In this document: positions 1 through 64,000 of the stretch, piece by piece
How the letters are laid out: the number at the start of each line of letters is the position of its first letter
Numbering within the stretch: the stretch's first letter is position 1
From: Thermodesulfobacteriota bacterium
Lineage (GTDB): Bacteria > Desulfobacterota > QYQD01
NCBI GenBank assembly: GCA_031082315.1
Contig: JAVHLC010000011.1
Span: 35,117 to 99,116 of the forward strand
Length of the DNA: 64,000 nucleotides
Reading direction: 5' to 3'
Made by a program: the position numbers and the translations under genes
Notes under the pieces: generated by a model
Seen by the model: only the letters and a program-made list of their open reading frames with translations
The model's database searches: none
Told to the model about the DNA's origin: nothing

Positions 1-635
1 GGGAGGATATATACCGTGAAGCGCGGCGGAAAGGGGTGCTGTTCGTCCGCTACGGCCTTGAGAATAAGCCGCTGGTTGAGGAAGTCGATGGCGAACTCAG
101 GGTTACGGTGACTGACCATGTACTGGGGAGGCCGCTGGTCATCAGGCCTGATTTCATCACCCTGATGACCGCCATCATTCCGTCCGGCCACAAAGAACTG
201 GCGAAAGCCTTCAAGGTCCCTACGAACGCGGAGGGATTCTTCTTCGAAGCGCACATGAAGCTGCGCCCGGTGGACTTTGTCACTGAAGGCCTGTTCGTCT
301 GCGGACTGGCACACTACCCTAAACCCATAGATGAAACCATTGCTCAGGCCCAGGCTGTAGCCGCTAGGGCCATGACTATTTTGTCCAAAGATGAGACCAT
401 TGCGGGCGGGATGGTGGCCGAGGTGGACCAGGAGAACTGCGCGGCCTGCCTGACCTGTGTCCGTACCTGTCCTTACCACGTTCCGTTTATTAACCGCCAC
501 GGAGTGTCCGAGATCGATGCTGCGAAATGCCAGGGATGTGGATGTTGCGCATCTGAATGCCCTGCGGGCGCGATAACGCTGCACCACTTTACGGATGAGG
601 AGATTGCGGCGAAGGTGGGGGCCCTGTTTAAATAA
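1..635 (+). CDS. hdrA: Heterodisulfide reductase subunit A (HdrA)-like flavoprotein, C-terminal part (5' end outside window)
   Basis: The frame is open from the window start through the listed ORF 36..635. The C-terminal 4Fe-4S ferredoxin motifs CAACLTCVRTCP and CQGCGCCASECP are typical of the HdrA C-terminus. It lies immediately upstream of mvhD. Confidence 0.7.
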   Translation, partial: EDIYREARRKGVLFVRYGLENKPLVEEVDGELRVTVTDHVLGRPLVIRPDFITLMTAIIPSGHKELAKAFKVPTNAEGFFFEAHMKLRPVDFVTEGLFVCGLAHYPKPIDETIAQAQAVAARAMTILSKDETIAGGMVAEVDQENCAACLTCVRTCPYHVPFINRHGVSEIDAAKCQGCGCCASECPAGAITLHHFTDEEIAAKVGALFK

Positions 636-677
636 TAAGGGTGGGGAAAAAGGACTAAATAATGAGAGCGCACAGCC

Positions 678-1118
678 ATGTCTGAGAACTTTGAACCACG
701 CATTGTAGCCTTTTGTTGCCAGTATTGTTCGTATTCGGCGGCAGATCTGGCAGGCTCTATGAGGCTTTCCTATCCACCCAATGTAAAGGTGGTGCTCGTC
801 CCGTGTACAGGCCGTGTCGATCCGCTCCATATCCTGAGAACGATTGAGAATGGTGCGGATGGCGTCTGCGTGGCTGGTTGCCTGGAAGGAGACTGTCATT
901 TTCTGGAGGGGAATTTCAAGGCCAAGAAGCGGGTGGCCTACGTGCAGAGAATTCTGAGCGAGGCCGGCGTAGAGGGCGCGCGGGTGAGGATGTTCAATAT
1001 CGCGGCCTCGGATGGGCCGGGTTTTGCTGAGGCCGCCAGGATAATGACCGAGACGATCAGGGCGTTGGGTCCAAACCCCCTGTCGATAAAGACCGAGAAG
1101 ATGTCTGAGGAGTTATAG
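678..1118 (+). CDS. mvhD: Methyl-viologen-reducing hydrogenase delta subunit (MvhD/FlpD family)
   Basis: 146 aa with a CCQYC...PCTGRVD...GCLEGDCHF pattern characteristic of MvhD. Has an RBS, and sits in the hdrA-mvhD arrangement. Confidence 0.75.
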   Translation: MSENFEPRIVAFCCQYCSYSAADLAGSMRLSYPPNVKVVLVPCTGRVDPLHILRTIENGADGVCVAGCLEGDCHFLEGNFKAKKRVAYVQRILSEAGVEGARVRMFNIAASDGPGFAEAARIMTETIRALGPNPLSIKTEKMSEEL

Positions 1119-1126
1119 GTGTCATA

Positions 1127-1801
1127 ATGATTATCGCAGAACGGAAGCCGATTAAAGAATTGCTTGAAATGCTTGCCGGGCACGACCGGGTTCTCCTCGT
1201 GGGATGTAAGGGGTGCGTGACCGTGTGTAATGCGGGCGGGGTAAGAGAGGTCGGTGTACTGGCCTCAGCCCTCCGTATCGCCCGGAGGCGGCAGGGGAGA
1301 CCGATCGAGATTGATGAAATGACGCTGGACCGGCAGTGTGAGCCGGAGTTTATCTCCTGGCTGGAGGAACCCTTGCGGGAAAATGGCTATACAGCGGTTA
1401 TGTCTGCGGCCTGCAGTGTAGGACCGCAATACATAGCGGAACGGTTTGACAATGTGGCCGTTATGCCGGCATTGAACACCAAGTTCATCGGGGGAACGCT
1501 TGAGCACGGGGTCTGGGCCGAGTTTTGCCGGGCGTGTGGTAATTGCGGGATACACAATTTTGGAGGCCTATGCCCTATTACCCGGTGTTCCAAGGGACTC
1601 TTACATGGTCCGTGCGCGGGATCGTCGGGGGGTAAATGTGAGGTGCGCCCGGAAGTAGATTGCATATGGCATCTCATTTATACGCGCATGAAGAATCTCG
1701 GCCAGGTCGATAAACTCAAGGCCCTGAAACCGGCCAAGAACTGGTCCGGCTACTGGAGCGGTGGCGTGCGCAGGGTTGTGCGGGAGGACTTAACTCTATG
1801 A
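1127..1801 (+). CDS. metV: MetV, a Cys-rich Fe-S/zinc-ribbon protein associated with methylene-THF reductase
   Basis: 224 aa with multiple Cys clusters (CKGCVTVCN, CRACGNCG, CPITRCSKGLLHGPCAGS). Its stop overlaps the metF start (ATGA at 1798). Confidence 0.65.
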   Translation: MIIAERKPIKELLEMLAGHDRVLLVGCKGCVTVCNAGGVREVGVLASALRIARRRQGRPIEIDEMTLDRQCEPEFISWLEEPLRENGYTAVMSAACSVGPQYIAERFDNVAVMPALNTKFIGGTLEHGVWAEFCRACGNCGIHNFGGLCPITRCSKGLLHGPCAGSSGGKCEVRPEVDCIWHLIYTRMKNLGQVDKLKALKPAKNWSGYWSGGVRRVVREDLTL

Positions 1802-2724
1802 AGGCAGGAAGCAACCTCGAAAGGCTCTTGAAAAGCGGTCAATTTACGATCACTGCCGAATTTGTCCCGCCCGCGACGGGAGACCGGGGGTTAATTGAAC
1901 GGCAGGCCCGTTACTTTAAAGGTCATGTGGATGCCGTAAGCGTGGCGGACAATATGGGCGCCGTGGTAGGTACGGCGAGCTGTGCGGTATCCAAGGCGCT
2001 CCTGGACCTGGGTCTGGAACCGATCATGTCTTTGGTCACACGTGACCGGAACCGCATCGCCCTGCAAAGTGACCTCTTGGGGGCCTCGCTCCTGGGCATT
2101 CGAAATGTCTTCTGTACCACCGGCGACCATCAGAAATTTGGAGATCACCCTGAGGCCCTGAACGTCTATGATATCGACTCCGTGCAACTCGTGAATGCGG
2201 TGAGAGGACTGTCCGACAGCGGGAAACTGCTGGGAGGGGCGGTGTGTGATAAGGCGGGGTCATTCTTCGTAGGCGCGGCAGCCAACCCGTTCGGTGATCC
2301 GGCCGATCTTATGATCCTCCGCCTGGGTCAAAAAGTGAGGGCTGGAGCGGATTTTATTCAGTCCCAACCTGTTTTTGATCTGGAGAAGTTCGGGCATTGG
2401 GTGCAACTGGCGAGAGAAGAAGGCCTTATTGAAAAGTGCTTCATCCTGGCTACGGTAATGCCGCTTCGGTCGGCGCGTGAAGCGCGGGCAATCAATGAGA
2501 GAAGACGGGGTATCGAGGTCTCTAAAGAAATTATTGCCCGGCTGGAAGGCGTGCCGGAGCCGGAGCAGGCGCGGGAAGGGCTTAGAATCTGTGCCGAGCA
2601 GATTCAGGCCCTCAAAGAGATGAAAGGTGTTCAGGGTGTTCATATCATGAGTGCGGGGCGGGAAGAGGTGATCCCTGAACTAATTAAGGAAAGCGGCCTG
2701 GAGACGGCACGAGCAAGGGACTAG
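1798..2724 (+). CDS. metF: 5,10-methylenetetrahydrofolate reductase
   Basis: 308 aa. The N-terminal FTITAEFVPP and the overall profile match MetF. Translationally coupled to metV. Confidence 0.8.
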   Translation: MKAGSNLERLLKSGQFTITAEFVPPATGDRGLIERQARYFKGHVDAVSVADNMGAVVGTASCAVSKALLDLGLEPIMSLVTRDRNRIALQSDLLGASLLGIRNVFCTTGDHQKFGDHPEALNVYDIDSVQLVNAVRGLSDSGKLLGGAVCDKAGSFFVGAAANPFGDPADLMILRLGQKVRAGADFIQSQPVFDLEKFGHWVQLAREEGLIEKCFILATVMPLRSAREARAINERRRGIEVSKEIIARLEGVPEPEQAREGLRICAEQIQALKEMKGVQGVHIMSAGREEVIPELIKESGLETARARD

Positions 2725-2765
2725 CCGTACCGGGAACATTTAGCCGGCGGGAGGATTTTTACCGG

Positions 2766-4016
2766 ATGTCTCAACCAATTGTCATAGGAAAACGTAAATC
2801 CAGATTCAAGGAACTGGCGCAGGCCGCGATCCCTGGAGGGGGCAACCTGGATCTCTGCCTCACTTGCAGTTCTTGTGTCAATGGGTGCCCGGCCTCAGGC
2901 ATCAGCGATATGGACCCCAGGAAGTTCCTGAGGATGGTGCTCCTCGGACTGGACGAAGAGGTTCTCCAGACTCCCTGGATCTGGTGGTGTTCTATGTGCC
3001 AGAGGTGCAGGCGTGCCTGTCCCATGGGCGTGGATATTGGAGCGTTGGTGTTCATGGCCCGTCAGCAATGGTCGCGGGAAAATACACCAAAAGGGATTCA
3101 GAAGTCATGTGACTTGCACCTCGAGTTTGGTAACAGCACGGGAATTCGCAGGGAAGATTGGGTTTCACTTTGTGCGGAGCTGGCTGAGGAGACCAGACAG
3201 CAGGAAGAGGACTGGAAGGATTTGCCGGCTCCCATGGATAAAAAAGGGGCTGGGTATTATCTCAACCAGAACGCCAAAGAACCCACTGTCGAACCTGAGG
3301 AGATGATACCCTTGTGGAAGATACTCCATGAGGTGGGCATTGATTGGACGTATTCATCCGAACAATGGGATGCCGTGAATTACTGTATGTTTTCCGGGGA
3401 TGACCGGGACTGGGAGGCGGTAGTCAGAAGACAGTCCGAAATAGTGAACGACCTGGGCTGTAAGACGCTTATAAATACCGAGTGAGGCCACGCATTTTAC
3501 GCGGTCCAGGCTGGACTGCAGAGATTCAATATCCCTCATAACTGGAAGTTTGAGAGTATAATCACCCTGTACGCCGCATGGATCCGTGATGGCAGTCTCG
3601 TGGTAGATCCGTCATGGAATAAAGAAGGCATTAAAGTGACCTGCCAGGACCCCTGTAACCTGGTACGAAAGGGTCTGGGTGACAGCGTGGCGGATGACCT
3701 GCGTTTTGTCATCAAACATGTGGCAGGCGAAGAGAATTTTGTGGATATGTGGCCGAACAAATCCAATAATTACTGCTGCGGCGGCGGCGGCGGTTATCTC
3801 CAGTCAGGATTTGTCGAGAAACGCCGGGCCTTTGGAAGAATTAAATTTGACCAGATACAGGCCACCGGCGCTGATATCGTGGTGACGCCCTGTCATAATT
3901 GCCGCTCGCAGATAACGGATATAGGCCAGGTGTACGGCGGCAAGTATCAGACTGTACATCTGTGGAGCCTGATCGTTAAGGCGATGGTCCGCAAGTCCAC
4001 GGCAACACCCGGCTAA
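2766..4016 (+). CDS. HdrD/HdrCB-like Fe-S oxidoreductase with two ferredoxin motifs and a CCG domain; putative selenoprotein with an in-frame UGA at 3483-3485. The alternative is two separate genes, hdrC-like 2766..3485 and hdrB-like 3600..4016
   Basis: ORFs 2766..3485 and 3600..4016 are in the same frame. The only stop between them is the TGA at 3483, and I translated 3486-3599 with no further stop. The N-terminal part carries CLTCSSCVNGCP and CSMCQRCRRACP (HdrC-like). The C-terminal part carries CCGGGGG and CHNCRSQ (HdrB CCG-domain-like). Confidence 0.5.
3501..3519 (+). promoter_or_regulatory. Candidate SECIS-like hairpin 16 nt downstream of the in-frame UGA
   Basis: gcgGTCC[AGGCT]GGACtgc folds as a 7-bp stem (including one G-U pair) with a 5-nt G/U-containing apical loop. 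Its spacing from the UGA is compatible with a bacterial SECIS element. Confidence 0.3.
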
Positions 4017-4296
4017 ACCTTACTTAGCTCCCATCCAAAAACCATGCCCATCCCATTGTAGGAGCACCTTCCAGGTGCGAACAAATGCCCGTCGCAGCAG
4101 GATGCTGCTCCTACGGCGGCAGGCAGGCCTAATACGGCAAGGGGGATTTTGGGATTTCCGGATGAAAACCGCTTAATTTTCACTTTCCAAAATCTCTTTG
4201 TTCATGTCATAATCAACGGCGATGTCTTAAAGTTAATCTGAATAAGGGTCGAAAAGACTTAGGAGATCGTCTTTTGATGCACAAGGAGGCGCCTTT

Positions 4297-5892
4297 ATGG
4301 CCAAGAAAAGCAGTGAAATCAAAAACGTGTGGATGGTTACACGTGAATACGATGGACTGGCGGGCGCCGGGGGGGTAAAGGACGTATGCAAGCAACTCTC
4401 CCATGCCCTGGCCCGTGCCGGGATTAAGATTACGGTGGTCATGCCGCTTTACGGGATGATGAATAAGGAGAGATTAAATCTGAAGCCGACCTCTTATTCC
4501 TTCAACGTAAGAATGGATTATACCGGTGAAGAGCGGCAGGAAGAGGTGTGTATCTGGAACCTGACGCAGGGCAAGGTCCGGATTTTATTTGTGGATAGCG
4601 CCCGTTTCAGCGAAAAGAAAAGCGTTTATACTTATACTGCCGAGGAAGAGGCGCAGGATCCCAGCCACAAACAGGGCGCAGGCCATTATGACTATTTTGC
4701 CATGAATGTCTTGCTGCAAAAAGCAGCCCTCGAACTGATGATCTATATGGATGAAAGGCCTGAAATCATCCACTGTCAGGACGGGCATACGGCTATTATG
4801 CCGGCCATAATCCGCGAAGTCGATGGATACCGGGCCTATTTTGCAGGGACGGGCGCCCTGGTTACGGTGCATAATGCGGGGGTCGGTTATCACCAAGAGG
4901 TGGGCGACCTGTCTTTTGCCAGGGCTATTACCGGGTTGCCGGGATATGTCATTGAACATTCCTTGCTTCATAATGCCTTTGATCCTTTTATTGCGGCAGC
5001 GCGCTATGCAGTTATAAATACGGTGAGCGAAAACTATGCGCGGGAGCTTCAGGAAACGGAGGCAGATCGTCTTACCGGCTGGCTGGGCCATAGCTTGAAG
5101 TCCAGAGGAATAGTCCTTGAGGGTGTAACGAATGGCATTGACCCGGAGGATTTTGATCCGGAAAAACCGGAGAAGCTGGGTATTCCGGCGGCCTTCAGCC
5201 CATTAAAGGACGATTTTCAGGGCAAAGAAATCTGCAAGAAGACCCTTATCGAGGATATAAACAGGCGTAAGTTTGAGAAAGTAAACGCCATCGGCCGGAT
5301 TGATTATGCGGCAGGCAAACCCCTTTTGACTATGGTGGGCCGGCTGACAGAACAAAAAGGCGTGGACATCCTGGTTCGGGCCTTACAGATGCTGATGCCA
5401 AAAGACAAAGAGTTTCAGGCGCTGATCCTGGGTAGCGGCTCCAGGCATATAGAGAACTCTCTGGCCACCTTGGCCGGCCTGTCGGAGAATAGGGGGCGTA
5501 TGGCGGTTCTCTTTGGTTATGATCCGGTATTGGCCAACCAGATTTATGCGGCAGGGGACTTTTTTGTCATCCCTTCACAATATGAACCCTGTGGACTTAC
5601 CGATTTTATGGCCCAGTTAATGGGTAACGTCCCCATTGTCCATCTGACCGGCGGTCTGGTTAAGGTTATCGACGGGCAGACCGGCTTTGGTTATTCAGAT
5701 CATAACCCGGAAGCCCTGGTTCAAACTATCAGAAAGGCCCTGGCTATTTATCGGGACACCCCGGCAGTTTTACGGCAAATACAGCGTAAGGCCGTGGAAA
5801 CTATAGATAGCCATTATACCTGGGACAGAGTACTGGGTCGCTATAAAAGTCTTTATAAAAAAGCACAGAATATGAGTAAATTAATTGGATAA
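4297..5892 (+). CDS. glgA: Glycogen/starch synthase (ADP-glucose type, GT5)
   Basis: 531 aa. The N-terminal EYDGLAGAGGVKDV glycine-rich motif and overall GT5/GT1 architecture are present. A GGAGG RBS precedes it. Confidence 0.75.
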   Translation: MAKKSSEIKNVWMVTREYDGLAGAGGVKDVCKQLSHALARAGIKITVVMPLYGMMNKERLNLKPTSYSFNVRMDYTGEERQEEVCIWNLTQGKVRILFVDSARFSEKKSVYTYTAEEEAQDPSHKQGAGHYDYFAMNVLLQKAALELMIYMDERPEIIHCQDGHTAIMPAIIREVDGYRAYFAGTGALVTVHNAGVGYHQEVGDLSFARAITGLPGYVIEHSLLHNAFDPFIAAARYAVINTVSENYARELQETEADRLTGWLGHSLKSRGIVLEGVTNGIDPEDFDPEKPEKLGIPAAFSPLKDDFQGKEICKKTLIEDINRRKFEKVNAIGRIDYAAGKPLLTMVGRLTEQKGVDILVRALQMLMPKDKEFQALILGSGSRHIENSLATLAGLSENRGRMAVLFGYDPVLANQIYAAGDFFVIPSQYEPCGLTDFMAQLMGNVPIVHLTGGLVKVIDGQTGFGYSDHNPEALVQTIRKALAIYRDTPAVLRQIQRKAVETIDSHYTWDRVLGRYKSLYKKAQNMSKLIG

Positions 5893-6000
5893 CTTTAAGT
5901 AAAATATTAATAGATATTGGGCGTTCAAGGTTCGATTTGTTCGAGTCGTTCGAACATGTCGGACCTTTCAAACGTTTTTTGACCCCCGACCCTCGACTTC

Positions 6001-6789
6001 TTAAGGACTGCTTTTTATAATATCTTTTATAGCCTGCATGCCCTGTTGGACTTCCTTACTGTCCGGGTTAATATCCAGGGCCTTTTGATATGTATCCAGG
6101 GACTTTTCCATCCAGTTTCCTTCCCGATAACTTTCGGCAGCCAGGCAGTAACCTCTTTCCTTCTGACCGGAAAACATCTCCTCAAAAAGCCGGGGTATGG
6201 AATTTATCCCCCAGATCCGGTCAAATTCGGGCTCATTTTCTATTAATAGACGAAGCACAAGGTGGTTATCCGGGTATTTCAGCAAGACTTTATGCAATTG
6301 TCCGGCTGCCCTTAAAAAGAGGCGATTCAGATGGCCCATCGCCAAATTGACCTCTGCGGTTGTTTTTTCAAAAAGTTCCAAATAATCATCCATGCCTTGA
6401 TTTTCTGTAAATTTCTTATGTTGATAGATCATTTTTTCATAAGCCGGTTTATAATGTTGCAATAAGTAAATATTTTCTTTGAGCTTCATGCCCTCGTGGA
6501 AGATAGAGCCAACGAGCCAATCCAGAAGGGCGCACTCGACGTCCATTTGCTCCTCATCGCCCCACACCGCATGACAGAGGTCTTTGAACTGCCACAGGGG
6601 CCCCTTCCGCACCTCGGTGCCGATCCAGTAGTCCATATTTTTAAAGGACATCTCTGCGCTCTCATTATATGTCTTGTATAGTTGTTCAAAAAAATTTAAG
6701 GTTTTTAGAAAGTCACGTATGGCATTTCGGACAAAGATGTCTTTATGTTCTTCAAACCAGTTATTGCGGGCCGACTTCTTATTGGTCAC
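6001..6789 (-). CDS. Hypothetical protein (TPR-like C-terminus), translationally coupled to the upstream radical SAM gene
   Basis: 262 aa ORF. Its start overlaps the rSAM stop by 4 nt. No recognisable catalytic motif. Confidence 0.45.
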   Translation of the reverse strand: MTNKKSARNNWFEEHKDIFVRNAIRDFLKTLNFFEQLYKTYNESAEMSFKNMDYWIGTEVRKGPLWQFKDLCHAVWGDEEQMDVECALLDWLVGSIFHEGMKLKENIYLLQHYKPAYEKMIYQHKKFTENQGMDDYLELFEKTTAEVNLAMGHLNRLFLRAAGQLHKVLLKYPDNHLVLRLLIENEPEFDRIWGINSIPRLFEEMFSGQKERGYCLAAESYREGNWMEKSLDTYQKALDINPDSKEVQQGMQAIKDIIKSSP

Positions 6790-8594
6790 TCCCTGAGTCC
6801 TCCTTCTCTGACCGCCAGGCTAAGATATTGATCATTTTCTTTCAACATAATACGTTTTTGTACTAATTCATTAAAAAACTTTTGTAAAGACTCCAGCGAG
6901 CAGCCAGGAAATCCCTCTTTTATATCCTTGAGTGATTTTATGGTCGTACAGTAGAGATATACATTGCGGGAGGGACCGTGGAGTCTATGGATTTGAACAC
7001 TACCATCTGATCTTATCTGTCGTATGCTGAGAAACCTGCCCCCATCCCGGTAAGAGAGAAGGGGTTGCGACGGATATTGGTTTCGCAGAAGAAAATAGTC
7101 TTTCCGCCACATTTCCACCTTTTTTGCTACCGGTCTCCATAAGGTATATTGTCGGGATCTATCGCCCCGATGAGCCTGCTGTATTAGTATTAGTCGTGCA
7201 AAGAGTTCCTTTGACAAAAACGATTTATACAGGTGGTGATTGCCTGTCCGTTTAACCCCGAATTCTTTGGCAGTACAAAAGACCGGACTGCCGTAGCCCA
7301 ACCAGAAAGACGCCATTTTTAATGGATAAAAAGGCCATACGAAATCGAGGGCGTCCAGTGTTTCTTTCACTTCAGCCGGTGAGCTGCCAGGAAACATGGT
7401 GATCAGGTTGCCGGATTGAATAATGCCCAGCTCTTCGCAGTGCCTCATGGTCTCTATATTCTGGAGGGCTGTGGTTCCTTTGCCCATTCGTTTTAGCAGA
7501 GAAGAACTTAAGGCCTCGATGCCGATCTGGACCGTTTTCAGCCCGCCTTCGCGCATTAAGGCCAGGGCTTGGGCGGATTGTCCGGCGCGCAGCTCGGCGA
7601 AGATGCCAAGGTCTTTTTCCAATGTGGTGAGGGCGGTAAAAAGCTCCGGCCCCTGATGAGGCGGCAGCGCATTGTCGGTGAAGGCCAGATCAATGGACGG
7701 ATAGCGATCGGTCAGGTCCTTGATCTCCCCTACCATCTGAGGTACAGATTTCTTTCTATAGCTGTGCCATTGGAGGTTAAGGTTACAAAAGCGGCATTTC
7801 CGCCACCAGCAGCCGCGTGAAAACTCTACCGGCAGGACCGGCAGGAATGGAATCCGGGGGGATATATCCTGTAGGAGGTTAAAATAATCCCCATAATCCG
7901 GCGGCGGAAGTGAGCTTAAGGCGTTGATCTCATCATAACTCCCCCCTGATACCATGCCCTGGCTGTTACGGTAAAAGACCCCGGGTCCTGGTTTATCGAC
8001 CTCCCCCTTAAGAAGACGTACAATGGATAAGAGGGGTTTTTCGCCTTCACCGGAGACGACAAAATCTATCTCCGGCAAGCTGGAGAGAATGGCCCGTCCC
8101 ATCTCGCCCGAACAGCTTGAACCGCCGGCTACAATGGTTATCTCTGGAAATCTCGCCTTCAGGGTACGTATGGCGTAGAGTGAAGATGTAAGCTGATTAA
8201 GGCAGATAGAGAAGCCTATTAGGTTGAACTGCCTCCAATCCCTCGACCGTATAAAAGCTTCATGGTGATCGCTGAGTTTAGACTTAAGAGCGGAGAGATC
8301 AAAATGAAGTTTATATTTTTTAGACCTTTTTTGTTTGTTTATTAAGGAATGAATCGATGTATTTTTTTCCGGAAAGAGGAGTGAGGCATAGATAGCCTCG
8401 GTAATCCAGCTATGTTTTGAAATCTCGTGGTAGAGTTCAAAACCGATCTGGGCGGCGACTTCCAGATAAATCGGGTAAGTGGAGATATCGAGGGCATCAT
8501 CCTGCGATGCAAGGTAGGATTTAAGCGCACCGAGTTGTATGGAGGGCCGGTTAAATAGCGGCCAGGGCATGGAAATTAGGGCTATCCGGAACAT
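6786..8594 (-). CDS. B12-binding-domain radical SAM protein (class B-like) with an atypical CWWRKCRFC cluster
   Basis: 602 aa. The N-terminal MFRIALISMPWP resembles a Rossmann-like B12-binding domain. The central SRGCWWRKCRFC gives Cx4Cx2C rather than the canonical CxxxCxxC. Confidence 0.55.
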   Translation of the reverse strand: MFRIALISMPWPLFNRPSIQLGALKSYLASQDDALDISTYPIYLEVAAQIGFELYHEISKHSWITEAIYASLLFPEKNTSIHSLINKQKRSKKYKLHFDLSALKSKLSDHHEAFIRSRDWRQFNLIGFSICLNQLTSSLYAIRTLKARFPEITIVAGGSSCSGEMGRAILSSLPEIDFVVSGEGEKPLLSIVRLLKGEVDKPGPGVFYRNSQGMVSGGSYDEINALSSLPPPDYGDYFNLLQDISPRIPFLPVLPVEFSRGCWWRKCRFCNLNLQWHSYRKKSVPQMVGEIKDLTDRYPSIDLAFTDNALPPHQGPELFTALTTLEKDLGIFAELRAGQSAQALALMREGGLKTVQIGIEALSSSLLKRMGKGTTALQNIETMRHCEELGIIQSGNLITMFPGSSPAEVKETLDALDFVWPFYPLKMASFWLGYGSPVFCTAKEFGVKRTGNHHLYKSFLSKELFARLILIQQAHRGDRSRQYTLWRPVAKKVEMWRKDYFLLRNQYPSQPLLSYRDGGRFLSIRQIRSDGSVQIHRLHGPSRNVYLYCTTIKSLKDIKEGFPGCSLESLQKFFNELVQKRIMLKENDQYLSLAVREGGLRE

Positions 8595-9130
8595 TTCCTG
8601 TCAGCATGAACATGCATAGCGAGCGCATTCCCCGTTGCTTGCCATCCAGGTCCGACACTGGCGGGCAGCGGGGTTAGCGAGCGAATACGATGCATTTTAC
8701 CTTGCATACGGAGATTCCCCGCAGCTTGCTGCGGGGGGGCTTCAACATGGCTTAACGATAATGAGACCTTCCGGGCGGGGGCCTTTTTGTCCGGCTGTTT
8801 ATAATGCATCCTGTAATCTTCAATGGCCAGCATGAGGCCAAAGGCGATGGCTAAGACCAGAAATATCTTGATGATCCGTGGCCAGGATGGCCTTGTCTTT
8901 TCGATCCAGACAAGGAGTCTAACCAGAAGCCGGGTAAAAATCGCAGCCAGGCCTGAAGACCAGAAAATCTTTATTCCGGTTTCGCACATAGAGCGGCCAA
9001 CGTCTCCGGGGTAATAACGCAGGGCGATGAAAAACCAGCCTAAGGCGCAAACGGCCACAATGATCTTATCCCGTGTAGTCCAGATAGGGTTAAGAGACTC
9101 AGATTTTGTTGCCACTATCCCGTCCTTCAA
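8582..9130 (-). CDS. Hypothetical small membrane protein; the 3' third of the ORF is encoded by an A-family repeat
   Basis: Two or three predicted TM helices in the first ~120 aa. Codons after about aa 128 fall inside the repeat at 8606..8745, so the C-terminus is probably an insertion artefact. Confidence 0.35.
   Translation of the reverse strand: MKDGIVATKSESLNPIWTTRDKIIVAVCALGWFFIALRYYPGDVGRSMCETGIKIFWSSGLAAIFTRLLVRLLVWIEKTRPSWPRIIKIFLVLAIAFGLMLAIEDYRMHYKQPDKKAPARKVSLSLSHVEAPPQQAAGNLRMQGKMHRIRSLTPLPASVGPGWQATGNALAMHVHADRKCSG
8606..8745. repeat. A-family hairpin repeat, copy A1 (long form with the nested ~70-bp insert)
   Basis: Shares the core gaacatgcatagcgagcg...aatacgatgcattttaccttgcatacggagattcccc-[palindrome]-ggg(g)agcttcaa with the copies at 24464, 41228 and 45116. 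The apical palindrome is ccccgcagc-ttg-ctgcgggg. Confidence 0.8.
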
Positions 9131-9419
9131 AACCTAACCACAGAGAACACAGAGTTTTTGAAATTTAAAATTTTTTCTCCGTGTTTTCCGTGGTAAAATT
9201 TTTCCTTTTTTCTCTTATTGATCCCTGTAATATTATTGTCATTCCGGGCTTGACCCGGAATCCAGTCTTTTTTCTCTGGATTCCCGCTTTCGAGGGAATG
9301 ACGATAAACGGACATTTATTATGCAGCATTCAATAATTGCTATCTTTTTTTTGATTTCTTGATAAATATTTAGTTTTCTCCGTGCACTCTGTGGTTATTT
9401 TTATAAAACTTTTGTATTT

Positions 9420-9830
9420 TTATAAAGAGAACAACAGGAGGGCTGCCAGAGAGAAGAGTACGCCCAGGGCCTGTTTCAGGGTTAAGGTCTCTTTTAGAAA
9501 TATGGCGCTCAGTAAGAGGGTAATCAGGGGATAAAGGGCGGTCATAGTGACCACCACCGATGCCTTGCCTTTAGCCAGCGCCAGCAGAAAAAAGACCGTA
9601 CCCAGGGCAGCGGCCAGTCCGGCCAGTATGCTAAAGATGATCCCCCGGGTATTTATCTCAGGGCGGAAGTCTATAGATATGAGAACGGAGAAGATTACTA
9701 TAAGGGTCCCAATGGCCTGGTAAATAAACACGCTCCTGGGAGGCAGGTAATTTGTGGCCAGTTTTGGGAAAAAGCCCCATATACCCCATAGGATTAAGCA
9801 AGCGATAGATGGCGAGAACCAGTTATGCAT
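9420..9830 (-). CDS. EamA/DMT-family small membrane transporter (start moved to the internal Met)
   Basis: Hydrophobic 4-TM profile typical of an EamA half-domain. The listed ORF extends upstream into the palindromic repeat, so the MHNWF start at 9830 is more plausible. Confidence 0.45.
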   Translation of the reverse strand: MHNWFSPSIACLILWGIWGFFPKLATNYLPPRSVFIYQAIGTLIVIFSVLISIDFRPEINTRGIIFSILAGLAAALGTVFFLLALAKGKASVVVTMTALYPLITLLLSAIFLKETLTLKQALGVLFSLAALLLFSL

Positions 9831-9860
9831 ATATAGTCGATAGTGAATAGTCGATGGTTG

Positions 9861-10052
9861 ATAGCTGAAGGCTGAAAGCTCAAGGCTGAAAGCCTTAAAA
9901 CCAGAGAAACCAAAGAAAACAGAGAAACTACGGACAACGGACCACGGACAATACATACTTACCGGTAAAAAGACTTTGTTACGAAATCGTCAAGGTTGAG
10001 CCTTTAGCCTTGAGCCTTGAGCTTTCAGCCTTCAGCTTTTAGCTTTTAGCCT
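9861..10052. repeat. E repeat: a long imperfect inverted repeat built from tandem GCTGAARGC / AGCCTTSAG units around a ~100-nt spacer
   Basis: The left arm gatagctgaaggctgaaagctcaaggctgaaagcc and the right arm ttgagcctttagccttgagccttgagctttcagccttcagc are approximately reverse-complementary. The spacer carries agagaaac and acggaca repeats. It lies between the metG 3' end and the eamA-like start. Confidence 0.7.
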
Positions 10053-10062
10053 CTGGCTCCCC

Positions 10063-11964
10063 TCACGACACCCTCGTGCCTGCCTCTATCTCACCGTCAA
10101 CGGTCAGTACCCGGAGTCCGGAGGCATCCTTGGCAGCCAGTACCATGCCTTCCGACTGGACACCCATCAGCATGGCCGGCTTTAGATTAGCCACGATAAT
10201 AACCTTCTTGCCAATGACCTCTTCCGGTTTATAGAATTCGGCGATACCGGCTACGACTGTACGCTCCCGGTCCGCTAACACCTTTAGTTTTAAAAGTTTT
10301 TTGGACTTCGGAACCGGCTCGGCGGAGATTACTTCCGCCACCCGAAGGTCAGCTTTTTGGAAATCCGGAAAATCTATCATGGCCGTCTCGTTATTCACTT
10401 TAAGATCCCCTTTGGCTGTGTCTTCCGCTATCTTCTTTGTGGTCTCGAGGCGCGGGAAAAGAGGGTCTCCCTTTTTCAGGGTCCGGCCGGGAGAAAATAA
10501 ACCCCAGGTCATGCTGTCTGCATAGGCCGGATGCTCCGTTTCCTGATAGCCCAGGGCCGTCCTCATCTTACCCGCCGTCTCCGGGAGAAACGGTGAAAGC
10601 TGGATAGCAATCACACGGAGCGTTTCCGTAAGGTTATAAAGCACGGTGTGCAGCCGCCCTCTATCTTTTTCATCTTTAGCCAATTCCCAGGGGGCGGTCC
10701 GGACAATATATTTGTTGGCGTGATTAATTACTTCCCATATCTCCGCCAGGGCCTTATGAAAGGCGAACTCTTTTATGTGCCGGCCATAGTGTCCGGAGGC
10801 CTCGAGAGTCCGTTGTTTCAGTATTTCGTCTATCTCTTCGTTGAGTCCCGGTTGCGGAATAACGCCGTTACAGTATTTCTCAAGCATGGTCAGTGCCCGG
10901 CTGAAGAGGTTGCCCAGGTCATTGGCCAGGTCGGAGTTTCGGCGGGCGATGAGGGCCTCTTCACTGAAGGTGGCGTCGAGTCCGAAGACCATTTCCCGCA
11001 GGAGAAAGTAGCGCACCGTATCCACGCCGTAGGTCTCTGATAAATCAAGGGGCCGTATCACGTTCCCCAGGCTCTTGGACATCTTACTTTCATTTATGTT
11101 CCAGTACCCGTGGACATGAAGGCGCTGATAAGGCTGAATCCCGGCGGATTTAAGCATGGTCGGCCAGTAGATGGCATGGGGTTTGAGTATGTCTTTGGCT
11201 ATGATGTGTTCTGCCGCGGGCCAGAACTTCTGAAAATTAGCGCTGTCCGGGTAGCCGAGGCCGGAGATATAGTTTATGAGGGCATCAAACCAGACATAAG
11301 TGACAAACTGGTCATCAAAGGGCAGGGGGATTCCCCATTCCAGGCGTGAGCGCGGCCTGGAGATACAGAGGTCTTCCAGAGGCTCACTTAAAAATGACAG
11401 CGCTTCATTCCGATAGCGCTCCGGCGTGATAAACTCAGGGTGGTTTTTTATATGATCGATCAGCCAGTCCTGATACCGGCTCATACGGAAGAAGTAGTTC
11501 TTTTCCTTGACAAATACCGGCGTCACCTGGTGATCCGGACATTTACCGTCTATCAGCTCCCGTTCCAGATAGAAGCGCTCACACCCCGTACAATAAAGGC
11601 CGCCGTACTCGCCAAAATAGATATCACCTTTCTCATATACCTTATTCAGGATATGCTGAACCGCCCGTATATGGGCCGGGTCTGTGGTACGAATGAACCG
11701 GTCGGTGGCGACATTTAATCTGGGCCAGGTAGAACGGAAGATGCCGCTTATGTGGTCGGCATATTCCTTTGGAGACATCTTACGCCCGGCAGCGGCCTCG
11801 GCCACCTTATCTCCATGTTCATCCGTGCCCGTAAGGAAAAAGGTCTCGTCTCCGGCCAGACGGTGAAAACGTGTGGCCGCGTCAGCAACCAGAGTGGTAT
11901 AGGTATGTCCTATGTGCGGCTCGGCATTCACGTAATAGATGGGCGTGGTTATATAAAAGGTCAT
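10063..11964 (-). CDS. metG: Methionyl-tRNA synthetase with a C-terminal tRNA-binding domain
   Basis: 633 aa. Carries the HIGH-type PHIGHTYT and KMSKS motifs. The C-terminal EMAP/tRNA-binding domain is present. Confidence 0.85.
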   Translation of the reverse strand: MTFYITTPIYYVNAEPHIGHTYTTLVADAATRFHRLAGDETFFLTGTDEHGDKVAEAAAGRKMSPKEYADHISGIFRSTWPRLNVATDRFIRTTDPAHIRAVQHILNKVYEKGDIYFGEYGGLYCTGCERFYLERELIDGKCPDHQVTPVFVKEKNYFFRMSRYQDWLIDHIKNHPEFITPERYRNEALSFLSEPLEDLCISRPRSRLEWGIPLPFDDQFVTYVWFDALINYISGLGYPDSANFQKFWPAAEHIIAKDILKPHAIYWPTMLKSAGIQPYQRLHVHGYWNINESKMSKSLGNVIRPLDLSETYGVDTVRYFLLREMVFGLDATFSEEALIARRNSDLANDLGNLFSRALTMLEKYCNGVIPQPGLNEEIDEILKQRTLEASGHYGRHIKEFAFHKALAEIWEVINHANKYIVRTAPWELAKDEKDRGRLHTVLYNLTETLRVIAIQLSPFLPETAGKMRTALGYQETEHPAYADSMTWGLFSPGRTLKKGDPLFPRLETTKKIAEDTAKGDLKVNNETAMIDFPDFQKADLRVAEVISAEPVPKSKKLLKLKVLADRERTVVAGIAEFYKPEEVIGKKVIIVANLKPAMLMGVQSEGMVLAAKDASGLRVLTVDGEIEAGTRVS

Positions 11965-12812
11965 GATGCAGGCACCTCATCCTGGGCCTTGCGTCCTTTT
12001 TCCGCCCCGGTTTCTATATCCGCAGGCGAGACTTCCATCTCGCTGCCGTCGGCCAGGGAGACAACTATAGTACTGCGGAGGGTGTTGTGCCTTATGACCC
12101 TTCCCTCACCTTGTTGCGTCTGAACTTTTCTGCCTATTTTAGGCAGGCCTTTCTTAAGTTCAGCATAGGTCTTACATTCATAAGCCAGGCAGCAGAGGAG
12201 GCGGCCACAGGCCCCGGATATCTTGGCGGGATTCAGGGGCAGGTCCTGTTCCTTGGCCATACGGATGGAGATGGGCTCAAATTCGGACAGAAAAGATGCG
12301 CAGCATAACGGAAGACCACAGTGGCCCATACCGCCCAGGAATTTGGCCTCATTTCGCACGCCGATCTGCCTCATTTCTATGCGTGTATGATATTTTTGTA
12401 CCATGGTTTTCACTAATTCCCGGAAGTCAACCCGTCCTTCGGAGGTAAAATAAAAAATTATCTTGCTGCCGTCAAAGAATCTCTCCGTGACTATCAGCTT
12501 CATAGGGAGATTCGTCTTCCGGATTTGTTCCAGACAGAAGTCCCGGGTCTCTTTTTCTTTCAAAAGATTGTCTTTATGCCGGATGATCTCTTCCTCTGTG
12601 GCCAGCCGTTCTACTTTGGGGATTCCCTCCGGCGGGGTCTCCCTTTCTATGCTTAACGGCTGGTCTATAACCATTCCTGGTTCATGACCATGTTCGGTCA
12701 TAACCATAACCGTATCGCCTTTTTTCAGATCAAAAGTGCCGGCGTCAGCATGTATTCCCCGAGTATTATCTCGGAAACGAACCGGGATCAGCTTCACTGT
12801 TTTCTCCATCAA
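11961..12812 (-). CDS. ricT: PSP1 C-terminal domain protein (RicT/YaaT homolog)
   Basis: 283 aa with the conserved PSP1 core (...CGRLLCCLAYE...). Sits in the conserved holB-yaaT-...-metG arrangement. Confidence 0.7.
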   Translation of the reverse strand: MMEKTVKLIPVRFRDNTRGIHADAGTFDLKKGDTVMVMTEHGHEPGMVIDQPLSIERETPPEGIPKVERLATEEEIIRHKDNLLKEKETRDFCLEQIRKTNLPMKLIVTERFFDGSKIIFYFTSEGRVDFRELVKTMVQKYHTRIEMRQIGVRNEAKFLGGMGHCGLPLCCASFLSEFEPISIRMAKEQDLPLNPAKISGACGRLLCCLAYECKTYAELKKGLPKIGRKVQTQQGEGRVIRHNTLRSTIVVSLADGSEMEVSPADIETGAEKGRKAQDEVPAS

Positions 12813-13813
12813 TGGGCTAGCTGCAAAAATAGATTTTCTAATATCAATTGCCGGTTATAATTCCTGGTAACGGCCTGCTCGGCGCTGTGCAGGAGTTCCA
12901 GACCATGTATAATCTCTTTCTCTGTCCATCGCCGGGCGCCTTCAAAAAGGACCTCTCTCAGGTCTTTATTTATGAGGTGTCTCTCATCCAGCCCCTGCCG
13001 TAAGAACAACGAGTCCCGGAGGCAGGTACTGAGCATGGCGATAATCTCCGGGAGCTCCTCTTTCCGTCCGGCCAGGTCTTCGGCCAGGAGCAGCAGGCCT
13101 TGCATGTCCTGCCTGGAAAGAGAGATTAATTGTATGCAGACATCCCGCCGCATCTCCATAAGCGGAGAATCGGCCAGCCTGACGGCCCTGCCCAGGCTGC
13201 CCCCGGAGAGGGAGGCCAGAAGGGCAGCCTGGGCAGGGGGAAACCTGTTATCTCCATAGGAGCAGAGATATTCGCTAATCACCTCCGGCGAGAGAGGGCG
13301 GAAGGGGACGGCCTGGCAACGGGAGACGATGGTGGGCAGAAGTTCATTTATATCCGTAGCCATCAGGATAATAATGGAGGCATCCGGCGGTTCTTCCAGG
13401 GTCTTGAGAAGGCAGTTGGCCGATTCTTTGTTTAACAGATCGGCATTGGTTATTATAACGATGCGGTAACGCCCTTCCAGGGGTTTGTATCTTAACTGCC
13501 TTTGTAAAGACCTTATCTGTTCGATCCTTATAAAGGCCCCGCTTGGTTTGATGACGACAAGGTCCGGATGGGCGCCGCTTTCCATCTTTAGACATGAGCG
13601 GCATTTACCAGCACAGGCCTCGACGCCCTGCGGTGATAGACAATTGAGGGCCCGGGCCAGGGCGCGGGCGGTCTTTTCCTTGCCGATGCCTTCGATCCCG
13701 TAAAAGAGATAGGCGTGGGCCACCTTGCCTCTCTCAAGGGAGTTTTTCAGCAATTTAATGGCCGGCTCCTGTCCCAATATCTCCGCAAACGACATACTAT
13801 TTTTTCCCGGCAT
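12809..13813 (-). CDS. holB: DNA polymerase III delta-prime subunit
   Basis: 334 aa. The N-terminal ...HAYLFYGIEGIGKEKTA... Walker A-like clamp-loader motif and a Cys cluster are present. Synteny places it upstream of ricT. Confidence 0.75.
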   Translation of the reverse strand: MPGKNSMSFAEILGQEPAIKLLKNSLERGKVAHAYLFYGIEGIGKEKTARALARALNCLSPQGVEACAGKCRSCLKMESGAHPDLVVIKPSGAFIRIEQIRSLQRQLRYKPLEGRYRIVIITNADLLNKESANCLLKTLEEPPDASIIILMATDINELLPTIVSRCQAVPFRPLSPEVISEYLCSYGDNRFPPAQAALLASLSGGSLGRAVRLADSPLMEMRRDVCIQLISLSRQDMQGLLLLAEDLAGRKEELPEIIAMLSTCLRDSLFLRQGLDERHLINKDLREVLFEGARRWTEKEIIHGLELLHSAEQAVTRNYNRQLILENLFLQLAH

Positions 13814-14867
13814 TCAATCTGTCTATCAGGCTGTAGGTCTCCCCGGCCGCCGGTTCCCGGACGCCGGTCTTTTCTTTTTCAGACTCCGGCGTTTCTTCAA
13901 GGTCTTCCTCCCCAAAGTAGATATAACGATCCAGGGGGCGGAAAAAACTACTCCAGCGGGCCGAGGGTTCCAAATGCGCCTTCTTAAGGCTTTTTATGGC
14001 GTTGACCTTGGCGTCCAGGTCGTCTAAAAGGTGCAAAACAAAGGCCTCGGCCGTCTTGGGACGCTTCGGCGATCCGGATTCGTATTCCCCGTGATGGCTG
14101 AGGATGAGGTGTTTCAAAAGCATGGCCTTATCCTCGGGAAAGTGGGGTATGGCCTCGATCTTTTCCTGTATCATCTGGGCCCCGATCACCAGATGGCCGA
14201 CCAGGCGACCCTCATCCGTATAATCAAAAAAACTGGACTCCGGCGGATAAGTGAATTCTTTTATCTTACCGATGTCGTGGAGAATGCTTCCGGTGACGAG
14301 GAGGTCTTTGTCAAGTTCCGGATAATTTTTTACTGCGCCGGTTACTAAAGTAGTCACGGATAAGGTGTGTTCCAAGAGGCCGCCCAGATAGGCATGATGC
14401 ATACGTTTGGCCGCGGGAGCCACTCTGAAACGCTGACGAAATTTTTTGTCATTAAAAAAGCCGTTTAATATCAGCATCAAATGAGGATCCCGGACGTTTC
14501 CGGCTAATTCCTTTAATTCCCGCCACATCTCTTCGCTATCTCTGGATGAAGAGGGCAGAAAGGCCGCAGCCTCCACGGCCTCCGGACTGCACGGGGTAAG
14601 GTGTATTATGTTCAACTGGGTCTGGTCACGGTAGGATTCGGCCTGGGCCTCTATAGAGATATAATCCCCTTTTTTAAAAAGGCCGTCCCTTTCCTCGCCC
14701 CTTTCCCAGACGCGGGCCTCTATCTCTCCGGTCTTGTCCGCCAGGGTAATGGCCAGATAAAATGCGCCATTTTTGGTCAAAGCGGAGGTCTTTCCCTTGA
14801 CCAGAAATATCCCGCGCACCGGGTTATTAGGCCGGATATCCTTTATGTAACTACCTTTTTTCTGCAT
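13797..14867 (-). CDS. yhaM: YhaM-like 3'-5' exoribonuclease (OB-fold plus HD domain)
   Basis: 356 aa. Has an N-terminal OB-fold and a C-terminal HD motif (LILSHHGEYESGSP...LDDLDAK). Confidence 0.65.
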   Translation of the reverse strand: MQKKGSYIKDIRPNNPVRGIFLVKGKTSALTKNGAFYLAITLADKTGEIEARVWERGEERDGLFKKGDYISIEAQAESYRDQTQLNIIHLTPCSPEAVEAAAFLPSSSRDSEEMWRELKELAGNVRDPHLMLILNGFFNDKKFRQRFRVAPAAKRMHHAYLGGLLEHTLSVTTLVTGAVKNYPELDKDLLVTGSILHDIGKIKEFTYPPESSFFDYTDEGRLVGHLVIGAQMIQEKIEAIPHFPEDKAMLLKHLILSHHGEYESGSPKRPKTAEAFVLHLLDDLDAKVNAIKSLKKAHLEPSARWSSFFRPLDRYIYFGEEDLEETPESEKEKTGVREPAAGETYSLIDRLNAGKK

Positions 14868-14872
14868 ATATT

Positions 14873-17851
14873 CTACCAGCGCAGGGGTCTTTGCCAGGCC
14901 TCTTTGAGCCGGGCTATGGACGCCGATACCACTATATCACCTCTCAGGCCGTTACAAATCAGGATCGGCTCTTCAGTTACCCGGCCTATGCGGGCCAGGG
15001 TTGTACCCTGCATAACAGCGCTAAACGCCTCTTCTCTGTCCGGGTGAACAGTCACCACAAAACGGCTCTGGGATTCGGAAAAGAGGAGGAAGTCATCGCG
15101 TTCTATGTCCTCTTTGGGTACAGAGGCCAGGTCGATATTCATACCCAGCCCGCCGGCGAAGGCCGTTTCCGCCAGGGCCACCCCTAATCCCCCGTCCGAA
15201 CAGTCATGGCAGGAGGCCACCAGTCCTTCACAGATGGCCCCGGTCAGCCTCTCATAGCCAGCCCTTGCGGCTGCGGCATCCACTACAGGGACATTGTTTC
15301 CTATGTAACCGTGCCGGGCGAAGTATTCCGAGCCGCCCAGCTCCGGTTTAGTGAGACCTATGACATATACCAGGTCGCCCGGCTCCTTGGCGTCCATGGT
15401 TTGCACCCGCCGGACATCGTCGATCTTTCCCAAGACAGAAAAGAGCACCGTGGGCGGGATGGATATCTTTGTATTCTCCACGATGTAGTCGTTTTTCATG
15501 CTGTCCTTGCCGGAGATGCACGGCACGCCATAGGCCGTGGTGTAATCGTACAGGGCCTGATTGGCGCGGACCAGTTGGGCCAGTTTGTAGCGGCCGTCCG
15601 GCGTCTTTTCGGATTGAATGGGATCACACCAGCAGAAGTTATCCAGTCCGGCCAGATGCCTGATATCTCCGCCGGAGGCTATGGCGTTGCGTATGGCCTC
15701 ATCAATGGCACAGGCCATCATGTGATAGGTGTCTATATCACTGTAGCGGGGACAGATGCCGTTGGCTACCACAATCCCTTCAAAAGACGAGAGCACCGGC
15801 CTGATGACCGCGGCATCGCTGGGGCCGTCTCCATTTACACCGGAAAGGGGCTTGATAACGCCTCCGCCCTGTACCTCATGATCGTACTGCCGGACCACGT
15901 ATTCTTTACTGCATATATTCAGGCGGCCGAGCATGGTCTCCAGGGTGGAAGTGAGGTCTTCTACCTCCGGAATGTCCGGTTCAGGGTATTTAGGAGGCGT
16001 CCAGACGGCCACCATTTCCATCTGGGGCAGCCCGTTGTGGACAAATTCCATATTCAGGCAGGCTACTGTCTTTCCCTCATAGGTGACCAGGAACTCCCCG
16101 TTGTCATTAAAGCGGCCCAGAACCGTGGCCTCCACGCCCATTTTTTTGGCCAGGGCCAGGAAGGCGTCTTTATTATCCGGGGGCACGGCCAGGGTCATGC
16201 GCTCCTGGGCCTCGGAGAGAAATATCTCCCAGGGGTTAAGGCCGGCATACTTGAGCGGGGCTTTTTCCAGTTGAAGCTCAAAGCCTCCACAGTCCTGGGC
16301 CATTTCGCCTACGGAGGAGGAAAGGCCGCCGGCCCCGTTATCGGTTATGCTCCGGTAAAGACACAGGTCGCGGGCTACCAGGAGAAAATCCGTCATCTTT
16401 TTCTGGGTGATGGGGTCTCCGATCTGCACCGCCGTGGCCGGTGATCCTTCATGCAATTCTTCGGAAGAAAACGTGGCCCCATGTATGCCGTCTTTACCGA
16501 TGCGGCCGCCGGTCATGACGATAAAATCTCCCGGCTCGGCTTTTTTGATATGCGAAGGCCCGCCGCATACCACGGCCGGCATGATGCCGCCTGTCCCGCA
16601 GAATACCAGCGGTTTACCCAGATAGCGTTCATCAAATACGAGGCAGCCGTTTACGGTAGGGATGCCGCTTTTGTTCCCGCCGTGTTCCACGCCTTCCCGC
16701 ACGCCCTCAAAGATGCGTTTGGGGTGGAGGAGCCGGGGGGGCAGGGGCTTATCGTAATCCGGGGGCGCGAAGCAGAAGACATCGGTATTGAAGATGAGTT
16801 TGGCCCCTTTGCCGGTGCCGAAAGGGTCGCGGTTAACCCCGACTATGCCGGTAAGGGCCCCGCCGTAAGGATCAAGGGCCGAGGGACTGTTGTGGGTCTC
16901 AACTTTAAGGGCCAGGCTCCATTCCTCGTTAAATTTGATTACGCCGGCGTTATCACGGAAGACGGAAAGGCAGAAGTCGCTTTCCCCTTTGGCCTCACGG
17001 ATCAGTTGAGTAGATGCCTTTATGTAGGTGTCATAGAGACTGTTTATGGTGACAGTCCGGCCGGTTTCGTCCGTATAGTGGATGCGGCCGTTAAATATCT
17101 TATGCTTGCAGTGCTCGGACCAGCTCTGGGCCAGGCATTCCAGCTCCACATCCGTGACCTTTTCGCCCAGACCGAGACTCCGGCGATGGGCCAGCGCCTC
17201 AGGAGAGGTGATGTAATCCCGAATGACCTTCATTTCAGCAAGGTTAAGGGCCAGTACCCGCTCGCGGCTTATGGCCAGAAGTCTTTCATCACTCACCGCA
17301 AGATCAATCTCCTCAACGGTGGGACGTGTATCGGCGACTACCCTGGGAACAAGAGGCGGCATCCCCGTGGTCTTATCCCATTCAGATCGATCCTTGATGC
17401 GGAAACTCTGGATAAGGGTGTTGGCCAGGAGGCCGGTGGCTATGCGTTCTACGTCTTTCAGGGACAGATCACCGGCGAGGGCATACTGTGTAGAGGTATA
17501 AACCCCTTCGCCCCTGTTCAATTTCCGTCCGATGGCCAGTTCAAGGGATTCCCGGGCTGTTTTCCCCTCATTATCCGTCACACCCGGCCTGAACCCCACC
17601 TCGATAAGCCAATCAAATGCATCGGCCAAGGGGCGGTCAATGGAATACTCCTGGCTGATAGAGTCACAAAAGAGCTGGCCGGCCAATTCTTCTACCAGAG
17701 TGGAGTCAACCCCGGCATCAATCGTAAATACCTTGATAGTCCGCACGGAACGGACGGGGAGGTGGATATCCTCGTTGATCCTCTTTCGGATCTTCTCCCC
17801 AAAGGCATCACGCAGTGATTTTTTGAGCATTACTTCGATGCGGTGAATCAT
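14873..17851 (-). CDS. purL: Phosphoribosylformylglycinamidine synthase subunit PurL (long form with a PurS-like N-terminus)
   Basis: 992 aa. Contains AIR-synthase-related domains, glycine-rich loops and an N-terminal PurS-like segment. The long antisense ORFs inside it are shadow ORFs. Confidence 0.8.
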   Translation of the reverse strand: MIHRIEVMLKKSLRDAFGEKIRKRINEDIHLPVRSVRTIKVFTIDAGVDSTLVEELAGQLFCDSISQEYSIDRPLADAFDWLIEVGFRPGVTDNEGKTARESLELAIGRKLNRGEGVYTSTQYALAGDLSLKDVERIATGLLANTLIQSFRIKDRSEWDKTTGMPPLVPRVVADTRPTVEEIDLAVSDERLLAISRERVLALNLAEMKVIRDYITSPEALAHRRSLGLGEKVTDVELECLAQSWSEHCKHKIFNGRIHYTDETGRTVTINSLYDTYIKASTQLIREAKGESDFCLSVFRDNAGVIKFNEEWSLALKVETHNSPSALDPYGGALTGIVGVNRDPFGTGKGAKLIFNTDVFCFAPPDYDKPLPPRLLHPKRIFEGVREGVEHGGNKSGIPTVNGCLVFDERYLGKPLVFCGTGGIMPAVVCGGPSHIKKAEPGDFIVMTGGRIGKDGIHGATFSSEELHEGSPATAVQIGDPITQKKMTDFLLVARDLCLYRSITDNGAGGLSSSVGEMAQDCGGFELQLEKAPLKYAGLNPWEIFLSEAQERMTLAVPPDNKDAFLALAKKMGVEATVLGRFNDNGEFLVTYEGKTVACLNMEFVHNGLPQMEMVAVWTPPKYPEPDIPEVEDLTSTLETMLGRLNICSKEYVVRQYDHEVQGGGVIKPLSGVNGDGPSDAAVIRPVLSSFEGIVVANGICPRYSDIDTYHMMACAIDEAIRNAIASGGDIRHLAGLDNFCWCDPIQSEKTPDGRYKLAQLVRANQALYDYTTAYGVPCISGKDSMKNDYIVENTKISIPPTVLFSVLGKIDDVRRVQTMDAKEPGDLVYVIGLTKPELGGSEYFARHGYIGNNVPVVDAAAARAGYERLTGAICEGLVASCHDCSDGGLGVALAETAFAGGLGMNIDLASVPKEDIERDDFLLFSESQSRFVVTVHPDREEAFSAVMQGTTLARIGRVTEEPILICNGLRGDIVVSASIARLKEAWQRPLRW

Positions 17852-18078
17852 AGGCGGTAACTATAACAGACTCTATTTTTCTTTTCAAACACTTTCCCTC
17901 GCGCCCGTCTCCCGTCACTTGCGCGGGGCATGGAGGACTGAAACCCCACAACCCCCCCTTTTTGCTTGACGCCACCATCTTTTTTCTCTATGACTATGAA
18001 AAAAGACAGTCGACAGCTAAAATATAATGTTGGGCTAATCATGCCACTGTTGATACAGACACTGCGAGAGGTCCCTAA

Positions 18079-18885
18079 ATGAAAAATTATAAAGCCATAT
18101 TTGACGCTGTTGAGAAAACCCTAGTTGCGATTGGTTCACGAAATGTTCCAAGTGCAACAATTCGAGAACGGCTGGACGTTTTCAAGACTTTTGAGCAAAA
18201 GATCTTTTCGGATGGTGACTATTATGATCTCTTAGTTGCTATTCCTTTCTATGCAGGTATGCGGGCGGATGTTGTCTCCTCGAAACTCCCCACTATTCGC
18301 AGCCACTTTCCAGATTATGAAACAGTATCAGGATACACGGAGAGTAAGGTCAACGAAATTCTTAACGATCCCAGAATGATTAGACATGCAGGTAAAATAT
18401 CAGCGTGCATCAATAACGCACGAGCAGTCAAGGCCATGGTACAGAAGTATGGCTCCTTTCAAAAATATATTGATTCCTTCTCTCCGAGGCAGTCCCTCGA
18501 TAATCTCTTGCGGCTTCGAGCTGTGTTGATGCGTTCACCGTTCTCGCATTTGGGACGAGTTACTTCATACCATTTCCTCACAGACATAGGTATGCCTGTT
18601 CTAAAACCTGACCGCGTTATACAGCGCATCTTTTATAGATTAGGACTGATCCAGAGTGAGAAAGTCACAGACAAGCAACTGACGGAGACGATATTCGAAG
18701 GGCAAGCATTTGCGAAGGCAACCGGACACCCGATACGCTATATTGACGCCGTCTTTGTAGTATATGGGCAAGTCAGCCCTGAGAGTTTTGGCATACGTGA
18801 AGGCATTTGCCTGGCAAAGCGCCCCCGGTGCGAGGTATGTGGAATTCGCTCCTATTGTAATTACGAACCAAAAACGTCACGCTGA
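18079..18885 (+). CDS. tag: DNA-3-methyladenine glycosylase I (Tag)-family protein
   Basis: 268 aa. IRHAGKISACINNARA matches the Tag signature IRHRGKIQAIIGNARA. The C-terminus carries a CxxC zinc site (CEVCG). Confidence 0.6.
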   Translation: MKNYKAIFDAVEKTLVAIGSRNVPSATIRERLDVFKTFEQKIFSDGDYYDLLVAIPFYAGMRADVVSSKLPTIRSHFPDYETVSGYTESKVNEILNDPRMIRHAGKISACINNARAVKAMVQKYGSFQKYIDSFSPRQSLDNLLRLRAVLMRSPFSHLGRVTSYHFLTDIGMPVLKPDRVIQRIFYRLGLIQSEKVTDKQLTETIFEGQAFAKATGHPIRYIDAVFVVYGQVSPESFGIREGICLAKRPRCEVCGIRSYCNYEPKTSR

Positions 18886-18989
18886 GAGGACTTGCTGTAT
18901 CGCATCGATAGGATAGGGGCTAACTATCCGCCTGCAGCCGACGCCAGGTAACGTGGTTGGCTTTTCCCGGAGCGCAGTTTAGGACTTTA

Positions 18990-20085
18990 GGGGACGTCCA
19001 TAAATAAATAAATTGACACCAGATTAATATAATGCTATTTAACCGTTCATGCCAAGATTAGCCCGCCTGGATGCGCCCGGCGTATTACATCATGTTATTA
19101 TCCGAGGAATAGAGCGTCGAAACATATTTAAAGATAATAAAGATCGCGATAATTTTCTGGGGCGACTGGCTATCCTCCTGCCTGAAACCCAAACGGCCTG
19201 TTACGCATGGGCACTGTTGCCTAACCATGCCCATTTCCTGTTTCAAACCGGTAAGGTAGGTCTCTCCACTCTAATGCGAAGACTGCTTACCGGATATGCA
19301 GTCAGCTTTAACCGCAGGTACAATCGGCACGGGCAGCTTTTCCAAAACCGCTACAAATCGATTATCTGCCAGGAAGACGTTTACTTACAGGAATTGGTTC
19401 GCTATATACATTTAAATCCATTAAGGGCAGGGTTGGTTTCTGAACTGGGTGATCTTAACAAATATAAATACTGTGGACATAGCGTGTTGATGGGCAAGGT
19501 TAGGCGCCCATGGCAGGATACAAAATATGTACTGTCCTATTTTGGCAAGAATATTGGTGAGGCGAGAAGGAGTTACCTTTCCTATATAGAAGAAGCTCGG
19601 GATCAAGGCCGTCGGCCGGAACTGATGAGCGGGGGATTAATTCGAAGTCTTGGTGGGTGGGCAGAGGTAAAAAAGAGGCGGTTAAGAGGCCGGGATCGTG
19701 TTAAGGGAGATCAGCGCATATTGGGGGAGACCGATTTTGTAATGGAGATACTGGCGGAAGCTGATGAAAAGTATAATCGTTATTATGAACTGAAAAGCCT
19801 GGGATACGATTTAAAGACCGTGGAACGAAAAGTTAGTGAGATATACCGGATAGGACCGGAGGATATCTATAACAAAGGCCGGCAAAAGACGCGGGTAGAA
19901 GCCAGGAGTTTGTTTTGTTATTGGGCGGTGCGGGAACTAGGCTATGGGTTGACGGATTTGGCCAGACGTCTTGGTATGACCCAGCCAGCCGTGGGATATG
20001 CTGTAAGCCGGGGAGAGCGTATAGCCAAACAAAATAACCATCATCTGATTAAATGACTATTATTTACTTATTTATGGACGTCCCC
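18990..20085 (+). mobile_element. IS200-like / REP-associated tyrosine transposase (RAYT) element with 24-bp terminal inverted repeats
   Basis: The left end GGGGACGTCCATAAATAAATAAAT (18990-19013) and the reverse complement of the right end GGGGACGTCCATAAATAAGTAAAT (20062-20085) match at 23 of 24 positions. They enclose a single transposase gene. Confidence 0.7.
19049..20056 (+). CDS. Y1 (HuH) tyrosine transposase, IS200/RAYT family, with a C-terminal DnaA-C-like HTH extension
   Basis: 335 aa. Carries an HuH motif (PNHAHFLF) and the conserved Y-region. The C-terminal ~90 aa is HTH-like. Confidence 0.7.
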   Translation: MPRLARLDAPGVLHHVIIRGIERRNIFKDNKDRDNFLGRLAILLPETQTACYAWALLPNHAHFLFQTGKVGLSTLMRRLLTGYAVSFNRRYNRHGQLFQNRYKSIICQEDVYLQELVRYIHLNPLRAGLVSELGDLNKYKYCGHSVLMGKVRRPWQDTKYVLSYFGKNIGEARRSYLSYIEEARDQGRRPELMSGGLIRSLGGWAEVKKRRLRGRDRVKGDQRILGETDFVMEILAEADEKYNRYYELKSLGYDLKTVERKVSEIYRIGPEDIYNKGRQKTRVEARSLFCYWAVRELGYGLTDLARRLGMTQPAVGYAVSRGERIAKQNNHHLIK

Positions 20086-20231
20086 AAAAGGCTTTCACGG
20101 GTCAGAAAATTGCAATAGTCAGCATTGATAATTATGCTTACCTCGTTCCTTATATACAGGAAAGCGAAGAGATATTTTTAAAAACCATTATTCCCAGCCG
20201 AAAAGCTACAAAGAAATATGTGAGGTCATAA
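20086..20231 (+). pseudogene. brnT: 3' remnant of a BrnT/DUF497-family toxin gene, truncated at the IS right end
   Basis: The frame is open from the IR boundary and encodes ...GQKIAIVSIDNYAYLVPYIQESEEIFLKTIIPSRKATKKYVRS*. SARKATKKE is the DUF497 C-terminal hallmark. The stop lies 2 nt before the brnA ATG. No N-terminal part is found upstream of the IS. Confidence 0.5.
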
Positions 20232-20233
20232 AA

Positions 20234-20542
20234 ATGAAAAAGACGATCTTAGACGCTGAAGAGAAAGATATTTTAGAATCATATGAACGTGGAGAATGGC
20301 GGACTGTAAAAAATCAAAAGCAGGAAATAATAAAACTCCGTGAATATGCAAAGAATACACTTCAAAAAGATAAGAGAATAAATATCCGGATGTCATCCAA
20401 GGATCTGGATCAGGTACAGGTCATTGCTGCTCAAGAGGGCATTCCTTACCAAACACTCATATCCAGCATTATACATAAATACGTATCCGGCTATTTAACA
20501 GAGAAAAAGAGGACAAGGAAATTGGGGACAGTCATAAAATAA
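20234..20542 (+). CDS. brnA: BrnA-like antitoxin (ribbon-helix-helix/CopG-like)
   Basis: 102 aa. ...RINIRMSSKDLDQVQVIAAQEGIPYQTLISSIIHKYV matches the BrnA pattern (GxPYQT). Confidence 0.6.
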   Translation: MKKTILDAEEKDILESYERGEWRTVKNQKQEIIKLREYAKNTLQKDKRINIRMSSKDLDQVQVIAAQEGIPYQTLISSIIHKYVSGYLTEKKRTRKLGTVIK

Positions 20543-20682
20543 TGCAATTCTCTACGTGCTTGATTGAGAAGATCATATCACTTTAGTCTTTTGCGGACCC
20601 TGGGATTTTTAAATCTCTATCCCGATCGGGCCTCTATAATCACGCTTGACGTTATTCACGAGATGCGTTATTATGTGACGAC

Positions 20683-20961
20683 ATGATCAGATCATTCAAG
20701 TGTGAATACACCGAAGCGCTCTCAAAAGGCCGGCGTGTCAGGCAGTTTGTGAATATCGCTAAGGTGGCGCGGCGTAAGCTTAGACAGATCGAGATCGCCG
20801 GTCAACTTGATGATCTGAGGGTGCCACCCGGCAATCACCTTGAAGCACTCAAGGGTGATCGTTCCGGTCAATACAGCATTCGTATCAACGATCAGTGGCG
20901 TGTCTGCTTTCGTTGGACGGATGCAGGTGCAGAAAATGTGGAAATCGTCGATTACCACTAA
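20683..20961 (+). CDS. higB: HigB-type toxin (RelE/ParE superfamily)
   Basis: 92 aa. DDLRVPPGNHLEALKGDRSGQYSIRINDQWRVCFRW...VEIVDYH is a near-consensus HigB. A TTGACG-N17-TATTAT promoter lies upstream. Confidence 0.8.
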   Translation: MIRSFKCEYTEALSKGRRVRQFVNIAKVARRKLRQIEIAGQLDDLRVPPGNHLEALKGDRSGQYSIRINDQWRVCFRWTDAGAENVEIVDYH

Positions 20962-20973
20962 GGAGAATCCATT

Positions 20974-21306
20974 ATGAGCAAGCTCGAACCTATTACTCCC
21001 GGCGAGATCCTCTTGGAAGAATTTCTAAAACCTATGGGTCTTAGCCAGTACCGTTTAGCCAAGGAAATTGGCGTTCCCGCTCAGCGTATCAGTGAGATTG
21101 TCAAAGGTAAGCGTGCGATCACAGCTGATACTGATTTACGGTTGTGTCGGTTCTTTGGTCTATCCAACGGCTATTGGTTGCGCGCTCAGGCTGCCCACGA
21201 CACGGAGGTTGCAGAACGCACTCTTGGCCCATCGCTAAAGAAGATCAAGCCTTGGTCTGCGTATGCGACCCAGCCAAAGCTGTTGAAGCATGTCACACGT
21301 CCTTAA
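20974..21306 (+). CDS. higA: HigA antitoxin (XRE-family HTH)
   Basis: 110 aa. The HTH segment reads LSQYRLAKEIGVPAQRISEIVKGKRAI. It lies immediately downstream of higB. Confidence 0.8.
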   Translation: MSKLEPITPGEILLEEFLKPMGLSQYRLAKEIGVPAQRISEIVKGKRAITADTDLRLCRFFGLSNGYWLRAQAAHDTEVAERTLGPSLKKIKPWSAYATQPKLLKHVTRP

Positions 21307-21443
21307 GAATAAATGGAAAAGTAGCAATCCAAAAAGAAGACCCCACCGATAACATCTTCCTGACCCGGCCTTCTAACTGATTCATATACTTAGGCGACAT
21401 CCCTATATTGGCAAAGGTCAAGAAAGTCTTATTATCGAGACCG

Positions 21444-23135
21444 CTACTTCTGCGCCTTTTCTACCTTGGCCCAGGAATCACGTAAGGGCACGGTGCGGTT
21501 GAATACGAGTTTTTCATGAGAAGAGTCGGGGTCCACACAGAAATAGCCCTGCCGCTCGAACTGGTATCGACTGCCCGGTGCGGCATTGGCCAGGCTCGGC
21601 TCCACCCGGCATGACGTTAACGTCTCCAATGAATCAGGATTGAGATAGGTTTTAAAATCAGCCCCATCCTTATCCTCGCCTGGGGTTGCCTTTACAAAGA
21701 GATGGTCATATAAGCGCACCTCGGCCTCCAGCGCGTGGGCAGCCGAGACCCAGTGCAGCGTGGCCTTGACCTTGCGCCCGTCCGGAGAGTCCCCGCCCCG
21801 CGTCTCTGGGTCGTAGGTGCAGTGCAGTTCCACGACTTCTCCGGTCTGTTCATCTTTAACCACCCCCACACAGGTGATAAAGTACGCGTAACGCAACCGC
21901 ACCTCCCGGCCCGGGGCCAGACGGTAGAATTTTTTGGGTGGGTCTTCACGAAAGTCCTCTTGTTCAATATACAGCACGCGTGAAAAAGGGACCCTGCGTG
22001 ATCCCATGCCGGGATCCTCCGGGTTGTTCACGGCCTCCAGTTCTTCCACCCGGCCTTCCGGGTAGTTGTCAATGACCACCCGGAGTGGCCGCAATACCCC
22101 CATGACCCGCGGGGCGCGTTTGTTTAAATCTTCGCGGAGGCAGTGTTCGAGCAGGGCCATATCAACTATGCTATCCCTCTTGGCTACCCCGATGCGTTCA
22201 CAAAAGTCTTGGATGGACTCGGGCGTATAGCCGCGTCTCCGCAAGCCCGCCAGTGTAGGCATCCGAGGATCGTCCCAGCCGGTGACATAGCCCCCTTCCA
22301 CCAATTGCACGAGCTTTCGCTTACTGAGCACGGTGTAGCTGAGATTAAGGCGGGCAAACTCGATCTGCTGCGGGTGATGGACGCCTGATTGATCGAGGAA
22401 CCAGTCATAGAGCGGCCGATGGTCTTCAAATTCCAGAGTACAGATGGAATGGGTGATCCCCTCGATGGAATCCGAAAAACAGTGGGCAAAGTCGTACATC
22501 GGATAAATGCGCCACTTATCGCCGGTCCGGTGGTGTGCGGCCCGTAGAATACGGTACATGACCGGGTCCCGCATGTTTAAGTTGCCGGAGGCCATGTCGA
22601 TTTTGGCCCGAAGAACCCGGGAGCCGTCCTCGAATTCACCGGCCCGCATGCGCTCAAATAAATCCAGGTTTTCTTCGACCGGACGTGTTCGATACGGGCT
22701 GTCCTTGCCGGGCGCAGTCAAAGTACCCCGGTACTCCCGGATATCCTCTGGGCTCAGGTCGCAGACATACGCCTTGCCGGCCGTAATTAACTGCACGGCG
22801 TATCGGTAGAGTTGTTCAAAATAGTCTGAGGCGTAGAACAGCCGGTCACCCCAATCAAACCCCAGCCACCGGACGTCTGCCTTGATCGATTCTACGTATT
22901 CAACTTCCTCCTTGGTGGGATTGGTGTCATCGAAGCGCAGATTGCAAAGACCTTTGTATTCGGCGGCCAGACCGAAATTGAGGCAGATAGACTTAGCGTG
23001 TCCGATGTGCAGATAGCCGTTCGGCTCCGGCGGGAACCGGGTGTGGACCCGGCCCTGGTTCTTGTTGGCCTTCAGGTCTTCTTCGATGATATTACGGATA
23101 AAGTTGGATGTAGGCTTGGCATCAATAGTGGTCAT
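21444..23135 (-). CDS. glnS: Glutaminyl-tRNA synthetase
   Basis: 563 aa. Has HIGH (YLHIGHAKS) and MSK-type motifs, and a GlnRS-like anticodon-binding C-terminus. Confidence 0.8.
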
Positions 23136-23435
23136 GTTTACAGGTCCCTTCTATAAAAAACACAGCATTTCGAGATTGATTCCGGTTCTCGAGATGCGTT
23201 GTGCGCGGTCGGTATGATCTCTATATCCTAATTTTTTGGTTATTTCAATTGATTCAATAACCGGTAAAGAGAAAGGGAAGGGTATAGGTTTCAAAAGCTT
23301 GACACAGGTACTGGCCAGGATTAATTTAATAACAAATGAGTGATGGGTTAGAATGAAATAGCTCATCGCATATTATAAAGAAATACTTAGGGCCAATCTC
23401 TCGAAATTTTTTATCATAAAAAGGGGGTATACGAT

Positions 23436-24368
23436 ATGGGTATTCGCGAAAAACTTGGGTTAAGCAGTGACGAGCCATTGAGCATTAATTGGGACATCAC
23501 CCCGGCGGATACCTTCGGCATTTTCGAAAGCTGGGGCGGCAAGATACACGTCCGCAGCAACAAGGAACGGTACTACTATTTTTACATCGACGGCTGGAAA
23601 ACGCCTCCACAGCTTCTTCTGATGGAGCGCGGGGTGAAGCATGCCCGGATCCTGGCCCGGATCGACGCCCCCCAGGACATGGTCGACGCCTGCGTGGCCA
23701 GTCAGGGCAGAGGCGAAACCGACCGGAGTTATGCCATTGACGACGCCTTGCGAAGCTGGCTGCAGGCCAATGTCATTGAGGCCCACGATGCGTCAAAGGT
23801 GATCCCTCTGGAGAGCGAATTGGTGGAGGAGACACTGGAAACAGGCCTTCCGGGAAAAGACGAACCGCAGCCTGCAATCGAGCCGGTAACGCTGCGGTCT
23901 GAACCGGCCGTTATCAGCGAAGATGAGGTGCCGGACATCATACGCCGGAACGGGTTCTACGACAGCCACCACAATACGTCCGGGGGGTTTGCCAATCACC
24001 TCGTCGACAACGGCGACGGCCTCACGGTGACGGATTTGAAGACCGGCATCCAGTGGCAACGGGGCGGATGCGATATCGCCGCCATGCCCAGCATCCGGAG
24101 ATATGTGGCGGAATTGAATGGGCGGAATTTCGCCCGGTTCAATGACTGGCGGCTGCCGACCATGGAAGAGGCTTTATCGCTTATGGAGCCCGCGCCGAGC
24201 GGAAACGGTCTCCATCTGCATCCCTGTTTCTCCAAGTTGCAGCCTTTCATCATTCTGGCCGATCAGCGCAAACTGGGCGGCTACTGGTTCGTCGACTATA
24301 AGCAGGCCACCGTCTTCTGGGGGTCGGGCATACGGGGCGCCTTTGGCCGGGTCTGCCGGAGCCTGTAG
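23436..24368 (+). CDS. Hypothetical protein with a C-terminal DUF1566 (Lcl-C-like) domain
   Basis: 310 aa. The C-terminal ...NDWRLPTMEEALSL... matches the DUF1566 W-[RK]-LPT-x-EL signature. Confidence 0.5.
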   Translation: MGIREKLGLSSDEPLSINWDITPADTFGIFESWGGKIHVRSNKERYYYFYIDGWKTPPQLLLMERGVKHARILARIDAPQDMVDACVASQGRGETDRSYAIDDALRSWLQANVIEAHDASKVIPLESELVEETLETGLPGKDEPQPAIEPVTLRSEPAVISEDEVPDIIRRNGFYDSHHNTSGGFANHLVDNGDGLTVTDLKTGIQWQRGGCDIAAMPSIRRYVAELNGRNFARFNDWRLPTMEEALSLMEPAPSGNGLHLHPCFSKLQPFIILADQRKLGGYWFVDYKQATVFWGSGIRGAFGRVCRSL

Positions 24369-24382
24369 CCTGTTTAGGGCTA

Positions 24383-24460
24383 CCCCCGGTCATTTTTGTT
24401 TTTACCTGTATATTCAGCGCATACTTTCTGGTACAAATCTGGTCCAATACGAAAAAGCCA
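24383..24460 (+). pseudogene. 3'-terminal fragment of a BASS-family transporter gene, a paralog of the gene at 33941..34894
   Basis: About 78 nt at 24383-24460 align to 34785-34862 at roughly 80% identity. They encode VIFVFTCIFSAYFLVQIWSNTKKP against VVFVFICIFTASFLVQIWSNTKKP in the intact gene. The A2 repeat follows directly. Confidence 0.6.
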
Positions 24461-24463
24461 GGC

Positions 24464-24551
24464 TGAACATGCATAGCGAGCGAATACGATGCATTTTACC
24501 TTGCATACGGAGATTCCCCGTCCGCCCCAGGTGGACTGTGGGGAGCTTCAA
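24464..24551. repeat. A-family hairpin repeat, copy A2 (short form)
   Basis: Has the ctgaacatgcatagcgagcgaatacgatgcattttaccttgcatacggagattcccc-gtccgccccaggtggactgtgggg-agcttcaa core. Confidence 0.8.
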
Positions 24552-24586
24552 TTAGTACCGTCCCGCCTCTGACCACGAAAAATAGA

Positions 24587-24728
24587 CTTCTGGATTTTAT
24601 GCTATCGGCTTATCTAGTTGATATTTAAGGATAGTACCTTTTATTGTACTGTTTGCCAAATTGTAGTATCATCGCTTTTATATGCGAGTTTTGATGAAAA
24701 AAGTCGAGTCGATATAATATATAATGTT
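24587..24728 (+). repeat. C module copy 1: a ~140-bp duplicated AT-rich promoter-like segment
   Basis: About 88% identical to 45261..45400. Contains TTGATG-N16-TATAAT directly upstream of an RBS and the start of the protease gene. Confidence 0.75.
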
Positions 24729-24751
24729 CGGCCGGAAAGGAGATTCAGACG

Positions 24752-25471
24752 ATGGAATGGTCCCAGGCATTGGATGAGGTTCGCAAGTTCACATTCAAGA
24801 TCATTACCCCGCAAGGCTCCGGGACTGGATTCCTCATCACCCTTCGCGAACAAGGGGTCTGCGGTGTCGCCACGGCATACCACGTGATTGAACACGCCTT
24901 CTCGTGGGAGGAACCAATCAAACTGCTTCACACCTTCACAAACAGGACGATCCTCCTCCGAGTACCTGATCGGTATATCCTCCCAAATCCCACAAACGAC
25001 GCTGCGATCGTCATGTTCATGAAGGGCGATCTTGACGTCGACGGCAACCTGCTGACCCTCGCACCGGAAGACAAGTACCTTCGGCCAGGCAATGAAATAG
25101 CTTGGGCGGGCTACCCCGCAATCGCCCCTGACGAGTTTTCATTCTTCAACGGTCACGTCAGTTGTTACCTGAACTCGGCCAATGCCTATCTTGTTGATGG
25201 CGTAGCCATCAATGGTGTAAGCGGCGGGCCGACATTCACAATGATCGACAGCCAAGTTTATGTGATCGGAATTGTATCTGCCTACATTCCCAACAGGATC
25301 ACCGGCGAGAGCCTGCCGGGGGTGTGCTTCGTGACGGCCGTTAAGCCCTTCCACGAGTTCATGAAGGACATCGCCTCTCTTGAGCAGGCAAAAACGAAAG
25401 CAGAGATTGCCGAACCAAGCACTGCAAGCGACATGGTACCCGCGACTGCGCCGCGTGTCCCACGCGCCTGA
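24752..25471 (+). CDS. Trypsin-like (chymotrypsin-fold, S1) serine protease
   Basis: 239 aa. Has an N-terminal glycine loop (GSGTGFLI), a His in AYHVIEHA, an Asp region, and GVSGGP as a GDSGGP-type active-site Ser. Confidence 0.6.
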   Translation: MEWSQALDEVRKFTFKIITPQGSGTGFLITLREQGVCGVATAYHVIEHAFSWEEPIKLLHTFTNRTILLRVPDRYILPNPTNDAAIVMFMKGDLDVDGNLLTLAPEDKYLRPGNEIAWAGYPAIAPDEFSFFNGHVSCYLNSANAYLVDGVAINGVSGGPTFTMIDSQVYVIGIVSAYIPNRITGESLPGVCFVTAVKPFHEFMKDIASLEQAKTKAEIAEPSTASDMVPATAPRVPRA

Positions 25472-25503
25472 GTGCCGTCGTTGGGCTGCTGAGAGAGTCG
25501 AAC

Positions 25504-26385
25504 ATGAACACCATTGCCAAGCCACCCGTTTCTGGAGTCGTCCTCGGAATCGATGTAGGCTTTTCTGCGAAATCGGCGACGACGGGTCTTTGTCTGCTGA
25601 GTTGGGACACCAATTCTATGAAGATCTCGTTCGTACGCACACGGACAGGAAGTGTTGACCGGCGCAGGGATATACGTGCACTCGTCGGTAGCGCTCAATT
25701 GCTCGCTGTGGCGATTGACGGTCCCCTCGTTCGTGGCCTTCAGCGCATCTCGCACTATCGCGCAGCAGAGGCTCTTCTTTCTCGGAGTGTTCTCCAGAAG
25801 CGAGGCAAACCTGGTCAAACCAACTCGCCAGTTGGTCAGCAGTTACACGCTCACGCTACCGAACTGGCTGAAATCGTGCTCACTGAATGTGCAGTCGATG
25901 CAGCGGCGCACTACCAGGCGATTCACGAACGTTGTATCGTAGAAGCGTTCCCGAACATGTTCCTCGCCGCTGGCGTCCCTGAGGCAGAGCTTCCGAGTCT
26001 TCGCCGCAATGCATCCGATGCGTATTGGAGAGGTCTTGTGGTTCAGAGCGGGCGGTTACTTCAACTTATGGGCAGTCTCCTTCCTGGACGGAAACCTTCG
26101 TGCGAGCTTTGCACATTCATCAACCATGAAGACCGTGCCGCATTTGTTTGTGCGCTTTCCGCATTGTCAGTCTTATCACAACGGCACGTGGCTGTCGGCG
26201 ACCCATACGATGGCGATATTATCCTGCCACCACGGATTTGGTGGGGCAAAGCGTCAATTGGTACCAACCCGTGGATGGAAGTTGTCCTTCGCGACAACTT
26301 GGCTTCAGTCCGTCGTAGCAGGAATGGCAGTAAGCATCATGGCGACGCGCGCGTGGTTCTGCATGCCGGCGAATGGCAGCTGTAG
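25504..26385 (+). CDS. Hypothetical protein, possibly DUF429-like (RNase H-like fold)
   Basis: 293 aa. The N-terminal VLGIDVGFSAKSATTGLCLL resembles the DUF429 / RNase-H-like GIDxxW N-terminus. Co-oriented with the protease, 32 nt downstream. Confidence 0.35.
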   Translation: MNTIAKPPVSGVVLGIDVGFSAKSATTGLCLLSWDTNSMKISFVRTRTGSVDRRRDIRALVGSAQLLAVAIDGPLVRGLQRISHYRAAEALLSRSVLQKRGKPGQTNSPVGQQLHAHATELAEIVLTECAVDAAAHYQAIHERCIVEAFPNMFLAAGVPEAELPSLRRNASDAYWRGLVVQSGRLLQLMGSLLPGRKPSCELCTFINHEDRAAFVCALSALSVLSQRHVAVGDPYDGDIILPPRIWWGKASIGTNPWMEVVLRDNLASVRRSRNGSKHHGDARVVLHAGEWQL

Positions 26386-26416
26386 GAGTTACGTGGACTG
26401 GTTGGCCTAAGATATA

Positions 26417-26918
26417 ACGTTCATGCAGAACGTGCTTGACGAATTGTGAATAAGCAGGACATCCGCTTGGGGCGGACGGCAGTTACTCTATCTCCCGAAC
26501 CCCGGGGCTTCGTCATGTTATGCTGACTTGCCCGGATAGTTGGCTTTGTACGCCATTTACTCGCCACGTCCTGTGGCTCGCCCTTCGGGCCAGCAAATCT
26601 GTTCAAAATTGTTTATCCTGACGATTTTGTCTGTTCCCCGGATCAAGTCCGGGGCAGGCTTGACTCATAGCTTTGCAGTCCGGGTTACCGCTCCCTGCGG
26701 TCGCTCTCGCCGTTGGCTCGTGGTCTCCGCTACGCTCTGGACCCTTCAGACGGTCTCTCACGATTCCGCCCTTGCCTTCGGCTAGTACTTCTGCTAACGT
26801 ATCACTAAGTAGGCAGGGTTCACCCTGTTAAATTCCCCCCAGGGAACCCTATTTAACAGGGTAAACGTACAGGGGGGACTTACACCCCATAAGCTCACGC
26901 CCATGCCGGGCGTACACA
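26417..26918 (+). repeat. Large structured ORF-free element, copy 1 (~500 nt); candidate ncRNA or IS200/IS605-derived non-autonomous element
   Basis: About 90% identical to 28216..28694. Starts with the hairpin ACGTTC-atgca-GAACGT and ends with ACGCCC-atgcc-GGGCGT. Contains a perfect 16-bp stem GTTCACCCTGTTAAAT/ATTTAACAGGGTGAAC and many smaller palindromes. Carries an extra 29-nt hairpin insert (ccccggatcaagtccgggg...). Confidence 0.8.
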
Positions 26919-26987
26919 ATTCGTTCAAGAGGGACGCGGCATAAGGCCGCCGCGCCCCTTAGCTTTGGAGTTCGGGCCTAAAAGAAA

Positions 26988-27644
26988 ATGGACTTTTTCG
27001 ATCCTAAGTTAACATTTGATCCGCAGAAACCGTTCTATGGGCTGGTTGTGGCTTACGTTGCTCAGGTACATGGCCTCCTAGATTTGGTAAGCCGAGGGCT
27101 TCGAGAGGAATGGGAAAAGCTTAGAGGTAGACACCAAAACAGTCGGCTGTCCTCACTTGAAATGGAGAAAATGCTCAGTGACGGAATCAGGGAGGGATAC
27201 AGGGATCACATACAAGCGGTACTGCGCTCACAATCGGCACCGATTATCGGTGTCCAAAGGTTGGTCTCACGTTTGCGAGAAGGAGTAAAAGTAGATACAG
27301 TGCGTTTAGCAAATGAAATATTTTCGAAGCATCAATATCCGGTTGAAACCTATAACAAAATGACTGCGGGAGCCTTGCTAATTGTGTCTTGGGAAGTTAC
27401 AAAGTCCGACCATAGCCAAGATCCACTCTGGGAGTTCCACCGTCATTGCAGAAACGCTGCTGCTCATAATGGGAATTTCAACTTCCAGCACGGAGAGCCA
27501 AAACGACCTGCAAAGTGGGGAGCGCTTGAAATCGTACTTACCCTACAAGACACGCCAATTTTCCCAAATTCCTCTGGCAGAGGCTTTATTGGTCCTGGTG
27601 ATGTTTTGTATCTGCTGGCTGACATTGAAGCAAAATTCTATTAA
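26988..27644 (+). CDS. Hypothetical protein with a HEPN-like Rx4H motif (RNAAAH)
   Basis: 218 aa. The C-terminal ...FHRHCRNAAAHNGNF... fits the HEPN R-N-x3-H signature. No other family signature was seen. Confidence 0.4.
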   Translation: MDFFDPKLTFDPQKPFYGLVVAYVAQVHGLLDLVSRGLREEWEKLRGRHQNSRLSSLEMEKMLSDGIREGYRDHIQAVLRSQSAPIIGVQRLVSRLREGVKVDTVRLANEIFSKHQYPVETYNKMTAGALLIVSWEVTKSDHSQDPLWEFHRHCRNAAAHNGNFNFQHGEPKRPAKWGALEIVLTLQDTPIFPNSSGRGFIGPGDVLYLLADIEAKFY

Positions 27645-27877
27645 AGCCCGAACAAATCAATCCAGCCGGGCTGTGCTCTCGCGGAATAAAATCGTTCCCT
27701 CGCGCGCTGATTCGCGCGTCGGGAACAATCCGCTCGAGCAGACAGCCCAAGGGCCGCAGCTCAGATGGGCCGTTGGCTGAGAGGGAAAAAGATGGAACAG
27801 TATATCGGTTTGCTGATTTTCCTTGGACTTCTGGTCAGTTGCACATCCCCCGTGAACAAAAGGCGATCGGAGAAAGC

Positions 27878-28204
27878 AAGATGAACGTACTTCAGATTCG
27901 TTGGCAACGTCTCGTGGACGAACGGGGCCAAACATGTGATCGCTGTGGCGCAACCGAAACAGCGATAGAGGATGGGTTCCAAAAGCTAAGGCGTTCCCTG
28001 AAGGAACTGGACATAGACGTCGTTCTCGAGAAAACAGCTCTCAATCCTTCTACGTTTTCCAAGGATCCGCTCCAGTCAAATCGTATCTGGATTGCCGGAA
28101 AGCCGATCGAGCAGTGGCTCTCGGCCACCACTGGCCAGAGCCGATGTTGCTCCACATGCGGAGATTCGGAATGCAGAACTGTCACGGTTGATGGCAATAC
28201 CTAA
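27878..28204 (+). CDS. DUF2703-like small Cys-rich protein (start moved to the internal Met)
   Basis: MNVLQIRWQRLVDERGQTCDRCGATE...CCSTCGDSECRTVTVDGNT shows the paired CxxC pattern recalled for DUF2703. A GGAGA RBS precedes the Met at 27878. The listed ORF begins at 27773. Confidence 0.45.
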   Translation, partial: KMNVLQIRWQRLVDERGQTCDRCGATETAIEDGFQKLRRSLKELDIDVVLEKTALNPSTFSKDPLQSNRIWIAGKPIEQWLSATTGQSRCCSTCGDSECRTVTVDGNT

Positions 28205-28215
28205 GGACTGGCGGG

Positions 28216-28694
28216 ACGTTCATGCAGAACGTGCTTGACGAATTGTGAATAAGCAGGACATCCTCTTGAGGCGGACGGCAGTTACTCTATCTCCCGAACC
28301 CCGGAGCTTCGTCACGTTGTGCTGACTTGCCCGGAGACTGGGCCTGGTATGCCGTTTACTCGCCACGTCCTGTGGCTCGCCCTTCGGGCCAGCAAAGCTG
28401 TTCAAGATCGTTCATCCTGACGATTTTGTCTGTTCGTCGGCTCATAGCTTTGCGCTCCGGGTTACCGCTCCCTACGGTCGCTCTCGCCGTTGGCTCGTGG
28501 TCTCCGCTGCGCTTCGAACCCTTCGACGGTCTCTCACGATTCCGCCCTTGCCTTCGGCTGGTACTTCTGCTAACGTATCACTAACTAGGCAGGGTTCACC
28601 CTGTTAAATTCCCCCCAGGGAACCCTATTTAACAGGGTGAACGTACAGGGGGGACTTACACCCCTTAAGCTCACGCCCATGCCGGGCGTACACA
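28216..28694 (+). repeat. Large structured ORF-free element, copy 2 (~480 nt)
   Basis: See copy 1. Has the same terminal hairpins and the 16-bp stem but lacks the 29-nt insert. Confidence 0.8.
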
Positions 28695-28785
28695 ACTGCG
28701 TTCACGCGACCTCGTGACCTCGGCGCGTGACCCACATGTTATTATGCTTCTTGATAGTAAGAATTAAGAGGAGGGGAAATAGTAT

Positions 28786-29217
28786 ATGAATTGTTTTATA
28801 ATTATGCCCATTACAACTCCTGAAGAGCTGTTACCCCTCTACAATAATCCCAATCATTTTAAAAATGTGCTTGACTACCTACTCACACCTACGGTCAATG
28901 AAGCAGGAATGGAACCTATTCCACCTAGTTCTGAGGCTTCAGAAATTATTCATGCAGACATTATCTCAAAATTAATATCTGCTGCAATTGTCCTATGTGA
29001 TATATCAACACTTAATGCAAATGTCTTTTTCGAACTAGGAGTTCGTACCTCACTTAATAAGCCTGTTTGTTTGATTAAAGATGATCGCACAAATTCAATA
29101 CCTTTTGATACTGCTCCCATCCATTGCAAGACATATAGAAGCGGTCTGACAATTATGGACCATGCAGAAGATAAAAAAAAGAAATTAAACGCAAAAGGTA
29201 TTTGGAGTAAGCTATGA
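28786..29217 (+). CDS. Nucleoside 2-deoxyribosyltransferase-like (flavodoxin-like fold) protein, AT-rich gene
   Basis: 143 aa. CFIIMPI...AAIVLCDISTLNANVFFELGVRTSLNKPVCLI matches the Nuc_deoxyrib_tr layout, with the catalytic Glu in FELG. Local GC is clearly lower than its surroundings. Confidence 0.45.
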   Translation: MNCFIIMPITTPEELLPLYNNPNHFKNVLDYLLTPTVNEAGMEPIPPSSEASEIIHADIISKLISAAIVLCDISTLNANVFFELGVRTSLNKPVCLIKDDRTNSIPFDTAPIHCKTYRSGLTIMDHAEDKKKKLNAKGIWSKL

Positions 29218-29450
29218 AAAAATCAAAACAGGCTTTACCGGGATTTGTGGTTTGTATCAATAACATAGATTATCCGGCATCATTAGAACTCCATAAAATT
29301 TATCGTGTGCTTCCAGATGAAGATGCTGCTGCCGAAGGGGATATTCGAATTATTGATGAAAGTGGAGAGGATTATTTATACCCCTCTTCCTATTTCGTTC
29401 ACATCCAAGTTCCTCAAACGGTTGAAGAGTCATTACTTAGGGCGTCATAA
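29214..29450 (+). CDS. Small hypothetical protein, translationally coupled to the preceding gene (ATGA overlap)
   Basis: 78 aa in an AT-rich region. No recognisable motif. Confidence 0.35.
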   Translation: MKKSKQALPGFVVCINNIDYPASLELHKIYRVLPDEDAAAEGDIRIIDESGEDYLYPSSYFVHIQVPQTVEESLLRAS

Positions 29451-29566
29451 TTTAAGAACCCGTGCCGAACATCAGCTTGGAGAAGGATGCTCGTTCCGCT
29501 GCGCTTTGGCCCATAGAAAGGGCCGTTGACCGAAGTCTAACCAATTGTTTATAAAGGAGGCTAACA

Positions 29567-31075
29567 ATGAAGGAGGACAAAAAGAGGTTAACCACAGCTT
29601 TCGGTATCCCAGTGGCTGACGACCAGAACAGTCTCACCGCAGGTGAACGTGGGCCTATACTCATGCAGGATATTCATTTGCTGGAGAAACTGGCACACTT
29701 CGACCGTGAGCGTATTCCCGAACGAGTAGTGCACGCAAAAGGAGCGGGGGCGCACGGCTATTTTGAGGTTACTACTGATGTGACCAGGTACACCAAAGCG
29801 AGATTTCTTTCGAAAGTGGGCAAGAGTACCGAGGTCTTCGTACGGTTTTCCACTGTTGGTGGTGAGCGGGGTTCGGCCGATGCTGCACGAGATCCACGCG
29901 GCTTTGCAGTCAAATTCTACACGGAGGAAGGCAATTATGACTTAGTGGGGAACAATACACCCGTATTCTTTATCCGCGATCCGCTCAAGTTTCCTGATTT
30001 CATCCACACCCAAAAGCGGATCCCTGCGAACAATCTACCAGATCCGGACATGTTTTGGGACTTTTTATCCCTGACACCCGAATCCATTCATCAAGTTACA
30101 ATCCTTTTCTCCGACAGGGGAACACCAGGCGCCTATCGGCACATGAACGGCTATAGCAGCCACACGTTCAAGTGGTACAATGACAAGGGGGAATACTTCT
30201 GGGTACAGTACCATTTCAAAACGGATCAGGGCATCAAGAATCTGACCCGGGAGGAAGCGAAGAGAATGTGCGGCGAGGATCCGAATCACGCCACCCGTGA
30301 CCTGTATGAAGCTATCGAACGGGGAGACTATCCTTCCTGGACTCTTGAGATGCAGATTCTGACACCGGAGAAGGCCAAGGATTTTCCTTGGGATATCTTT
30401 GACATCACCAAAGTCTGGCCGCATGGAGAAGTCCCTCCTATCAAGATTGGAAAGCTGGTTCTGAACCGCAACCCGGTTAATTATTTTGCAGAAGTGGAAC
30501 AGGCGGCTTTCTGCCCGGGAAACGTGGTTCCCGGTATCGCCATCTCACCGGATAAGATGCTGCAAGCAAGGGTTTTTTCCTACCATGATACCCACCTTCA
30601 CAGACTTGGCCCCAACTATCACCTGATTCCAGTCAATGCGCCCAAATGTGCCCAGGAAAATAGTTACCAACGTGACGGATTCATGCGTGTTGACACCAAC
30701 GGAGGTGGTGGACCCAACTACTGGCCCAATAGCTTCGGTGGACCAGAGCCGGACCTGACGGCAGGCGAGCCTCCTTTTGAGGTTTCCGGCCAGGCTGGTC
30801 GTTACCCATTCACCTATCCAAATGACGACTTTGTGCAGGCTGGTACCCTTTACCGTAAAGTCATGTCAGACAAAGATCGGGAGCACCTTACCGGGAACAT
30901 TGTGGATCACCTGGCTAAGGCGCAGAAACGCATCCAAATGCGCCAAACCGCCTTGTTCTATAAGGCAGACGAGGAGTACGGCCGACGCGTAGCCGAAGGA
31001 TTAGGTCTCGATGTGAATGAAATCAAGCGATTGGCGGATATGTCTCATGAAGAAAGAGCGAAGGCTACAGAATAG
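29567..31075 (+). CDS. Monofunctional heme catalase
   Basis: 502 aa. Carries the catalase proximal signature [25 protein letters not shown], a distal His, and a heme-binding Tyr region. Confidence 0.85.
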
Positions 31076-31134
31076 GGAACCTACTCCAATAGTTGAGAAG
31101 TGATTAACGAATAAGCACTGCCCAATAATCGCGT

Positions 31135-31160
31135 AAGGGCGGGCTTTTCTCCCGCCCTCC
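31135..31160. terminator. Bidirectional rho-independent terminator hairpin between convergent genes
   Basis: aaGGGCGGGcttttctCCCGCCCtcc has a GC stem flanked by T-runs on both strands. Confidence 0.5.
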
Positions 31161-31249
31161 CCACGGCACCCCGCAGGCGGGTCCGCACGGGGCGCTTCAC
31201 AGAGCCTATCGGGCCGCAGGCCGGAAATGGCCGCCCGCGGTCAGGACAA

Positions 31250-32497
31250 CTAAAGGGTTCTCGCAAAACTGAGGGCGCTCCTCTGGATGCTGTACTGAAG
31301 CTGTGGCTGGATGAACTCAGTGGAATTTGCCGCAAAGGGGAAGTAGACCAACAGAAATTCCTCCGCCTGAATGTGAATTTCCCCGAGCCTGGGGAAAAGA
31401 CTTTTCTTGTCCATGGCGGTTTGCGCCAACACGACTTTCAGGCCGTCCGCGGCATCGCTCATGGGCAGTGTAATAGGGTATAGCTGGGACTTGGGGAGGT
31501 GTCTTTCGAGATTCTTCGTGGGCTGAGAAAGAGTCATTTGCCGGGCCAGCCTCAGGAAATGTGCGGGTTGAATCTTGAAAGCCGGAGACCAGAAGTAGAA
31601 GTCAAGATTATCCCATTCCTTCCTTATGGCCTTTGGCAGATTAGCAAGCCGCACCAGATCGGCATAGGATTGTAAGCTAAGCCCTTCCACCCTGGATTTT
31701 ATCCTCCAGAACGGCAAGTATATGGCGCTTTCAACATTTCCTTCATCGGAGACGACCCCGAAGTCTATCTTCCTCAGGTCTTGCCCGAAGATCCCCCACA
31801 CAGAATCACAATTGCTGCAATGGAGCGCCCAGCTTTCCCTCTCGCCCGCAAGAGTCCACCCGCAATTGGGACATAAGGTAGGAAGAAACTTTATCCTCCA
31901 AACCGGCCTCTCTTCAAAGGAGAAACGCTCATCGTCGGCCACATTCCCGGCATCCGTCGCAATGGGTCTATCGAGGATCGCGTCATAAATGACATTATTA
32001 TGAATAAAAATCGGGGAGTAAACCAGGCTTCCTACCTCACCGATGAACGCCCGGTGAAACTCGGTGCATGTCTGCGCCAGGTCATCAGCCAACATCTCCG
32101 GCCCGCTCACCCCTGAGAAGAACTGTGCGAATGAGAGATGCGGTCTTAGGAATCTTGCATCCTCCATAGCCTCGGCAAAGCTTAGTTTCAGGGCCTGCGG
32201 CCGGAGCCCGAGGGAGACGGGCAACGATGCGTCATTCAAGGCCAAAAGAGTGGTATCGACTACTCTCTGGCACACCCGGTATGGCTCACAGGAAAAAAGC
32301 ATGCCCCGGAAACGCCAGTACGGCACAAAAATGACATCCTTTCCGGACGATGGGGCAGGGGACAAACAGTATCTGAAATGACCCTGGGGGAGCAGGTATA
32401 ATTTCACCCGACAAAAAGAACAGGAGAAAATCCGGTCAGTCTCCTCCAGGGTAGCAGGGGCACCGCACTGCGGGCATTGGTGTGCGATTTTCAGCAA
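31250..32497 (-). CDS. Hypothetical protein with duplicated zinc-ribbon-containing domains
   Basis: 415 aa with an N-terminal CPQCG...CSFC and a second CPNCG...CSNC. Contains internally repeated (Y/F)xPFWR(F/I)K segments. Lies downstream of the SPFH gene in the same operon. Confidence 0.45.
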   Translation of the reverse strand: MLKIAHQCPQCGAPATLEETDRIFSCSFCRVKLYLLPQGHFRYCLSPAPSSGKDVIFVPYWRFRGMLFSCEPYRVCQRVVDTTLLALNDASLPVSLGLRPQALKLSFAEAMEDARFLRPHLSFAQFFSGVSGPEMLADDLAQTCTEFHRAFIGEVGSLVYSPIFIHNNVIYDAILDRPIATDAGNVADDERFSFEERPVWRIKFLPTLCPNCGWTLAGERESWALHCSNCDSVWGIFGQDLRKIDFGVVSDEGNVESAIYLPFWRIKSRVEGLSLQSYADLVRLANLPKAIRKEWDNLDFYFWSPAFKIQPAHFLRLARQMTLSQPTKNLERHLPKSQLYPITLPMSDAADGLKVVLAQTAMDKKSLFPRLGEIHIQAEEFLLVYFPFAANSTEFIQPQLQYSIQRSALSFARTL

Positions 32498-32510
32498 TTC
32501 TTAGGGCTTT

Positions 32511-33674
32511 CTAAAGTTTTTCACCGCACTGATTGCAGTAGATGGAATCGGGCAAATTTTCTGTCTCACAATGACGGCATTTCTGGGGGACAGGCTTTTC
32601 TTCCACCGACCTTCCACAGCGCGGGCAGAACCCGGCGTGGGGAGGCAGGTTTTTGCCGCACCCCGCACACTGCTGGAAAACGAGTAACTGGTGACCGCAG
32701 GAAGGACAGAATTTTGCGTCGCCGGCCACGGAGTTCCGGCAATCAGGACATCTAAAGGCATCCTGCTCCTTTGGGGCCTGTCCGTTTCTCAGAATATCCG
32801 CGAACATGCCTGGCATAATGAAACCGAGACCCATCCCCAGACCCGCTCCTGCCTCGCCTTGTGACGTCGCTGCGCTTTCCATCGCCATGGCCGCTTTCAT
32901 CTTTAACAGTTGGTTCAAGTCGTCGAACACGCCCAGCCGGCTTTTATCGTCTATGGCCTGTTGGACCTCCGGCGGCGGGGTAATAGAATTGATATAAAGG
33001 TCTGAAAGCCCAAGGCCGTAGTGGCTCAAATCCTGCTGCAAACGTCTTTTGAGCCCTTCCGATATGGAATCGTATTGTCCGGGCAGCTTAAGCATAGAAT
33101 CAAGATTCTCTCCCAGGTAATCATTAAAGCGTGAAACGATTACCCGGCTCAGATATTCTTCGATTTCTTCGGTGGTATAAATGTGCTGGGTTCCTACCAG
33201 GGTATTGATAAAAAGGACGGGCTGGATGACCCTGATATTAAAGACCCCGAAGGCCCGGAGGCGAATCAATCCCAACTCGGAATCCTTGAAGGCTACCGGA
33301 TCCCTTGTTCCCCACTTCAGGTTTGGAAAGACCTTCATGTTTACGAAATAGACCTCGGCCCTGAGCGGGCTGGTCAAACCCCAGGGCAGGCTTAGCACCT
33401 TGGTGATGATAGGAATATTACCGGTAGCAAGTGTATGCCGACCGGGCCGAAATGCATCGTAGGCCTTCCCGTTATAGAAGAAAACGGCGGATTGGCTCTC
33501 TCTTACAATGAGTTGGGCTCCATACTTTATTTCTCCGGAGCCCTTCTCGGGAATCCTGTGGACCATTGCCTTGCCGGTTTCGTCAAACCACTCAATAACC
33601 TCTAAAAATATAATGTTGTCTGTCCCCACAGTCGTAATCCTTTCCGTTGCCAGTCTTTTTCTTTCTTTCGTCAT
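32511..33674 (-). CDS. SPFH/band-7-like protein with C-terminal zinc-ribbon repeats (COG4260-like)
   Basis: 387 aa. The N-terminal SPFH-like core is followed by CPDCRN...CPSCG...CAGCG...CPRCG...CRHCE...CNQCG. Confidence 0.5.
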   Translation of the reverse strand: MTKERKRLATERITTVGTDNIIFLEVIEWFDETGKAMVHRIPEKGSGEIKYGAQLIVRESQSAVFFYNGKAYDAFRPGRHTLATGNIPIITKVLSLPWGLTSPLRAEVYFVNMKVFPNLKWGTRDPVAFKDSELGLIRLRAFGVFNIRVIQPVLFINTLVGTQHIYTTEEIEEYLSRVIVSRFNDYLGENLDSMLKLPGQYDSISEGLKRRLQQDLSHYGLGLSDLYINSITPPPEVQQAIDDKSRLGVFDDLNQLLKMKAAMAMESAATSQGEAGAGLGMGLGFIMPGMFADILRNGQAPKEQDAFRCPDCRNSVAGDAKFCPSCGHQLLVFQQCAGCGKNLPPHAGFCPRCGRSVEEKPVPQKCRHCETENLPDSIYCNQCGEKL

Positions 33675-33940
33675 TATGTCGATGAAGCTTTAACCCGAAG
33701 TTGCGCGGATTAACCCCTTGACCGTCGCCGGGAATCCGTCGATACACCTGGGACACAAAAAGGGGCGGGATGTCCTTAAATCTTTCGCTTTACAGGAATA
33801 CAAGTCTATGATAGGAAGCCCTATGCCTCGTCAGAACAGATTAGACGCCCTTAGAATTTTTCCTATCCGATCAGGAAACGTTTGGCAGCTCACCGGACCT
33901 ATCCCGACTTAATTCCTATCCAGTAAAAAGGAATCAACCC

Positions 33941-34894
33941 TTGAATCGAATACTTAACATCTTCAATCGCCTGTTTGTCCTCTGGATTGTCCTGGCCGGC
34001 GTAGCCGCCTTCTATTTTCCGGCCGTCTTCATCCCATTGAAGAAACACATGGAGCTATTCTTTGCCATAACCATGTTCGGCATCGGAATGGTCTTAAAAC
34101 CCATAGACTTCGTGAATATCTTTAAAAACATCAAGGTAGTGGTTATTGGCACGGCTGCTCAATTTACGATCATGCCGCTATCGGCTTTTTTCGTTGCCAG
34201 GCTTTTTTCATTATCAAAAGAGTTTTCCCTGGGCCTGATTTTGACCGGATCGGCGCCGGGGGCCATGGCCAGTAACGTACTGAGCTATCTCGCCGGTGCC
34301 GATGTCGCCTATTCGGTATCGTTGACCACTGTATCCACCCTCCTAGCGCCGGTCCTTACCCCACTTTTAACCCTGCTCTTAGCCCATACCATACTGGAAA
34401 TCCCCTTTTGGGAGATGTTGGTCAGCGTTTTCAACATGGTGGTTATTCCACTTTTTTTGGGCATAACCGTAAAAGGCATTTTCTCTGGCAAAGTGGAGTA
34501 CCTGTCCAAAGTCTTCCCCGCAATTTCCACCACATTCATAGCCTTTATCTGCGCGCTGGTCGTAGCCCTTAACAAAGAATACCTTATGAAAGTAAACACC
34601 TGGATTTTTATGGCGGCGATTTTGTTGAATCTCTTGGGGCTGTTCTTGGGCTACATGACAGGAAAGACATTCGGTTTTGATATCCTGAAAAAACGGGCCT
34701 TATCCATTGAAGTCGGCATGCAAAATGCCGGTCTGGGCAGCGTGCTGGCCTTAAAACATTTTAATGAGAAAGTGGCCCTGCCCGCGGTCGTTTTTGTTTT
34801 TATCTGCATATTCACCGCCTCCTTTCTGGTGCAAATCTGGTCCAATACGAAAAAGCCAACTATTTCAGTCCCTTTATCTTTTGGACGTTTTTGA
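33941..34894 (+). CDS. Bile acid:sodium symporter (BASS) family transporter
   Basis: 317 aa with about 9-10 TM segments. Shows the BASS layout, including ...GLILTGSAPGAMASNVLSYLAGADVA... Confidence 0.7.
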   Translation: MNRILNIFNRLFVLWIVLAGVAAFYFPAVFIPLKKHMELFFAITMFGIGMVLKPIDFVNIFKNIKVVVIGTAAQFTIMPLSAFFVARLFSLSKEFSLGLILTGSAPGAMASNVLSYLAGADVAYSVSLTTVSTLLAPVLTPLLTLLLAHTILEIPFWEMLVSVFNMVVIPLFLGITVKGIFSGKVEYLSKVFPAISTTFIAFICALVVALNKEYLMKVNTWIFMAAILLNLLGLFLGYMTGKTFGFDILKKRALSIEVGMQNAGLGSVLALKHFNEKVALPAVVFVFICIFTASFLVQIWSNTKKPTISVPLSFGRF

Positions 34895-35840
34895 GGAGCC
34901 AGTTCTGGGTAAAGAGGTGTTCTCTATTAAGGCCCAGGTGAAGCCTGAGCTGATCTTTGATCTCGCCATCAGGGACCAGGGAGATAAGCCTTTCGTACCT
35001 GGCAATCAGGGTTTCTTCGGCCGGGATGAGAGCTTCCAGGACAGAAAGCCGGTCTTCCCCTGGATAGACAGAAGGCATGGGGTTTTTACTGATTTCTACT
35101 CCGTTTGCATCCTTTTTGGCATTTTCGATCTGAATTACATCTCCCCATTTGATTAAGGTGCCGGAGTTTTTATCCCAGTGCCTCATGTGATCGATGGAGT
35201 TTTTAAAGAGGCGCTGACTGAGATCCTGGTGCTCACTGAAAAGAAACACGTACTTTAAGTAGCGGTGCGTGAGTTCATTTTCCAGGCGCATGATTTCATG
35301 GAGAAGCTGTACTTCTTCCCGGTTGATATTTTCCGGGTTTGATGGGTAGCAGGGGGCATCTTCAGCTCCCTGCGCCTTCAGGGCGTCCATCATGGCCGCA
35401 AACTGGTTCGAGTGGCGCACCTCATCATAAGAGATATTCAGGACCATGTTCTGAATCTTGGGAAAAGCGCCCTCGGAAAACTCTGCCGACTGGTAGAGGT
35501 TCGTAACCAGGTCTTCCGTCATTTTGTCTCTTTTAAGGTTATCCATAATTCGAGGGTAGCGCATGACCTCATCGGTTTTAAAAGAGGGAACCCCTCCCAT
35601 CTGGGCAATAATGACGGCAAGCTGAAGGGAATGGTACATCTCATCGATGCCGATTTGAATCATCTGGGCGCGGACATCAGTTCTATTCTTCATGATGGGG
35701 TCTTCATAGAAAAACTTGCCCTTCGGCATGGAGTAGGCATGGATCGTATATTCAAAGCTTACGGCCCATTCGTGCTCCAGGGCGATGTTCAAAAGCCTTA
35801 AGGCGTCTTCCTTGGTCTCCACTTTTTGAATTTTGTCCAT
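34860..35840 (-). CDS. Ferritin-like (rubrerythrin/DUF-type four-helix-bundle) domain protein
   Basis: 326 aa. Carries duplicated ExxH-type segments (EMYHS...EVRHS...IDHMRHW). The 3' ends overlap convergently with the BASS gene. Confidence 0.4.
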   Translation of the reverse strand: MDKIQKVETKEDALRLLNIALEHEWAVSFEYTIHAYSMPKGKFFYEDPIMKNRTDVRAQMIQIGIDEMYHSLQLAVIIAQMGGVPSFKTDEVMRYPRIMDNLKRDKMTEDLVTNLYQSAEFSEGAFPKIQNMVLNISYDEVRHSNQFAAMMDALKAQGAEDAPCYPSNPENINREEVQLLHEIMRLENELTHRYLKYVFLFSEHQDLSQRLFKNSIDHMRHWDKNSGTLIKWGDVIQIENAKKDANGVEISKNPMPSVYPGEDRLSVLEALIPAEETLIARYERLISLVPDGEIKDQLRLHLGLNREHLFTQNWLLKNVQKIKGLK

Positions 35841-36072
35841 AGGCCCTCCAGCATATCTTTTTTATTGTAACATTTAAGCACATTACCTGCCTTTTGACAA
35901 CTGCGATCCGGACTATCTAATAAGTATATCTATCCCTACCTATGCGATAAGAACCGGGGAAATTGACTTTATTCAACCTGTTGTGCTAATCTCCCGAAGA
36001 CTTTTACATTGGTCATTAGTCACCGGCCAATAACGAATAACTGGTTTCCATCCGAAAACCCCGGTTTTCTGG

Positions 36073-37488
36073 ATGGAGCGGGAAGGCTTTATAAAAATGC
36101 CGGCTTACGAGAGAACTAACTTTAAAAGCCTGCTGAAGGCCATAGCAAAGGGCGAGGTAGCGCCTGTTTATCTCCTGTGGGGTGAACGGTATCTCTACCA
36201 GTCGGCCTATGAAGAGCTTATTGCCGCCCTCCTTCCTGAAAAAAACCGCGGCACCAACCTCCGGGTGATAGACGGGGCTAATGAAGACGTCTATCGTCTG
36301 GTAGAGGAATTGCAGACCCTGCCCCTTTTCCCCGGGAGGCAGGTTTTTGTGGTAAAGGACACCCGTCTCTTTCATTCCAAAAGTACGGCCGACCCGCTTC
36401 TGGCTAAAAGCCGTGAGTACTTTATAAAAGGCGACCTTCAGGCGGCGGCTCGGAGCCTCGTGCAGGCCATTTCCTCATCCGGTCTGGCCATTGAGGATGT
36501 CAGGGACGGGGGATGGGAGAAGATACCGGATAGTACCTGGGAAAAGATATTCAGCGCCCCAAAGAGTGGGGAGGATATTAACTGGCTGAATGAAGTGACT
36601 AACTTCGCCATACAGGCCGGGCAGGAAGAATCGGCCCCCGCCGGAGGTGGAGGGGATATTCTGGAAGAGACCCTGGCCAAAGGCATACCGGCTTCCAACC
36701 ATCTGATCTTGCTTACAGATACTGTGGACAGACGCAAATCTCTCTACCGGCTGATAGAAAAGATGGGTGTGGTTGTGAGCTTCGCGGTCGATAAAGGAAT
36801 TACCGCCGCGGCAAAACGCAGTCAGGATACGGTGCTCAAGGACCTGATGAAGGATATACTCACACGCCATGGAAAGGCCATGGAGCCGCGCGCAGCATCC
36901 GATCTTATCGAAAGGATAGGTTTTAATCCGGCTTCCCTGGCCGCCGCATTAGAAAAACTGGTCAGTTACAGCGGTGAAAGAAAGACCATCACCCTGAAAG
37001 ATATTGACGCGGTAGTGAAACGGGAAAGGGAAGAGCCGATTTATGAACTGACCGGGGCATTCGGTGACCGGGATGCCGAGAAGGCCCTTTCTTCCCTGGG
37101 TCTGCTCCTTGACCAGGGTTATGTGCCGCTCCAGATACTGGCTGCCCTCATCAGACAGATTCGCCGCCTTCTCCTGGCCAGGTGGGCGTTGGATACGAGT
37201 CTGGATTTTTTGGGAAAAGGGGATGTCACGTATCAAGGCATTCAGCAGGGACTGCCGGGGCTTAAGAAAGAAGGAAAGATACCTAAGGAGCTGGAAAAAC
37301 TTTCACCGTACCCGCTTTTCTTGCTTTTAAAACAGGCCAGGGGGTTTCAAATTGAGCACCTTGTTCAGTGTATGTCCGAACTCCTTAGGGTCGATATGGC
37401 CCTCAAATCCGGCGGGGTAGCGCCTAAACTTTTGCTGGAAGACTTGATCCTGAAATGCCTGGTTTTTCATCCTGAGACTGCCGGTTGA
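36073..37488 (+). CDS. holA: DNA polymerase III delta subunit
   Basis: 471 aa with a HolA N-domain (VYLLWGERYLYQ...LFPGRQVFVV). The start could instead be the Met at 36097. Confidence 0.6.
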   Translation: MEREGFIKMPAYERTNFKSLLKAIAKGEVAPVYLLWGERYLYQSAYEELIAALLPEKNRGTNLRVIDGANEDVYRLVEELQTLPLFPGRQVFVVKDTRLFHSKSTADPLLAKSREYFIKGDLQAAARSLVQAISSSGLAIEDVRDGGWEKIPDSTWEKIFSAPKSGEDINWLNEVTNFAIQAGQEESAPAGGGGDILEETLAKGIPASNHLILLTDTVDRRKSLYRLIEKMGVVVSFAVDKGITAAAKRSQDTVLKDLMKDILTRHGKAMEPRAASDLIERIGFNPASLAAALEKLVSYSGERKTITLKDIDAVVKREREEPIYELTGAFGDRDAEKALSSLGLLLDQGYVPLQILAALIRQIRRLLLARWALDTSLDFLGKGDVTYQGIQQGLPGLKKEGKIPKELEKLSPYPLFLLLKQARGFQIEHLVQCMSELLRVDMALKSGGVAPKLLLEDLILKCLVFHPETAG

Positions 37489-37503
37489 TCTGCCAAATAA
37501 AAA

Positions 37504-37533
37504 GCCCCGGAGGGGTTCCGCCCTCCGGGGGTT
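37504..37533 (+). terminator. GC-rich hairpin downstream of holA
   Basis: CCCCGGAGGGgttccgCCCTCCGGGG follows directly after the stop. There is no strong T-tract. Confidence 0.35.
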
Positions 37534-37920
37534 CGGGGTTAGGTAGTTAGGTTGACCGACCACCTTATCTTTTTGTCTATCCCGGAATGCCGTTTAGAGC
37601 TGTCGAGCTCGAAGTGCTCTCTTTTTAAGTTTTGCCATCCATTACCGGGCATCTGCCGCAGATGAGGATCGCTTTTACTTTTTTAGTTATTAGACTCGGC
37701 CGACGCTCAAATCACGCACAACCCAGGAAGCTGTATATTATGGTTTTCTTATCGGCGGCATAGTCCGGTGACTTTAATTAAAATTTAATCCACATATAAA
37801 TATACGTAACTTCAATTAAATAATTACAATACTAAATGTAATGCATTATGTATTTCTGTTTGGGTCATCACTTTCAGCGGTCATTTCACCTGAGCCGGGC
37901 TGATGATTATCAAACAGTGG

Positions 37921-38409
37921 CTACCGGGCACATTCCGAAGGATCGCCTTTGATCTTGGCCAGGGCATGGGGGAGAGCAGGCAGGAGGGTGGTTAGATTTT
38001 CACGGGCGCCTTTCGGGCTGCCCGGCAGATTAATAATCAGGGTCTCTTTCCTTATCCCGGCTAAGGCCCGTGAGAGCATGGCATGCGGCGTTTTTTGCAG
38101 GCTGGCGGCGCGCATGGCCTCGGCTATGCCCGGGACTTCCCGTTCAATAACCATGGCCGTGGCCTCCGGAGTCACATCTCGCGGGGAAAGTCCTGTACCG
38201 CCTGTGGTCACGATCATATCTGCTTTTCCCACATCTACCAAGCGCACTAAGGTATTGACAATAACGGTTAGATCATCAGGGATGATGGTATAGGCGGCGA
38301 TACGGTAACCGGCCTTACTTAATATCTTTTTCAGTTCCGTGCCGCTCAGATCCTCCCGTTTTCCCTCGGACCCCTTATCGCTTATAGTGACTATGGCTGC
38401 TGTGTACAT
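37921..38409 (-). CDS. mogA: Molybdopterin adenylyltransferase MogA/MoaB family
   Basis: 162 aa. Carries the GGTG motif (TTGGTGLSPRD) and a MogA-like core. Confidence 0.75.
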   Translation of the reverse strand: MYTAAIVTISDKGSEGKREDLSGTELKKILSKAGYRIAAYTIIPDDLTVIVNTLVRLVDVGKADMIVTTGGTGLSPRDVTPEATAMVIEREVPGIAEAMRAASLQKTPHAMLSRALAGIRKETLIINLPGSPKGARENLTTLLPALPHALAKIKGDPSECAR

Positions 38410-38464
38410 AGGTTTTTTAAGTTATGCGCCGCCCCAGGTCGACCGAAGGCTGGAGGCAGACTGG

Positions 38465-39091
38465 TTAATGTTTTTTTTGACCGAGCAGGCGCAGGGCCTG
38501 TGAAGAAATAGTCTTCAGGACATCCTTGCTCTTGGCTATATCTCGCAAATCTGCCTCGCGCAGGAGCGGCAGCAACCTTATGGCCAGCATAAGCGGCGTC
38601 TTCGGGTTCTTAACCAGCTCTACCTTAACCGGATAGACCTTCAGCCACTTGCGTTCAGTGGCCAGATGCCGGATAACGCCTTCGTCCATAGTGCGCATCT
38701 TGGCTATCTGGACTGCCTCGGCATCGGTAAGACGCGCATTCTGTACCACGGCTCCCTGGACCATCTTGTTCCCGTCGCGGATGAGGATGCCCCGGGACTC
38801 TTTGTCGCCGGTCATGGCCAGCTTGATCTTTTCGGCGACGTTCATCCGGGCTATCTTCTGGGATAGGGACTGGCTTTCTTTATCCGGTTCTTCGTTGGTC
38901 AATACCAAAATTCCCCGTAATCGTTCACCGTTGACCGTAAGAACCTGAAAAGCGTCTTTTTGGCAAAGAGTCACGGTGATCGCGTATTCCGTTTCGGCCT
39001 CCAGTCCCTGGTCCAAAAGACCAGGAACCAGAGTACAAGAGCCAAATATCCCCTGAAAAGCGCAAGGAACGTCTTTTCGGTGAACGGTCAA
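38465..39091 (-). CDS. Hypothetical protein downstream of the EF-G paralog; the N-terminus is uncertain
   Basis: 208 aa ORF that starts on a TTG inside the tandem GTGAACGGT repeat. The Met at 38848 (MNVAEK...) is a more plausible start. Confidence 0.35.
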   Translation of the reverse strand: MTVHRKDVPCAFQGIFGSCTLVPGLLDQGLEAETEYAITVTLCQKDAFQVLTVNGERLRGILVLTNEEPDKESQSLSQKIARMNVAEKIKLAMTGDKESRGILIRDGNKMVQGAVVQNARLTDAEAVQIAKMRTMDEGVIRHLATERKWLKVYPVKVELVKNPKTPLMLAIRLLPLLREADLRDIAKSKDVLKTISSQALRLLGQKKH

Positions 39092-39112
39092 CAGTGAACG
39101 GTGGACGGTTAC
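39079..39112. repeat. D repeat copy 1: tandem GTGAACGGT units
   Basis: ggtgaacggtcaacagtgaacggtggacggttac is related to the 51192..51287 palindromic AACGGT/ACCGTT arrays. Confidence 0.6.
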
Positions 39113-39127
39113 AATTTCCCCTGATCT

Positions 39128-41212
39128 CTAAGCCTCGCCTTCCTTTTTACCCGCAGCGACAATCTTTTCAGTCAGGTGAGCCGGAACTTCTTCGTAGTGC
39201 AAGAATTCCATGCTGAATGTGCCGCGTCCGGCAGTCATCGAGGTGAGCTCGGAGGCGTAACGCAGCACCTCGACCATGGGCACATGGGCCAGGATGGCCT
39301 GCACCCCGGATCGTGTCTCTACCCCTATTACCTTTCCCCGGCGGCTGTTTATGTCCCCGATAACATCACCCATGCAGTCGTCCGGGACCAGAACAGTCAT
39401 AGACATGATCGGTTCCAGCAAGATAGGCATAGCCTCCAGCATGCCTTTCTTGAAGCACTGGATGGCTGCAATCTTGAAGGCTGTCTCCGATGAATCAACC
39501 TCATGCGACTTACCGTCATAAAATCTGACTTTAACGCCCACGACCGGATAGCCGGCCAAAGGGCCTGCCTGCATAGCTTCCTGAATGCCCTTTTCCACTG
39601 CAGGAACAAAATTGCGGGGTACATTCATTCCGGTCAGGGCATTTTCAAACTCAAAGCTGCCCCCCTGGGGCAGGGGACTGATATCAAAGTGAACCTCGGC
39701 AAACTGCCCGGCCCCGCCGGTCTGTTTCTTATGCCGATAGACAACACCCTGTTTGGTTTTTTTGATGGCCTCTTTATAAGGGACCTTGGGCAGGGTAAGG
39801 TTGACGTCAACATTGTATTTTCTTTTTAACTTTTCTGCGACAACCTCGATATGGATTTGTCCCATGCCGGAAAGAATGGTTTCCCTGGTCGCCTCATTAC
39901 GGGTAACCAGGATGGCATTGTCTTCTTCTTTGAGTTTCCCCAGGGCCGCGGATATCTTCTCTTCATCGGCCTTGGTTTTTGGTTTTAAGGCGTAGGAAAT
40001 AACCGGCTGCGGCGGTTGCAGGGCCTCAATGATGACCGGCGATCCTTCAGTACAGAGGGTGTCACCGGTCACGGTGTCCCTTAATTTAGCGACTGCGACC
40101 AATTCTCCCGGTCCCACACCTTCAACGGATTTTTGTGCCTTACCTTCCAGGGACAGAAGCTGGCCGATACGCTCTGTGGTCTGCTTGTTTGAGTTGTAGA
40201 GGGTGGTGTCCGGTTTCAGTGTGCCGGAGTAAATGCGCAAGATAGAGAGCCGTCCGGCATACGGATCAGACAGGGTCTTGAAGACCAGAGCCGCCAACGA
40301 CGCATCGGGAACGGGAGCTATTTCGACCGGTTCCTTGGTCTTGGCATTTAAGGCCATTTTTGCTCCCTTATCCAGAGGTGAAGGAAGATATTGATTGACG
40401 GCCTCCATAAGGGTGGTGACACCGATATTGCGTGTAGCTGAGCCACAGCATATCAGGACAAATCGTCCCGCAGTCATACCGCCGGCCAGGCCTTTTTCTA
40501 TTTCGGCCACCGTCAGGGTTCCTTCCTCCAGAAATTTTTCCACCAGGGCGTCGTCTGCCTCCGCAGCGTATTCCTGGAGATTTTCCCGGTGTTTTTTAAC
40601 AGAATCTTTCATGTCTTCGGGGATAGGACATTCCTTGTACTGGCCGCTTTGATCGCCGGCAAATACAAAGGCCTTTTCATTTATGAGGTCCACCACCCCG
40701 GTGAACTTATCTTCTGCGCCAATAGGGAGTTGAACGGGCACGCAGCGGGCGTTGAGGGTGGTGGAAATGCTATCTAATGTCCTGTAAAAATCCGCCCTTT
40801 CCCGGTCCATTTTATTAATGAAAATAATACGGGGCAGATGGAACTCCCCAGCCAGATTCCATATCTTCAGGGTTAAGGGTTTGGCCCCGTCAATGGCATC
40901 GATTACGAATACGGCGCTGTCTGCCACCTGCAGGGACATCCTGGTATCATTGAGGAAATTATCATCACCCGGGGTATCGATAAAATGGATCGTATGTTTT
41001 TGCCACGTATAATGATTAAAGGCCGAGTTTATAGTAATCTTTCTTTTGATTTCTTCCGGTTCGTAGTCCAGAATTGAGGTGCCGTCATCTACCCGGCCCA
41101 GACGGTTTGTCCGTCCCGATGCAAAAAGTATTGCCTCGGCCAGGGATGTTTTGCCTGCGCCGCTATGAGCGAGCAAGGCTATATTGCGAACCTTGTCTAA
41201 CTGAATACCCAT
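39128..41212 (-). CDS. Elongation factor G family GTPase, a likely EF-G2 paralog (not in str-operon context)
   Basis: 694 aa. Has G1 AHSGAGKTS, a DTPGD G3 motif, and full EF-G domains II-V. Confidence 0.75.
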   Translation of the reverse strand: MGIQLDKVRNIALLAHSGAGKTSLAEAILFASGRTNRLGRVDDGTSILDYEPEEIKRKITINSAFNHYTWQKHTIHFIDTPGDDNFLNDTRMSLQVADSAVFVIDAIDGAKPLTLKIWNLAGEFHLPRIIFINKMDRERADFYRTLDSISTTLNARCVPVQLPIGAEDKFTGVVDLINEKAFVFAGDQSGQYKECPIPEDMKDSVKKHRENLQEYAAEADDALVEKFLEEGTLTVAEIEKGLAGGMTAGRFVLICCGSATRNIGVTTLMEAVNQYLPSPLDKGAKMALNAKTKEPVEIAPVPDASLAALVFKTLSDPYAGRLSILRIYSGTLKPDTTLYNSNKQTTERIGQLLSLEGKAQKSVEGVGPGELVAVAKLRDTVTGDTLCTEGSPVIIEALQPPQPVISYALKPKTKADEEKISAALGKLKEEDNAILVTRNEATRETILSGMGQIHIEVVAEKLKRKYNVDVNLTLPKVPYKEAIKKTKQGVVYRHKKQTGGAGQFAEVHFDISPLPQGGSFEFENALTGMNVPRNFVPAVEKGIQEAMQAGPLAGYPVVGVKVRFYDGKSHEVDSSETAFKIAAIQCFKKGMLEAMPILLEPIMSMTVLVPDDCMGDVIGDINSRRGKVIGVETRSGVQAILAHVPMVEVLRYASELTSMTAGRGTFSMEFLHYEEVPAHLTEKIVAAGKKEGEA

Positions 41213-41227
41213 GTCTTCCCCTTTCTA

Positions 41228-41375
41228 AACTGAACATGCATAGCGAGCGCATTCCCCGCTGCTTGCCATCCAGGTCCGACCCTGGCGGGCGGCGGGGTTA
41301 GCGAGCGAATACTATGCTTTTTACCTTACATACGGAGATTCCCTGTCCGCCGCAGGCGAACTGCGGGGAGCTTCA
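41228..41375. repeat. A-family hairpin repeat, copy A3 (long form) in the EF-G paralog 5' region
   Basis: Same core as A1, including the nested ~70-bp insert flanked by agcgagcg direct repeats. The apical palindrome is ccgcag-gcgaa-ctgcgg. Confidence 0.8.
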
Positions 41376-41555
41376 ATCTTTATTCACAAGTTTTTGCAAA
41401 ATATCGACTTAAAATTTTAAAGTCAAGCCTTAATTGTAATAGTTCACCGCAGAGTGCGCAGAGAACGCCTCTGCCTGCCCGCCTTGCCTTGGATGCTTGA
41501 GTCCGGTGATTAAGGTTTTTCTTTTTTGTGTCGATATAGTTGGCGTAGCTTGTTG

Positions 41556-41720
41556 CCATCCGGCCACGGGCCGAAAGCCCCGGTTTTCCGGATGGAACGG
41601 TCAGCAGTCGGCTATCAGCGTTCAGCTTAAGATGATGTTGTTTGTCTTATTTTTTTGCTGACGGCTGAAAGCTGATCGCTGAGGGCTTTCATCCGGAAAC
41701 GGTAGTTTCCGGATGAAAAC
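41556..41720. repeat. B-family MITE-like element, copy B1, upstream of pilT
   Basis: The internal layout matches B2 and B3 (ggatggaRcggtcagcaStcRgctatcagcRttcagcttaa ... tttgctgaSRgctgaNRgctgaaagc ... ccggaaacggtagtttccggatgaaaac). It ends in a TTCCGGAA-type palindrome. Confidence 0.7.
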
Positions 41721-41746
41721 TAACTCAAGCGGAGGATTGGCTAAAG

Positions 41747-42829
41747 ATGGCCCAGATTGACGCCTTTTTTAAATTGATGCATGAGCAGGGCGCCTCGGAC
41801 CTGCATCTTATATCCGGATCTCAACCTATCTTGCGTATTCGGGGTGAGATGGAACGGGTCAAATATAAGATCATGGAAAACGACGAACTCAAGGCCATGC
41901 TCTATGAGATCACCCCGGAGGACAAGATCAAGATATTTGAGGAGACCGGCGATCTTGATTTCGGTCATGAGATCCCGGGATTAGCCAGATATCGCGCCAA
42001 TTTTTTCATGCAGAAATACGGCATAGGGGCGGTTTTCAGAGAGATACCGAACGATATCCTGTCGGCCGAACAATTGGGCCTGCCGGCGGTGGTTAAGAAC
42101 CTGGCTACGCTCCCTAAGGGTATGATATTGGTGACCGGCCCTACCGGCAGCGGTAAATCAACGACACTGGCCGCGATTGTTGATCACGCCAATGCGACCC
42201 GCAAGGATCATATTATCACGGTTGAAGACCCTATCGAGTTTGTGCACAAGAGCAAAGGCTGTATTGTAAACCATCGTGAGGTAGGAACGCATACAAAGTC
42301 TTTTGCCGCGGCCCTCAGGGCCAGCTTGCGTGAAGACCCGGACATTATCCTGGTCGGTGAGCTGCGTGATCTGGAGACTATCGCTCTGGCCATGGAGGCG
42401 GCTATGACCGGCCATCTGGTCTTTGCCACGTTACATACATTGAATGCCTCCAAGACCGTGGACCGCATGATTGAAATCTTCCCGGCCAACCAGCAGCCCC
42501 AGGTGCGCTCTACTCTGGCTGATGCCTTGCGGGCCGTGGTCTCACAGACCATGTTCAAGCGCGTGGACATTAAAGGCAGGTGCGTGGCCCTGGAAATATT
42601 GATTGCCACACCTGCAGTGCGCAACCTCATCCGTGAGGGGAAAACCTATCAGATCCCATCTGCCATGCAGACCGGTAAAAAATACGGCATGCAGACCCTG
42701 GACGATGCCATTATGGAACTCCTGCAGAAAGGGTGGATCGATGCCACTGAGGCGTATAACAAGAGTATCAACAAAGAAAAATTTACCCAATTTTTAAAGA
42801 AGCCGCCGGAAGATTTCACGGAGGTATAA
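41747..42829 (+). CDS. pilT: Type IV pilus retraction ATPase PilT
   Basis: 360 aa. Carries Walker A GPTGSGKST, Asp box, Walker B and His box motifs. The N-terminal MAQIDAFFKLM...ASDLHL is PilT-like. Confidence 0.8.
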   Translation: MAQIDAFFKLMHEQGASDLHLISGSQPILRIRGEMERVKYKIMENDELKAMLYEITPEDKIKIFEETGDLDFGHEIPGLARYRANFFMQKYGIGAVFREIPNDILSAEQLGLPAVVKNLATLPKGMILVTGPTGSGKSTTLAAIVDHANATRKDHIITVEDPIEFVHKSKGCIVNHREVGTHTKSFAAALRASLREDPDIILVGELRDLETIALAMEAAMTGHLVFATLHTLNASKTVDRMIEIFPANQQPQVRSTLADALRAVVSQTMFKRVDIKGRCVALEILIATPAVRNLIREGKTYQIPSAMQTGKKYGMQTLDDAIMELLQKGWIDATEAYNKSINKEKFTQFLKKPPEDFTEV

Positions 42830-42832
42830 AAA

Positions 42833-44011
42833 TTGTCTATAAATAAGGCTGACATCGATCATATCATAACCCGGATGCTGGAATCTCAGGAGAGCATCTC
42901 CGATCTCAACGTAACTGTGGGGCGGCCATTTCAGGTAGTTTCATCGGGCCGTCTGGTTCCGGTATCCCTGGATTCGCCCATTGAGCAGATTACGCCTTAT
43001 CAGGCAGAGACATTTGCCCTTCACCTGATGGCTTCGGATGCAAGGTTGCTCAAGGCCCTGGTTCGGGAAGGTTCCTGTGATTTTTCCTATCAGCTTCCCG
43101 GCCGGGCGCGTTTCAGGGTAAACGTCTTTCAGCAAAAGGGTTATTACTCTACCGTGATGCGGAAACTGAGCACCCATATCCCGACCGTTAAGGAACTTGA
43201 GCTTCCCGAATCTTTTTATAAAATGGCCAGGGAAAAAAATGGGATAATTCTCTTCACCGGCGCCACGGGCACCGGTAAATCGACCTCTCTTGCGGCCATC
43301 CTCAATGAGATAAATGAGGCGGAGCCGCTGCACGTTATCACCCTGGAAGACCCGATAGAGTTTGTTCATGCCCATAGGAAGGCCACATTTAACCAGAGGG
43401 AGCTGGGCGCGGATTTCGACAGCTTTGCCCACGGGCTTCGTGCCGCCCTCAGGCAGGCCCCGAATGTAATCCTGGTGGGCGAGATGCGCGACCGCGAAAC
43501 CATAGAGATCGGTCTGAGCGCCGCGGAGACAGGTCATCTGGTGTTTTCCACCCTGCATACGGTAGATGCCGGTCAGACCGTCAACCGTATTATAGGCATG
43601 TTTAGTAAGGATGAAGAACAGCAGATCCGCATACGCCTCGCTGATACCACACGCTGGGTGGTCTGCCAGAAACTCCTGCCCAAAGTGGGCGGGGGGAGAG
43701 TGGCTGTCTTCGAGGTCATGAACAACAACGTGCGGATCAAAGACTCTATTTTGAACGGCGAGTCGGAAGGAAAGACATTTTACGAGATCATAGACAGCGG
43801 TGAGGCATTCAACATGCAGACCTTCGATAAAGATATCCTTCGTTCTTACGAGCGAGGCCTGATTACGGAAGAAACTGCCCTGGCTTATGCCTCACACCGT
43901 GCGGTGGTCAGCCGGGGCATAGACCAGCTCAAGGCCCAGAAAGGTGAAAAGACCTCCGATATCGAGGGGTTGAAGCTGGACGGGAATTATGGCAAGGAAC
44001 ACAGGAGGTAA
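42833..44011 (+). CDS. PilT/PilU-family type IV pilus ATPase, second paralog
   Basis: 392 aa with Walker A GATGTGKST and a conserved PilT core. Lies 4 nt downstream of pilT. Confidence 0.7.
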   Translation: MSINKADIDHIITRMLESQESISDLNVTVGRPFQVVSSGRLVPVSLDSPIEQITPYQAETFALHLMASDARLLKALVREGSCDFSYQLPGRARFRVNVFQQKGYYSTVMRKLSTHIPTVKELELPESFYKMAREKNGIILFTGATGTGKSTSLAAILNEINEAEPLHVITLEDPIEFVHAHRKATFNQRELGADFDSFAHGLRAALRQAPNVILVGEMRDRETIEIGLSAAETGHLVFSTLHTVDAGQTVNRIIGMFSKDEEQQIRIRLADTTRWVVCQKLLPKVGGGRVAVFEVMNNNVRIKDSILNGESEGKTFYEIIDSGEAFNMQTFDKDILRSYERGLITEETALAYASHRAVVSRGIDQLKAQKGEKTSDIEGLKLDGNYGKEHRR

Positions 44012-44020
44012 ATCTTAAAT

Positions 44021-44644
44021 ATGGAAATCTCATGCCCTGGATGTCAGAAGCGCTTTCTTGTTCCGGATGAAAAGTTACCGGCGAACACCAAAGTCGTCCT
44101 TACCTGCCCGGATTGCAAAGGTAAGATTCCTATAGATACGAGGGGAAAAAGTGAAGAGCCCGGCCCTTTGCCGGATACCGATCAGGATGTCGCCATTGAA
44201 TTCTTCGAAGAAGGGACGAAGACAGGGCTGGTTTGTGTGCCGGATGAGTCTATGAAGGAGGGCGTTGTTCGTGTCCTGGAGGAGTTTGACTACAAAACGA
44301 GTGCGGCCGATGACCTGCGGACCTTTTATGCCAAGGTACGTTATAATCATTATGGCGTGATAGTCGTAAGTGAAAAATCCGCGGAAGGAGGGACGGGAAA
44401 CAATCCCATTTTAAGGTATCTGGAGCGCCTGCCTATATCTGTACGGCGCAATATCTTTTTATTTCTCATTTCCGCTCAGCACAGGACACTGGATACGTTA
44501 ATGGCCTTCTCCCTCTCTGTAGATGCCATTATCAATGAAAAGGACCTGGGCGAAATGCGGGAGATTTTGCAAAAGTCGCTGTCCCAGCATGAGCATTTCT
44601 ACAAGGTATTTAAGGATTGCCTGAGGGCTGAAGGCCGGATTTAA
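44021..44644 (+). CDS. MJ0042-type zinc-ribbon domain protein, hypothetical
   Basis: 207 aa. The N-terminus has CPGCQKRF...CPDCKG. Confidence 0.4.
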   Translation: MEISCPGCQKRFLVPDEKLPANTKVVLTCPDCKGKIPIDTRGKSEEPGPLPDTDQDVAIEFFEEGTKTGLVCVPDESMKEGVVRVLEEFDYKTSAADDLRTFYAKVRYNHYGVIVVSEKSAEGGTGNNPILRYLERLPISVRRNIFLFLISAQHRTLDTLMAFSLSVDAIINEKDLGEMREILQKSLSQHEHFYKVFKDCLRAEGRI

Positions 44645-44737
44645 AGGTAACACCGCGTAGCCGGGACATTTACTAAACCCCCGCCATCTGATCGAAATCT
44701 CTTGATTTTCCCCCTTAGCTATGTTTATTTTTTGCCT

Positions 44738-45112
44738 ATGATTCAGTACGAATTGGCCGAGGACATTGGTGCATCAATAAAAGGCATTATTCATAAACTA
44801 CAAATGACCCATGTGGATGAATCCAGGCTGGTTTGTATAAGGAGCAAATACTCTAACAGCAAGAGGGTAATTGCCCGCTGCCACGGTCTTTCCAGAATCA
44901 TGCAATTAGCCCTCAACCAGAGGCCTCATTATGTTATCGAGGTTATTTCTGAAAGGTTTGATAAGCTCAGCAAAGAAGAGCAGATTAAGGTTCTTATCCA
45001 CGAACTCATGCATATTCCTCATTCCTTTGGAGGCGGGTTCAGAGTCCACAAGCCGTATGTGACTCAGAAGAAGGTTGAGAGGATGTACAGAAAGTTTGTA
45101 CGGGTCGGATAA
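44738..45112 (+). CDS. Putative small zinc metallopeptidase (HExxH)
   Basis: Contains IHELMHIPHSFGGGF, a HEXXH motif. The listed ORF starts at 44702; a later Met start at 44738 was chosen. Confidence 0.35.
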   Translation: MIQYELAEDIGASIKGIIHKLQMTHVDESRLVCIRSKYSNSKRVIARCHGLSRIMQLALNQRPHYVIEVISERFDKLSKEEQIKVLIHELMHIPHSFGGGFRVHKPYVTQKKVERMYRKFVRVG

Positions 45113-45115
45113 GCT

Positions 45116-45174
45116 TGCCATGCATACGGAGATTCCCCGTCCGTCCTCCGCCTGCGGCGGACGGGAAGCTTCAA
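45116..45174. repeat. A-family hairpin repeat, copy A4 (3' core only)
   Basis: gcatacggagattcccc-gtccgtcctccgcctgcggcggacggg-aagcttcaa follows directly after the metallopeptidase stop. Confidence 0.7.
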
Positions 45175-45260
45175 ATTTTCCACTGTGCCGCCGCCAAATA
45201 ATAAATTGCCATAATTACGTCGAGTCGACATAACATCGATAATTACAATAAAAAGCAGAC

Positions 45261-45400
45261 CTCCGGATTTTATGCTATCGTCTTATGTAATTGATATTTA
45301 ATTGCATTTCATTTTATTGTACTGTTTGCCAAATTGTAGTATCATCGCTTTTATCTGCGAGTTTTGATGAAAAAATCGAGTCGATATAATATATAATGTT
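45261..45400 (+). repeat. C module copy 2 (duplicated promoter-like segment)
   Basis: About 88% identical to 24587..24728. Lies upstream of the 115-aa gene. Confidence 0.75.
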
Positions 45401-45426
45401 AAGTTTCTCAAGATAAGAGACCCATT

Positions 45427-45774
45427 ATGGAAGTCATATTGAGTATTATTGGTTCAGCATTATTCTCGTGGCTAATTACCAGTATCTATTTTAGGAAAAG
45501 CCTTAAGCAACAGTCGAAGGAAGCTGAAAAAGAGATTTCGCAGCTTTTAAAGTCTTTTGAGAACATACAAAAAGAAAAAAATGAAAGAGTCTTGTATCAA
45601 CATCGTTTAGAGGAATCTATTCAAGAGTACCGTAAAACTGGCACACCTGTGCGAGTTATAGACACTTATGATAATATGTCCGAAGAAGAGAAAGCCAATC
45701 TGTATGATGCTGTCATGTTAAGAGAGAAGGGCAGACTGGGTAAATCTAATAAATATAGAAATAAAAAAACTTAA
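45427..45774 (+). CDS. Hypothetical N-terminally membrane-anchored protein (AT-rich gene)
   Basis: 115 aa with one N-terminal TM helix and a charged coiled-coil-like tail. Confidence 0.35.
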   Translation: MEVILSIIGSALFSWLITSIYFRKSLKQQSKEAEKEISQLLKSFENIQKEKNERVLYQHRLEESIQEYRKTGTPVRVIDTYDNMSEEEKANLYDAVMLREKGRLGKSNKYRNKKT

Positions 45775-45848
45775 CATCCTGCTGCAAGGGATGGCGCAAA
45801 AAACCGCGCCACCCTTGAGCAGAGCGTTAGGCGCGTGAGGAAAAATTT

Positions 45849-46232
45849 ATGAACACAAAAAGTACTAAACGCACAGCCCGTGCTTACGTTATCGAGGCCA
45901 CTGTCGCGATACTGCTTTGTTACTTCTTACTCGGAGGTTCTGATTGGAGTCCTGCGCTCTGGGCGGTGTTCACTGTCCTTGCCATTTGGATCGTGGTAAT
46001 GAATGTGCGCCGCGATGCTGGCGTAGAGAGTGCCGTAGCATACGATCGCTGGAAGTTGCAGGTAGCATTACTAATGGTTCTCGGCGTTCTCGGTGCGTCT
46101 ATATGGAGGAGCTCATCATGGCTTTTTATATTGAGCTTGGTCTTGGGAGCAATTTGGGTCAGCGATTTGCGTGCCCACCAGGACACATATAAACGAAAGG
46201 CTGTTCAAGAGGGAAATGATGTTGCCCCTTGA
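45849..46232 (+). CDS. Hypothetical membrane protein
   Basis: 127 aa with about 3-4 TM helices. Confidence 0.35.
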   Translation: MNTKSTKRTARAYVIEATVAILLCYFLLGGSDWSPALWAVFTVLAIWIVVMNVRRDAGVESAVAYDRWKLQVALLMVLGVLGASIWRSSSWLFILSLVLGAIWVSDLRAHQDTYKRKAVQEGNDVAP

Positions 46233-46339
46233 CATTAGACAAAATGAAAAATTGGCCTAACCATTCATTCCAACCGCCCGCTTAACAGCGGCGGCGGAAT
46301 TCAACCGTTATGCGGAAGCGATGAACGGGATGTTTCGCT

Positions 46340-46924
46340 ATGACTATTAAAACCAAAGCGGAAATTGTTTTCGAGGAATTCTGCAACTCAAACAGCATTG
46401 GATGGGAGAAGATAAAAGAGGGCGAAAGCCGCGCTCCAGATTACGAAATCTATCTCGGTGGCGAGCTGGTATTCGTAGAAATCAAGCAAATTGATAAAGA
46501 CGAAAACTTTGGCATCGAGTCTTGCTCTAGAACGGTGGGGTCACATATAAGACGAAGAATACAGAGTGCCAGGAAGCAGGTACAGGCAGGTTCTAACGAA
46601 GGTGCTCCGTCCGTGTTGTTGGTGTACAACAATCTCGATCCGTGGCAAATGTTTGGTACAGAACAACATGATTTTATCGACGCGATGTACGGAGAGAGAA
46701 CCGTGGTGTTAGATACAGACACAAATGCGATCACAGACTCCTTTCAAGGAGGGAATCGATCCTTAGAGGAAAACAAGAATACGTCTTTTAGCGCGGTGGG
46801 ACTGCTATATAAAAAGGAAGATTGTGCCGGAGTTCATATTTACGAAAATGTTTTCGCTAAGAATCCGCTGGAGTTTTCAAAGGTCCCGAATTGCATTGAA
46901 GTCACTCGAATCGAGATAGAGTGA
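46340..46924 (+). CDS. Hypothetical protein with a PD-(D/E)xK-like motif
   Basis: 194 aa. ...RAPDYEIYLGGELVFVEIKQ... reads as PD...(E)xK. Confidence 0.35.
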   Translation: MTIKTKAEIVFEEFCNSNSIGWEKIKEGESRAPDYEIYLGGELVFVEIKQIDKDENFGIESCSRTVGSHIRRRIQSARKQVQAGSNEGAPSVLLVYNNLDPWQMFGTEQHDFIDAMYGERTVVLDTDTNAITDSFQGGNRSLEENKNTSFSAVGLLYKKEDCAGVHIYENVFAKNPLEFSKVPNCIEVTRIEIE

Positions 46925-47234
46925 AAATTCCGCATAACAAGTTGTCCGAGCCGACGCCGCAAAAACCAGCCCCGTAGGGTGGGCTTTGCCCACCGAAACC
47001 CCTGGACACCGGGGTTCACCGGTGTGACGACTTTTGCAAGAGTCTCGGAGGAATAAACCTCGGGTCTTTGTCCGCAGTCCGCCACGACATCATCCAAGAA
47101 ATGGCCCGGGTCATCGAGATTCTAGTGTCGCTTCCAGGCCTATCCCAGGCATGCTCCCCTTAGACAAAAAATAGCATGTTAACATTATGCAGGTATTATT
47201 TGACAAATAGTTTAACTTAATGTGAATTAACGGC

Positions 47235-47480
47235 ATGACTAAGCCAAGAGAGATCTATGAAAAAATCATGCCGTATTTCGATTCTCTGGAGGCGATTATT
47301 ATTACCGGCATGCGGAGAACCGGAAAGACCACGCTTCTCCATCTGGTCTTTGACCAGATAAAGGCCTTACCGGATATGGCAGGAGAGCCACTGCCTCTGG
47401 CCGGCTTCGTGCCAGAGGGGTTTATCCGTCGTACAGATGTCCTTTCGGTACGGACAGCGGGGGTGAAAGGGACAGCCTGA
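47235..47480 (+). pseudogene. N-terminal fragment of a COG1373-type AAA ATPase (DUF4143 family), truncated
   Basis: IITGMRRTGKTTLLHLVFDQIK is a P-loop N-terminus. After about 45 aa the frame runs antisense into the oppF 3' end, so no ATPase body is present. Confidence 0.5.
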
Positions 47481-48356
47481 TGGAATATTTAAGGGGCTGG
47501 GAGGGTCTCCCTCTAAAACTATACGCTTTTGACGGCGGGTAGGGTCAGGAGAAGGGGCGGCCGCCAAGAGGGCCTCGGTATAGGGGTGGTGGGGTACCTG
47601 TCCGAGGAGATTTTTGTCTATTATTTCCACGATCTTTCCGAGATACATGACGGCGATGCGGGTGCTCAGATAATGTACGACCTGAAGGTCATGGGCGATA
47701 AAGAGATAGGTAAGGTTGAATTTGTTCTTGAGGTCGAGAAGGAGATTGATTACCTGGGCCTGTATCGAGACGTCCAGGGAAGAGACCGCTTCGTCCGCCA
47801 CGATGAATTCCGGATTCAGGGCTAAGGCGCGGGCGATACCGATCCTCTGCCTTTGTCCGCCGCTGAATTCATGCGGATAACGATATATCTGATCTTCACC
47901 AATACCTACTTCCCTAAGTATATGGGTAACTTTTTCGACCAGTTCTGTCCTGCCGGGGCAGAGCTTATGGATTATGAACGGTTCGGCCACAATATCGAAT
48001 ATGTTTCGGCGTGGATTAAGCGACGAGTAGGGATCCTGGAATATGATCTGCATATCCCTGCGCAAATTCCGCATCTGTCTATGGGATAGCGATGTGATAT
48101 CCCGGCCTTTATAAAAGACCTGGCCTGAGGCAGGTTCCTCCAGTTTCAGTATGAGGCGGCCTAATGTGGATTTGCCGCAGCCGCTTTCACCCACCAACCC
48201 TAATATCTCGCCCGGCATGATGGTAAGGTTAACGCCGGCCACGGCCTGTAAGACGTGGTCTTTCCCGCCCCAGAAGCTGCTCCGCACCTGATAATGTTTA
48301 AATAGGTCTTTGACTTCAACCACTGGGTTCATGGCCGGTCTGCCTTTAAAAAGCAC
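47367..48356 (-). CDS. Oligopeptide/dipeptide ABC transporter ATP-binding protein (OppF/DppF type)
   Basis: 329 aa. Has Walker [10 protein letters not shown], the signature LSGGQRQR, Walker B, and the C-terminal oligopeptide-ABC extension. Confidence 0.8.
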
Positions 48357-49318
48357 CGCACGAAGTGTCCTTTTTCTACCTCAAGAAGTTGTGGTTCGGT
48401 GCTGAGACATTCTTTATGCGCTTCTTTACAGCGGTTCTGAAAGGTGCAGCCTCCGGGCAGGGCGGAAAGCGAGGGGACCGTGCCGGGTATGGGCGTAAGG
48501 CGGCGTAAGGGTTCTTTATTCAATGAAATGTGCGGCAGGGAGGCCAGGAGCCCCCTGGTATAGGGATGGAGCGGCCGGGAAAAGAGGTTATCGACACCGG
48601 CCTCTTCAACTATGCGTCCGGCGTACATGACGATAACCCTTTGGCCTACCTCGGCCACCACGCCGAGATTGTGGGTAATCAAAAGGAGGGCCATGCCGGT
48701 TTTCTTTTTGATCTCGGCGAGCAGATCCAGTATCTGGGCCTGGATGGTGACGTCCAGGGCCGTGGTCGGTTCATCGGCAATTATGAGGTCCGGCCGGCAG
48801 GCCAGGGCCATGGCGATCATAACCCTTTGTCTTAGTCCGCCGCTCAGTTGGTGGGGGTAATGCCTTATCCGTTCGGCAGGGGAGGGGACGCCGACCAGGC
48901 CGAGGAGTTCAACGGCTTTTTGTTCGGCCTGATGACGCGTCATCTTTTCATGTACGAGTATGGTCTCTGTGATCTGGTCGCCTATGGTGAAGACCGGATT
49001 GAGCGCGGTCATCGGCTCCTGAAAGACCATGGAAATCCGCCGGCCCCGGAGGCGGCGCAGGTCTTTCTCTTCCAGTTTCATAATATCCCGGCCGTCGAAC
49101 AGGATTGAACCGGAGACTATCCTGCCGGGAGGGTCCGGGATGAGCCTCAATATGGACAGGGCCGTGACGCTCTTACCACAGCCGGACTCACCTACGACGC
49201 AGACAGTTTCGCCCTTTTCCACAGTGAAGCTTACGCCATCAACCGCCTTTAAGGTGCCTTCTTCGGTGTAAAAATATGTCTTTAAGTCCTGGACGGAAAG
49301 TAGTGGCTGGGGTGTCAT
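48329..49318 (-). CDS. Oligopeptide/dipeptide ABC transporter ATP-binding protein (OppD/DppD type)
   Basis: 329 aa. Has Walker [10 protein letters not shown] and the signature LSGGLRQR. Confidence 0.8.
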
Positions 49319-49524
49319 GCGTGGTACTCATTCGAAAAAAAACAACCGTTTCCGGCTGGGAGTTCTCCGCAATCAGCAAGTAGCTGTTGGAGATAGAATC
49401 CAGAATTCAGGAGTCAGAATACAAAAGAGCTGAAAGCTGAGCGCTGATGGCTGACTGCCGACTAGATTATAATAAAACAAAGATTGTTTCAAGGGAATGT
49501 TTGCCGTATAATACGTCTCTGGAT

Positions 49525-51201
49525 ATGAAAACGCCGGCAAAGATATGGGAAATCAGCGGCCGCATGCTCCTGGTCTGGGGGGTTCTTGCCCTCATATCTT
49601 GTCCGGCCTGTTCCCGGCCGGAAGACAGCGGTAAATCCCTGGAACGTCCGGCAGCAGCCGGACCGCCCTGCTATGGCGACACCCTGATCACCGGGTCTAT
49701 CGGCGAGCCTTCAAACTTAATTCCGATCCTTGCTTCCGATAGTTCTTCTCATGAGGTGGCCGGCCTCATATACAACGGCCTCGTGAAATATGACAAAGAC
49801 CTGAAGCTGGTGGGTGATCTGGCCGAATCGTTTAAGGTCTCAAAATCCGGGTTGGTCATTACCTTTCATCTGCGAAAGGGGGTAAGGTGGCATGACGGTC
49901 AACCTTTTACCGCCGCAGACGTCTTATTTACCTATAAGACTATGGTCGATCCACATACTCCAACCGCCTATGCCGAAGACTTCCTGCAGGTGGAAAGGGC
50001 GGAGGCGACGGACCCTTATACCTTCCGGGTTACCTATAAAAAGCCCTTTGCCCCGGCCCTGGCCAGTTGGGGTATTTCTATTCTGCCCGGACATCTTCTG
50101 GAGGGAAGGGATATCATGAAGAGCCCTCTGGCGCGCCATCCCGTCGGCACAGGCCCCTTTATCTTCAAGGAATGGAAGGCCGGGGAAAAGGTGGTCCTCA
50201 CCTATAACCCTGATTACTTTGAGGGCCGTCCCTATATCGATCGGTATATCTACCGGATTATCCCCGATTCCGCCACCATGTTTATGGAGCTTAAGGCCGG
50301 AGGTATAGATAACATGGGCCTTAGCCCACTTCAATATGCCCGGCAGACCGAGTATCGAAAGTTTAAAGAGAACTTTAACAAGTACCGCTATCCGGCCTTT
50401 GCCTATACCTATCTGGGTTTTAATCTCGAAGATGAAAAGTTCAGGGACAGGCGGGTGAGGCAGGCCATTTCCTATGCCATCAATCGCGGAGAGCTTATCG
50501 AAGGGGTCCTCCTCGGTCTGGGGCAGGAGGCCACAGGTCCGTATAAACCCGGCACCTGGGCCTGTAATCCCAATGTAAAGCAATATCCCTATAACCCCGT
50601 CAAGGCGCGGGAACTTCTACAAGAAGCGGGGTGGCGGGATACGAATGGTGACGGCATATTGGACAAGGGTGGGATACCATTTCGTTTCACCATCATTACC
50701 AATCAGGGGAATGATACCCGTGCCCGGACGGCAGAGATCATCCAGCGCCGGCTGAAAGAGGTCGGCATTGATGTTAAGATCCGGATTATTGAATGGGCGG
50801 CCTTTATCAAGGAATTTATTGAGAAAAAGGCATTTGAGGCCACCATTCTGGGATGGACAATAAGCCAGGACCCCGATATATACGACGTCTGGCACTCTTC
50901 CAAGACAAGACCCGGCGAGTTAAACTTCATCTCTTATAGAAATACAGAGGTAGATGCCTTGCTGGAAAAGGGCAGGCGCACTTTTGACCAAGAGGAACGC
51001 AGAAAGATTTACTGGCGTATTCAGGAGATACTGGCCGAGGAAGCGCCTTATGTGTTTCTCTATGTCCCGGACGCCCTTCCCGTGGTTCAGGCCCGGGTTA
51101 AGGGCATTGAACCCGCTGCCGCGGGTATAACCTATAACCTGATTAAGTGGTATGTGCCAAAGACGGAGCAGAGATATAAAATGAATGATAGTAACCGTTG
51201 A
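49525..51201 (+). CDS. ABC transporter substrate-binding lipoprotein, family 5 (Opp/Dpp/Nik type)
   Basis: MKTPAKIWEISGRMLLVWGVLALISC forms a lipobox, followed by an SBP_bac_5 body. The listed ORF starts earlier, at 49447. Confidence 0.75.
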   Translation: MKTPAKIWEISGRMLLVWGVLALISCPACSRPEDSGKSLERPAAAGPPCYGDTLITGSIGEPSNLIPILASDSSSHEVAGLIYNGLVKYDKDLKLVGDLAESFKVSKSGLVITFHLRKGVRWHDGQPFTAADVLFTYKTMVDPHTPTAYAEDFLQVERAEATDPYTFRVTYKKPFAPALASWGISILPGHLLEGRDIMKSPLARHPVGTGPFIFKEWKAGEKVVLTYNPDYFEGRPYIDRYIYRIIPDSATMFMELKAGGIDNMGLSPLQYARQTEYRKFKENFNKYRYPAFAYTYLGFNLEDEKFRDRRVRQAISYAINRGELIEGVLLGLGQEATGPYKPGTWACNPNVKQYPYNPVKARELLQEAGWRDTNGDGILDKGGIPFRFTIITNQGNDTRARTAEIIQRRLKEVGIDVKIRIIEWAAFIKEFIEKKAFEATILGWTISQDPDIYDVWHSSKTRPGELNFISYRNTEVDALLEKGRRTFDQEERRKIYWRIQEILAEEAPYVFLYVPDALPVVQARVKGIEPAAAGITYNLIKWYVPKTEQRYKMNDSNR

Positions 51202-51287
51202 CCGTTGACCGTTCACCGAAGAAGACGTTTTTCTCCCTTTTCACGGGCAACGGTGAACTGATAACGGTGAACGGTTACAAATGATGG
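51192..51287. repeat. D repeat copy 2: a palindromic array of ACCGTTG/CAACGGT heptamers
   Basis: taaccgttgaccgttgaccgttcaccg ...(spacer)... gcaacggtgaactgataacggtgaacggttac forms an inverted repeat downstream of the SBP gene. Confidence 0.65.
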
Positions 51288-51318
51288 CGCATGGCTCATA
51301 GCCGATAGCTCATAAATA

Positions 51319-52293
51319 ATGGCTACTTATATCCTGAAAAGATTATTTCTAATGATCCCAATCTTTCTGGGGATAACCGTGATCTCCTTTGCCGTCCTGC
51401 ATCTTGCCCCTGGTGCGCCCACGGAGATGCAGACCATGATGCAGCCCAAGGTCTCTCTGGAGGCCCGGGCCCGCCTCAACGCCATCTACGGCCTGGATAA
51501 GCCCCTCCCTATACAGTATTTTGACTGGCTGAAGAGGCTGGTGCGATTTGACTTTGGCCGGTCTTTTTCGTCTGACAACCGGCCGGTACAGGAGAAGATC
51601 ATGGAGAGGTTGCCGGTTACCCTCTTTATTAACATCCTCTCTCTGGTTCTTATCTTAGTTGTGGCCATACCCATCGGGATACTCTCGGCGGTTCACCGGT
51701 ATTCTCTTTTTGACAAGGCCACCACGCTTTTTGTCTTTATAGGGTTTGCCGCTCCGACCTTCTGGCTGGCGCTGCTTTTGATGCTCGTTTTTGGCGTACA
51801 TCTGGACTGGCTGCCTATATCCGGTATCAAGTCCCTGAACTATGAATACCTTGGTTTCTGGGGTAAAACGGTTGACTTGGGCAGGCATCTCATTCTCCCG
51901 GTCCTGCTTTCGGCGTTCGGCGGGTTAGCCGGCCTTTCGCGCTATATGCGGTCCAACATGCTGGAGGTAATACGGCAGGATTATATCCTTACGGCCAGGG
52001 CTAAAGGCCTGCCTGAACGGGTGGTTATCTATAAACACGCCCTGCGCAATGCCTTGCTTCCGGTGGTGACTGTTCTGGGCTTGTCTATCCCCGGCCTCAT
52101 CGGCGGCAGCGTCATCTTTGAATCGATATTTGCCATTCCAGGCATGGGACAGCTATTTTACGGGGCGGTCATGGCCAGAGACTATCCGGTAGTCATGGGT
52201 GAGCTGGTCATCGGAGCGGTTCTGACTCTTATTGGCAACCTGGTAGCGGATATCTCTTATGCCCTGGTTGATCCACGGATACGGGTGCGATAA
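51319..52293 (+). CDS. ABC transporter permease (OppB/DppB type)
   Basis: 324 aa with 6 TM segments and the BPD_transp_1 EAA-like region. Confidence 0.75.
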
Positions 52294-52296
52294 GTA

Positions 52297-53151
52297 ATGA
52301 CAAGGGCCTTAGTTAAAGAATTCTGGCAGCGCTTCAGACGTCATCGCCTGGGGTTAATAGGGGCGGGGGTTGTATGGCTTCTTTTTATCGTTTCTCTGGC
52401 GGCCCCTGTACTTTCTCCCTACGATCCAAGCTATATTGATATCAAATCTATCATGGAACCACCCGGTTATGAACATCTCCTTGGCACTGATCAGTTGGGC
52501 CGCGATGTCCTCAGCCGGATTATATGGGGAGGGCGCATCTCCCTTATGGTAGGGTTTGTAGCCGTGGGTATCGCTATGGTTATCGGTGTCTTTTTAGGGG
52601 CTATGGCCGGTTACTACGGCGGTTATGTGGATACGGTTATTATGCGTTTTGTGGATATCATGCTCTGTTTCCCGACGTTTTTTTTGATCCTGGCGGTCGT
52701 GGCCTTGCTTGAGCCCAGTATCTGGAATATCATGGTGGTCATCGGGGCAACGGGGTGGATGGGAATGGCCCGTTTGATTAGGGCGGAGATACTGTCCATA
52801 AAGGAGAGGGACTATGTCCTGGCGGCCCGGGCCTTAGGAGCCAGCCATACCCGTATAATATGGAGGCATATTATACCGAATGCCATGGCTCCGGTACTGG
52901 TCGCTGCCACTCTGGGCGTAGCTGCGGCCATACTGACCGAATCTGCCCTGAGTTTTTTGGGTATTGGTGTCCAGCCGCCCACGCCGAGTTGGGGTAATAT
53001 CCTTACCGCGGGCAAGGACAGTATTGAAGTAGCCTGGTGGCTTTCTTTTTATCCGGGTATGGCTATACTTATTACTGTGCTTGGCTATAACCTCCTTGGT
53101 GAAGGTATAAGAGATGCTATCGATCCACGACTGAGGGAAGGAAGAGGATGA
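52297..53151 (+). CDS. ABC transporter permease (OppC/DppC type)
   Basis: 284 aa with 6 TM segments. Coupled to the preceding permease gene. Confidence 0.75.
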   Translation: MTRALVKEFWQRFRRHRLGLIGAGVVWLLFIVSLAAPVLSPYDPSYIDIKSIMEPPGYEHLLGTDQLGRDVLSRIIWGGRISLMVGFVAVGIAMVIGVFLGAMAGYYGGYVDTVIMRFVDIMLCFPTFFLILAVVALLEPSIWNIMVVIGATGWMGMARLIRAEILSIKERDYVLAARALGASHTRIIWRHIIPNAMAPVLVAATLGVAAAILTESALSFLGIGVQPPTPSWGNILTAGKDSIEVAWWLSFYPGMAILITVLGYNLLGEGIRDAIDPRLREGRG

Positions 53152-56114
53152 TAAGAAAGGGTTGTGTCCTCCTAATCTGGTTTTTCCTGATGGGGGTTGC
53201 GGATGTAACGGCAGCCGACAAGGTGTCGGGTAATAAGACCGCTTCTCCGCCTGCGGTCCCCGGCACAAGAATAATTATGAAACAGGAAGATGCGCCGCGA
53301 TGGAAAAGCAAATGGGATCTGGCGCGTAAATTTACCCGTCAGAAGAAATATGACGTAGCCCTGGTTCTGTACAGGGAAGTATTGGAGATCAAGCCTAACC
53401 TGGATGACGCCCGTTTTGAGATGGCCCAGATATTGAGATATATGGGGAAAGATACAGAGGCCATAGAGGCCCTGGAGATTTTTTTAGAGTCAAAGCCTGA
53501 CCGCACCGATGCCATGCTTCCTCTGGCCGAACTTTTGGCTGCCCACGAGAATGAAAAAAGGGCCGTCAAACTTTACGAACAGATACTTTTAAAGGAATCC
53601 GCGAATTTTTCCGCCTTGAAGGGTCTGGGAGAGGCTTATCTTAAGCTAAAAAGCTATTCAGAGGCATCTAATTATCTACTTAAGGCATTGAGTTTAAACC
53701 CCCGAGACGTGGATCTGATTTATAAGATGGCTATCTGTCTGGATAACCTGGGAAAATACGGCGAAGCCGTAGCCTATTACCAAAGGCTGATCGGCCTTAA
53801 AGGCAACGACCCGGTTTTTATTCACCGTTATGTGGACTCTCTTATAAGCGCTGGTCGTGAGACAGAGGCCATAGATGTGCTTGCCGGATTTCTGAAAACT
53901 TATCCGGATAATCTGGCGGGCCATGATAAGATTGCCCAGCTTTATCTTAAGAAAGAGAAGAAGAAAGAGGCGCTGCCTCATCTGAAAGAGGCGCTGGCCA
54001 AAAATCGAAATGACAGTAAGCTCCTTTTTAAGATAGGGCAGATTGAAAGTGAACTCGGGCTTTACAAGGATGCCGCAGTCAGCCTCCAGGCCCTGTTAAA
54101 GATTGAACCGAAACACAGAGAGGGGATGGTTGTACTTGCTCAAGCCCTTTCTGCCGGCGGACAATACCCGGCAGCTATAGAACAGTATAAGACCTACCTG
54201 TCCCTTGCCCCAAAGGACGAAGAGGCCCTTAAAGAACTGGCCGGGATTTACCTGAAGACCAAAGAATATACAGAGGCCTCTGCCATATATGAGAAACTAA
54301 GCCAGGAGTACCCCCAAAAAACAGGCCTTAAAATTGATCTGGCTGATATATGGCTGAAAATGGGTGAACAGGAAAAGGCCCTTAAGCCCCTTGAGGATGT
54401 TTTATCCCTGGAGCCTAAGAATAAAGAGGCCCTGGTGAAGAGGGCCACAATACTACAGACATTGGGTAGGATAGGTGAGGCCACCCGGGCCTGGCAGACG
54501 GCGATTGAGGTTTATCCTGAACTGACATCGGCAAAGCTGGCCTTGTCCCATCTCCTTATTGAACAGGCCCGGACGGTTGCCGCCCAAAAATTATTTCGCT
54601 CTGTTCTGGCAGATGATGGTAAGAACCTAGAGGCACTGAAAGGACTGGCAAAAACAAATGAGAGGAGGGGTGAGCTGGATTTAGCCCTGGATGCATATAA
54701 AAAGATACTGTCTGCCTATCCCGATGATAAGGATGCAAAGTTCGGTCTGGCCCGCACTTACGAGGGCCTGAAGGATTATGAAGAGGCCGGTAAGTGTTAT
54801 GCCCGTCTGTTGGCCGAAAATCCCGACTCCCAGGAGGTCCTGCTTGGCCTCGCTCGTCTGGCAAGGCTCTCCGGTAACTACTATAAGAGTCGGACGATGT
54901 ATTCAGACATTTTAAAACGCTGTCCTGACCTTGAAGCCGCCTGCGGCGGACTGGCAGAGCTTTACATTGATGAAGGACGTGCGGATTATGTCCGGGCGGA
55001 ATATCGGAAGATGATCTTAAAAGATCCGGGTTCGGCGGCGGGGGTTCGAGGCCTGGCCCTTCTCCATCTGAGAGATAATGAGTACAAAGCGGCTGAGGAA
55101 CTTCTAAGGAGTTATCTTGCCTCTCACAGCGGCAGCGACGGGGATCATCTTCTACTGGCTCGAATACTCATGGGGCGCAAAAAATGGGACGAGGCCGCGG
55201 GTATTTATCAATCAATGTTTAGCAGGGGCGATACGGCCGGAGAGGCGCGGACCGGGCTGGCCGAAAATTACTATAGAAGCGAACGATTTCCGCAGGCCGT
55301 GGCCGTTTATAATGCGGCGTTACAGGAAAGGCCATACTCAGCGCTGGCATTAACCGGACTCAGAAAATCTCTGGTCGAAACCGGGGACGGCATATATTTT
55401 GAGACTATTGGCCTGGAGATCGAAGGGCTATGCCGGCGCCGTCCTGATATCTTTTGGAATGATGATTTCTTTAAAAGTGAACTCCTTGACTGGCCGGAGA
55501 AGGTGGCCCTGTACCAAGGGATCAAAGAGAACAATCCCGAACACTTCCTGGCCGGATGGTTCTTGGCCCAGGCCCTGGAGCATGTGGATGTGGATAGAGC
55601 ACTGAAGGAATATGAAGACTGGGTGGAGAAATATTCGGATAATGAGGGGGGGGTGCTCAAGCTGGCCCGGCTTTACGCCCGGAAGTTTGCCTTTTCTAAG
55701 GCCCTGGCCCGGTATGATAAGCTCCTGGCCATCGATCCCAATAATGCCCTTTACCAGGGCGAAAAGATACAACTGTTTTTTGATTGGGGGCGTGGCGATG
55801 AGGCCTTGGTCCTTTTGAAAACGCTCCTTATCCCTCATGTCGATGACGTAATTGAAGAGAAGCTTAAACAACTAGCGGAGAACGAAGAGGACCAGGAGAT
55901 AAAGGATAAGCTGGTTCGCTTTCTTTCCAAAAGACCTAAGGGCTCTGTCTATTGGTTGTATGAAAAAATTTCCCGCGAGATTGAAAAGAAAAGGTTCCCG
56001 CAAAAACTCCTCCTCGGCATGGAGCGAGTCCGCCTGGACCTGTATGGAGATTACCTGATTCAAAAAAAAGCGCACGATAAAGGGAGGATCTTCAGCATTA
56101 TTCCCCGGAGGTAG
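53148..56114 (+). CDS. Large secreted TPR-repeat protein, possibly a PEP-CTERM-system PrsT-like protein
   Basis: 988 aa. Has a signal peptide and more than 15 TPR-like repeats. A length of about 900-1000 aa and the neighbouring PEP-CTERM genes suggest PrsT; this is an inference. Confidence 0.5.
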   Translation: MIRKGCVLLIWFFLMGVADVTAADKVSGNKTASPPAVPGTRIIMKQEDAPRWKSKWDLARKFTRQKKYDVALVLYREVLEIKPNLDDARFEMAQILRYMGKDTEAIEALEIFLESKPDRTDAMLPLAELLAAHENEKRAVKLYEQILLKESANFSALKGLGEAYLKLKSYSEASNYLLKALSLNPRDVDLIYKMAICLDNLGKYGEAVAYYQRLIGLKGNDPVFIHRYVDSLISAGRETEAIDVLAGFLKTYPDNLAGHDKIAQLYLKKEKKKEALPHLKEALAKNRNDSKLLFKIGQIESELGLYKDAAVSLQALLKIEPKHREGMVVLAQALSAGGQYPAAIEQYKTYLSLAPKDEEALKELAGIYLKTKEYTEASAIYEKLSQEYPQKTGLKIDLADIWLKMGEQEKALKPLEDVLSLEPKNKEALVKRATILQTLGRIGEATRAWQTAIEVYPELTSAKLALSHLLIEQARTVAAQKLFRSVLADDGKNLEALKGLAKTNERRGELDLALDAYKKILSAYPDDKDAKFGLARTYEGLKDYEEAGKCYARLLAENPDSQEVLLGLARLARLSGNYYKSRTMYSDILKRCPDLEAACGGLAELYIDEGRADYVRAEYRKMILKDPGSAAGVRGLALLHLRDNEYKAAEELLRSYLASHSGSDGDHLLLARILMGRKKWDEAAGIYQSMFSRGDTAGEARTGLAENYYRSERFPQAVAVYNAALQERPYSALALTGLRKSLVETGDGIYFETIGLEIEGLCRRRPDIFWNDDFFKSELLDWPEKVALYQGIKENNPEHFLAGWFLAQALEHVDVDRALKEYEDWVEKYSDNEGGVLKLARLYARKFAFSKALARYDKLLAIDPNNALYQGEKIQLFFDWGRGDEALVLLKTLLIPHVDDVIEEKLKQLAENEEDQEIKDKLVRFLSKRPKGSVYWLYEKISREIEKKRFPQKLLLGMERVRLDLYGDYLIQKKAHDKGRIFSIIPRR

Positions 56115-56545
56115 AGATTGCCGGGGTCACATCTCCATATGTTATTACTGTTCCTACGTGTGTAGGGATGACCGCAAAACGATAAGTACATAAACTTGAT
56201 CAATTCGTAAAAAAGCCCTCTCACCGCTGAGCACGCAGAGCCCGCAGAGAAAACATGTAACCTATTCAATATGTTATCTCGGCGTTCTCGGCGGCCTCTG
56301 CGGTAATTTTGACTTTTTATAAAATCATCAAACTTGACAGGAACTGTTTTGGGGTACATTATTAGGGTGGTAATGAAATGGAGACGACATGGAAGATGTG
56401 CTGATTATAATACTGGTCATAGCCTTTTTTGTGGCGCTGTTTAAGTGGGTAGTGCCTCGCCTAAAGCCGCCAACCTCCTTCGGTTGTCCTACCTGAGCAA
56501 CCAAAAAACCTCACTCTGCGGGCCGCAGAAATAAGAAATGAATTG

Positions 56546-56694
56546 GTTTTCATCCGGAAAACCAAGTTTTCCGGATGGAGCAGTCAGCACTCAGCTATCA
56601 GCATTCAGCTTAACATAATGTTTGTCCTACTCTTTTGCTGACAGCTGATGGCTGAAAGCGTGAAGCCGGAAACAGTAGTTTCCGGATGAAAACT
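56546..56694. repeat. B-family MITE-like element, copy B2 (complete, with ~16-bp terminal inverted repeats)
   Basis: The left end GTTTTCATCCGGAAAAC and the reverse complement of the right end GTTTTCATCCGGAAAC match. The right TIR supplies the ATG at 56686 for the listed AOR ORF. Confidence 0.75.
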
Positions 56695-56730
56695 GGATTG
56701 ATTTTTAGCAGGGCAGGACGGGACGAAATG

Positions 56731-58509
56731 GCTGGTTATTGGAAGAAGCTTCTTAGGATAAATCTTACCAGTGGGAAAACCGAGACAGAAGAGATACCTG
56801 AGGAGATTATCACCAAATACCTTGGCGCCAAGGGTATCGGAGCCTACTACTTTATAAAAGGCCTTAAAAAGGGCATCGACCCCCTTTCTCCTGAAAACAG
56901 GATTGTCCTGGCTACAGGGCCTTTTCAGGGTACGGAAATTCTATCCAGTGGCCGTTTCGCGGTTATTACCAAGTCTCCCCTTACCGGCATATTTCTGGAT
57001 AGCTATAGCGGGGGGCTGTTTGGCCCCGGTCTCAAATACTGCGGTTTTGATCTGGCGATTATCGAAGGCAAAACAAAAAAGCCTGTATATATCTGCATAA
57101 CCAATGGGCGGGCCCAGATAAAGGATGCTGCGCATCTATGGGGAAGGACCACGGCTGAAACAGAAAAGATCATAAGGTCAGCGGAAGGCGAGGATACGAA
57201 GGTAGTTTCCATAGGCGTGGCCGGAGAAAACGGGGCGCTTTTCTCCTGTCTGATCAGTGACAGGCGCCGCGCCGCGGGCCGGGGGGGAGCAGGGGCGGTC
57301 TTTGGGGCGAAGAACCTTAAGGCCGTAGCGGTAAACGGTACGCTGGCTATCCCGGTTCATGATGCTAAAAAGATAAAGGAATTAAATCGAAGGGCTGTGC
57401 AGGCCGTGGCACAGAGGCGTAAAGATAACGCCGGCCTTTATCTTTACGGTACCTCATCAGTATTGGAATATTCCCACAGGAAAGACCGCTTACCGGTCCT
57501 CAATTTTCAAAAAGGTGAGTGGGAATACTATGAGGGACTGGATGGGGAGACCATCCATCGGGAGAATAAGGTTAAATTCAACCCCTGTTGTCCCTGTCCG
57601 ATTGCCTGTGGCGGTATTCTTACCTCTCAAGGTAAAGACCGGCCGGAGTATGAGACCCTGGCCATGCTGGGGGCAAACTGCGGCCTGAAAAGATATGAGA
57701 CCGTGATTAAGGCCAATGAGCTATGTGATCTTTACGGCCTGGATACGATTTCGACCGGCAATGTCATCGCCTTTGCCATGGAATGTTCGGAAAAAGGGAT
57801 AATAAAAGAAAAGATCAAGTTCGGCGATGAAACGAGGCTTTTGTCGTTGATTGAGGAGATTGCTTATCGCAGGGGCATAGGCGGGCAGTTGGGCTTGGGC
57901 GCCAAAAGATTAGCCGGGATGTGGGGACACGGTTCTCGTGATTTTGCCATGCATGTGAAAGGTCTTGAGATGCCGGCCTGGAATACACGGGGACAGTTAG
58001 GCCAGGGGCTGGCCTATATGACCGCTGATATCGGGGCCAGCCACTTACGCGATGGCCTTGCGGAGCATAGTCCACCTAATAAACCGGCCATGGAGGTTGT
58101 CAAGGAGCTGGTGGAGGCCCAAAACGAGACTACCGCCAGAGATAACTACATAATATGTGCTTTTGCCCTGTACACTGTCTCACACGAGATGTGCCTTGAT
58201 TATTTTAAGGCGGCAACGGGTTTGGGATTAAATAAAGAGAAGATTCAGGAGATAGGCAATCGGATATTCACCCTTATTCGAAGCGTTAATTGCGGGGAGG
58301 GGATAACGCGCAAGGACGATAGCCTCCCGGCCAGGGCCATGAATGAACCCCTGCCTTCTGGAGTGGCCAAAGGCTGTAAGGCGTTTGTTAGTGAGGAAGA
58401 TAAAGAGCAGTGTCTGAATAGATACTATGAACTGCGCGACTGGGACAATAATGGTATTCCCAAAAAGGAGACACTTGAGAAATTAGGGATAGAGAGACTG
58501 ACCCGGTGA
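56731..58509 (+). CDS. Tungsten-containing aldehyde:ferredoxin oxidoreductase family protein
   Basis: MAGYWKKLLRINL matches the AOR N-terminus (MYGNWGRFIRVNL in the P. furiosus AOR). Also has an AFV-like pterin-binding region and the Cys motifs. The listed ORF starts at 56686, inside the MITE. Confidence 0.75.
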   Translation, partial: AGYWKKLLRINLTSGKTETEEIPEEIITKYLGAKGIGAYYFIKGLKKGIDPLSPENRIVLATGPFQGTEILSSGRFAVITKSPLTGIFLDSYSGGLFGPGLKYCGFDLAIIEGKTKKPVYICITNGRAQIKDAAHLWGRTTAETEKIIRSAEGEDTKVVSIGVAGENGALFSCLISDRRRAAGRGGAGAVFGAKNLKAVAVNGTLAIPVHDAKKIKELNRRAVQAVAQRRKDNAGLYLYGTSSVLEYSHRKDRLPVLNFQKGEWEYYEGLDGETIHRENKVKFNPCCPCPIACGGILTSQGKDRPEYETLAMLGANCGLKRYETVIKANELCDLYGLDTISTGNVIAFAMECSEKGIIKEKIKFGDETRLLSLIEEIAYRRGIGGQLGLGAKRLAGMWGHGSRDFAMHVKGLEMPAWNTRGQLGQGLAYMTADIGASHLRDGLAEHSPPNKPAMEVVKELVEAQNETTARDNYIICAFALYTVSHEMCLDYFKAATGLGLNKEKIQEIGNRIFTLIRSVNCGEGITRKDDSLPARAMNEPLPSGVAKGCKAFVSEEDKEQCLNRYYELRDWDNNGIPKKETLEKLGIERLTR

Positions 58510-58511
58510 GA

Positions 58512-59252
58512 TCACGATATTTTTTTAAAGAACTTTTTTCGCCTGATTCCTGCCAGACCAACCAAACCGGAGCCGACGAGAAGCATCGTAGCGGGTTCAG
58601 GAACCGGAGGATTTCCACCACCTGTATCTCCATCTCCGATCCAGCCACTTCCATCAGTGTCTATGCCTGGGGAATTTGGATCATCAATGCCCTGGACATG
58701 GGCTGCTGATCTATAGCTACCGTTGCCGCCTCCTGGAGCACTATAAAAATTGAAGGATGAAGCGGTAAGTCCTGGGATACCTGAAATTACGTAAACCGAA
58801 TAATCATCCTCACCGAATCGAGTAGATACGCTTGCTGTATCAAAAGAGAATTTGATATCAAAATACCCGTCTCCATCTGCCTTAAAGGCGTTACTTCCGG
58901 TCAAAAACGAGGTTGCCTGGACGCTAGAGTAATATGTATCGTAAGTAAAGGTTAAGGAAGTGACAGCAAGATTGGGATCTAGATTGAGATACCAATCACT
59001 TACAAATTCTGATCCAGTCAGATTCGTAGCCTCCATCTTCAATACAACCGTACCATCAGTGTTATCTATAAAAGTCGCAGTGAGCCATGGAGTGAATGGG
59101 GAAGAAGGAGCCTGTGCGCCGGAGAACTCGGTATCAAGTCCAATCGTCAATGGCAGCGCCAGGACAGGTATCGGAGATAAAGCTAAACTCACCAGCGCAA
59201 CGGGAACCATCCATACGAATATAAAAAAACTTTTTAAAGTTTTCATCCTCAT
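58512..59252 (-). CDS. PEP-CTERM sorting-domain secreted protein
   Basis: 246 aa. Has a signal peptide and a C-terminal VPEPATMLLVGSGLVGLAGIRRKK (PEP motif, TM helix and basic tail). Confidence 0.7.
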   Translation of the reverse strand: MRMKTLKSFFIFVWMVPVALVSLALSPIPVLALPLTIGLDTEFSGAQAPSSPFTPWLTATFIDNTDGTVVLKMEATNLTGSEFVSDWYLNLDPNLAVTSLTFTYDTYYSSVQATSFLTGSNAFKADGDGYFDIKFSFDTASVSTRFGEDDYSVYVISGIPGLTASSFNFYSAPGGGNGSYRSAAHVQGIDDPNSPGIDTDGSGWIGDGDTGGGNPPVPEPATMLLVGSGLVGLAGIRRKKFFKKIS

Positions 59253-59461
59253 TTCTCTCCGTCAATATAAGCCCTTTATGATAGCTTATTCCAAGAAAAG
59301 CAAATCTTATGCCATAGTTTTAACTTATTGTTTTTATAACATATGCTTAAATGAGTCTTTATAAAAAGTGGAAAAAGTTTACCACTTAAGGAGAAAAGTT
59401 TTTCTTCTTTTAGTAATTTATTTTCACCTTGTTTATGTACTGTGAGGTTTAACTTAGTAAA

Positions 59462-60280
59462 TTAGGAGCGATGAGTTGTCCATTTTCTTATTACGAGGCC
59501 AATCAAGCCGCTGGCTAAGAGAAGTATGGCTGAAGGCTCGGGGATCGTTACATCTGGAGGATCGAGAGGTTGGATAAACGTGGCGTATCCCACTCCCCAC
59601 GGGTTACCAAGTTCAAGAAATGGTTTCCATACAAGGGTTTCATCTTCGTTCCAGGTAGTATACAGTCCATAGCAAAAATTATCCGGGTCGTATCCCAATA
59701 CCGGTACGAAGTGGTCCGTACCCCCGTTGCCGTCAGTATCGACCAGGAACATCAGAGGCCGTCCGGCATCGATTTCAGCAATCAAACTGTCCCATGTGGA
59801 ATTGCTATTATATGGCTCGTACCAGGCATCAAAAGTATATCCACGATAGTCGGCGAATCCGGTAAAAGCGTCGTCAGCGAAAGACTGGTAACTCCAACCG
59901 TAGCCAAGAGGATCTTCCGAGGTATGAAAGAAGTCAGCGACACTGGTGTCGGGCGGTTCAGGTAAATCGGAATTATCCGGCGTCGGATCATACTTTTCAT
60001 TGTGTGCCGGACTGGAAATATGGTCTTGGACATTCGCGGTTAGACAGACGCTATCCCATCCGCTGGCATCAAATAAATTGTCATAGCCGTGGAGGTCCCA
60101 GTAGCCGATAACAGAGGCGGCGGCAGTAGGCCCACAGCCGTGGTACCAATTGTAGGCCGGGACATTTGAGAGAGTCACCGGTAAGGCAGCAGCAGGAGGT
60201 ATATTCATCAGCCATAATGCCGCTGTTTCTACCAGAAAGAAGCTTATCGTTATAAGTAAAAACTTACGAATGAATAACAT
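59462..60280 (-). CDS. PEP-CTERM protein with an N-terminal putative papain-like/C39-like cysteine peptidase-type domain
   Basis: 272 aa. Has a signal peptide, a WYHGCGPTAAASVIGYW Cys motif, a later DHF His, and a C-terminal IPEPSAILLLASGLIGLVIRK. Confidence 0.45.
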   Translation of the reverse strand: MLFIRKFLLITISFFLVETAALWLMNIPPAAALPVTLSNVPAYNWYHGCGPTAAASVIGYWDLHGYDNLFDASGWDSVCLTANVQDHISSPAHNEKYDPTPDNSDLPEPPDTSVADFFHTSEDPLGYGWSYQSFADDAFTGFADYRGYTFDAWYEPYNSNSTWDSLIAEIDAGRPLMFLVDTDGNGGTDHFVPVLGYDPDNFCYGLYTTWNEDETLVWKPFLELGNPWGVGYATFIQPLDPPDVTIPEPSAILLLASGLIGLVIRKWTTHRS

Positions 60281-60530
60281 CCTTCCCTCCCTGGATTGGA
60301 TACCTCTATTATATCGGTTTAGACGAGAAGTTTGTTAATAAAGGAGGTATCCCTTCCTGTGACGATTGGGATATCTTATAGCACAGTGGGTTTGTGGATG
60401 CAAGAATTGATCGACGGCATCATAAGGGTTTGAAAGATGCGATGGAAGATATGTGACTAGGCCCGCGGCTGAGATGAAAAAACCTTACTTAGAACCACAG
60501 GATAGCAGCGTCAAATATTATATTGGCCCC

Positions 60531-61292
60531 CTATTTCTTTTTAGAAAATTTTTTTCTGCCGAAAGCGGCCAAGCCTATCAGCCCGGAGCCCAAAAGGGCC
60601 ATGGTAGCCGGTTCAGGAACCGGAGTGCCACCTCCCGTAAACCTTTCATAGACTACATCGTTGGAACAATTCACGGTCCAGCTGATAATGAAGTCATCTG
60701 AACCAAGGTATATTGGGTAATCTGAGAAGTCAAAAAAAGAGGTGACTTCAGTGCCTGTTGCCCCGGGGATTTGCCAACCTGAAAAATGGGTGGTTTGTGC
60801 AGTAGTGGAGGTGCCTACATTAATCGCAATTGGGTGACTGTCCCTGATATAGTAACCAGACCAAGTACCTGTATTGTCATTACCCGAAAGTATATAGGAT
60901 GAGTCATTATTACCCTTTATCGAGGAAAGATTAATAGAGAAAAGACCGTAATCGCCTGCTGTTTTTTGCCCATTTGTCTTCACCAGATAGTTCCAGGTAT
61001 TATCCGCTCCAATATCAATAAAAAGGTCACTCGGTTTCAACACATTCCAAATACTCAGATAATTATCTGCCTTATAATTAAAGCAAATGTTTTCAAGATA
61101 ACCATTACTTGATATAGATACCTTACCTCCGGTAAAACTTGGTATTCCAATGGTGTCCTTATAGTCATCAGCCGTTCCATTGTTCCATGTAGGCCAATAG
61201 TAAGAAGTATCGCTAAAGGGAATCTCTATCGCAACAGCCTGTGACGAGACAAAAATAATCAATAAAACAAGCAAAGCCAACCGCTTTTTCAT
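60531..61292 (-). CDS. PEP-CTERM sorting-domain secreted protein
   Basis: The MKKRLALLVLLIIF signal-peptide start at 61292 is preferred over the listed 61331. The C-terminus reads VPEPATMALLGSGLIGLAAFGRKK. Confidence 0.65.
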   Translation of the reverse strand: MKKRLALLVLLIIFVSSQAVAIEIPFSDTSYYWPTWNNGTADDYKDTIGIPSFTGGKVSISSNGYLENICFNYKADNYLSIWNVLKPSDLFIDIGADNTWNYLVKTNGQKTAGDYGLFSINLSSIKGNNDSSYILSGNDNTGTWSGYYIRDSHPIAINVGTSTTAQTTHFSGWQIPGATGTEVTSFFDFSDYPIYLGSDDFIISWTVNCSNDVVYERFTGGGTPVPEPATMALLGSGLIGLAAFGRKKFSKKK

Positions 61293-61588
61293 ACTGTTCT
61301 CCTGAGATGTAATGCAATGCCCACATGCCATATGGCAAGGGTAATTGTTACTAGCACTTTTTGCTCAAACAAAAAATAGCAACTTTTATGCCAACGTATT
61401 TAAAATGACCCCGGAATATAATAAATATAATGTTGTCAATTAGTTATAATAAATGGGAAAATCTGGTACAGGCCGTCAATCAATTAAGAAGTGGAAATGA
61501 AATACCAATTGTGAGAACTTCATTTCCACTGTGTGTAAAACTTTTCACATTTTTACAGGTATTGACCCAAAATTAGGAAAAAGGGGGT

Positions 61589-62173
61589 TCAATTTTCTAC
61601 AATTACATAGGGTGCTATTTCTTTTAGTTTCTTTTCCCCGATCCCCTCGACATTCATAAGATCAGCAATGTCTTTGTACGGTCCATTTTGTTCGCGGAAG
61701 ATAATGATGCGCCGGGCAAGTTGCGGCCCGATGCCGGGGATTAGTTCCAGATTCTGTTCCGTGGCCGTGTTTAAAGGCATTGATATGTCCAGGAGAAGGC
61801 GTTCGGGATTGGTCATGGGGATAATTTTAATCTCATTTGTCCCCTCCGGTTTAGGGGTAACCAGAAGCTTTGTACCGGTAGGCACTTTCTGTGACAGGAG
61901 GACAGGGGAGTGCGAGGGATTTCGTTTCAACCCGCCGGCCCTTTCAATTACTTCTTTGACTGATGGTTGTAAGTAGAAAGTGTAGAGGCCGGGGGATCGT
62001 ACTCCACCCATGACTCGGACGTATTTTAGACCCTGGGTGGGAAATGACTCTGTAGGTGAGGCTGACCCGGGAGTTCTGCCATAAGAGAGGTAAAGACAGA
62101 CACCGAGCAGGACGACGGCTAGTAAGAGGACGGCCTGTTGCTCGTATCTGGTCATGATTATTGGGGGTTTCAT
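61589..62173 (-). CDS. comEA: ComEA-family competence protein (tandem helix-hairpin-helix DNA-binding domains)
   Basis: 194 aa with an N-terminal TM segment. The C-terminal LNTATEQNLELIPGIGPQLARRII...IADLMNVEGIGEKKL is an HhH repeat pair. Confidence 0.65.
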   Translation of the reverse strand: MKPPIIMTRYEQQAVLLLAVVLLGVCLYLSYGRTPGSASPTESFPTQGLKYVRVMGGVRSPGLYTFYLQPSVKEVIERAGGLKRNPSHSPVLLSQKVPTGTKLLVTPKPEGTNEIKIIPMTNPERLLLDISMPLNTATEQNLELIPGIGPQLARRIIIFREQNGPYKDIADLMNVEGIGEKKLKEIAPYVIVEN

Positions 62174-62300
62174 TATATGGCGGTCAGCTATCAGCGCTCA
62201 GCGTTCAGCTTAAGATGCTGGTTGTCTTGATTTTTTGCTGAGAGCTGACGGCTGATGGCTGAAAGCGTGAATCCGGAAACGGTAGTTTCCGGATGAACAC
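62165..62300. repeat. B-family MITE-like element, copy B3 (left TIR degraded), between cimA and comEA
   Basis: ggcggtcagctatcagcgctcagcgttcagcttaa...gctgatggctgaaagcgtgaatccggaaacggtagtttccggatgaacac. The comEA ATG falls in the remnant GTTTCAT of the left TIR. Confidence 0.65.
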
Positions 62301-62303
62301 TAA

Positions 62304-63893
62304 TTAATTTAACCCCTTTTTCTTTTTGCTGTCTTTAAGGAGCTTATAATTAATGCCATCCACGAGGGCCTGCCAACTGGCCTCGATGATGTCTGTGGAA
62401 ACGCCCACCGTGCCCCAGGTATCTTCCCTGTCGCTGCTTTCGATAAGCACTCTCACCCGGGCGCCGGTGCCGGTCTTATCAGGGATGACGCGTACCTTAT
62501 AGTCATCGAGGTGAATTTCCTTGAGTTCCGGATAAAACTTTTCCAGGGCCTTACGGATGGCATTGTCCAGGGCGTTTACCGGCCCATTGCCGATGGCGGC
62601 CGTATGCTCGACCTTCCCGCCGACTCCAAGCATGATGGTTGCTTCCGCCTGCGCCTCATCGTCTTCTTTTGATTTCTGGTCAATGACTCGGAACCCAAGA
62701 AGATCGAAATATTTTTTCTGCGTACCGAGGGCCCTTTGCATCAAGAGTTCAAAGGAGGCCTCGGCTCCTTCAAACTGATATCCCTGATTTTCCAGTTCCT
62801 TGAGTTGCTTCAATATCTCCAGTACAACCGGATCACGACTTTCGAGGTCCAGGCCGTACCGCATAGCCTTATGGAGGATATTGCTCTTTCCGGAGAGGTC
62901 GGATATAAGTATCCGCTGTATATTTCCCACCTTTTCCGGACGGATGTGTTCATAGGTCTCCGGATTTCTCTGCACGGCGCTTACGTGGATGCCTCCCTTG
63001 TGAGCAAAGGCGCTGGCCCCTACATAGGGTTGATATTTGTTGTGGGGCAGGTTGGCAATTTCCGTTATAAACCGCGATATCTCACTGAGCCTGGTGAGCT
63101 GCTCATCTGTGATGCATGGTATCTTCATTTTCAGCATCAGGGTGGGAACGATCGTACACAGGTTGGCGTTCCCGCAGCGTTCACCATAGCCGTTCATCGT
63201 CCCCTGTACCTGAGAAGCCCCCAGCTCCGCGGCAACCAGGGAATTAGCCACCGCCAATCCGCTATCGTTGTGGGTATGAATGCCAAAGGAGACATTTTTA
63301 AATTCTTTTTTTACTTTATTAATGATCTTGGCCACTTCCTGGGGCAGCGTCCCGCCATTGGTATCACAGAGGACAAGGCAGTCCACACCGGCAGAGACGG
63401 CCTGCCTCAGCGTGGCCAGGGCATAATCCGGCTGGGCCTTAAATCCGTCAAAGAAATGTTCGGCATCGTAAAAAAGCTTCTTCACATGGGGACGGAGATA
63501 AGCCACGGAGTCACGGATTATCTCCAGGTTGCGCTCCAGGCTGATACGGAGGGCATCACGGACGTGGACATCCCAGGTCTTGCCAAAGATAGTAATAACC
63601 TCTGTCTGTGCCTCTACAAGGGCGCGCAGGTTAACATCTTGTTCCGGTGTGTTACGCGGATTATGGGTGCTGCCAAAGGCCGTAATCCTGGCCGAGGAAA
63701 GGGCGTAATTTCTTATTTCCTTAAAGAACTGTACGTCCTTGGGGTTTGACCCGGGCCACCCACCCTCGATATAGTGGATACCTAATTCATCGAGCTTTAG
63801 AGAAATCCGTACCTTGTCTTCGACCGAAACGTTAAAATCTTCGGCCTGGGTGCCGTCTCTTAATGTAGTATCATAGATTTCCATACGTCGCAT
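62304..63893 (-). CDS. cimA: (R)-citramalate synthase (LeuA-family, Geobacter/Methanococcus type)
   Basis: 529 aa. Shows block-by-block similarity to the Geobacter CimA I recall ([48 protein letters not shown]..., plus the C-terminal LeuA dimerisation/regulatory domain). Confidence 0.7.
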
Positions 63894-64000
63894 TCTTGAT
63901 ACCTCTTAAAAATTCGAATTTCGAAATTCGAATCAGTTTAGCTGGTTGAAAAAGTATTCTTAAATCCCTCCCAACCTCCCTTTTTCAAAGGGAGGAGAAA

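What the first reader, a model, noticed from the sequence alone, without database searches (positions are those of the whole stretch)
24383..29460. Candidate accessory/defense islet: trypsin-like protease, DUF429-like, HEPN-motif, DUF2703-like and nucleoside-2-deoxyribosyltransferase-like genes inserted into a BASS-gene remnant
Starting at a 3' fragment of a BASS transporter paralog (24383-24460), the locus contains in order:
- an A-family hairpin repeat and a duplicated promoter module;
- a trypsin-fold serine protease (GVSGGP active-site motif) co-oriented with a DUF429/RNase-H-like candidate;
- the two large structured elements flanking a protein with a HEPN-type RNAAAH motif and a DUF2703-like Cys-rich protein;
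- a clearly AT-richer two-gene cassette whose first product has the Nuc_deoxyrib_tr / flavodoxin-like FELG architecture that recurs in antiphage effectors.

Mobile-element scars, predicted nuclease/protease/NDT-like domains, a compositional shift and a novel RNA-like element co-occur next to catalase. This is the profile of a horizontally acquired defense or toxin locus. None of the pairings matches a named system that I can recognise.
Basis: partly seen in the sequence, partly recalled or inferred. Interest (0 to 1): 0.65.

Follow-up and report, generated by a model that had tools for sequence, protein, structure and literature searches.

The report
Patchwork accessory region, not one system
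The 5-kb stretch between the glutaminyl-tRNA synthetase and catalase genes of this Thermodesulfobacteriota genome is a recombination-scarred collection of unrelated stand-alone accessory genes, gene fragments and two broken group II intron pieces. It is not a coherent new defence system.

Summary

- **Structured elements.** The two "large structured / novel RNA-like elements" are direct copies (89% identical) of the 5' part of a group II intron, mostly domain 1, on the minus strand. Both lack the reverse transcriptase and the catalytic domains 5 and 6.
- **No conserved pairings.**
  - 4 DUF429 homologues and 3 protease homologues in other genomes lack the other partner.
  - None of 80 loci with a HEPN-like gene has DUF2703 or the intron piece.
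  - The 78-aa ORF follows a different ~75-aa protein in 4 other contexts.
- **DUF2703** is a thioredoxin-fold protein found in metal and thiol contexts. The copy here lacks its last 20-30 residues, cut off at intron copy B.
- **NDT-like protein.** The nucleoside deoxyribosyltransferase (NDT)-like protein has an NDT/DNPH1 fold. It is a short form of a small family seen next to BREX and nuclease genes and in viral contigs.
- **HEPN-like protein.** It belongs to an uncharacterised family with a conserved R-N-x3-H motif and weak HEPN fold matches.
- **PADLOC** gives only partial or candidate hits.

Horizontal origin is plausible for the AT-rich cassette. Absence of the region from relatives could not be tested.

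The parts
24377..24466 (+). 3' fragment (about 28 codons plus stop) of a sodium/bile-acid symporter (SBF/BASS) gene, duplicated from or paralogous to the resident gene at 33941-34894
   Evidence: blastn gives 89% identity over 81 nt to 34778-34858. tblastn matches 22 of 28 residues. No other fragment is in the window.
24465..24560 (+).
   Evidence: Similar copies lie at 8607-8721, 41230-41377 and 45115-45165. The 18-nt core occurs 4 times on the same strand against 0.09 expected.
24578..24728 (+). Duplicated promoter-like module upstream of the protease gene, with TTGATG-16-TATAAT at 24691-24718
   Evidence: 89% identical to 45251-45400, which sits upstream of another small-ORF cluster.
24752..25471 (+). 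Stand-alone cytoplasmic trypsin-like serine protease, 239 aa
   Evidence: Trypsin_2 E=1e-5. PADLOC LmuA E=5.8e-14 (N-terminal domain only), RT-Protease_XI E=1e-8, Avs1b E=6e-4. The His44/Asp83/Ser157 triad is invariant. 1688 homologues were found. Homologue contexts vary and include a kdsA-kdsC operon and IMG/VR contigs.
25504..26385 (+). DUF429 family protein (predicted RNase H-like nuclease), 293 aa, full length
   Evidence: 100% identical to an NCBI 'DUF429 domain-containing protein' from a Thermodesulfobacteriota MAG. 773 homologues were found. PADLOC PDC-S44 E=1.6e-10. Asp17 and Asp72 are invariant. RNase H-like assignment comes from PMC3985635.
26417..26919 (-). Group II intron 5' fragment, copy A: domain 1 with lineage-specific insertions. 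It lacks the part matched by RF01998, the RT ORF and domains 5/6.
   Evidence: Rfam RF02001 scores 30.5 bits (E=0.002), model positions 59-145. The 5' end TTGTGTACGCCCGG is shared with a Methylocalor plasmid intron that carries RF02001, RF01998, RVT_1 and GIIM.
26988..27644 (+). Stand-alone HEPN-like protein, 218 aa, full length, from an uncharacterised family
27878..28204 (+). DUF2703 (thioredoxin-fold, CxxC) gene, truncated at its 3' end
   Evidence: Pfam E=3.7e-34, covering profile positions 1-106 of 120. Plasmid homologues are 128-137 aa and continue 20-30 residues beyond the window's stop. That stop lies 12 nt before intron copy B.
28216..28695 (-). Group II intron 5' fragment, copy B, with the same two ends as copy A
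   Evidence: Rfam RF02001 scores 35.1 bits, above the gathering score of 32. It is 89% identical to copy A over 512 aligned positions, with a 22-nt hairpin indel.
28786..29217 (+). NDT/DNPH1-fold protein, 143 aa, AT-rich, short form without the variable C-terminal tail
   Evidence: Nuc_deoxyrib_tr E=2.5e-5, below the cut-off. The family profile hits Rcl/DNPH1 at E=0.0016, aligning VFFELG to VGYELG. Foldseek top hits are NDT and DNPH1 at E=2.5e-5. phrog_3634 E=5e-19. The closest homologues (76% identity) are 243-249 aa.
29214..29450 (+). 78-aa ORF overlapping the NDT-like stop by 4 nt. It is a member of a small family that elsewhere follows a ~75-aa partner absent here.
   Evidence: Homologues in L106/L108, L192, L193 and a Thiodictyon plasmid each follow an 'HWYEAHGVG..FKIKR' protein. 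No trace of that partner is in the window.

Best explanation
The segment 24.4-29.5 kb is a variable, recombination-scarred accessory region assembled from at least three independent pieces. It is not a single functional system.

**Piece 1.** A bicistron encodes a cytoplasmic trypsin-like serine protease and a DUF429 RNase H-like protein. A promoter module upstream of it is copied elsewhere in the genome, and an 81-nt BASS gene scrap and a REP-like hairpin lie further upstream.

**Piece 2.** A stand-alone HEPN-like gene and a 3'-truncated DUF2703 thioredoxin-fold gene sit between two direct copies of a dead group II intron 5' fragment. Recombination involving that intron sequence most likely brought them in and cut off the DUF2703 end.

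**Piece 3.** A recently acquired AT-rich cassette holds a short NDT/DNPH1-fold protein and a 78-aa ORF that has lost its usual partner.

The intact genes are solitary members of widespread, patchily distributed families. If they act in conflict, they act singly, by these routes:
- protease: proteolysis;
- DUF429 protein: nucleic-acid cleavage;
- HEPN-like protein: RNA cleavage through the R-N-x3-H site;
- NDT-like protein: N-glycosidic cleavage of nucleotides through the FELG glutamate.

The anatomy, homologies and lack of conserved pairing are shown by tool results. The order of events, the recombination mechanism and all biochemical activities are inferred.
For: **Mosaic structure and repeats.**

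**Intron identity of the big repeats.** The RF02001 hits lie on the minus strand. An E<=1 Rfam scan of 24000-29600 gave no hit for domains 5/6. The repeats are homologous to a complete intron carrying RVT_1 and GIIM.

**No conserved partners.**
- DUF429 homologues at 74%, 54%, 46% and 48% identity lie in four unrelated contexts without the protease.
- Protease homologues at 66%, 56% and 51% identity lie without DUF429.
- 80 loci with the HEPN-like gene contain no DUF2703 and no intron piece. No neighbour family occurs in more than 3 loci. Neighbours range from DHDPS and NusG/L11 to MTase II and SduA.
- The 78-aa ORF normally follows a different 75-aa protein.

**Other points.**
- DUF2703 is truncated exactly at intron copy B.
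- The cassette is about 3 SD below the window's GC.
- PADLOC gives only partial-domain or candidate single-gene hits.
Against: - The protease and DUF429 genes are 32 nt apart, co-oriented and behind one promoter-like site. The identical pair is also on an independent Logan contig, so a lineage-specific functional pair is not excluded. Only 7 homologue contexts were sampled.
- Four of the six products have defence-type domain signatures. NDT-like homologues sit next to BREX PglZ/BrxL, DUF6602 and REase-ARP genes. A defence-island reading of the individual genes therefore remains open.
- The two intron fragments share both ends, which simple decay does not explain.
- No close relative was available to show that the region is variable.
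Confidence: 0.6

Rival explanations
1. The region is a small defence island. Each intact gene (protease, DUF429/PDC-S44-like, HEPN-like, NDT-like) is an independent single-gene anti-phage or abortive-infection effector acquired horizontally. The scars are the normal debris of such hotspots.
For: - PADLOC hits: LmuA N-terminal domain E=5.8e-14, RT-Protease_XI, Avs1b, PDC-S44 E=1.6e-10, TIR-type effector E=3.8e-6.
- NDT-like relatives lie next to BREX and nuclease genes and in 10 IMG/VR contigs. phrog_3634 E=5e-19.
- Protease relatives occur in 5 IMG/VR contigs.
- Some neighbours of the HEPN-like gene are TIR, SduA, MTase II or PDC-S45.
- The cassette has AT-rich composition.
Against: - All PADLOC hits are to single domains or untested candidates, and no complete system is called.
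- Protease, DUF429 and HEPN-like homologues also sit in plain housekeeping contexts: kdsA-kdsC, ruvB-mutase, DHDPS, NusG/L11.
- DUF429 family contexts were reported as conserved and non-mobile (PMC3985635).
- No DUF429 relative was found in viral contigs.
- DUF2703 is not defence-related and is broken.
Confidence: 0.25
2. The protease and the DUF429 nuclease form a lineage-specific two-gene system, for example a protease that activates or restrains the nuclease, expressed from the duplicated promoter module.
For: The intergenic gap is 32 nt, the genes share a strand, and a single promoter-like site lies upstream. The identical pair is on an independent 1.85-kb Logan contig.
Against: None of 7 homologue contexts keeps the pair. 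Both families are mostly solitary genes, with 773 and 1688 homologues respectively.
Confidence: 0.08
3. The two 500-nt intron-derived elements are not debris. They are a non-autonomous mobile mini-element, or a functional antisense or insulating RNA that brackets the HEPN-like cassette.
For: - Both copies share the natural intron 5' end, each next to a different stem-loop, and the same internal 3' end.
- They are 89% identical, with one indel that removes a whole hairpin.
Against: - Neither copy has a domain 5/6 or an RT, so self-splicing or retromobility in cis is not possible by known chemistry.
- Only two copies are seen.
- The upstream stem-loops are not significantly more stable than shuffles (z -1.2 and -1.8).
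- One copy cuts a gene, which is typical of debris.
Confidence: 0.07

Closest known systems
Bacterial group II introns; the window's 5' end resembles attC-inserting and other plasmid-borne copies, possibly class C
   Same: - RF02001 (group-II-D1D4-3) hits on both repeats.
- A 5' end GTGTACGCCCGGCATGGG that is 87% identical over about 46 nt to sequences on many plasmids.
- Alignable to a complete Methylocalor intron with RT and maturase.
- Each copy lies about 10 nt downstream of a stem-loop.
   Different: Only the 5' part is present. The D2-D4 segment matched by RF01998, the RT ORF and domains 5/6 are all missing. Both copies are broken at the same point and carry about 190 nt of extra insertions in domain 1.
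Stand-alone HEPN ribonuclease toxins (HEPN-MNT toxins, RnlA/LsoA, Las1; Pfam HEPN pEK499_p136)
   Different: - No Pfam or PDB sequence match for the window protein.
- No MNT or other antitoxin neighbour.
- About 100 extra N-terminal residues of unknown role.
Nucleoside 2-deoxyribosyltransferase / DNPH1 (Rcl) N-glycosidases and the NDT/TIR-like effector domains of defence systems
   Same: Fold match at Foldseek E=2.5e-5 with probability 1.0. The catalytic-Glu motif FELG aligns to YELG of Rcl. D72, N77, N79 and E83 are invariant. PADLOC TIR-type effector hit E=3.8e-6.
   Different: - Below Pfam's gathering score (24.8 against 28.8 bits).
- A separate small family of 59 proteins.
- The window copy lacks the C-terminal tail (HhH or zinc ribbon) present in its closest relatives.
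- No sensor partner.
Lamassu LmuA (protease type), Avs1b, and RT-Protease class XI effectors
   Same: The trypsin-like domain of the 239-aa protein matches the protease domains of these effectors: LmuA E=5.8e-14, RT-Protease_XI E=1.2e-8, Avs1b E=6e-4.
   Different: Only the protease domain is shared (LmuA profile positions 4-185 of 425). No LmuB/SMC, RT or STAND NTPase is present in the region.
PADLOC phage-defence candidate PDC-S44 (single-gene candidate) / DUF429 RNase H-like family
   Same: PDC-S44 hit at E=1.6e-10 over the N-terminal half. NCBI names the identical protein DUF429. The RNase H-like Asp residues are conserved.
   Different: The match covers only profile positions 9-141 of 259. 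PDC-S44 is a computational candidate, not a tested system. Pfam DUF429 does not reach threshold on the window protein.

Membership tests
Group II intron (functional, mobile) | Domain 1 with the conserved 5' end | tested here: met
   RF02001 hits score 35.1 and 30.5 bits. The 5' end aligns with a complete intron.
Group II intron (functional, mobile) | Catalytic domain 5 and branch-point domain 6 | tested here: not met
   An Rfam scan of 24000-29600 at E<=1 gave no Intron_gpII hit. The repeats end about 60 nt after the RF02001 match.
Group II intron (functional, mobile) | Intron-encoded reverse transcriptase/maturase in domain 4 | tested here: not met
   No minus-strand ORF of 50 aa or more runs on beyond either copy; the only ones there (26421-26606 and 28220-28405, 61 aa each) lie wholly inside the repeats. 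The Methylocalor relative has RVT_1 and GIIM at that place.
HEPN superfamily | R-x4-6-H motif, usually with a polar residue after the Arg, conserved across the family | tested here: met
   R155, N156 and H160 are each at least 90% conserved in 77 sequences.
HEPN superfamily | Four-helix up-down bundle fold similar to solved HEPN domains | tested here: inconclusive
HEPN superfamily | RNase activity dependent on the motif | not testable with these tools
   Needs biochemistry.
HEPN-MNT type toxin-antitoxin | Adjacent minimal nucleotidyltransferase antitoxin | tested here: not met
   The neighbours are an intron fragment and DUF2703. No recurrent neighbour appears in 80 loci.
Nucleoside 2-deoxyribosyltransferase / DNPH1 superfamily | Flavodoxin-like fold with the catalytic Glu in an (F/Y)E(L/I)G motif | tested here: met
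   Foldseek E=2.5e-5 to NDT and DNPH1. The profile alignment places FELG on YELG. E83 is invariant.
Nucleoside 2-deoxyribosyltransferase / DNPH1 superfamily | Pfam PF05014 at or above the gathering score | tested here: not met
   24.8 bits against a cut-off of 28.8.
Lamassu | LmuB SMC-like ATPase next to an LmuA effector | tested here: not met
   Only the protease domain of LmuA matches. No SMC gene is in 23-31 kb.
DUF2703 (thioredoxin-like clan) | Full-length domain with CxxC motifs | tested here: inconclusive
   E=3.7e-34 and the Cys motifs are present, but the last 20-30 residues seen in homologues are missing.
Trypsin-like (PA clan) serine protease | His-Asp-Ser triad in order, with a GxSGGP motif | tested here: met
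   H44, D83 and S157 are invariant in 27 sequences. Profile hits to DegP-type and Jep proteases reach E=1.5e-3.
   The protein is 239 aa with no PDZ in Pfam. The N-terminus MEWSQALDEVRKF has no hydrophobic signal (read from the sequence).

The most novel reading that the evidence does not exclude
The 218-aa HEPN-like protein represents an undescribed family of solitary HEPN RNases with a new N-terminal regulatory module. The family has about 360 clusters at 50% identity, a very confident predicted fold, and no Pfam or PDB sequence match. It would act as a one-gene abortive-infection or stress toxin. In addition, the 500-nt domain-1-only intron pieces, which share both ends, could be a non-autonomous intron derivative that mobilised or captured the cassette.
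Probability: 0.12. Interest if true: 0.6.

Novelty: new member of a known kind. Interest (0 to 1): 0.25.

Why it matters
As found, it matters little. The region shows how accessory genes, gene scraps and dead introns accumulate between core genes in an uncultured sulfate-reducer lineage.

The case also carries a caution: a cluster of defence-flavoured domains is not a system unless the pairings recur.

Three by-products could be worth separate study:
- an uncharacterised, widespread solitary HEPN-like family;
- a small NDT-fold family repeatedly found beside BREX and nuclease genes;
- a conserved 75-aa + 78-aa two-gene module of unknown function.

Tried and rejected
- **GlnRS synteny scan.** A genome-contig scan with GlnRS returned 80 loci, the best at 83% identity. 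None carries any islet gene, so presence or absence in relatives could not be tested.
- **Exact-sequence look-ups.** The DUF429 protein was found only on a 1.85-kb Logan contig. The HEPN-like protein is not on record.
- **'Novel structured RNA'.** Rejected after the Rfam hits and the alignment to a complete intron.
- **Complete ORF-less mini-intron.** Rejected because no domain 5/6 is present and the repeats end soon after the domain 1 match.
- **Hairpin repeat as intron domain 5.** It shares CCGTCCGCC with the intron pieces, but Rfam gave no hit and the helix geometry does not fit. I treat the shared motif as chance or unresolved.
- **NDT-like gene as a pseudogene.** Not upheld. Other family members (P0418, P0421) end at the same point after the LW motif.
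- **Remnant of the 75-aa partner of the 78-aa ORF.** None found.
- **Other negative searches.**
  - Foldseek against PDB for the HEPN-like model found nothing.
  - The HEPN-like profile against PDB sequences found nothing.
  - The DUF429 profile against PDB sequences found nothing.
  - No DUF429 relative is in IMG/VR.
  - The 25-mer at the intron 5' end is absent from IMG/VR.

Full report
**Source and layout**

The protease and DUF429 proteins are 100% identical to NCBI entries from a Thermodesulfobacteriota MAG, on a 99-kb contig. The finding lies between glutaminyl-tRNA synthetase (21444-23135, minus strand) and catalase (29567-31075; Pfam E=8e-200). A DVU0772/Lcl_C-domain gene at 23436-24368 sits just before it. 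All islet genes are on the plus strand.

**Checking the observation**

Each item is real.

- **BASS fragment.** 24380-24460 is 89% identical in DNA to 34778-34858, the 3' end of the resident SBF/BASS gene. It encodes 22 of 28 matching residues followed by a stop. No other piece of that gene exists in the window.
- **Hairpin repeat.** It follows directly at 24474-24552 and recurs at about 8.7, 41.3 and 45.1 kb. The core occurs 4 times on the same strand, against 0.09 expected.
- **Promoter module.** The 150-nt module at 24578-24728 is 89% identical to 45251-45400. It carries TTGATG-16-TATAAT and lies just upstream of the protease start. The second copy precedes another cluster of small unannotated ORFs.
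- **Direct repeats.** Two repeats of about 500 nt (26417-26919 and 28216-28695) are 89% identical over 512 aligned positions. They bracket the HEPN-like and DUF2703 genes.
- **AT-rich cassette.** The last two ORFs have GC 0.36-0.38 and GC3 0.26-0.28. The window averages 0.505 with SD 0.049.

**The 'large structured elements'**

Rfam places both repeats in group-II-D1D4-3 on the minus strand. Copy B scores 35.1 bits, above the gathering score; copy A scores 30.5 bits. A permissive scan of the region finds no domain 5/6 model.

The first 46 nt (GTGTACGCCCGGCATGGG...) are 87% identical to sequences on many plasmids. The repeats also align with a Methylocalor plasmid element that has RF02001, then RF01998, then ORFs with RVT_1 (E=8e-40) and the group II maturase domain.

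Compared with that intron, the window copies have extra insertions in domain 1. They stop about 60 nt after the RF02001 match. The segment matched by RF01998, the reverse transcriptase and domains 5/6 are all missing. They are therefore dead 5' fragments of a group II intron, antisense to the flanking genes, and not a new RNA class.

One oddity remains. Both copies begin at the natural intron 5' end, each next to a different stem-loop; these are weak, with z of -1.2 and -1.8. Both copies also end at the same internal position. Independent insertion does not explain the shared 3' break, and simple duplication does not explain the different 5' flanks. Gene conversion, Campbell-type integration of a circle carrying a copy, or a non-autonomous derivative are all possible. 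I could not test these.

**The genes one by one**

*Protease (239 aa).* Trypsin_2 E=1e-5. His44, Asp83 and Ser157 are invariant in 27 homologues. There is no PDZ domain and no signal sequence. Its domain resembles the protease domains of LmuA (E=6e-14; first 185 of 425 profile positions), RT-Protease XI and Avs1b. The family is large, with 1688 hits.

*DUF429 protein (293 aa).* It is full length, belongs to a family of 773 hits, and matches the N-terminal half of the PADLOC candidate PDC-S44 (E=1.6e-10). DUF429 was assigned to the RNase H-like superfamily, as mostly single-domain proteins with contexts conserved among close relatives (PMC3985635).

*DUF2703.* The Pfam match is strong (E=3.7e-34). 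The family is thioredoxin-fold and ArsD-related, and was reported in arsenic operons (PMC3091736, PMC6514093). Plasmid homologues lie beside P-type ATPase/CzcA genes or permease-thioredoxin-rhodanese genes. They are 128-137 aa long. The window copy stops 20-30 residues early, 12 nt before intron copy B. It is a truncated redox or metal-homeostasis gene, not a defence gene.

*NDT-like protein (143 aa).* It is below Pfam's cut-off. Its family profile hits Rcl/DNPH1 (E=0.0016) with FELG on the catalytic YELG. Its model matches NDT and DNPH1 structures at E=2.5e-5. The family is small, with 59 hits. The closest members (76% identity) are 243-249 aa and carry an extra C-terminal tail, but other members end where the window protein ends. 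Relatives lie after BREX PglZ/BrxL, near DUF6602 and REase-ARP genes, and in 10 IMG/VR contigs. phrog_3634 matches at E=5e-19.

*78-aa ORF.* In four other contexts its homologues follow a ~75-aa 'HWYEAHGVG..FKIKR' protein. That protein is absent from the window.

**Are the pairings real?**

- Four DUF429 homologues (74%, 54%, 46% and 48% identity) sit in unrelated neighbourhoods without the protease. One lies between ruvB and methylmalonyl-CoA mutase.
- Three protease homologues (66%, 56% and 51% identity) lack DUF429. One is inside a kdsA-kdsC-lptC operon and one is in a ParB-containing IMG/VR contig.
- Among 80 metagenomic loci with the HEPN-like gene, none has DUF2703 or the intron piece, and no neighbour family recurs in more than three loci. 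The 135 nearest neighbours are a mix of housekeeping genes (DHDPS, NusG/L11, semialdehyde dehydrogenase) and occasional defence-type genes (MTase II, SduA, PDC-S45, HNH effectors, TIR).

The juxtapositions in the window therefore look local and accidental. The exception may be the protease-DUF429 bicistron, which is also present, identical, on one independent short contig.

**Most likely explanation**

The region is a variable accessory segment built from separate pieces and scarred by recombination. The scars are a gene scrap, a REP-like hairpin, a copied promoter, two dead intron fragments, a truncated DUF2703 and an ORF without its usual partner.

The intact genes are solitary members of patchily distributed families. 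Their predicted chemistries are proteolysis, RNase H-like nucleic-acid cleavage, HEPN-type RNA cleavage and N-glycosidic cleavage of nucleotides. These are inferred from conserved catalytic residues, not shown.

A 'defence island of single-gene effectors' remains a reasonable minority view. A single multi-gene system is not supported. Horizontal origin is well supported only for the AT-rich cassette.

**What could not be done**

- No genome close enough for synteny was found; the best GlnRS was 83% identical, with no shared neighbours. Whether the segment is absent in relatives is therefore unknown.
- The context samples for the protease and DUF429 families are small (7 look-ups).
- Activities, transcription and any phenotype are untested.

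**Verdict**

The locus is ordinary as a whole. Its components are new members of known kinds. The uncharacterised HEPN-like family and the shared-ended intron fragments are the only mildly unusual items.

Noticed in passing
window 19049-20056 (+): A 335-aa protein combines an IS200-like Y1 transposase domain with a DnaA C-terminal HTH. It may be a REP-associated tyrosine transposase that mobilises the hairpin repeat seen 4 times in the window.
   Followed up: no
window 45115-46924: A second copy of the hairpin plus promoter module (45115-45400) precedes a cluster of small unannotated ORFs: 45427-45774, 45849-46232 and 46340-46924. This looks like another accessory islet using the same promoter cassette.
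   Followed up: partly
L106 3505-3967; L192 2277-2749; L193 2046-2734; L199 2242-2722: A conserved two-gene module of unknown function: a ~75-aa 'HWYEAHGVG..FKIKR' protein followed by the 78-aa 'VIDESGEDYLYP' protein. It has no Pfam hit. In the Thiodictyon plasmid it lies next to a group II intron maturase fragment.
   Followed up: partly
L089 6001-7801 (same contig as IMG/VR locus L200): The 66%-identical protease homologue is immediately followed by a 316-aa protein with a weak Nuc_deoxyrib_tr hit (E=6.7e-5). This NDT-like family differs from the one in the window.
   Followed up: no
L105, L152, L170: TIR-like proteins (MSKVNVFISYARKDYE...) lie within 3 kb of the HEPN-like gene in three loci. 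One other locus has a strong PDC-S45 neighbour (E=2e-92).
   Followed up: partly
window 26417-26919 vs 28216-28695: The two intron fragments share both their natural 5' end and an identical internal 3' break. They differ by a 22-nt indel that removes one complete hairpin (CCCCGGACTTGATCCGGGG). The origin of the shared 3' break is unexplained.
   Followed up: partly
window 31250-33674 (-): Downstream of catalase lies an SPFH/Band-7 protein with double zinc ribbons (387 aa), followed by a 415-aa zinc-ribbon-rich protein with no Pfam hit.
   Followed up: no

Follow-up and report, generated by a model that had tools for sequence, protein, structure and literature searches.

A family of short palindromic intergenic elements, very probably MITEs, in uncultured Thermodesulfobacteriota

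The Correia elements of Neisseria (CREE/NEMIS) have a TA duplication and 26-bp repeats that contain promoter and IHF motifs. RUP of Streptococcus pneumoniae, an element of the IS630 type that also has a TA duplication, probably depends on an IS acting in trans for its mobility, and BOX, from the same species, is without terminal inverted repeats or duplications. We describe here a family of elements, called B, that is present in a 64,000-nucleotide stretch of DNA from a Thermodesulfobacteriota bacterium (the window). The copy B2 and those related to it very probably make up a single family of non-autonomous DNA transposons (MITEs), which is defined by its terminal repeats. They are small (140-170 bp, where MITEs are under about 500 bp) and non-coding, have conserved inverted ends and a duplication of fixed length (4 bp), and occur as dispersed copies that are present in some genomes and absent from others, and these are among the features by which MITEs are recognised.

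A preliminary description of this DNA had B2 as a MITE-like element with inverted terminal repeats and a heptad interior, and the sequence bears this out. Positions 56546-56562 read GTTTTCATCCGGAAAAC, and the reverse complement of 56678-56693, GTTTTCATCCGGAAAC, is a near-perfect inverted copy; the family consensus sets the bounds one base wider on each side, at 56545-56694, where B2 has GGT...ACT and the consensus AGT...ACT. Inside, TCAGCNN and GCTGANN heptads on either side of an AT-rich loop form an inverted repeat that is imperfect. At the left end the outer repeat is followed by its own inverted copy (CATCCGGAAAAC-caa-GTTTTCCGGATG), and the right end is built in the same way (CCGGAAAC-agta-GTTTCCGG), the inverted copy standing 3-4 nt from the outer repeat in both cases; each end is thus a hairpin, and B2 as a whole is a nested palindrome. 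The folding energies of its two strands are -64.6 and -72.3 kcal/mol (z = -6.8 and -8.5 against shuffled sequence). The 4-mers that flank B2 (AATT and GGAT) agree at one position of the four, so its target duplication has decayed.

Words taken from B2 recur in the window. A 25-mer of its right hairpin has three sites with four strand matches, the fourth arising from the palindromic hairpin of B1, which matches on both strands, and a 32-mer of its left arm occurs three times; 0.00 occurrences are expected for each in shuffled sequence, and both words land exactly on the sites of B1, B2 and B3. With 0.00 expected against three to four matches in the window, and with at least 146 homologous matches in other genomes (below), a chance palindrome or simple-sequence artefact, for which only the repetitiveness of the heptads speaks, was discarded.

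Alignment also upholds the relation of B1 and B3 to B2, since the interior and the right end are common to all three. The left ends of B1 and B3 had been called degraded; this is correct for B3, whose left hairpin has collapsed, but B1 has kept the CCATCCGG...CCGGATGG stem around a loop that was replaced or inserted into. The right edge of B1 is 26 nt upstream of the pilT ATG (41747), and B3 lies between comEA and the stop codon of cimA (62304-62306). That stop codon (TAA, minus strand) falls in an AATTAA target, the right end of B3 being 3 nt away; cimA appears to end in codons different from those in the relative L130, and insertion of B3 may have reshaped the C-terminus of the protein. The window holds a degenerate fourth copy, B4, in which the left hairpin is absent and the right one eroded, directly upstream of an ABC ATPase gene (48329-49318, minus strand). 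Two solo hairpins had been reported besides, of which one is a true left-end fragment, matching the left end of full copies such as that in L095, while the other is only half an end and is either a remnant or a chance match. A further match, at 44060, lies inside an ORF and was set aside as chance. With B2 lacking a duplication, the left hairpin of B1 modified and both B3 and B4 truncated, the copies in the window are old relics.

Table 1. Positions of B-family copies, their parts and two gene starts in the window, and sequences of two filled and empty insertion sites in other genomes
Feature	Position	Strand	Remarks
B1	41547-41721 (start approximate)	+	nhmmer 130 bits; both terminal hairpins; left loop altered/expanded
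B2	56545-56694	+	150 bp; the window's sole full-length copy; nhmmer 138 bits, HMM positions 3-167
B2 left terminal hairpin	56545-56578	+	
B2 outer left terminal repeat	56545-56562	+	GGTTTTCATCCGGAAAAC; family consensus AGTKTYCATCCGGAAAC
B2 left heptad arm	56579-56609	+	
B2 AT-rich loop	56610-56636	+	
B2 right arm	56637-56662	+	
B2 right terminal hairpin	56663-56694	+	
B2 outer right terminal repeat	56678-56694	-	AGTTTTCATCCGGAAAC on the minus strand; holds ATG 56686-56688
B3	62167-62301	+	nhmmer 119 bits, HMM positions 29-168; left hairpin collapsed, right half intact
B4, degenerate fourth copy	49322-49458	-	nhmmer 52 bits, E = 7e-15, HMM positions 42-164
Solo left-end hairpin fragment	36043-36081	+	GGTTTCCATCCGAAAACCCCGGTTTTCTGGATGGAGCGG; ends just inside the left arm
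Isolated 16-nt terminal-repeat match	4155-4170	-	GGTTTTCATCCGGAAA; half end only
AOR gene from true start	56728-58509	+	begins 33 nt past the end of B2
comEA from conserved ancestral start	61589-62155	-	188 aa
Filled site, L086			GGGTT-AAAT-[133 bp]-AAAT-ACAT
Empty site, L011 (pair of L086)			GGGTT-GAAT-AAAG
Filled site, L066			TATG-AGGT-[154 bp]-AGGT-ATGCG
Empty site, L100 (pair of L066)			ATCT-GGGT-ATGTG

A genome-wide census of the terminal repeat, by which the preliminary description had proposed to judge its MITE reading, was made by scanning species-representative genomes with the pattern CCGGAAACNNNNGTTTCCGGATG, which gave at least 120 loci. Among the loci listed, 112 are from Thermodesulfobacteriota-type MAGs, all of them in genomes with family matches, and 8 are from unrelated taxa, with no family match and in a number close to chance expectation. 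Iterated nhmmer searches of the 0.8 Mb of loci found at least 146 non-overlapping family matches (E down to 1e-47) in at least 17 Thermodesulfobacteriota MAGs, among them MAG273, GMC6.concoct.48_sub, binchicken_co181_551, HyVt-111, SpSt-1152, Yes70-07, PowLak16_MAG11 and MAG151; MAG273 has at least 35 in 187 kb. Among the matches listed, 53 of 146 are full-length copies of 140-222 bp and 138 of 146 are intergenic, and the copies are non-coding, the ORFs that overlap them being only extensions of neighbouring genes. The family ends, AGTKTYCATCCGGAAAC...GTTTCCGGATGAACACT, form a 16-17-bp terminal inverted repeat that is conserved both in the alignment and in end profiles, and the consensus is one long palindrome with the ends AGTGTTCATCCGGAAAC ... 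GTTTCCGGATGAACACT. In the B type, the end repeat and its inverted copy make a 38-bp hairpin at each end, and the TCAGCNN arms pair across the AT-rich loop. A distant-mode search of the PLSDB plasmids gave no family match, the IMG/VR viral contigs held no exact match to the hairpin pattern, and a literature search on MITEs in Desulfobulb* and sulfate reducers found nothing relevant; as far as can be told, the family is new and undescribed.

Target-site duplication was measured on the 44 copies for which both ends could be placed, by comparison of the 4 nt outside AGT...ACT on each side. The two 4-mers are identical in 12 of these copies (27%) and agree at three or more positions in 21, compared with 4.8% identical in a cross-copy control in which the left and right flanks were taken from different copies (binomial p = 7e-7). 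The perfect non-palindromic duplications (TCTT, ATCT, ATTT three times, AGGT and AAAT) are direct and not inverted, and so are not an extension of the inverted repeat; the palindromic ATAT and AATT are uninformative on this point. The target profile is (Y)T-AWWT-A(R), with A at position 1 of the duplication in 66-81% and T at position 4 in 78-83%. In addition, empty sites were found for two copies in other species (Table 1), with flanks 84-93% identical between the species and a single copy of the 4-mer in each. These filled and empty pairs show the AG...CT beside the 4-mer to be element sequence and not a piece of an 8-bp duplication. A TA or an 8-bp duplication was accordingly rejected, as the variable 4-mer is direct and the adjoining AG/CT is unmatched in the empty sites.

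The same ends also surround other cores. Elements of 113-118 bp with a G-run hairpin core carry them and are flanked by AAGT/AAGT in L088 and AACT/AACT in L103; these two have a single repeat per end and no terminal hairpin, yet they have 4-bp duplications. An element of 118 bp in L040 has yet another core between the same end repeats, and in one B subfamily the loop is replaced by an ACCGTT/AACGGT module. The presence of several cores within one pair of ends points to a transposase that is active now or was so recently. The MITE reading thus has behind it the census, the 4-bp duplications, the empty sites and the recurrence of one 16-17-bp pair of ends around unrelated cores. There are also nine stand-alone 38-bp hairpins with perfect 4-bp duplications. 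Copies at non-orthologous sites have a mean identity of 92% (up to about 97%) in HyVt-111 and 81% in MAG273, so that amplification was more recent in some lineages than in that of the window. Decay can be followed at one orthologous site, where three genomes carry versions of 206, 138 and 84 bp. The ACCGTT/AACGGT module is itself an 85-nt hairpin (L013 1533-1617 and other loci), and a 21-nt piece of it is found in the window at 39083-39103, just downstream of the EF-G gene. At L112 2240-2600 an element of about 200 bp with ends of its own (GTACTGCGTCCCGAAAG...) is nested in the loop of a B element at a CTAG site; it represents another MITE family in the same genomes.

Exact look-ups of the window's own AOR and PilT gave no record, and loci of relatives were reached for comparison through AOR and PilT homologues, the latter of which put the organism near Desulfobulbales-type bacteria. 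Contig 13 of MAG273 has 91-97% identity to the window and carries B2 and B3 at the same sites. The B2 orthologue there (L101 5870-6034), its site orthology established by the flanks, has a BLAST identity of 94% over 159 columns that include one 7-base gap, or 98.7% with gapped columns ignored, and B3 is 99% identical to its same-site copy (L065). B1 is found in contigs whose PilT is 99% identical (L122 225-403, and L121, which has an assembly gap over it) and is missing in relatives with 96% and 90% PilT identity, whose EF-G/pilT spacers measure 352 and 245 bp, compared with 534 bp where B1 is present. B3 is likewise missing in L130, L131 and L132, where the cimA-comEA spacer is just 19-29 nt long and contains no family match. 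Finally, in a relative with 95% AOR identity (L127-L129) and one with 88% (L130), the slot of B2 has kept its flanks (...GAAATGAAKT and GGATTGATTTT...) around other inserts, 187-188 bp in length. B2 is therefore clearly lineage-specific, being common to the window and MAG273 and absent from more distant relatives. No clean empty site was found for B1 or B2, as the relatives examined have unrelated sequence in the same slots.

Several other repeats came to light at these loci. The inserts at L127 675-861 and L130 2280-2467 occupy the slot of window positions 56540-56700, and three related lineages thus differ in what fills the slot 33 nt upstream of the AOR start, each having an insert (150-188 bp) unrelated to the others; lying as they do between conserved flanks, these inserts make the site look like an insertion hot spot. 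The L127 insert, which fills exactly the slot of B2, belongs to another repeat family, that of the G-run (CCCCC...GGGGG) elements, and a 95%-identical piece stands at the end of the window (63924-64000, minus strand). Other copies of this family are at L088 174-288, L103 1326-1440 and L021 262-374, and these three have B-family end repeats and 4-bp duplications. The EF-G/pilT spacer that holds B1 has in addition a copy of a second repeat family of about 145 bp (window 41230-41377), which the window and L121 have and L124 and L126 lack, and which is found again in L019 and L085 (two copies each), L115, L106 and L058.

The ends of these elements contain ATG codons, and the preliminary description noted that one of them, at 56686, gives the listed AOR ORF a 15-codon N-terminal extension. 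Residue 15 of this long ORF (ATG 56728) aligns with residue 1 of the solved AORs 1aor, 9mqx and 9g7j, which include that of P. furiosus, and the closest homologues are 593-594 aa long. By this alignment and these lengths, the AOR start is ATG 56728, and the ATG inside the end repeat is a longest-ORF artefact. Similarly, B3 was said to supply the annotated ATG of comEA, and ATG 62173 does lie in the B3 remnant, within its collapsed left hairpin; however, relatives that lack B3 start at the equivalent of ATG 62155, which is conserved in them and gives their length of 188 aa. Judged from these relatives, the ancestral comEA start is ATG 62155, and use of ATG 62173 would add 6 spurious codons. Upstream of AOR is a 35-codon ORF (56389-56496, plus strand; MEDVLIIILVIAFFVALFKWVVPRLKPPTSFGCPT) whose conservation in the window extends to MAG273 and L127, with a promoter-like TTGACA-17-CATTAT (56334-56362) ahead of it and a GC hairpin (56514-56530) behind it. 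A short repeated segment (56163-56337), also upstream of this ORF, has matches in L119, L103, L013, L055, L088 and L083.

The position of these elements beside genes raises the idea that they are functional cis-regulatory elements: a structured RNA (in the 5' UTR, or a small RNA), or else a palindromic operator (CATCCGGAAAC-N4-GTTTCCGGATG) for a transcription factor with pilT, AOR and comEA among the genes that it controls. Each of the window's four copies has a start codon no more than about 35 nt away, B2 folds strongly on both strands (z-values above), promoter-like sites lie upstream of it, and there is some covariation in the hairpins. Across the family, however, the preference for gene starts is not above baseline, the ratio of start-adjacent to end-adjacent sides being 119:95 for the elements and 287:235 for intergenic regions. 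The flanking genes both run along the element in 10 cases, are both opposed to it in 10, diverge in 9 and converge in 4, so that element orientation and the mix of intergenic types equal the intergenic baseline, and folding energy favours one strand in 22 copies and the other in 19 (p = 0.93). A search of Rfam 15 at gathering scores gave no hit at any copy in the window, and in an E-value search the best match over B2 reached 15 bits with E >= 2. This lack of orientation bias, strand difference in folding and Rfam match leaves a regulatory RNA unsupported. A sigma-70 scan detected no promoter inside the elements and no outward-facing promoter, and a terminator scan found no T-tract after element ends. 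The suggestion that the elements are portable regulatory or termination hairpins thus finds no backing in orientation bias, strand asymmetry or T-tracts, and the transcription-factor palindrome that had been named as an alternative source of the shared ends is not supported, the insertions showing no preference for gene side or orientation. Against any cis-regulatory role there are also the target-site duplications, the unrelated character of the neighbouring genes and the absence of B1, B2 and B3 upstream of the same genes in close relatives, and we regard such a role as very improbable.

Rivals that concern the manner of movement turn largely on the terminal hairpins. Covariation was counted on a hand-specified structure, since indels in the heptad arms made the whole-element RNAalifold consensus poor. 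Within the terminal hairpins there are 27 double-change cells, compared with 10.2 in shuffles and with none of 500 shuffles reaching 27, a significance that is overstated, since the shuffles take no account of how the copies are related to one another; we treat it as a hint only. Six covarying pairs fall in the right terminal hairpin, and pairing of the outer left with the outer right repeat shows no excess of compensatory changes (93 of 500 shuffles). Plain sequence-specific binding of the repeats does not predict compensatory changes inside hairpins, and this counts against the MITE model. It speaks for a REP/REPIN-like arrangement, in which the 38-bp hairpin is a REP unit, the 160-bp element an inverted doublet, and movement is due to a Y1 (HUH) transposase of the RAYT type, with single-stranded hairpins as its recognition target. 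Several features are as this arrangement would have them: a pair of palindromic units in inverted orientation that together fold into one bigger hairpin, abundant solo hairpins, and compensatory changes that occur inside each hairpin and not between the ends. The CCGGATG/CATCCGG stem and the GTAG at the loop-stem junction recall E. coli REP, and we take them as a lead only. To our knowledge, however, transposition of the Y1/IS200 type makes no target duplication, and the copies here have copy-specific direct 4-bp duplications and two empty sites with a single 4-mer. Moreover, the G-run elements of L088 and L103 have such duplications without a terminal hairpin, and solo hairpins with duplications can be explained by internal deletion between direct repeats. 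A REPIN-like origin is, on this evidence, distinctly unlikely.

It is also conceivable, though unlikely, that the 38-bp hairpin (end repeat, 4-nt loop and inverted end repeat) is itself mobile and is recognised, folded or as a cruciform, by a transposase that makes a 4-bp staggered cut, the B type then being two 'nano-MITEs' around a heptad core. Such mobility would explain why compensatory changes are kept within hairpins and not between the ends, and it would explain the nine lone hairpins with perfect duplications. A conventional DDE transposase could hardly pair two repeats that stand 4 bp apart on one duplex, and mobile hairpins, if real, would represent an undescribed mode of end recognition.

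In the preferred reading, that of a conventional MITE, a DDE-type transposase would act in trans, binding the end repeats and integrating the element with a 4-bp staggered cut. The 38-bp solo hairpins with duplications may have arisen when the DNA between the direct CATCCGGAAAC repeats of the two element ends was deleted, much as solo LTRs form, with the original duplication kept. Effects on pilT, AOR, comEA and cimA would be incidental, namely spurious upstream ATGs and possibly a 5' UTR hairpin of about -65 kcal/mol. We searched for an autonomous partner in the window and in the 0.8 Mb of loci and found none: the end-repeat 16-mer outside known copies gave chance matches or nothing, and in the loci inverted 11-mers spaced 0.6-4 kb apart never had a plausible transposase ORF between them, nor did any genome show the same long repeat at two places. 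B-family elements are, in sum, ordinary selfish DNA, and nothing here alters the existing understanding of how MITEs work.

The family has practical consequences nonetheless. Its copies cause false N-terminal extensions (AOR and comEA) and false ORFs in annotation, and they break short-read MAG assemblies: in a near-identical MAG an N-run scaffold gap lies exactly over B1 (L121, about 2900-2975), and in many JAOZRP and DQWO contigs the assembly stops within a family copy. The copies explain much of the difference in intergenic length between close relatives, and the family, rich in copies and defined by the end repeats, marks a clade of uncultured Desulfobulbia-like bacteria. Elsewhere in the window is a repeat of about 500 bp in two copies that are 90% identical (26417-26927 and 28216-28704), the second of which contains the only Rfam gathering-score hit of the window (group-II-D1D4-3, 28276-28357, minus strand); these are probably copies or fragments of a group II intron.

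Among insertion sequences related to IS4, IS701 makes a duplication of exactly 4 bp and has the end signature ---YACT-Y--YR, and ISH3, which was known only from archaea in 2008, has the end signature CRGT and a duplication of 4-5 bp. Both were considered as candidate sources of the transposase, and the present family resembles them in its 4-bp duplication, which here has A first and T last (AWWT). Derivation of the MITE from either was rejected because its ends, AGTKTYCATCC, fit neither signature, and the agreement in duplication length is a lead only. REP/REPIN sequences resemble the family in their palindromic units of about 35-38 nt, inverted doublets, solo decay products and compensatory changes in stems, but differ from it in that target-site duplications, single-copy empty sites and transposing variants without terminal hairpins are found here. 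With RUP and BOX it shares the character of small, non-coding, modular, hairpin-forming intergenic repeats, whereas here one pair of end repeats bounds several cores and the duplications are of 4 bp. Like the Correia elements, its members are intergenic MITEs of 100-160 bp with inverted ends, a short duplication and many copies, which fold into long hairpins when transcribed and often lie just upstream of start codons. They differ from Correia elements in their 4-bp (AWWT) duplication, 16-17-bp repeat, doubled hairpin ends and heptad-repeat arms, as well as in having no outward-facing promoter that we could detect, no sequence similarity to them and a host of a different phylum. The family is nearest to the Correia and RUP elements in behaviour and also resembles REPINs in architecture.
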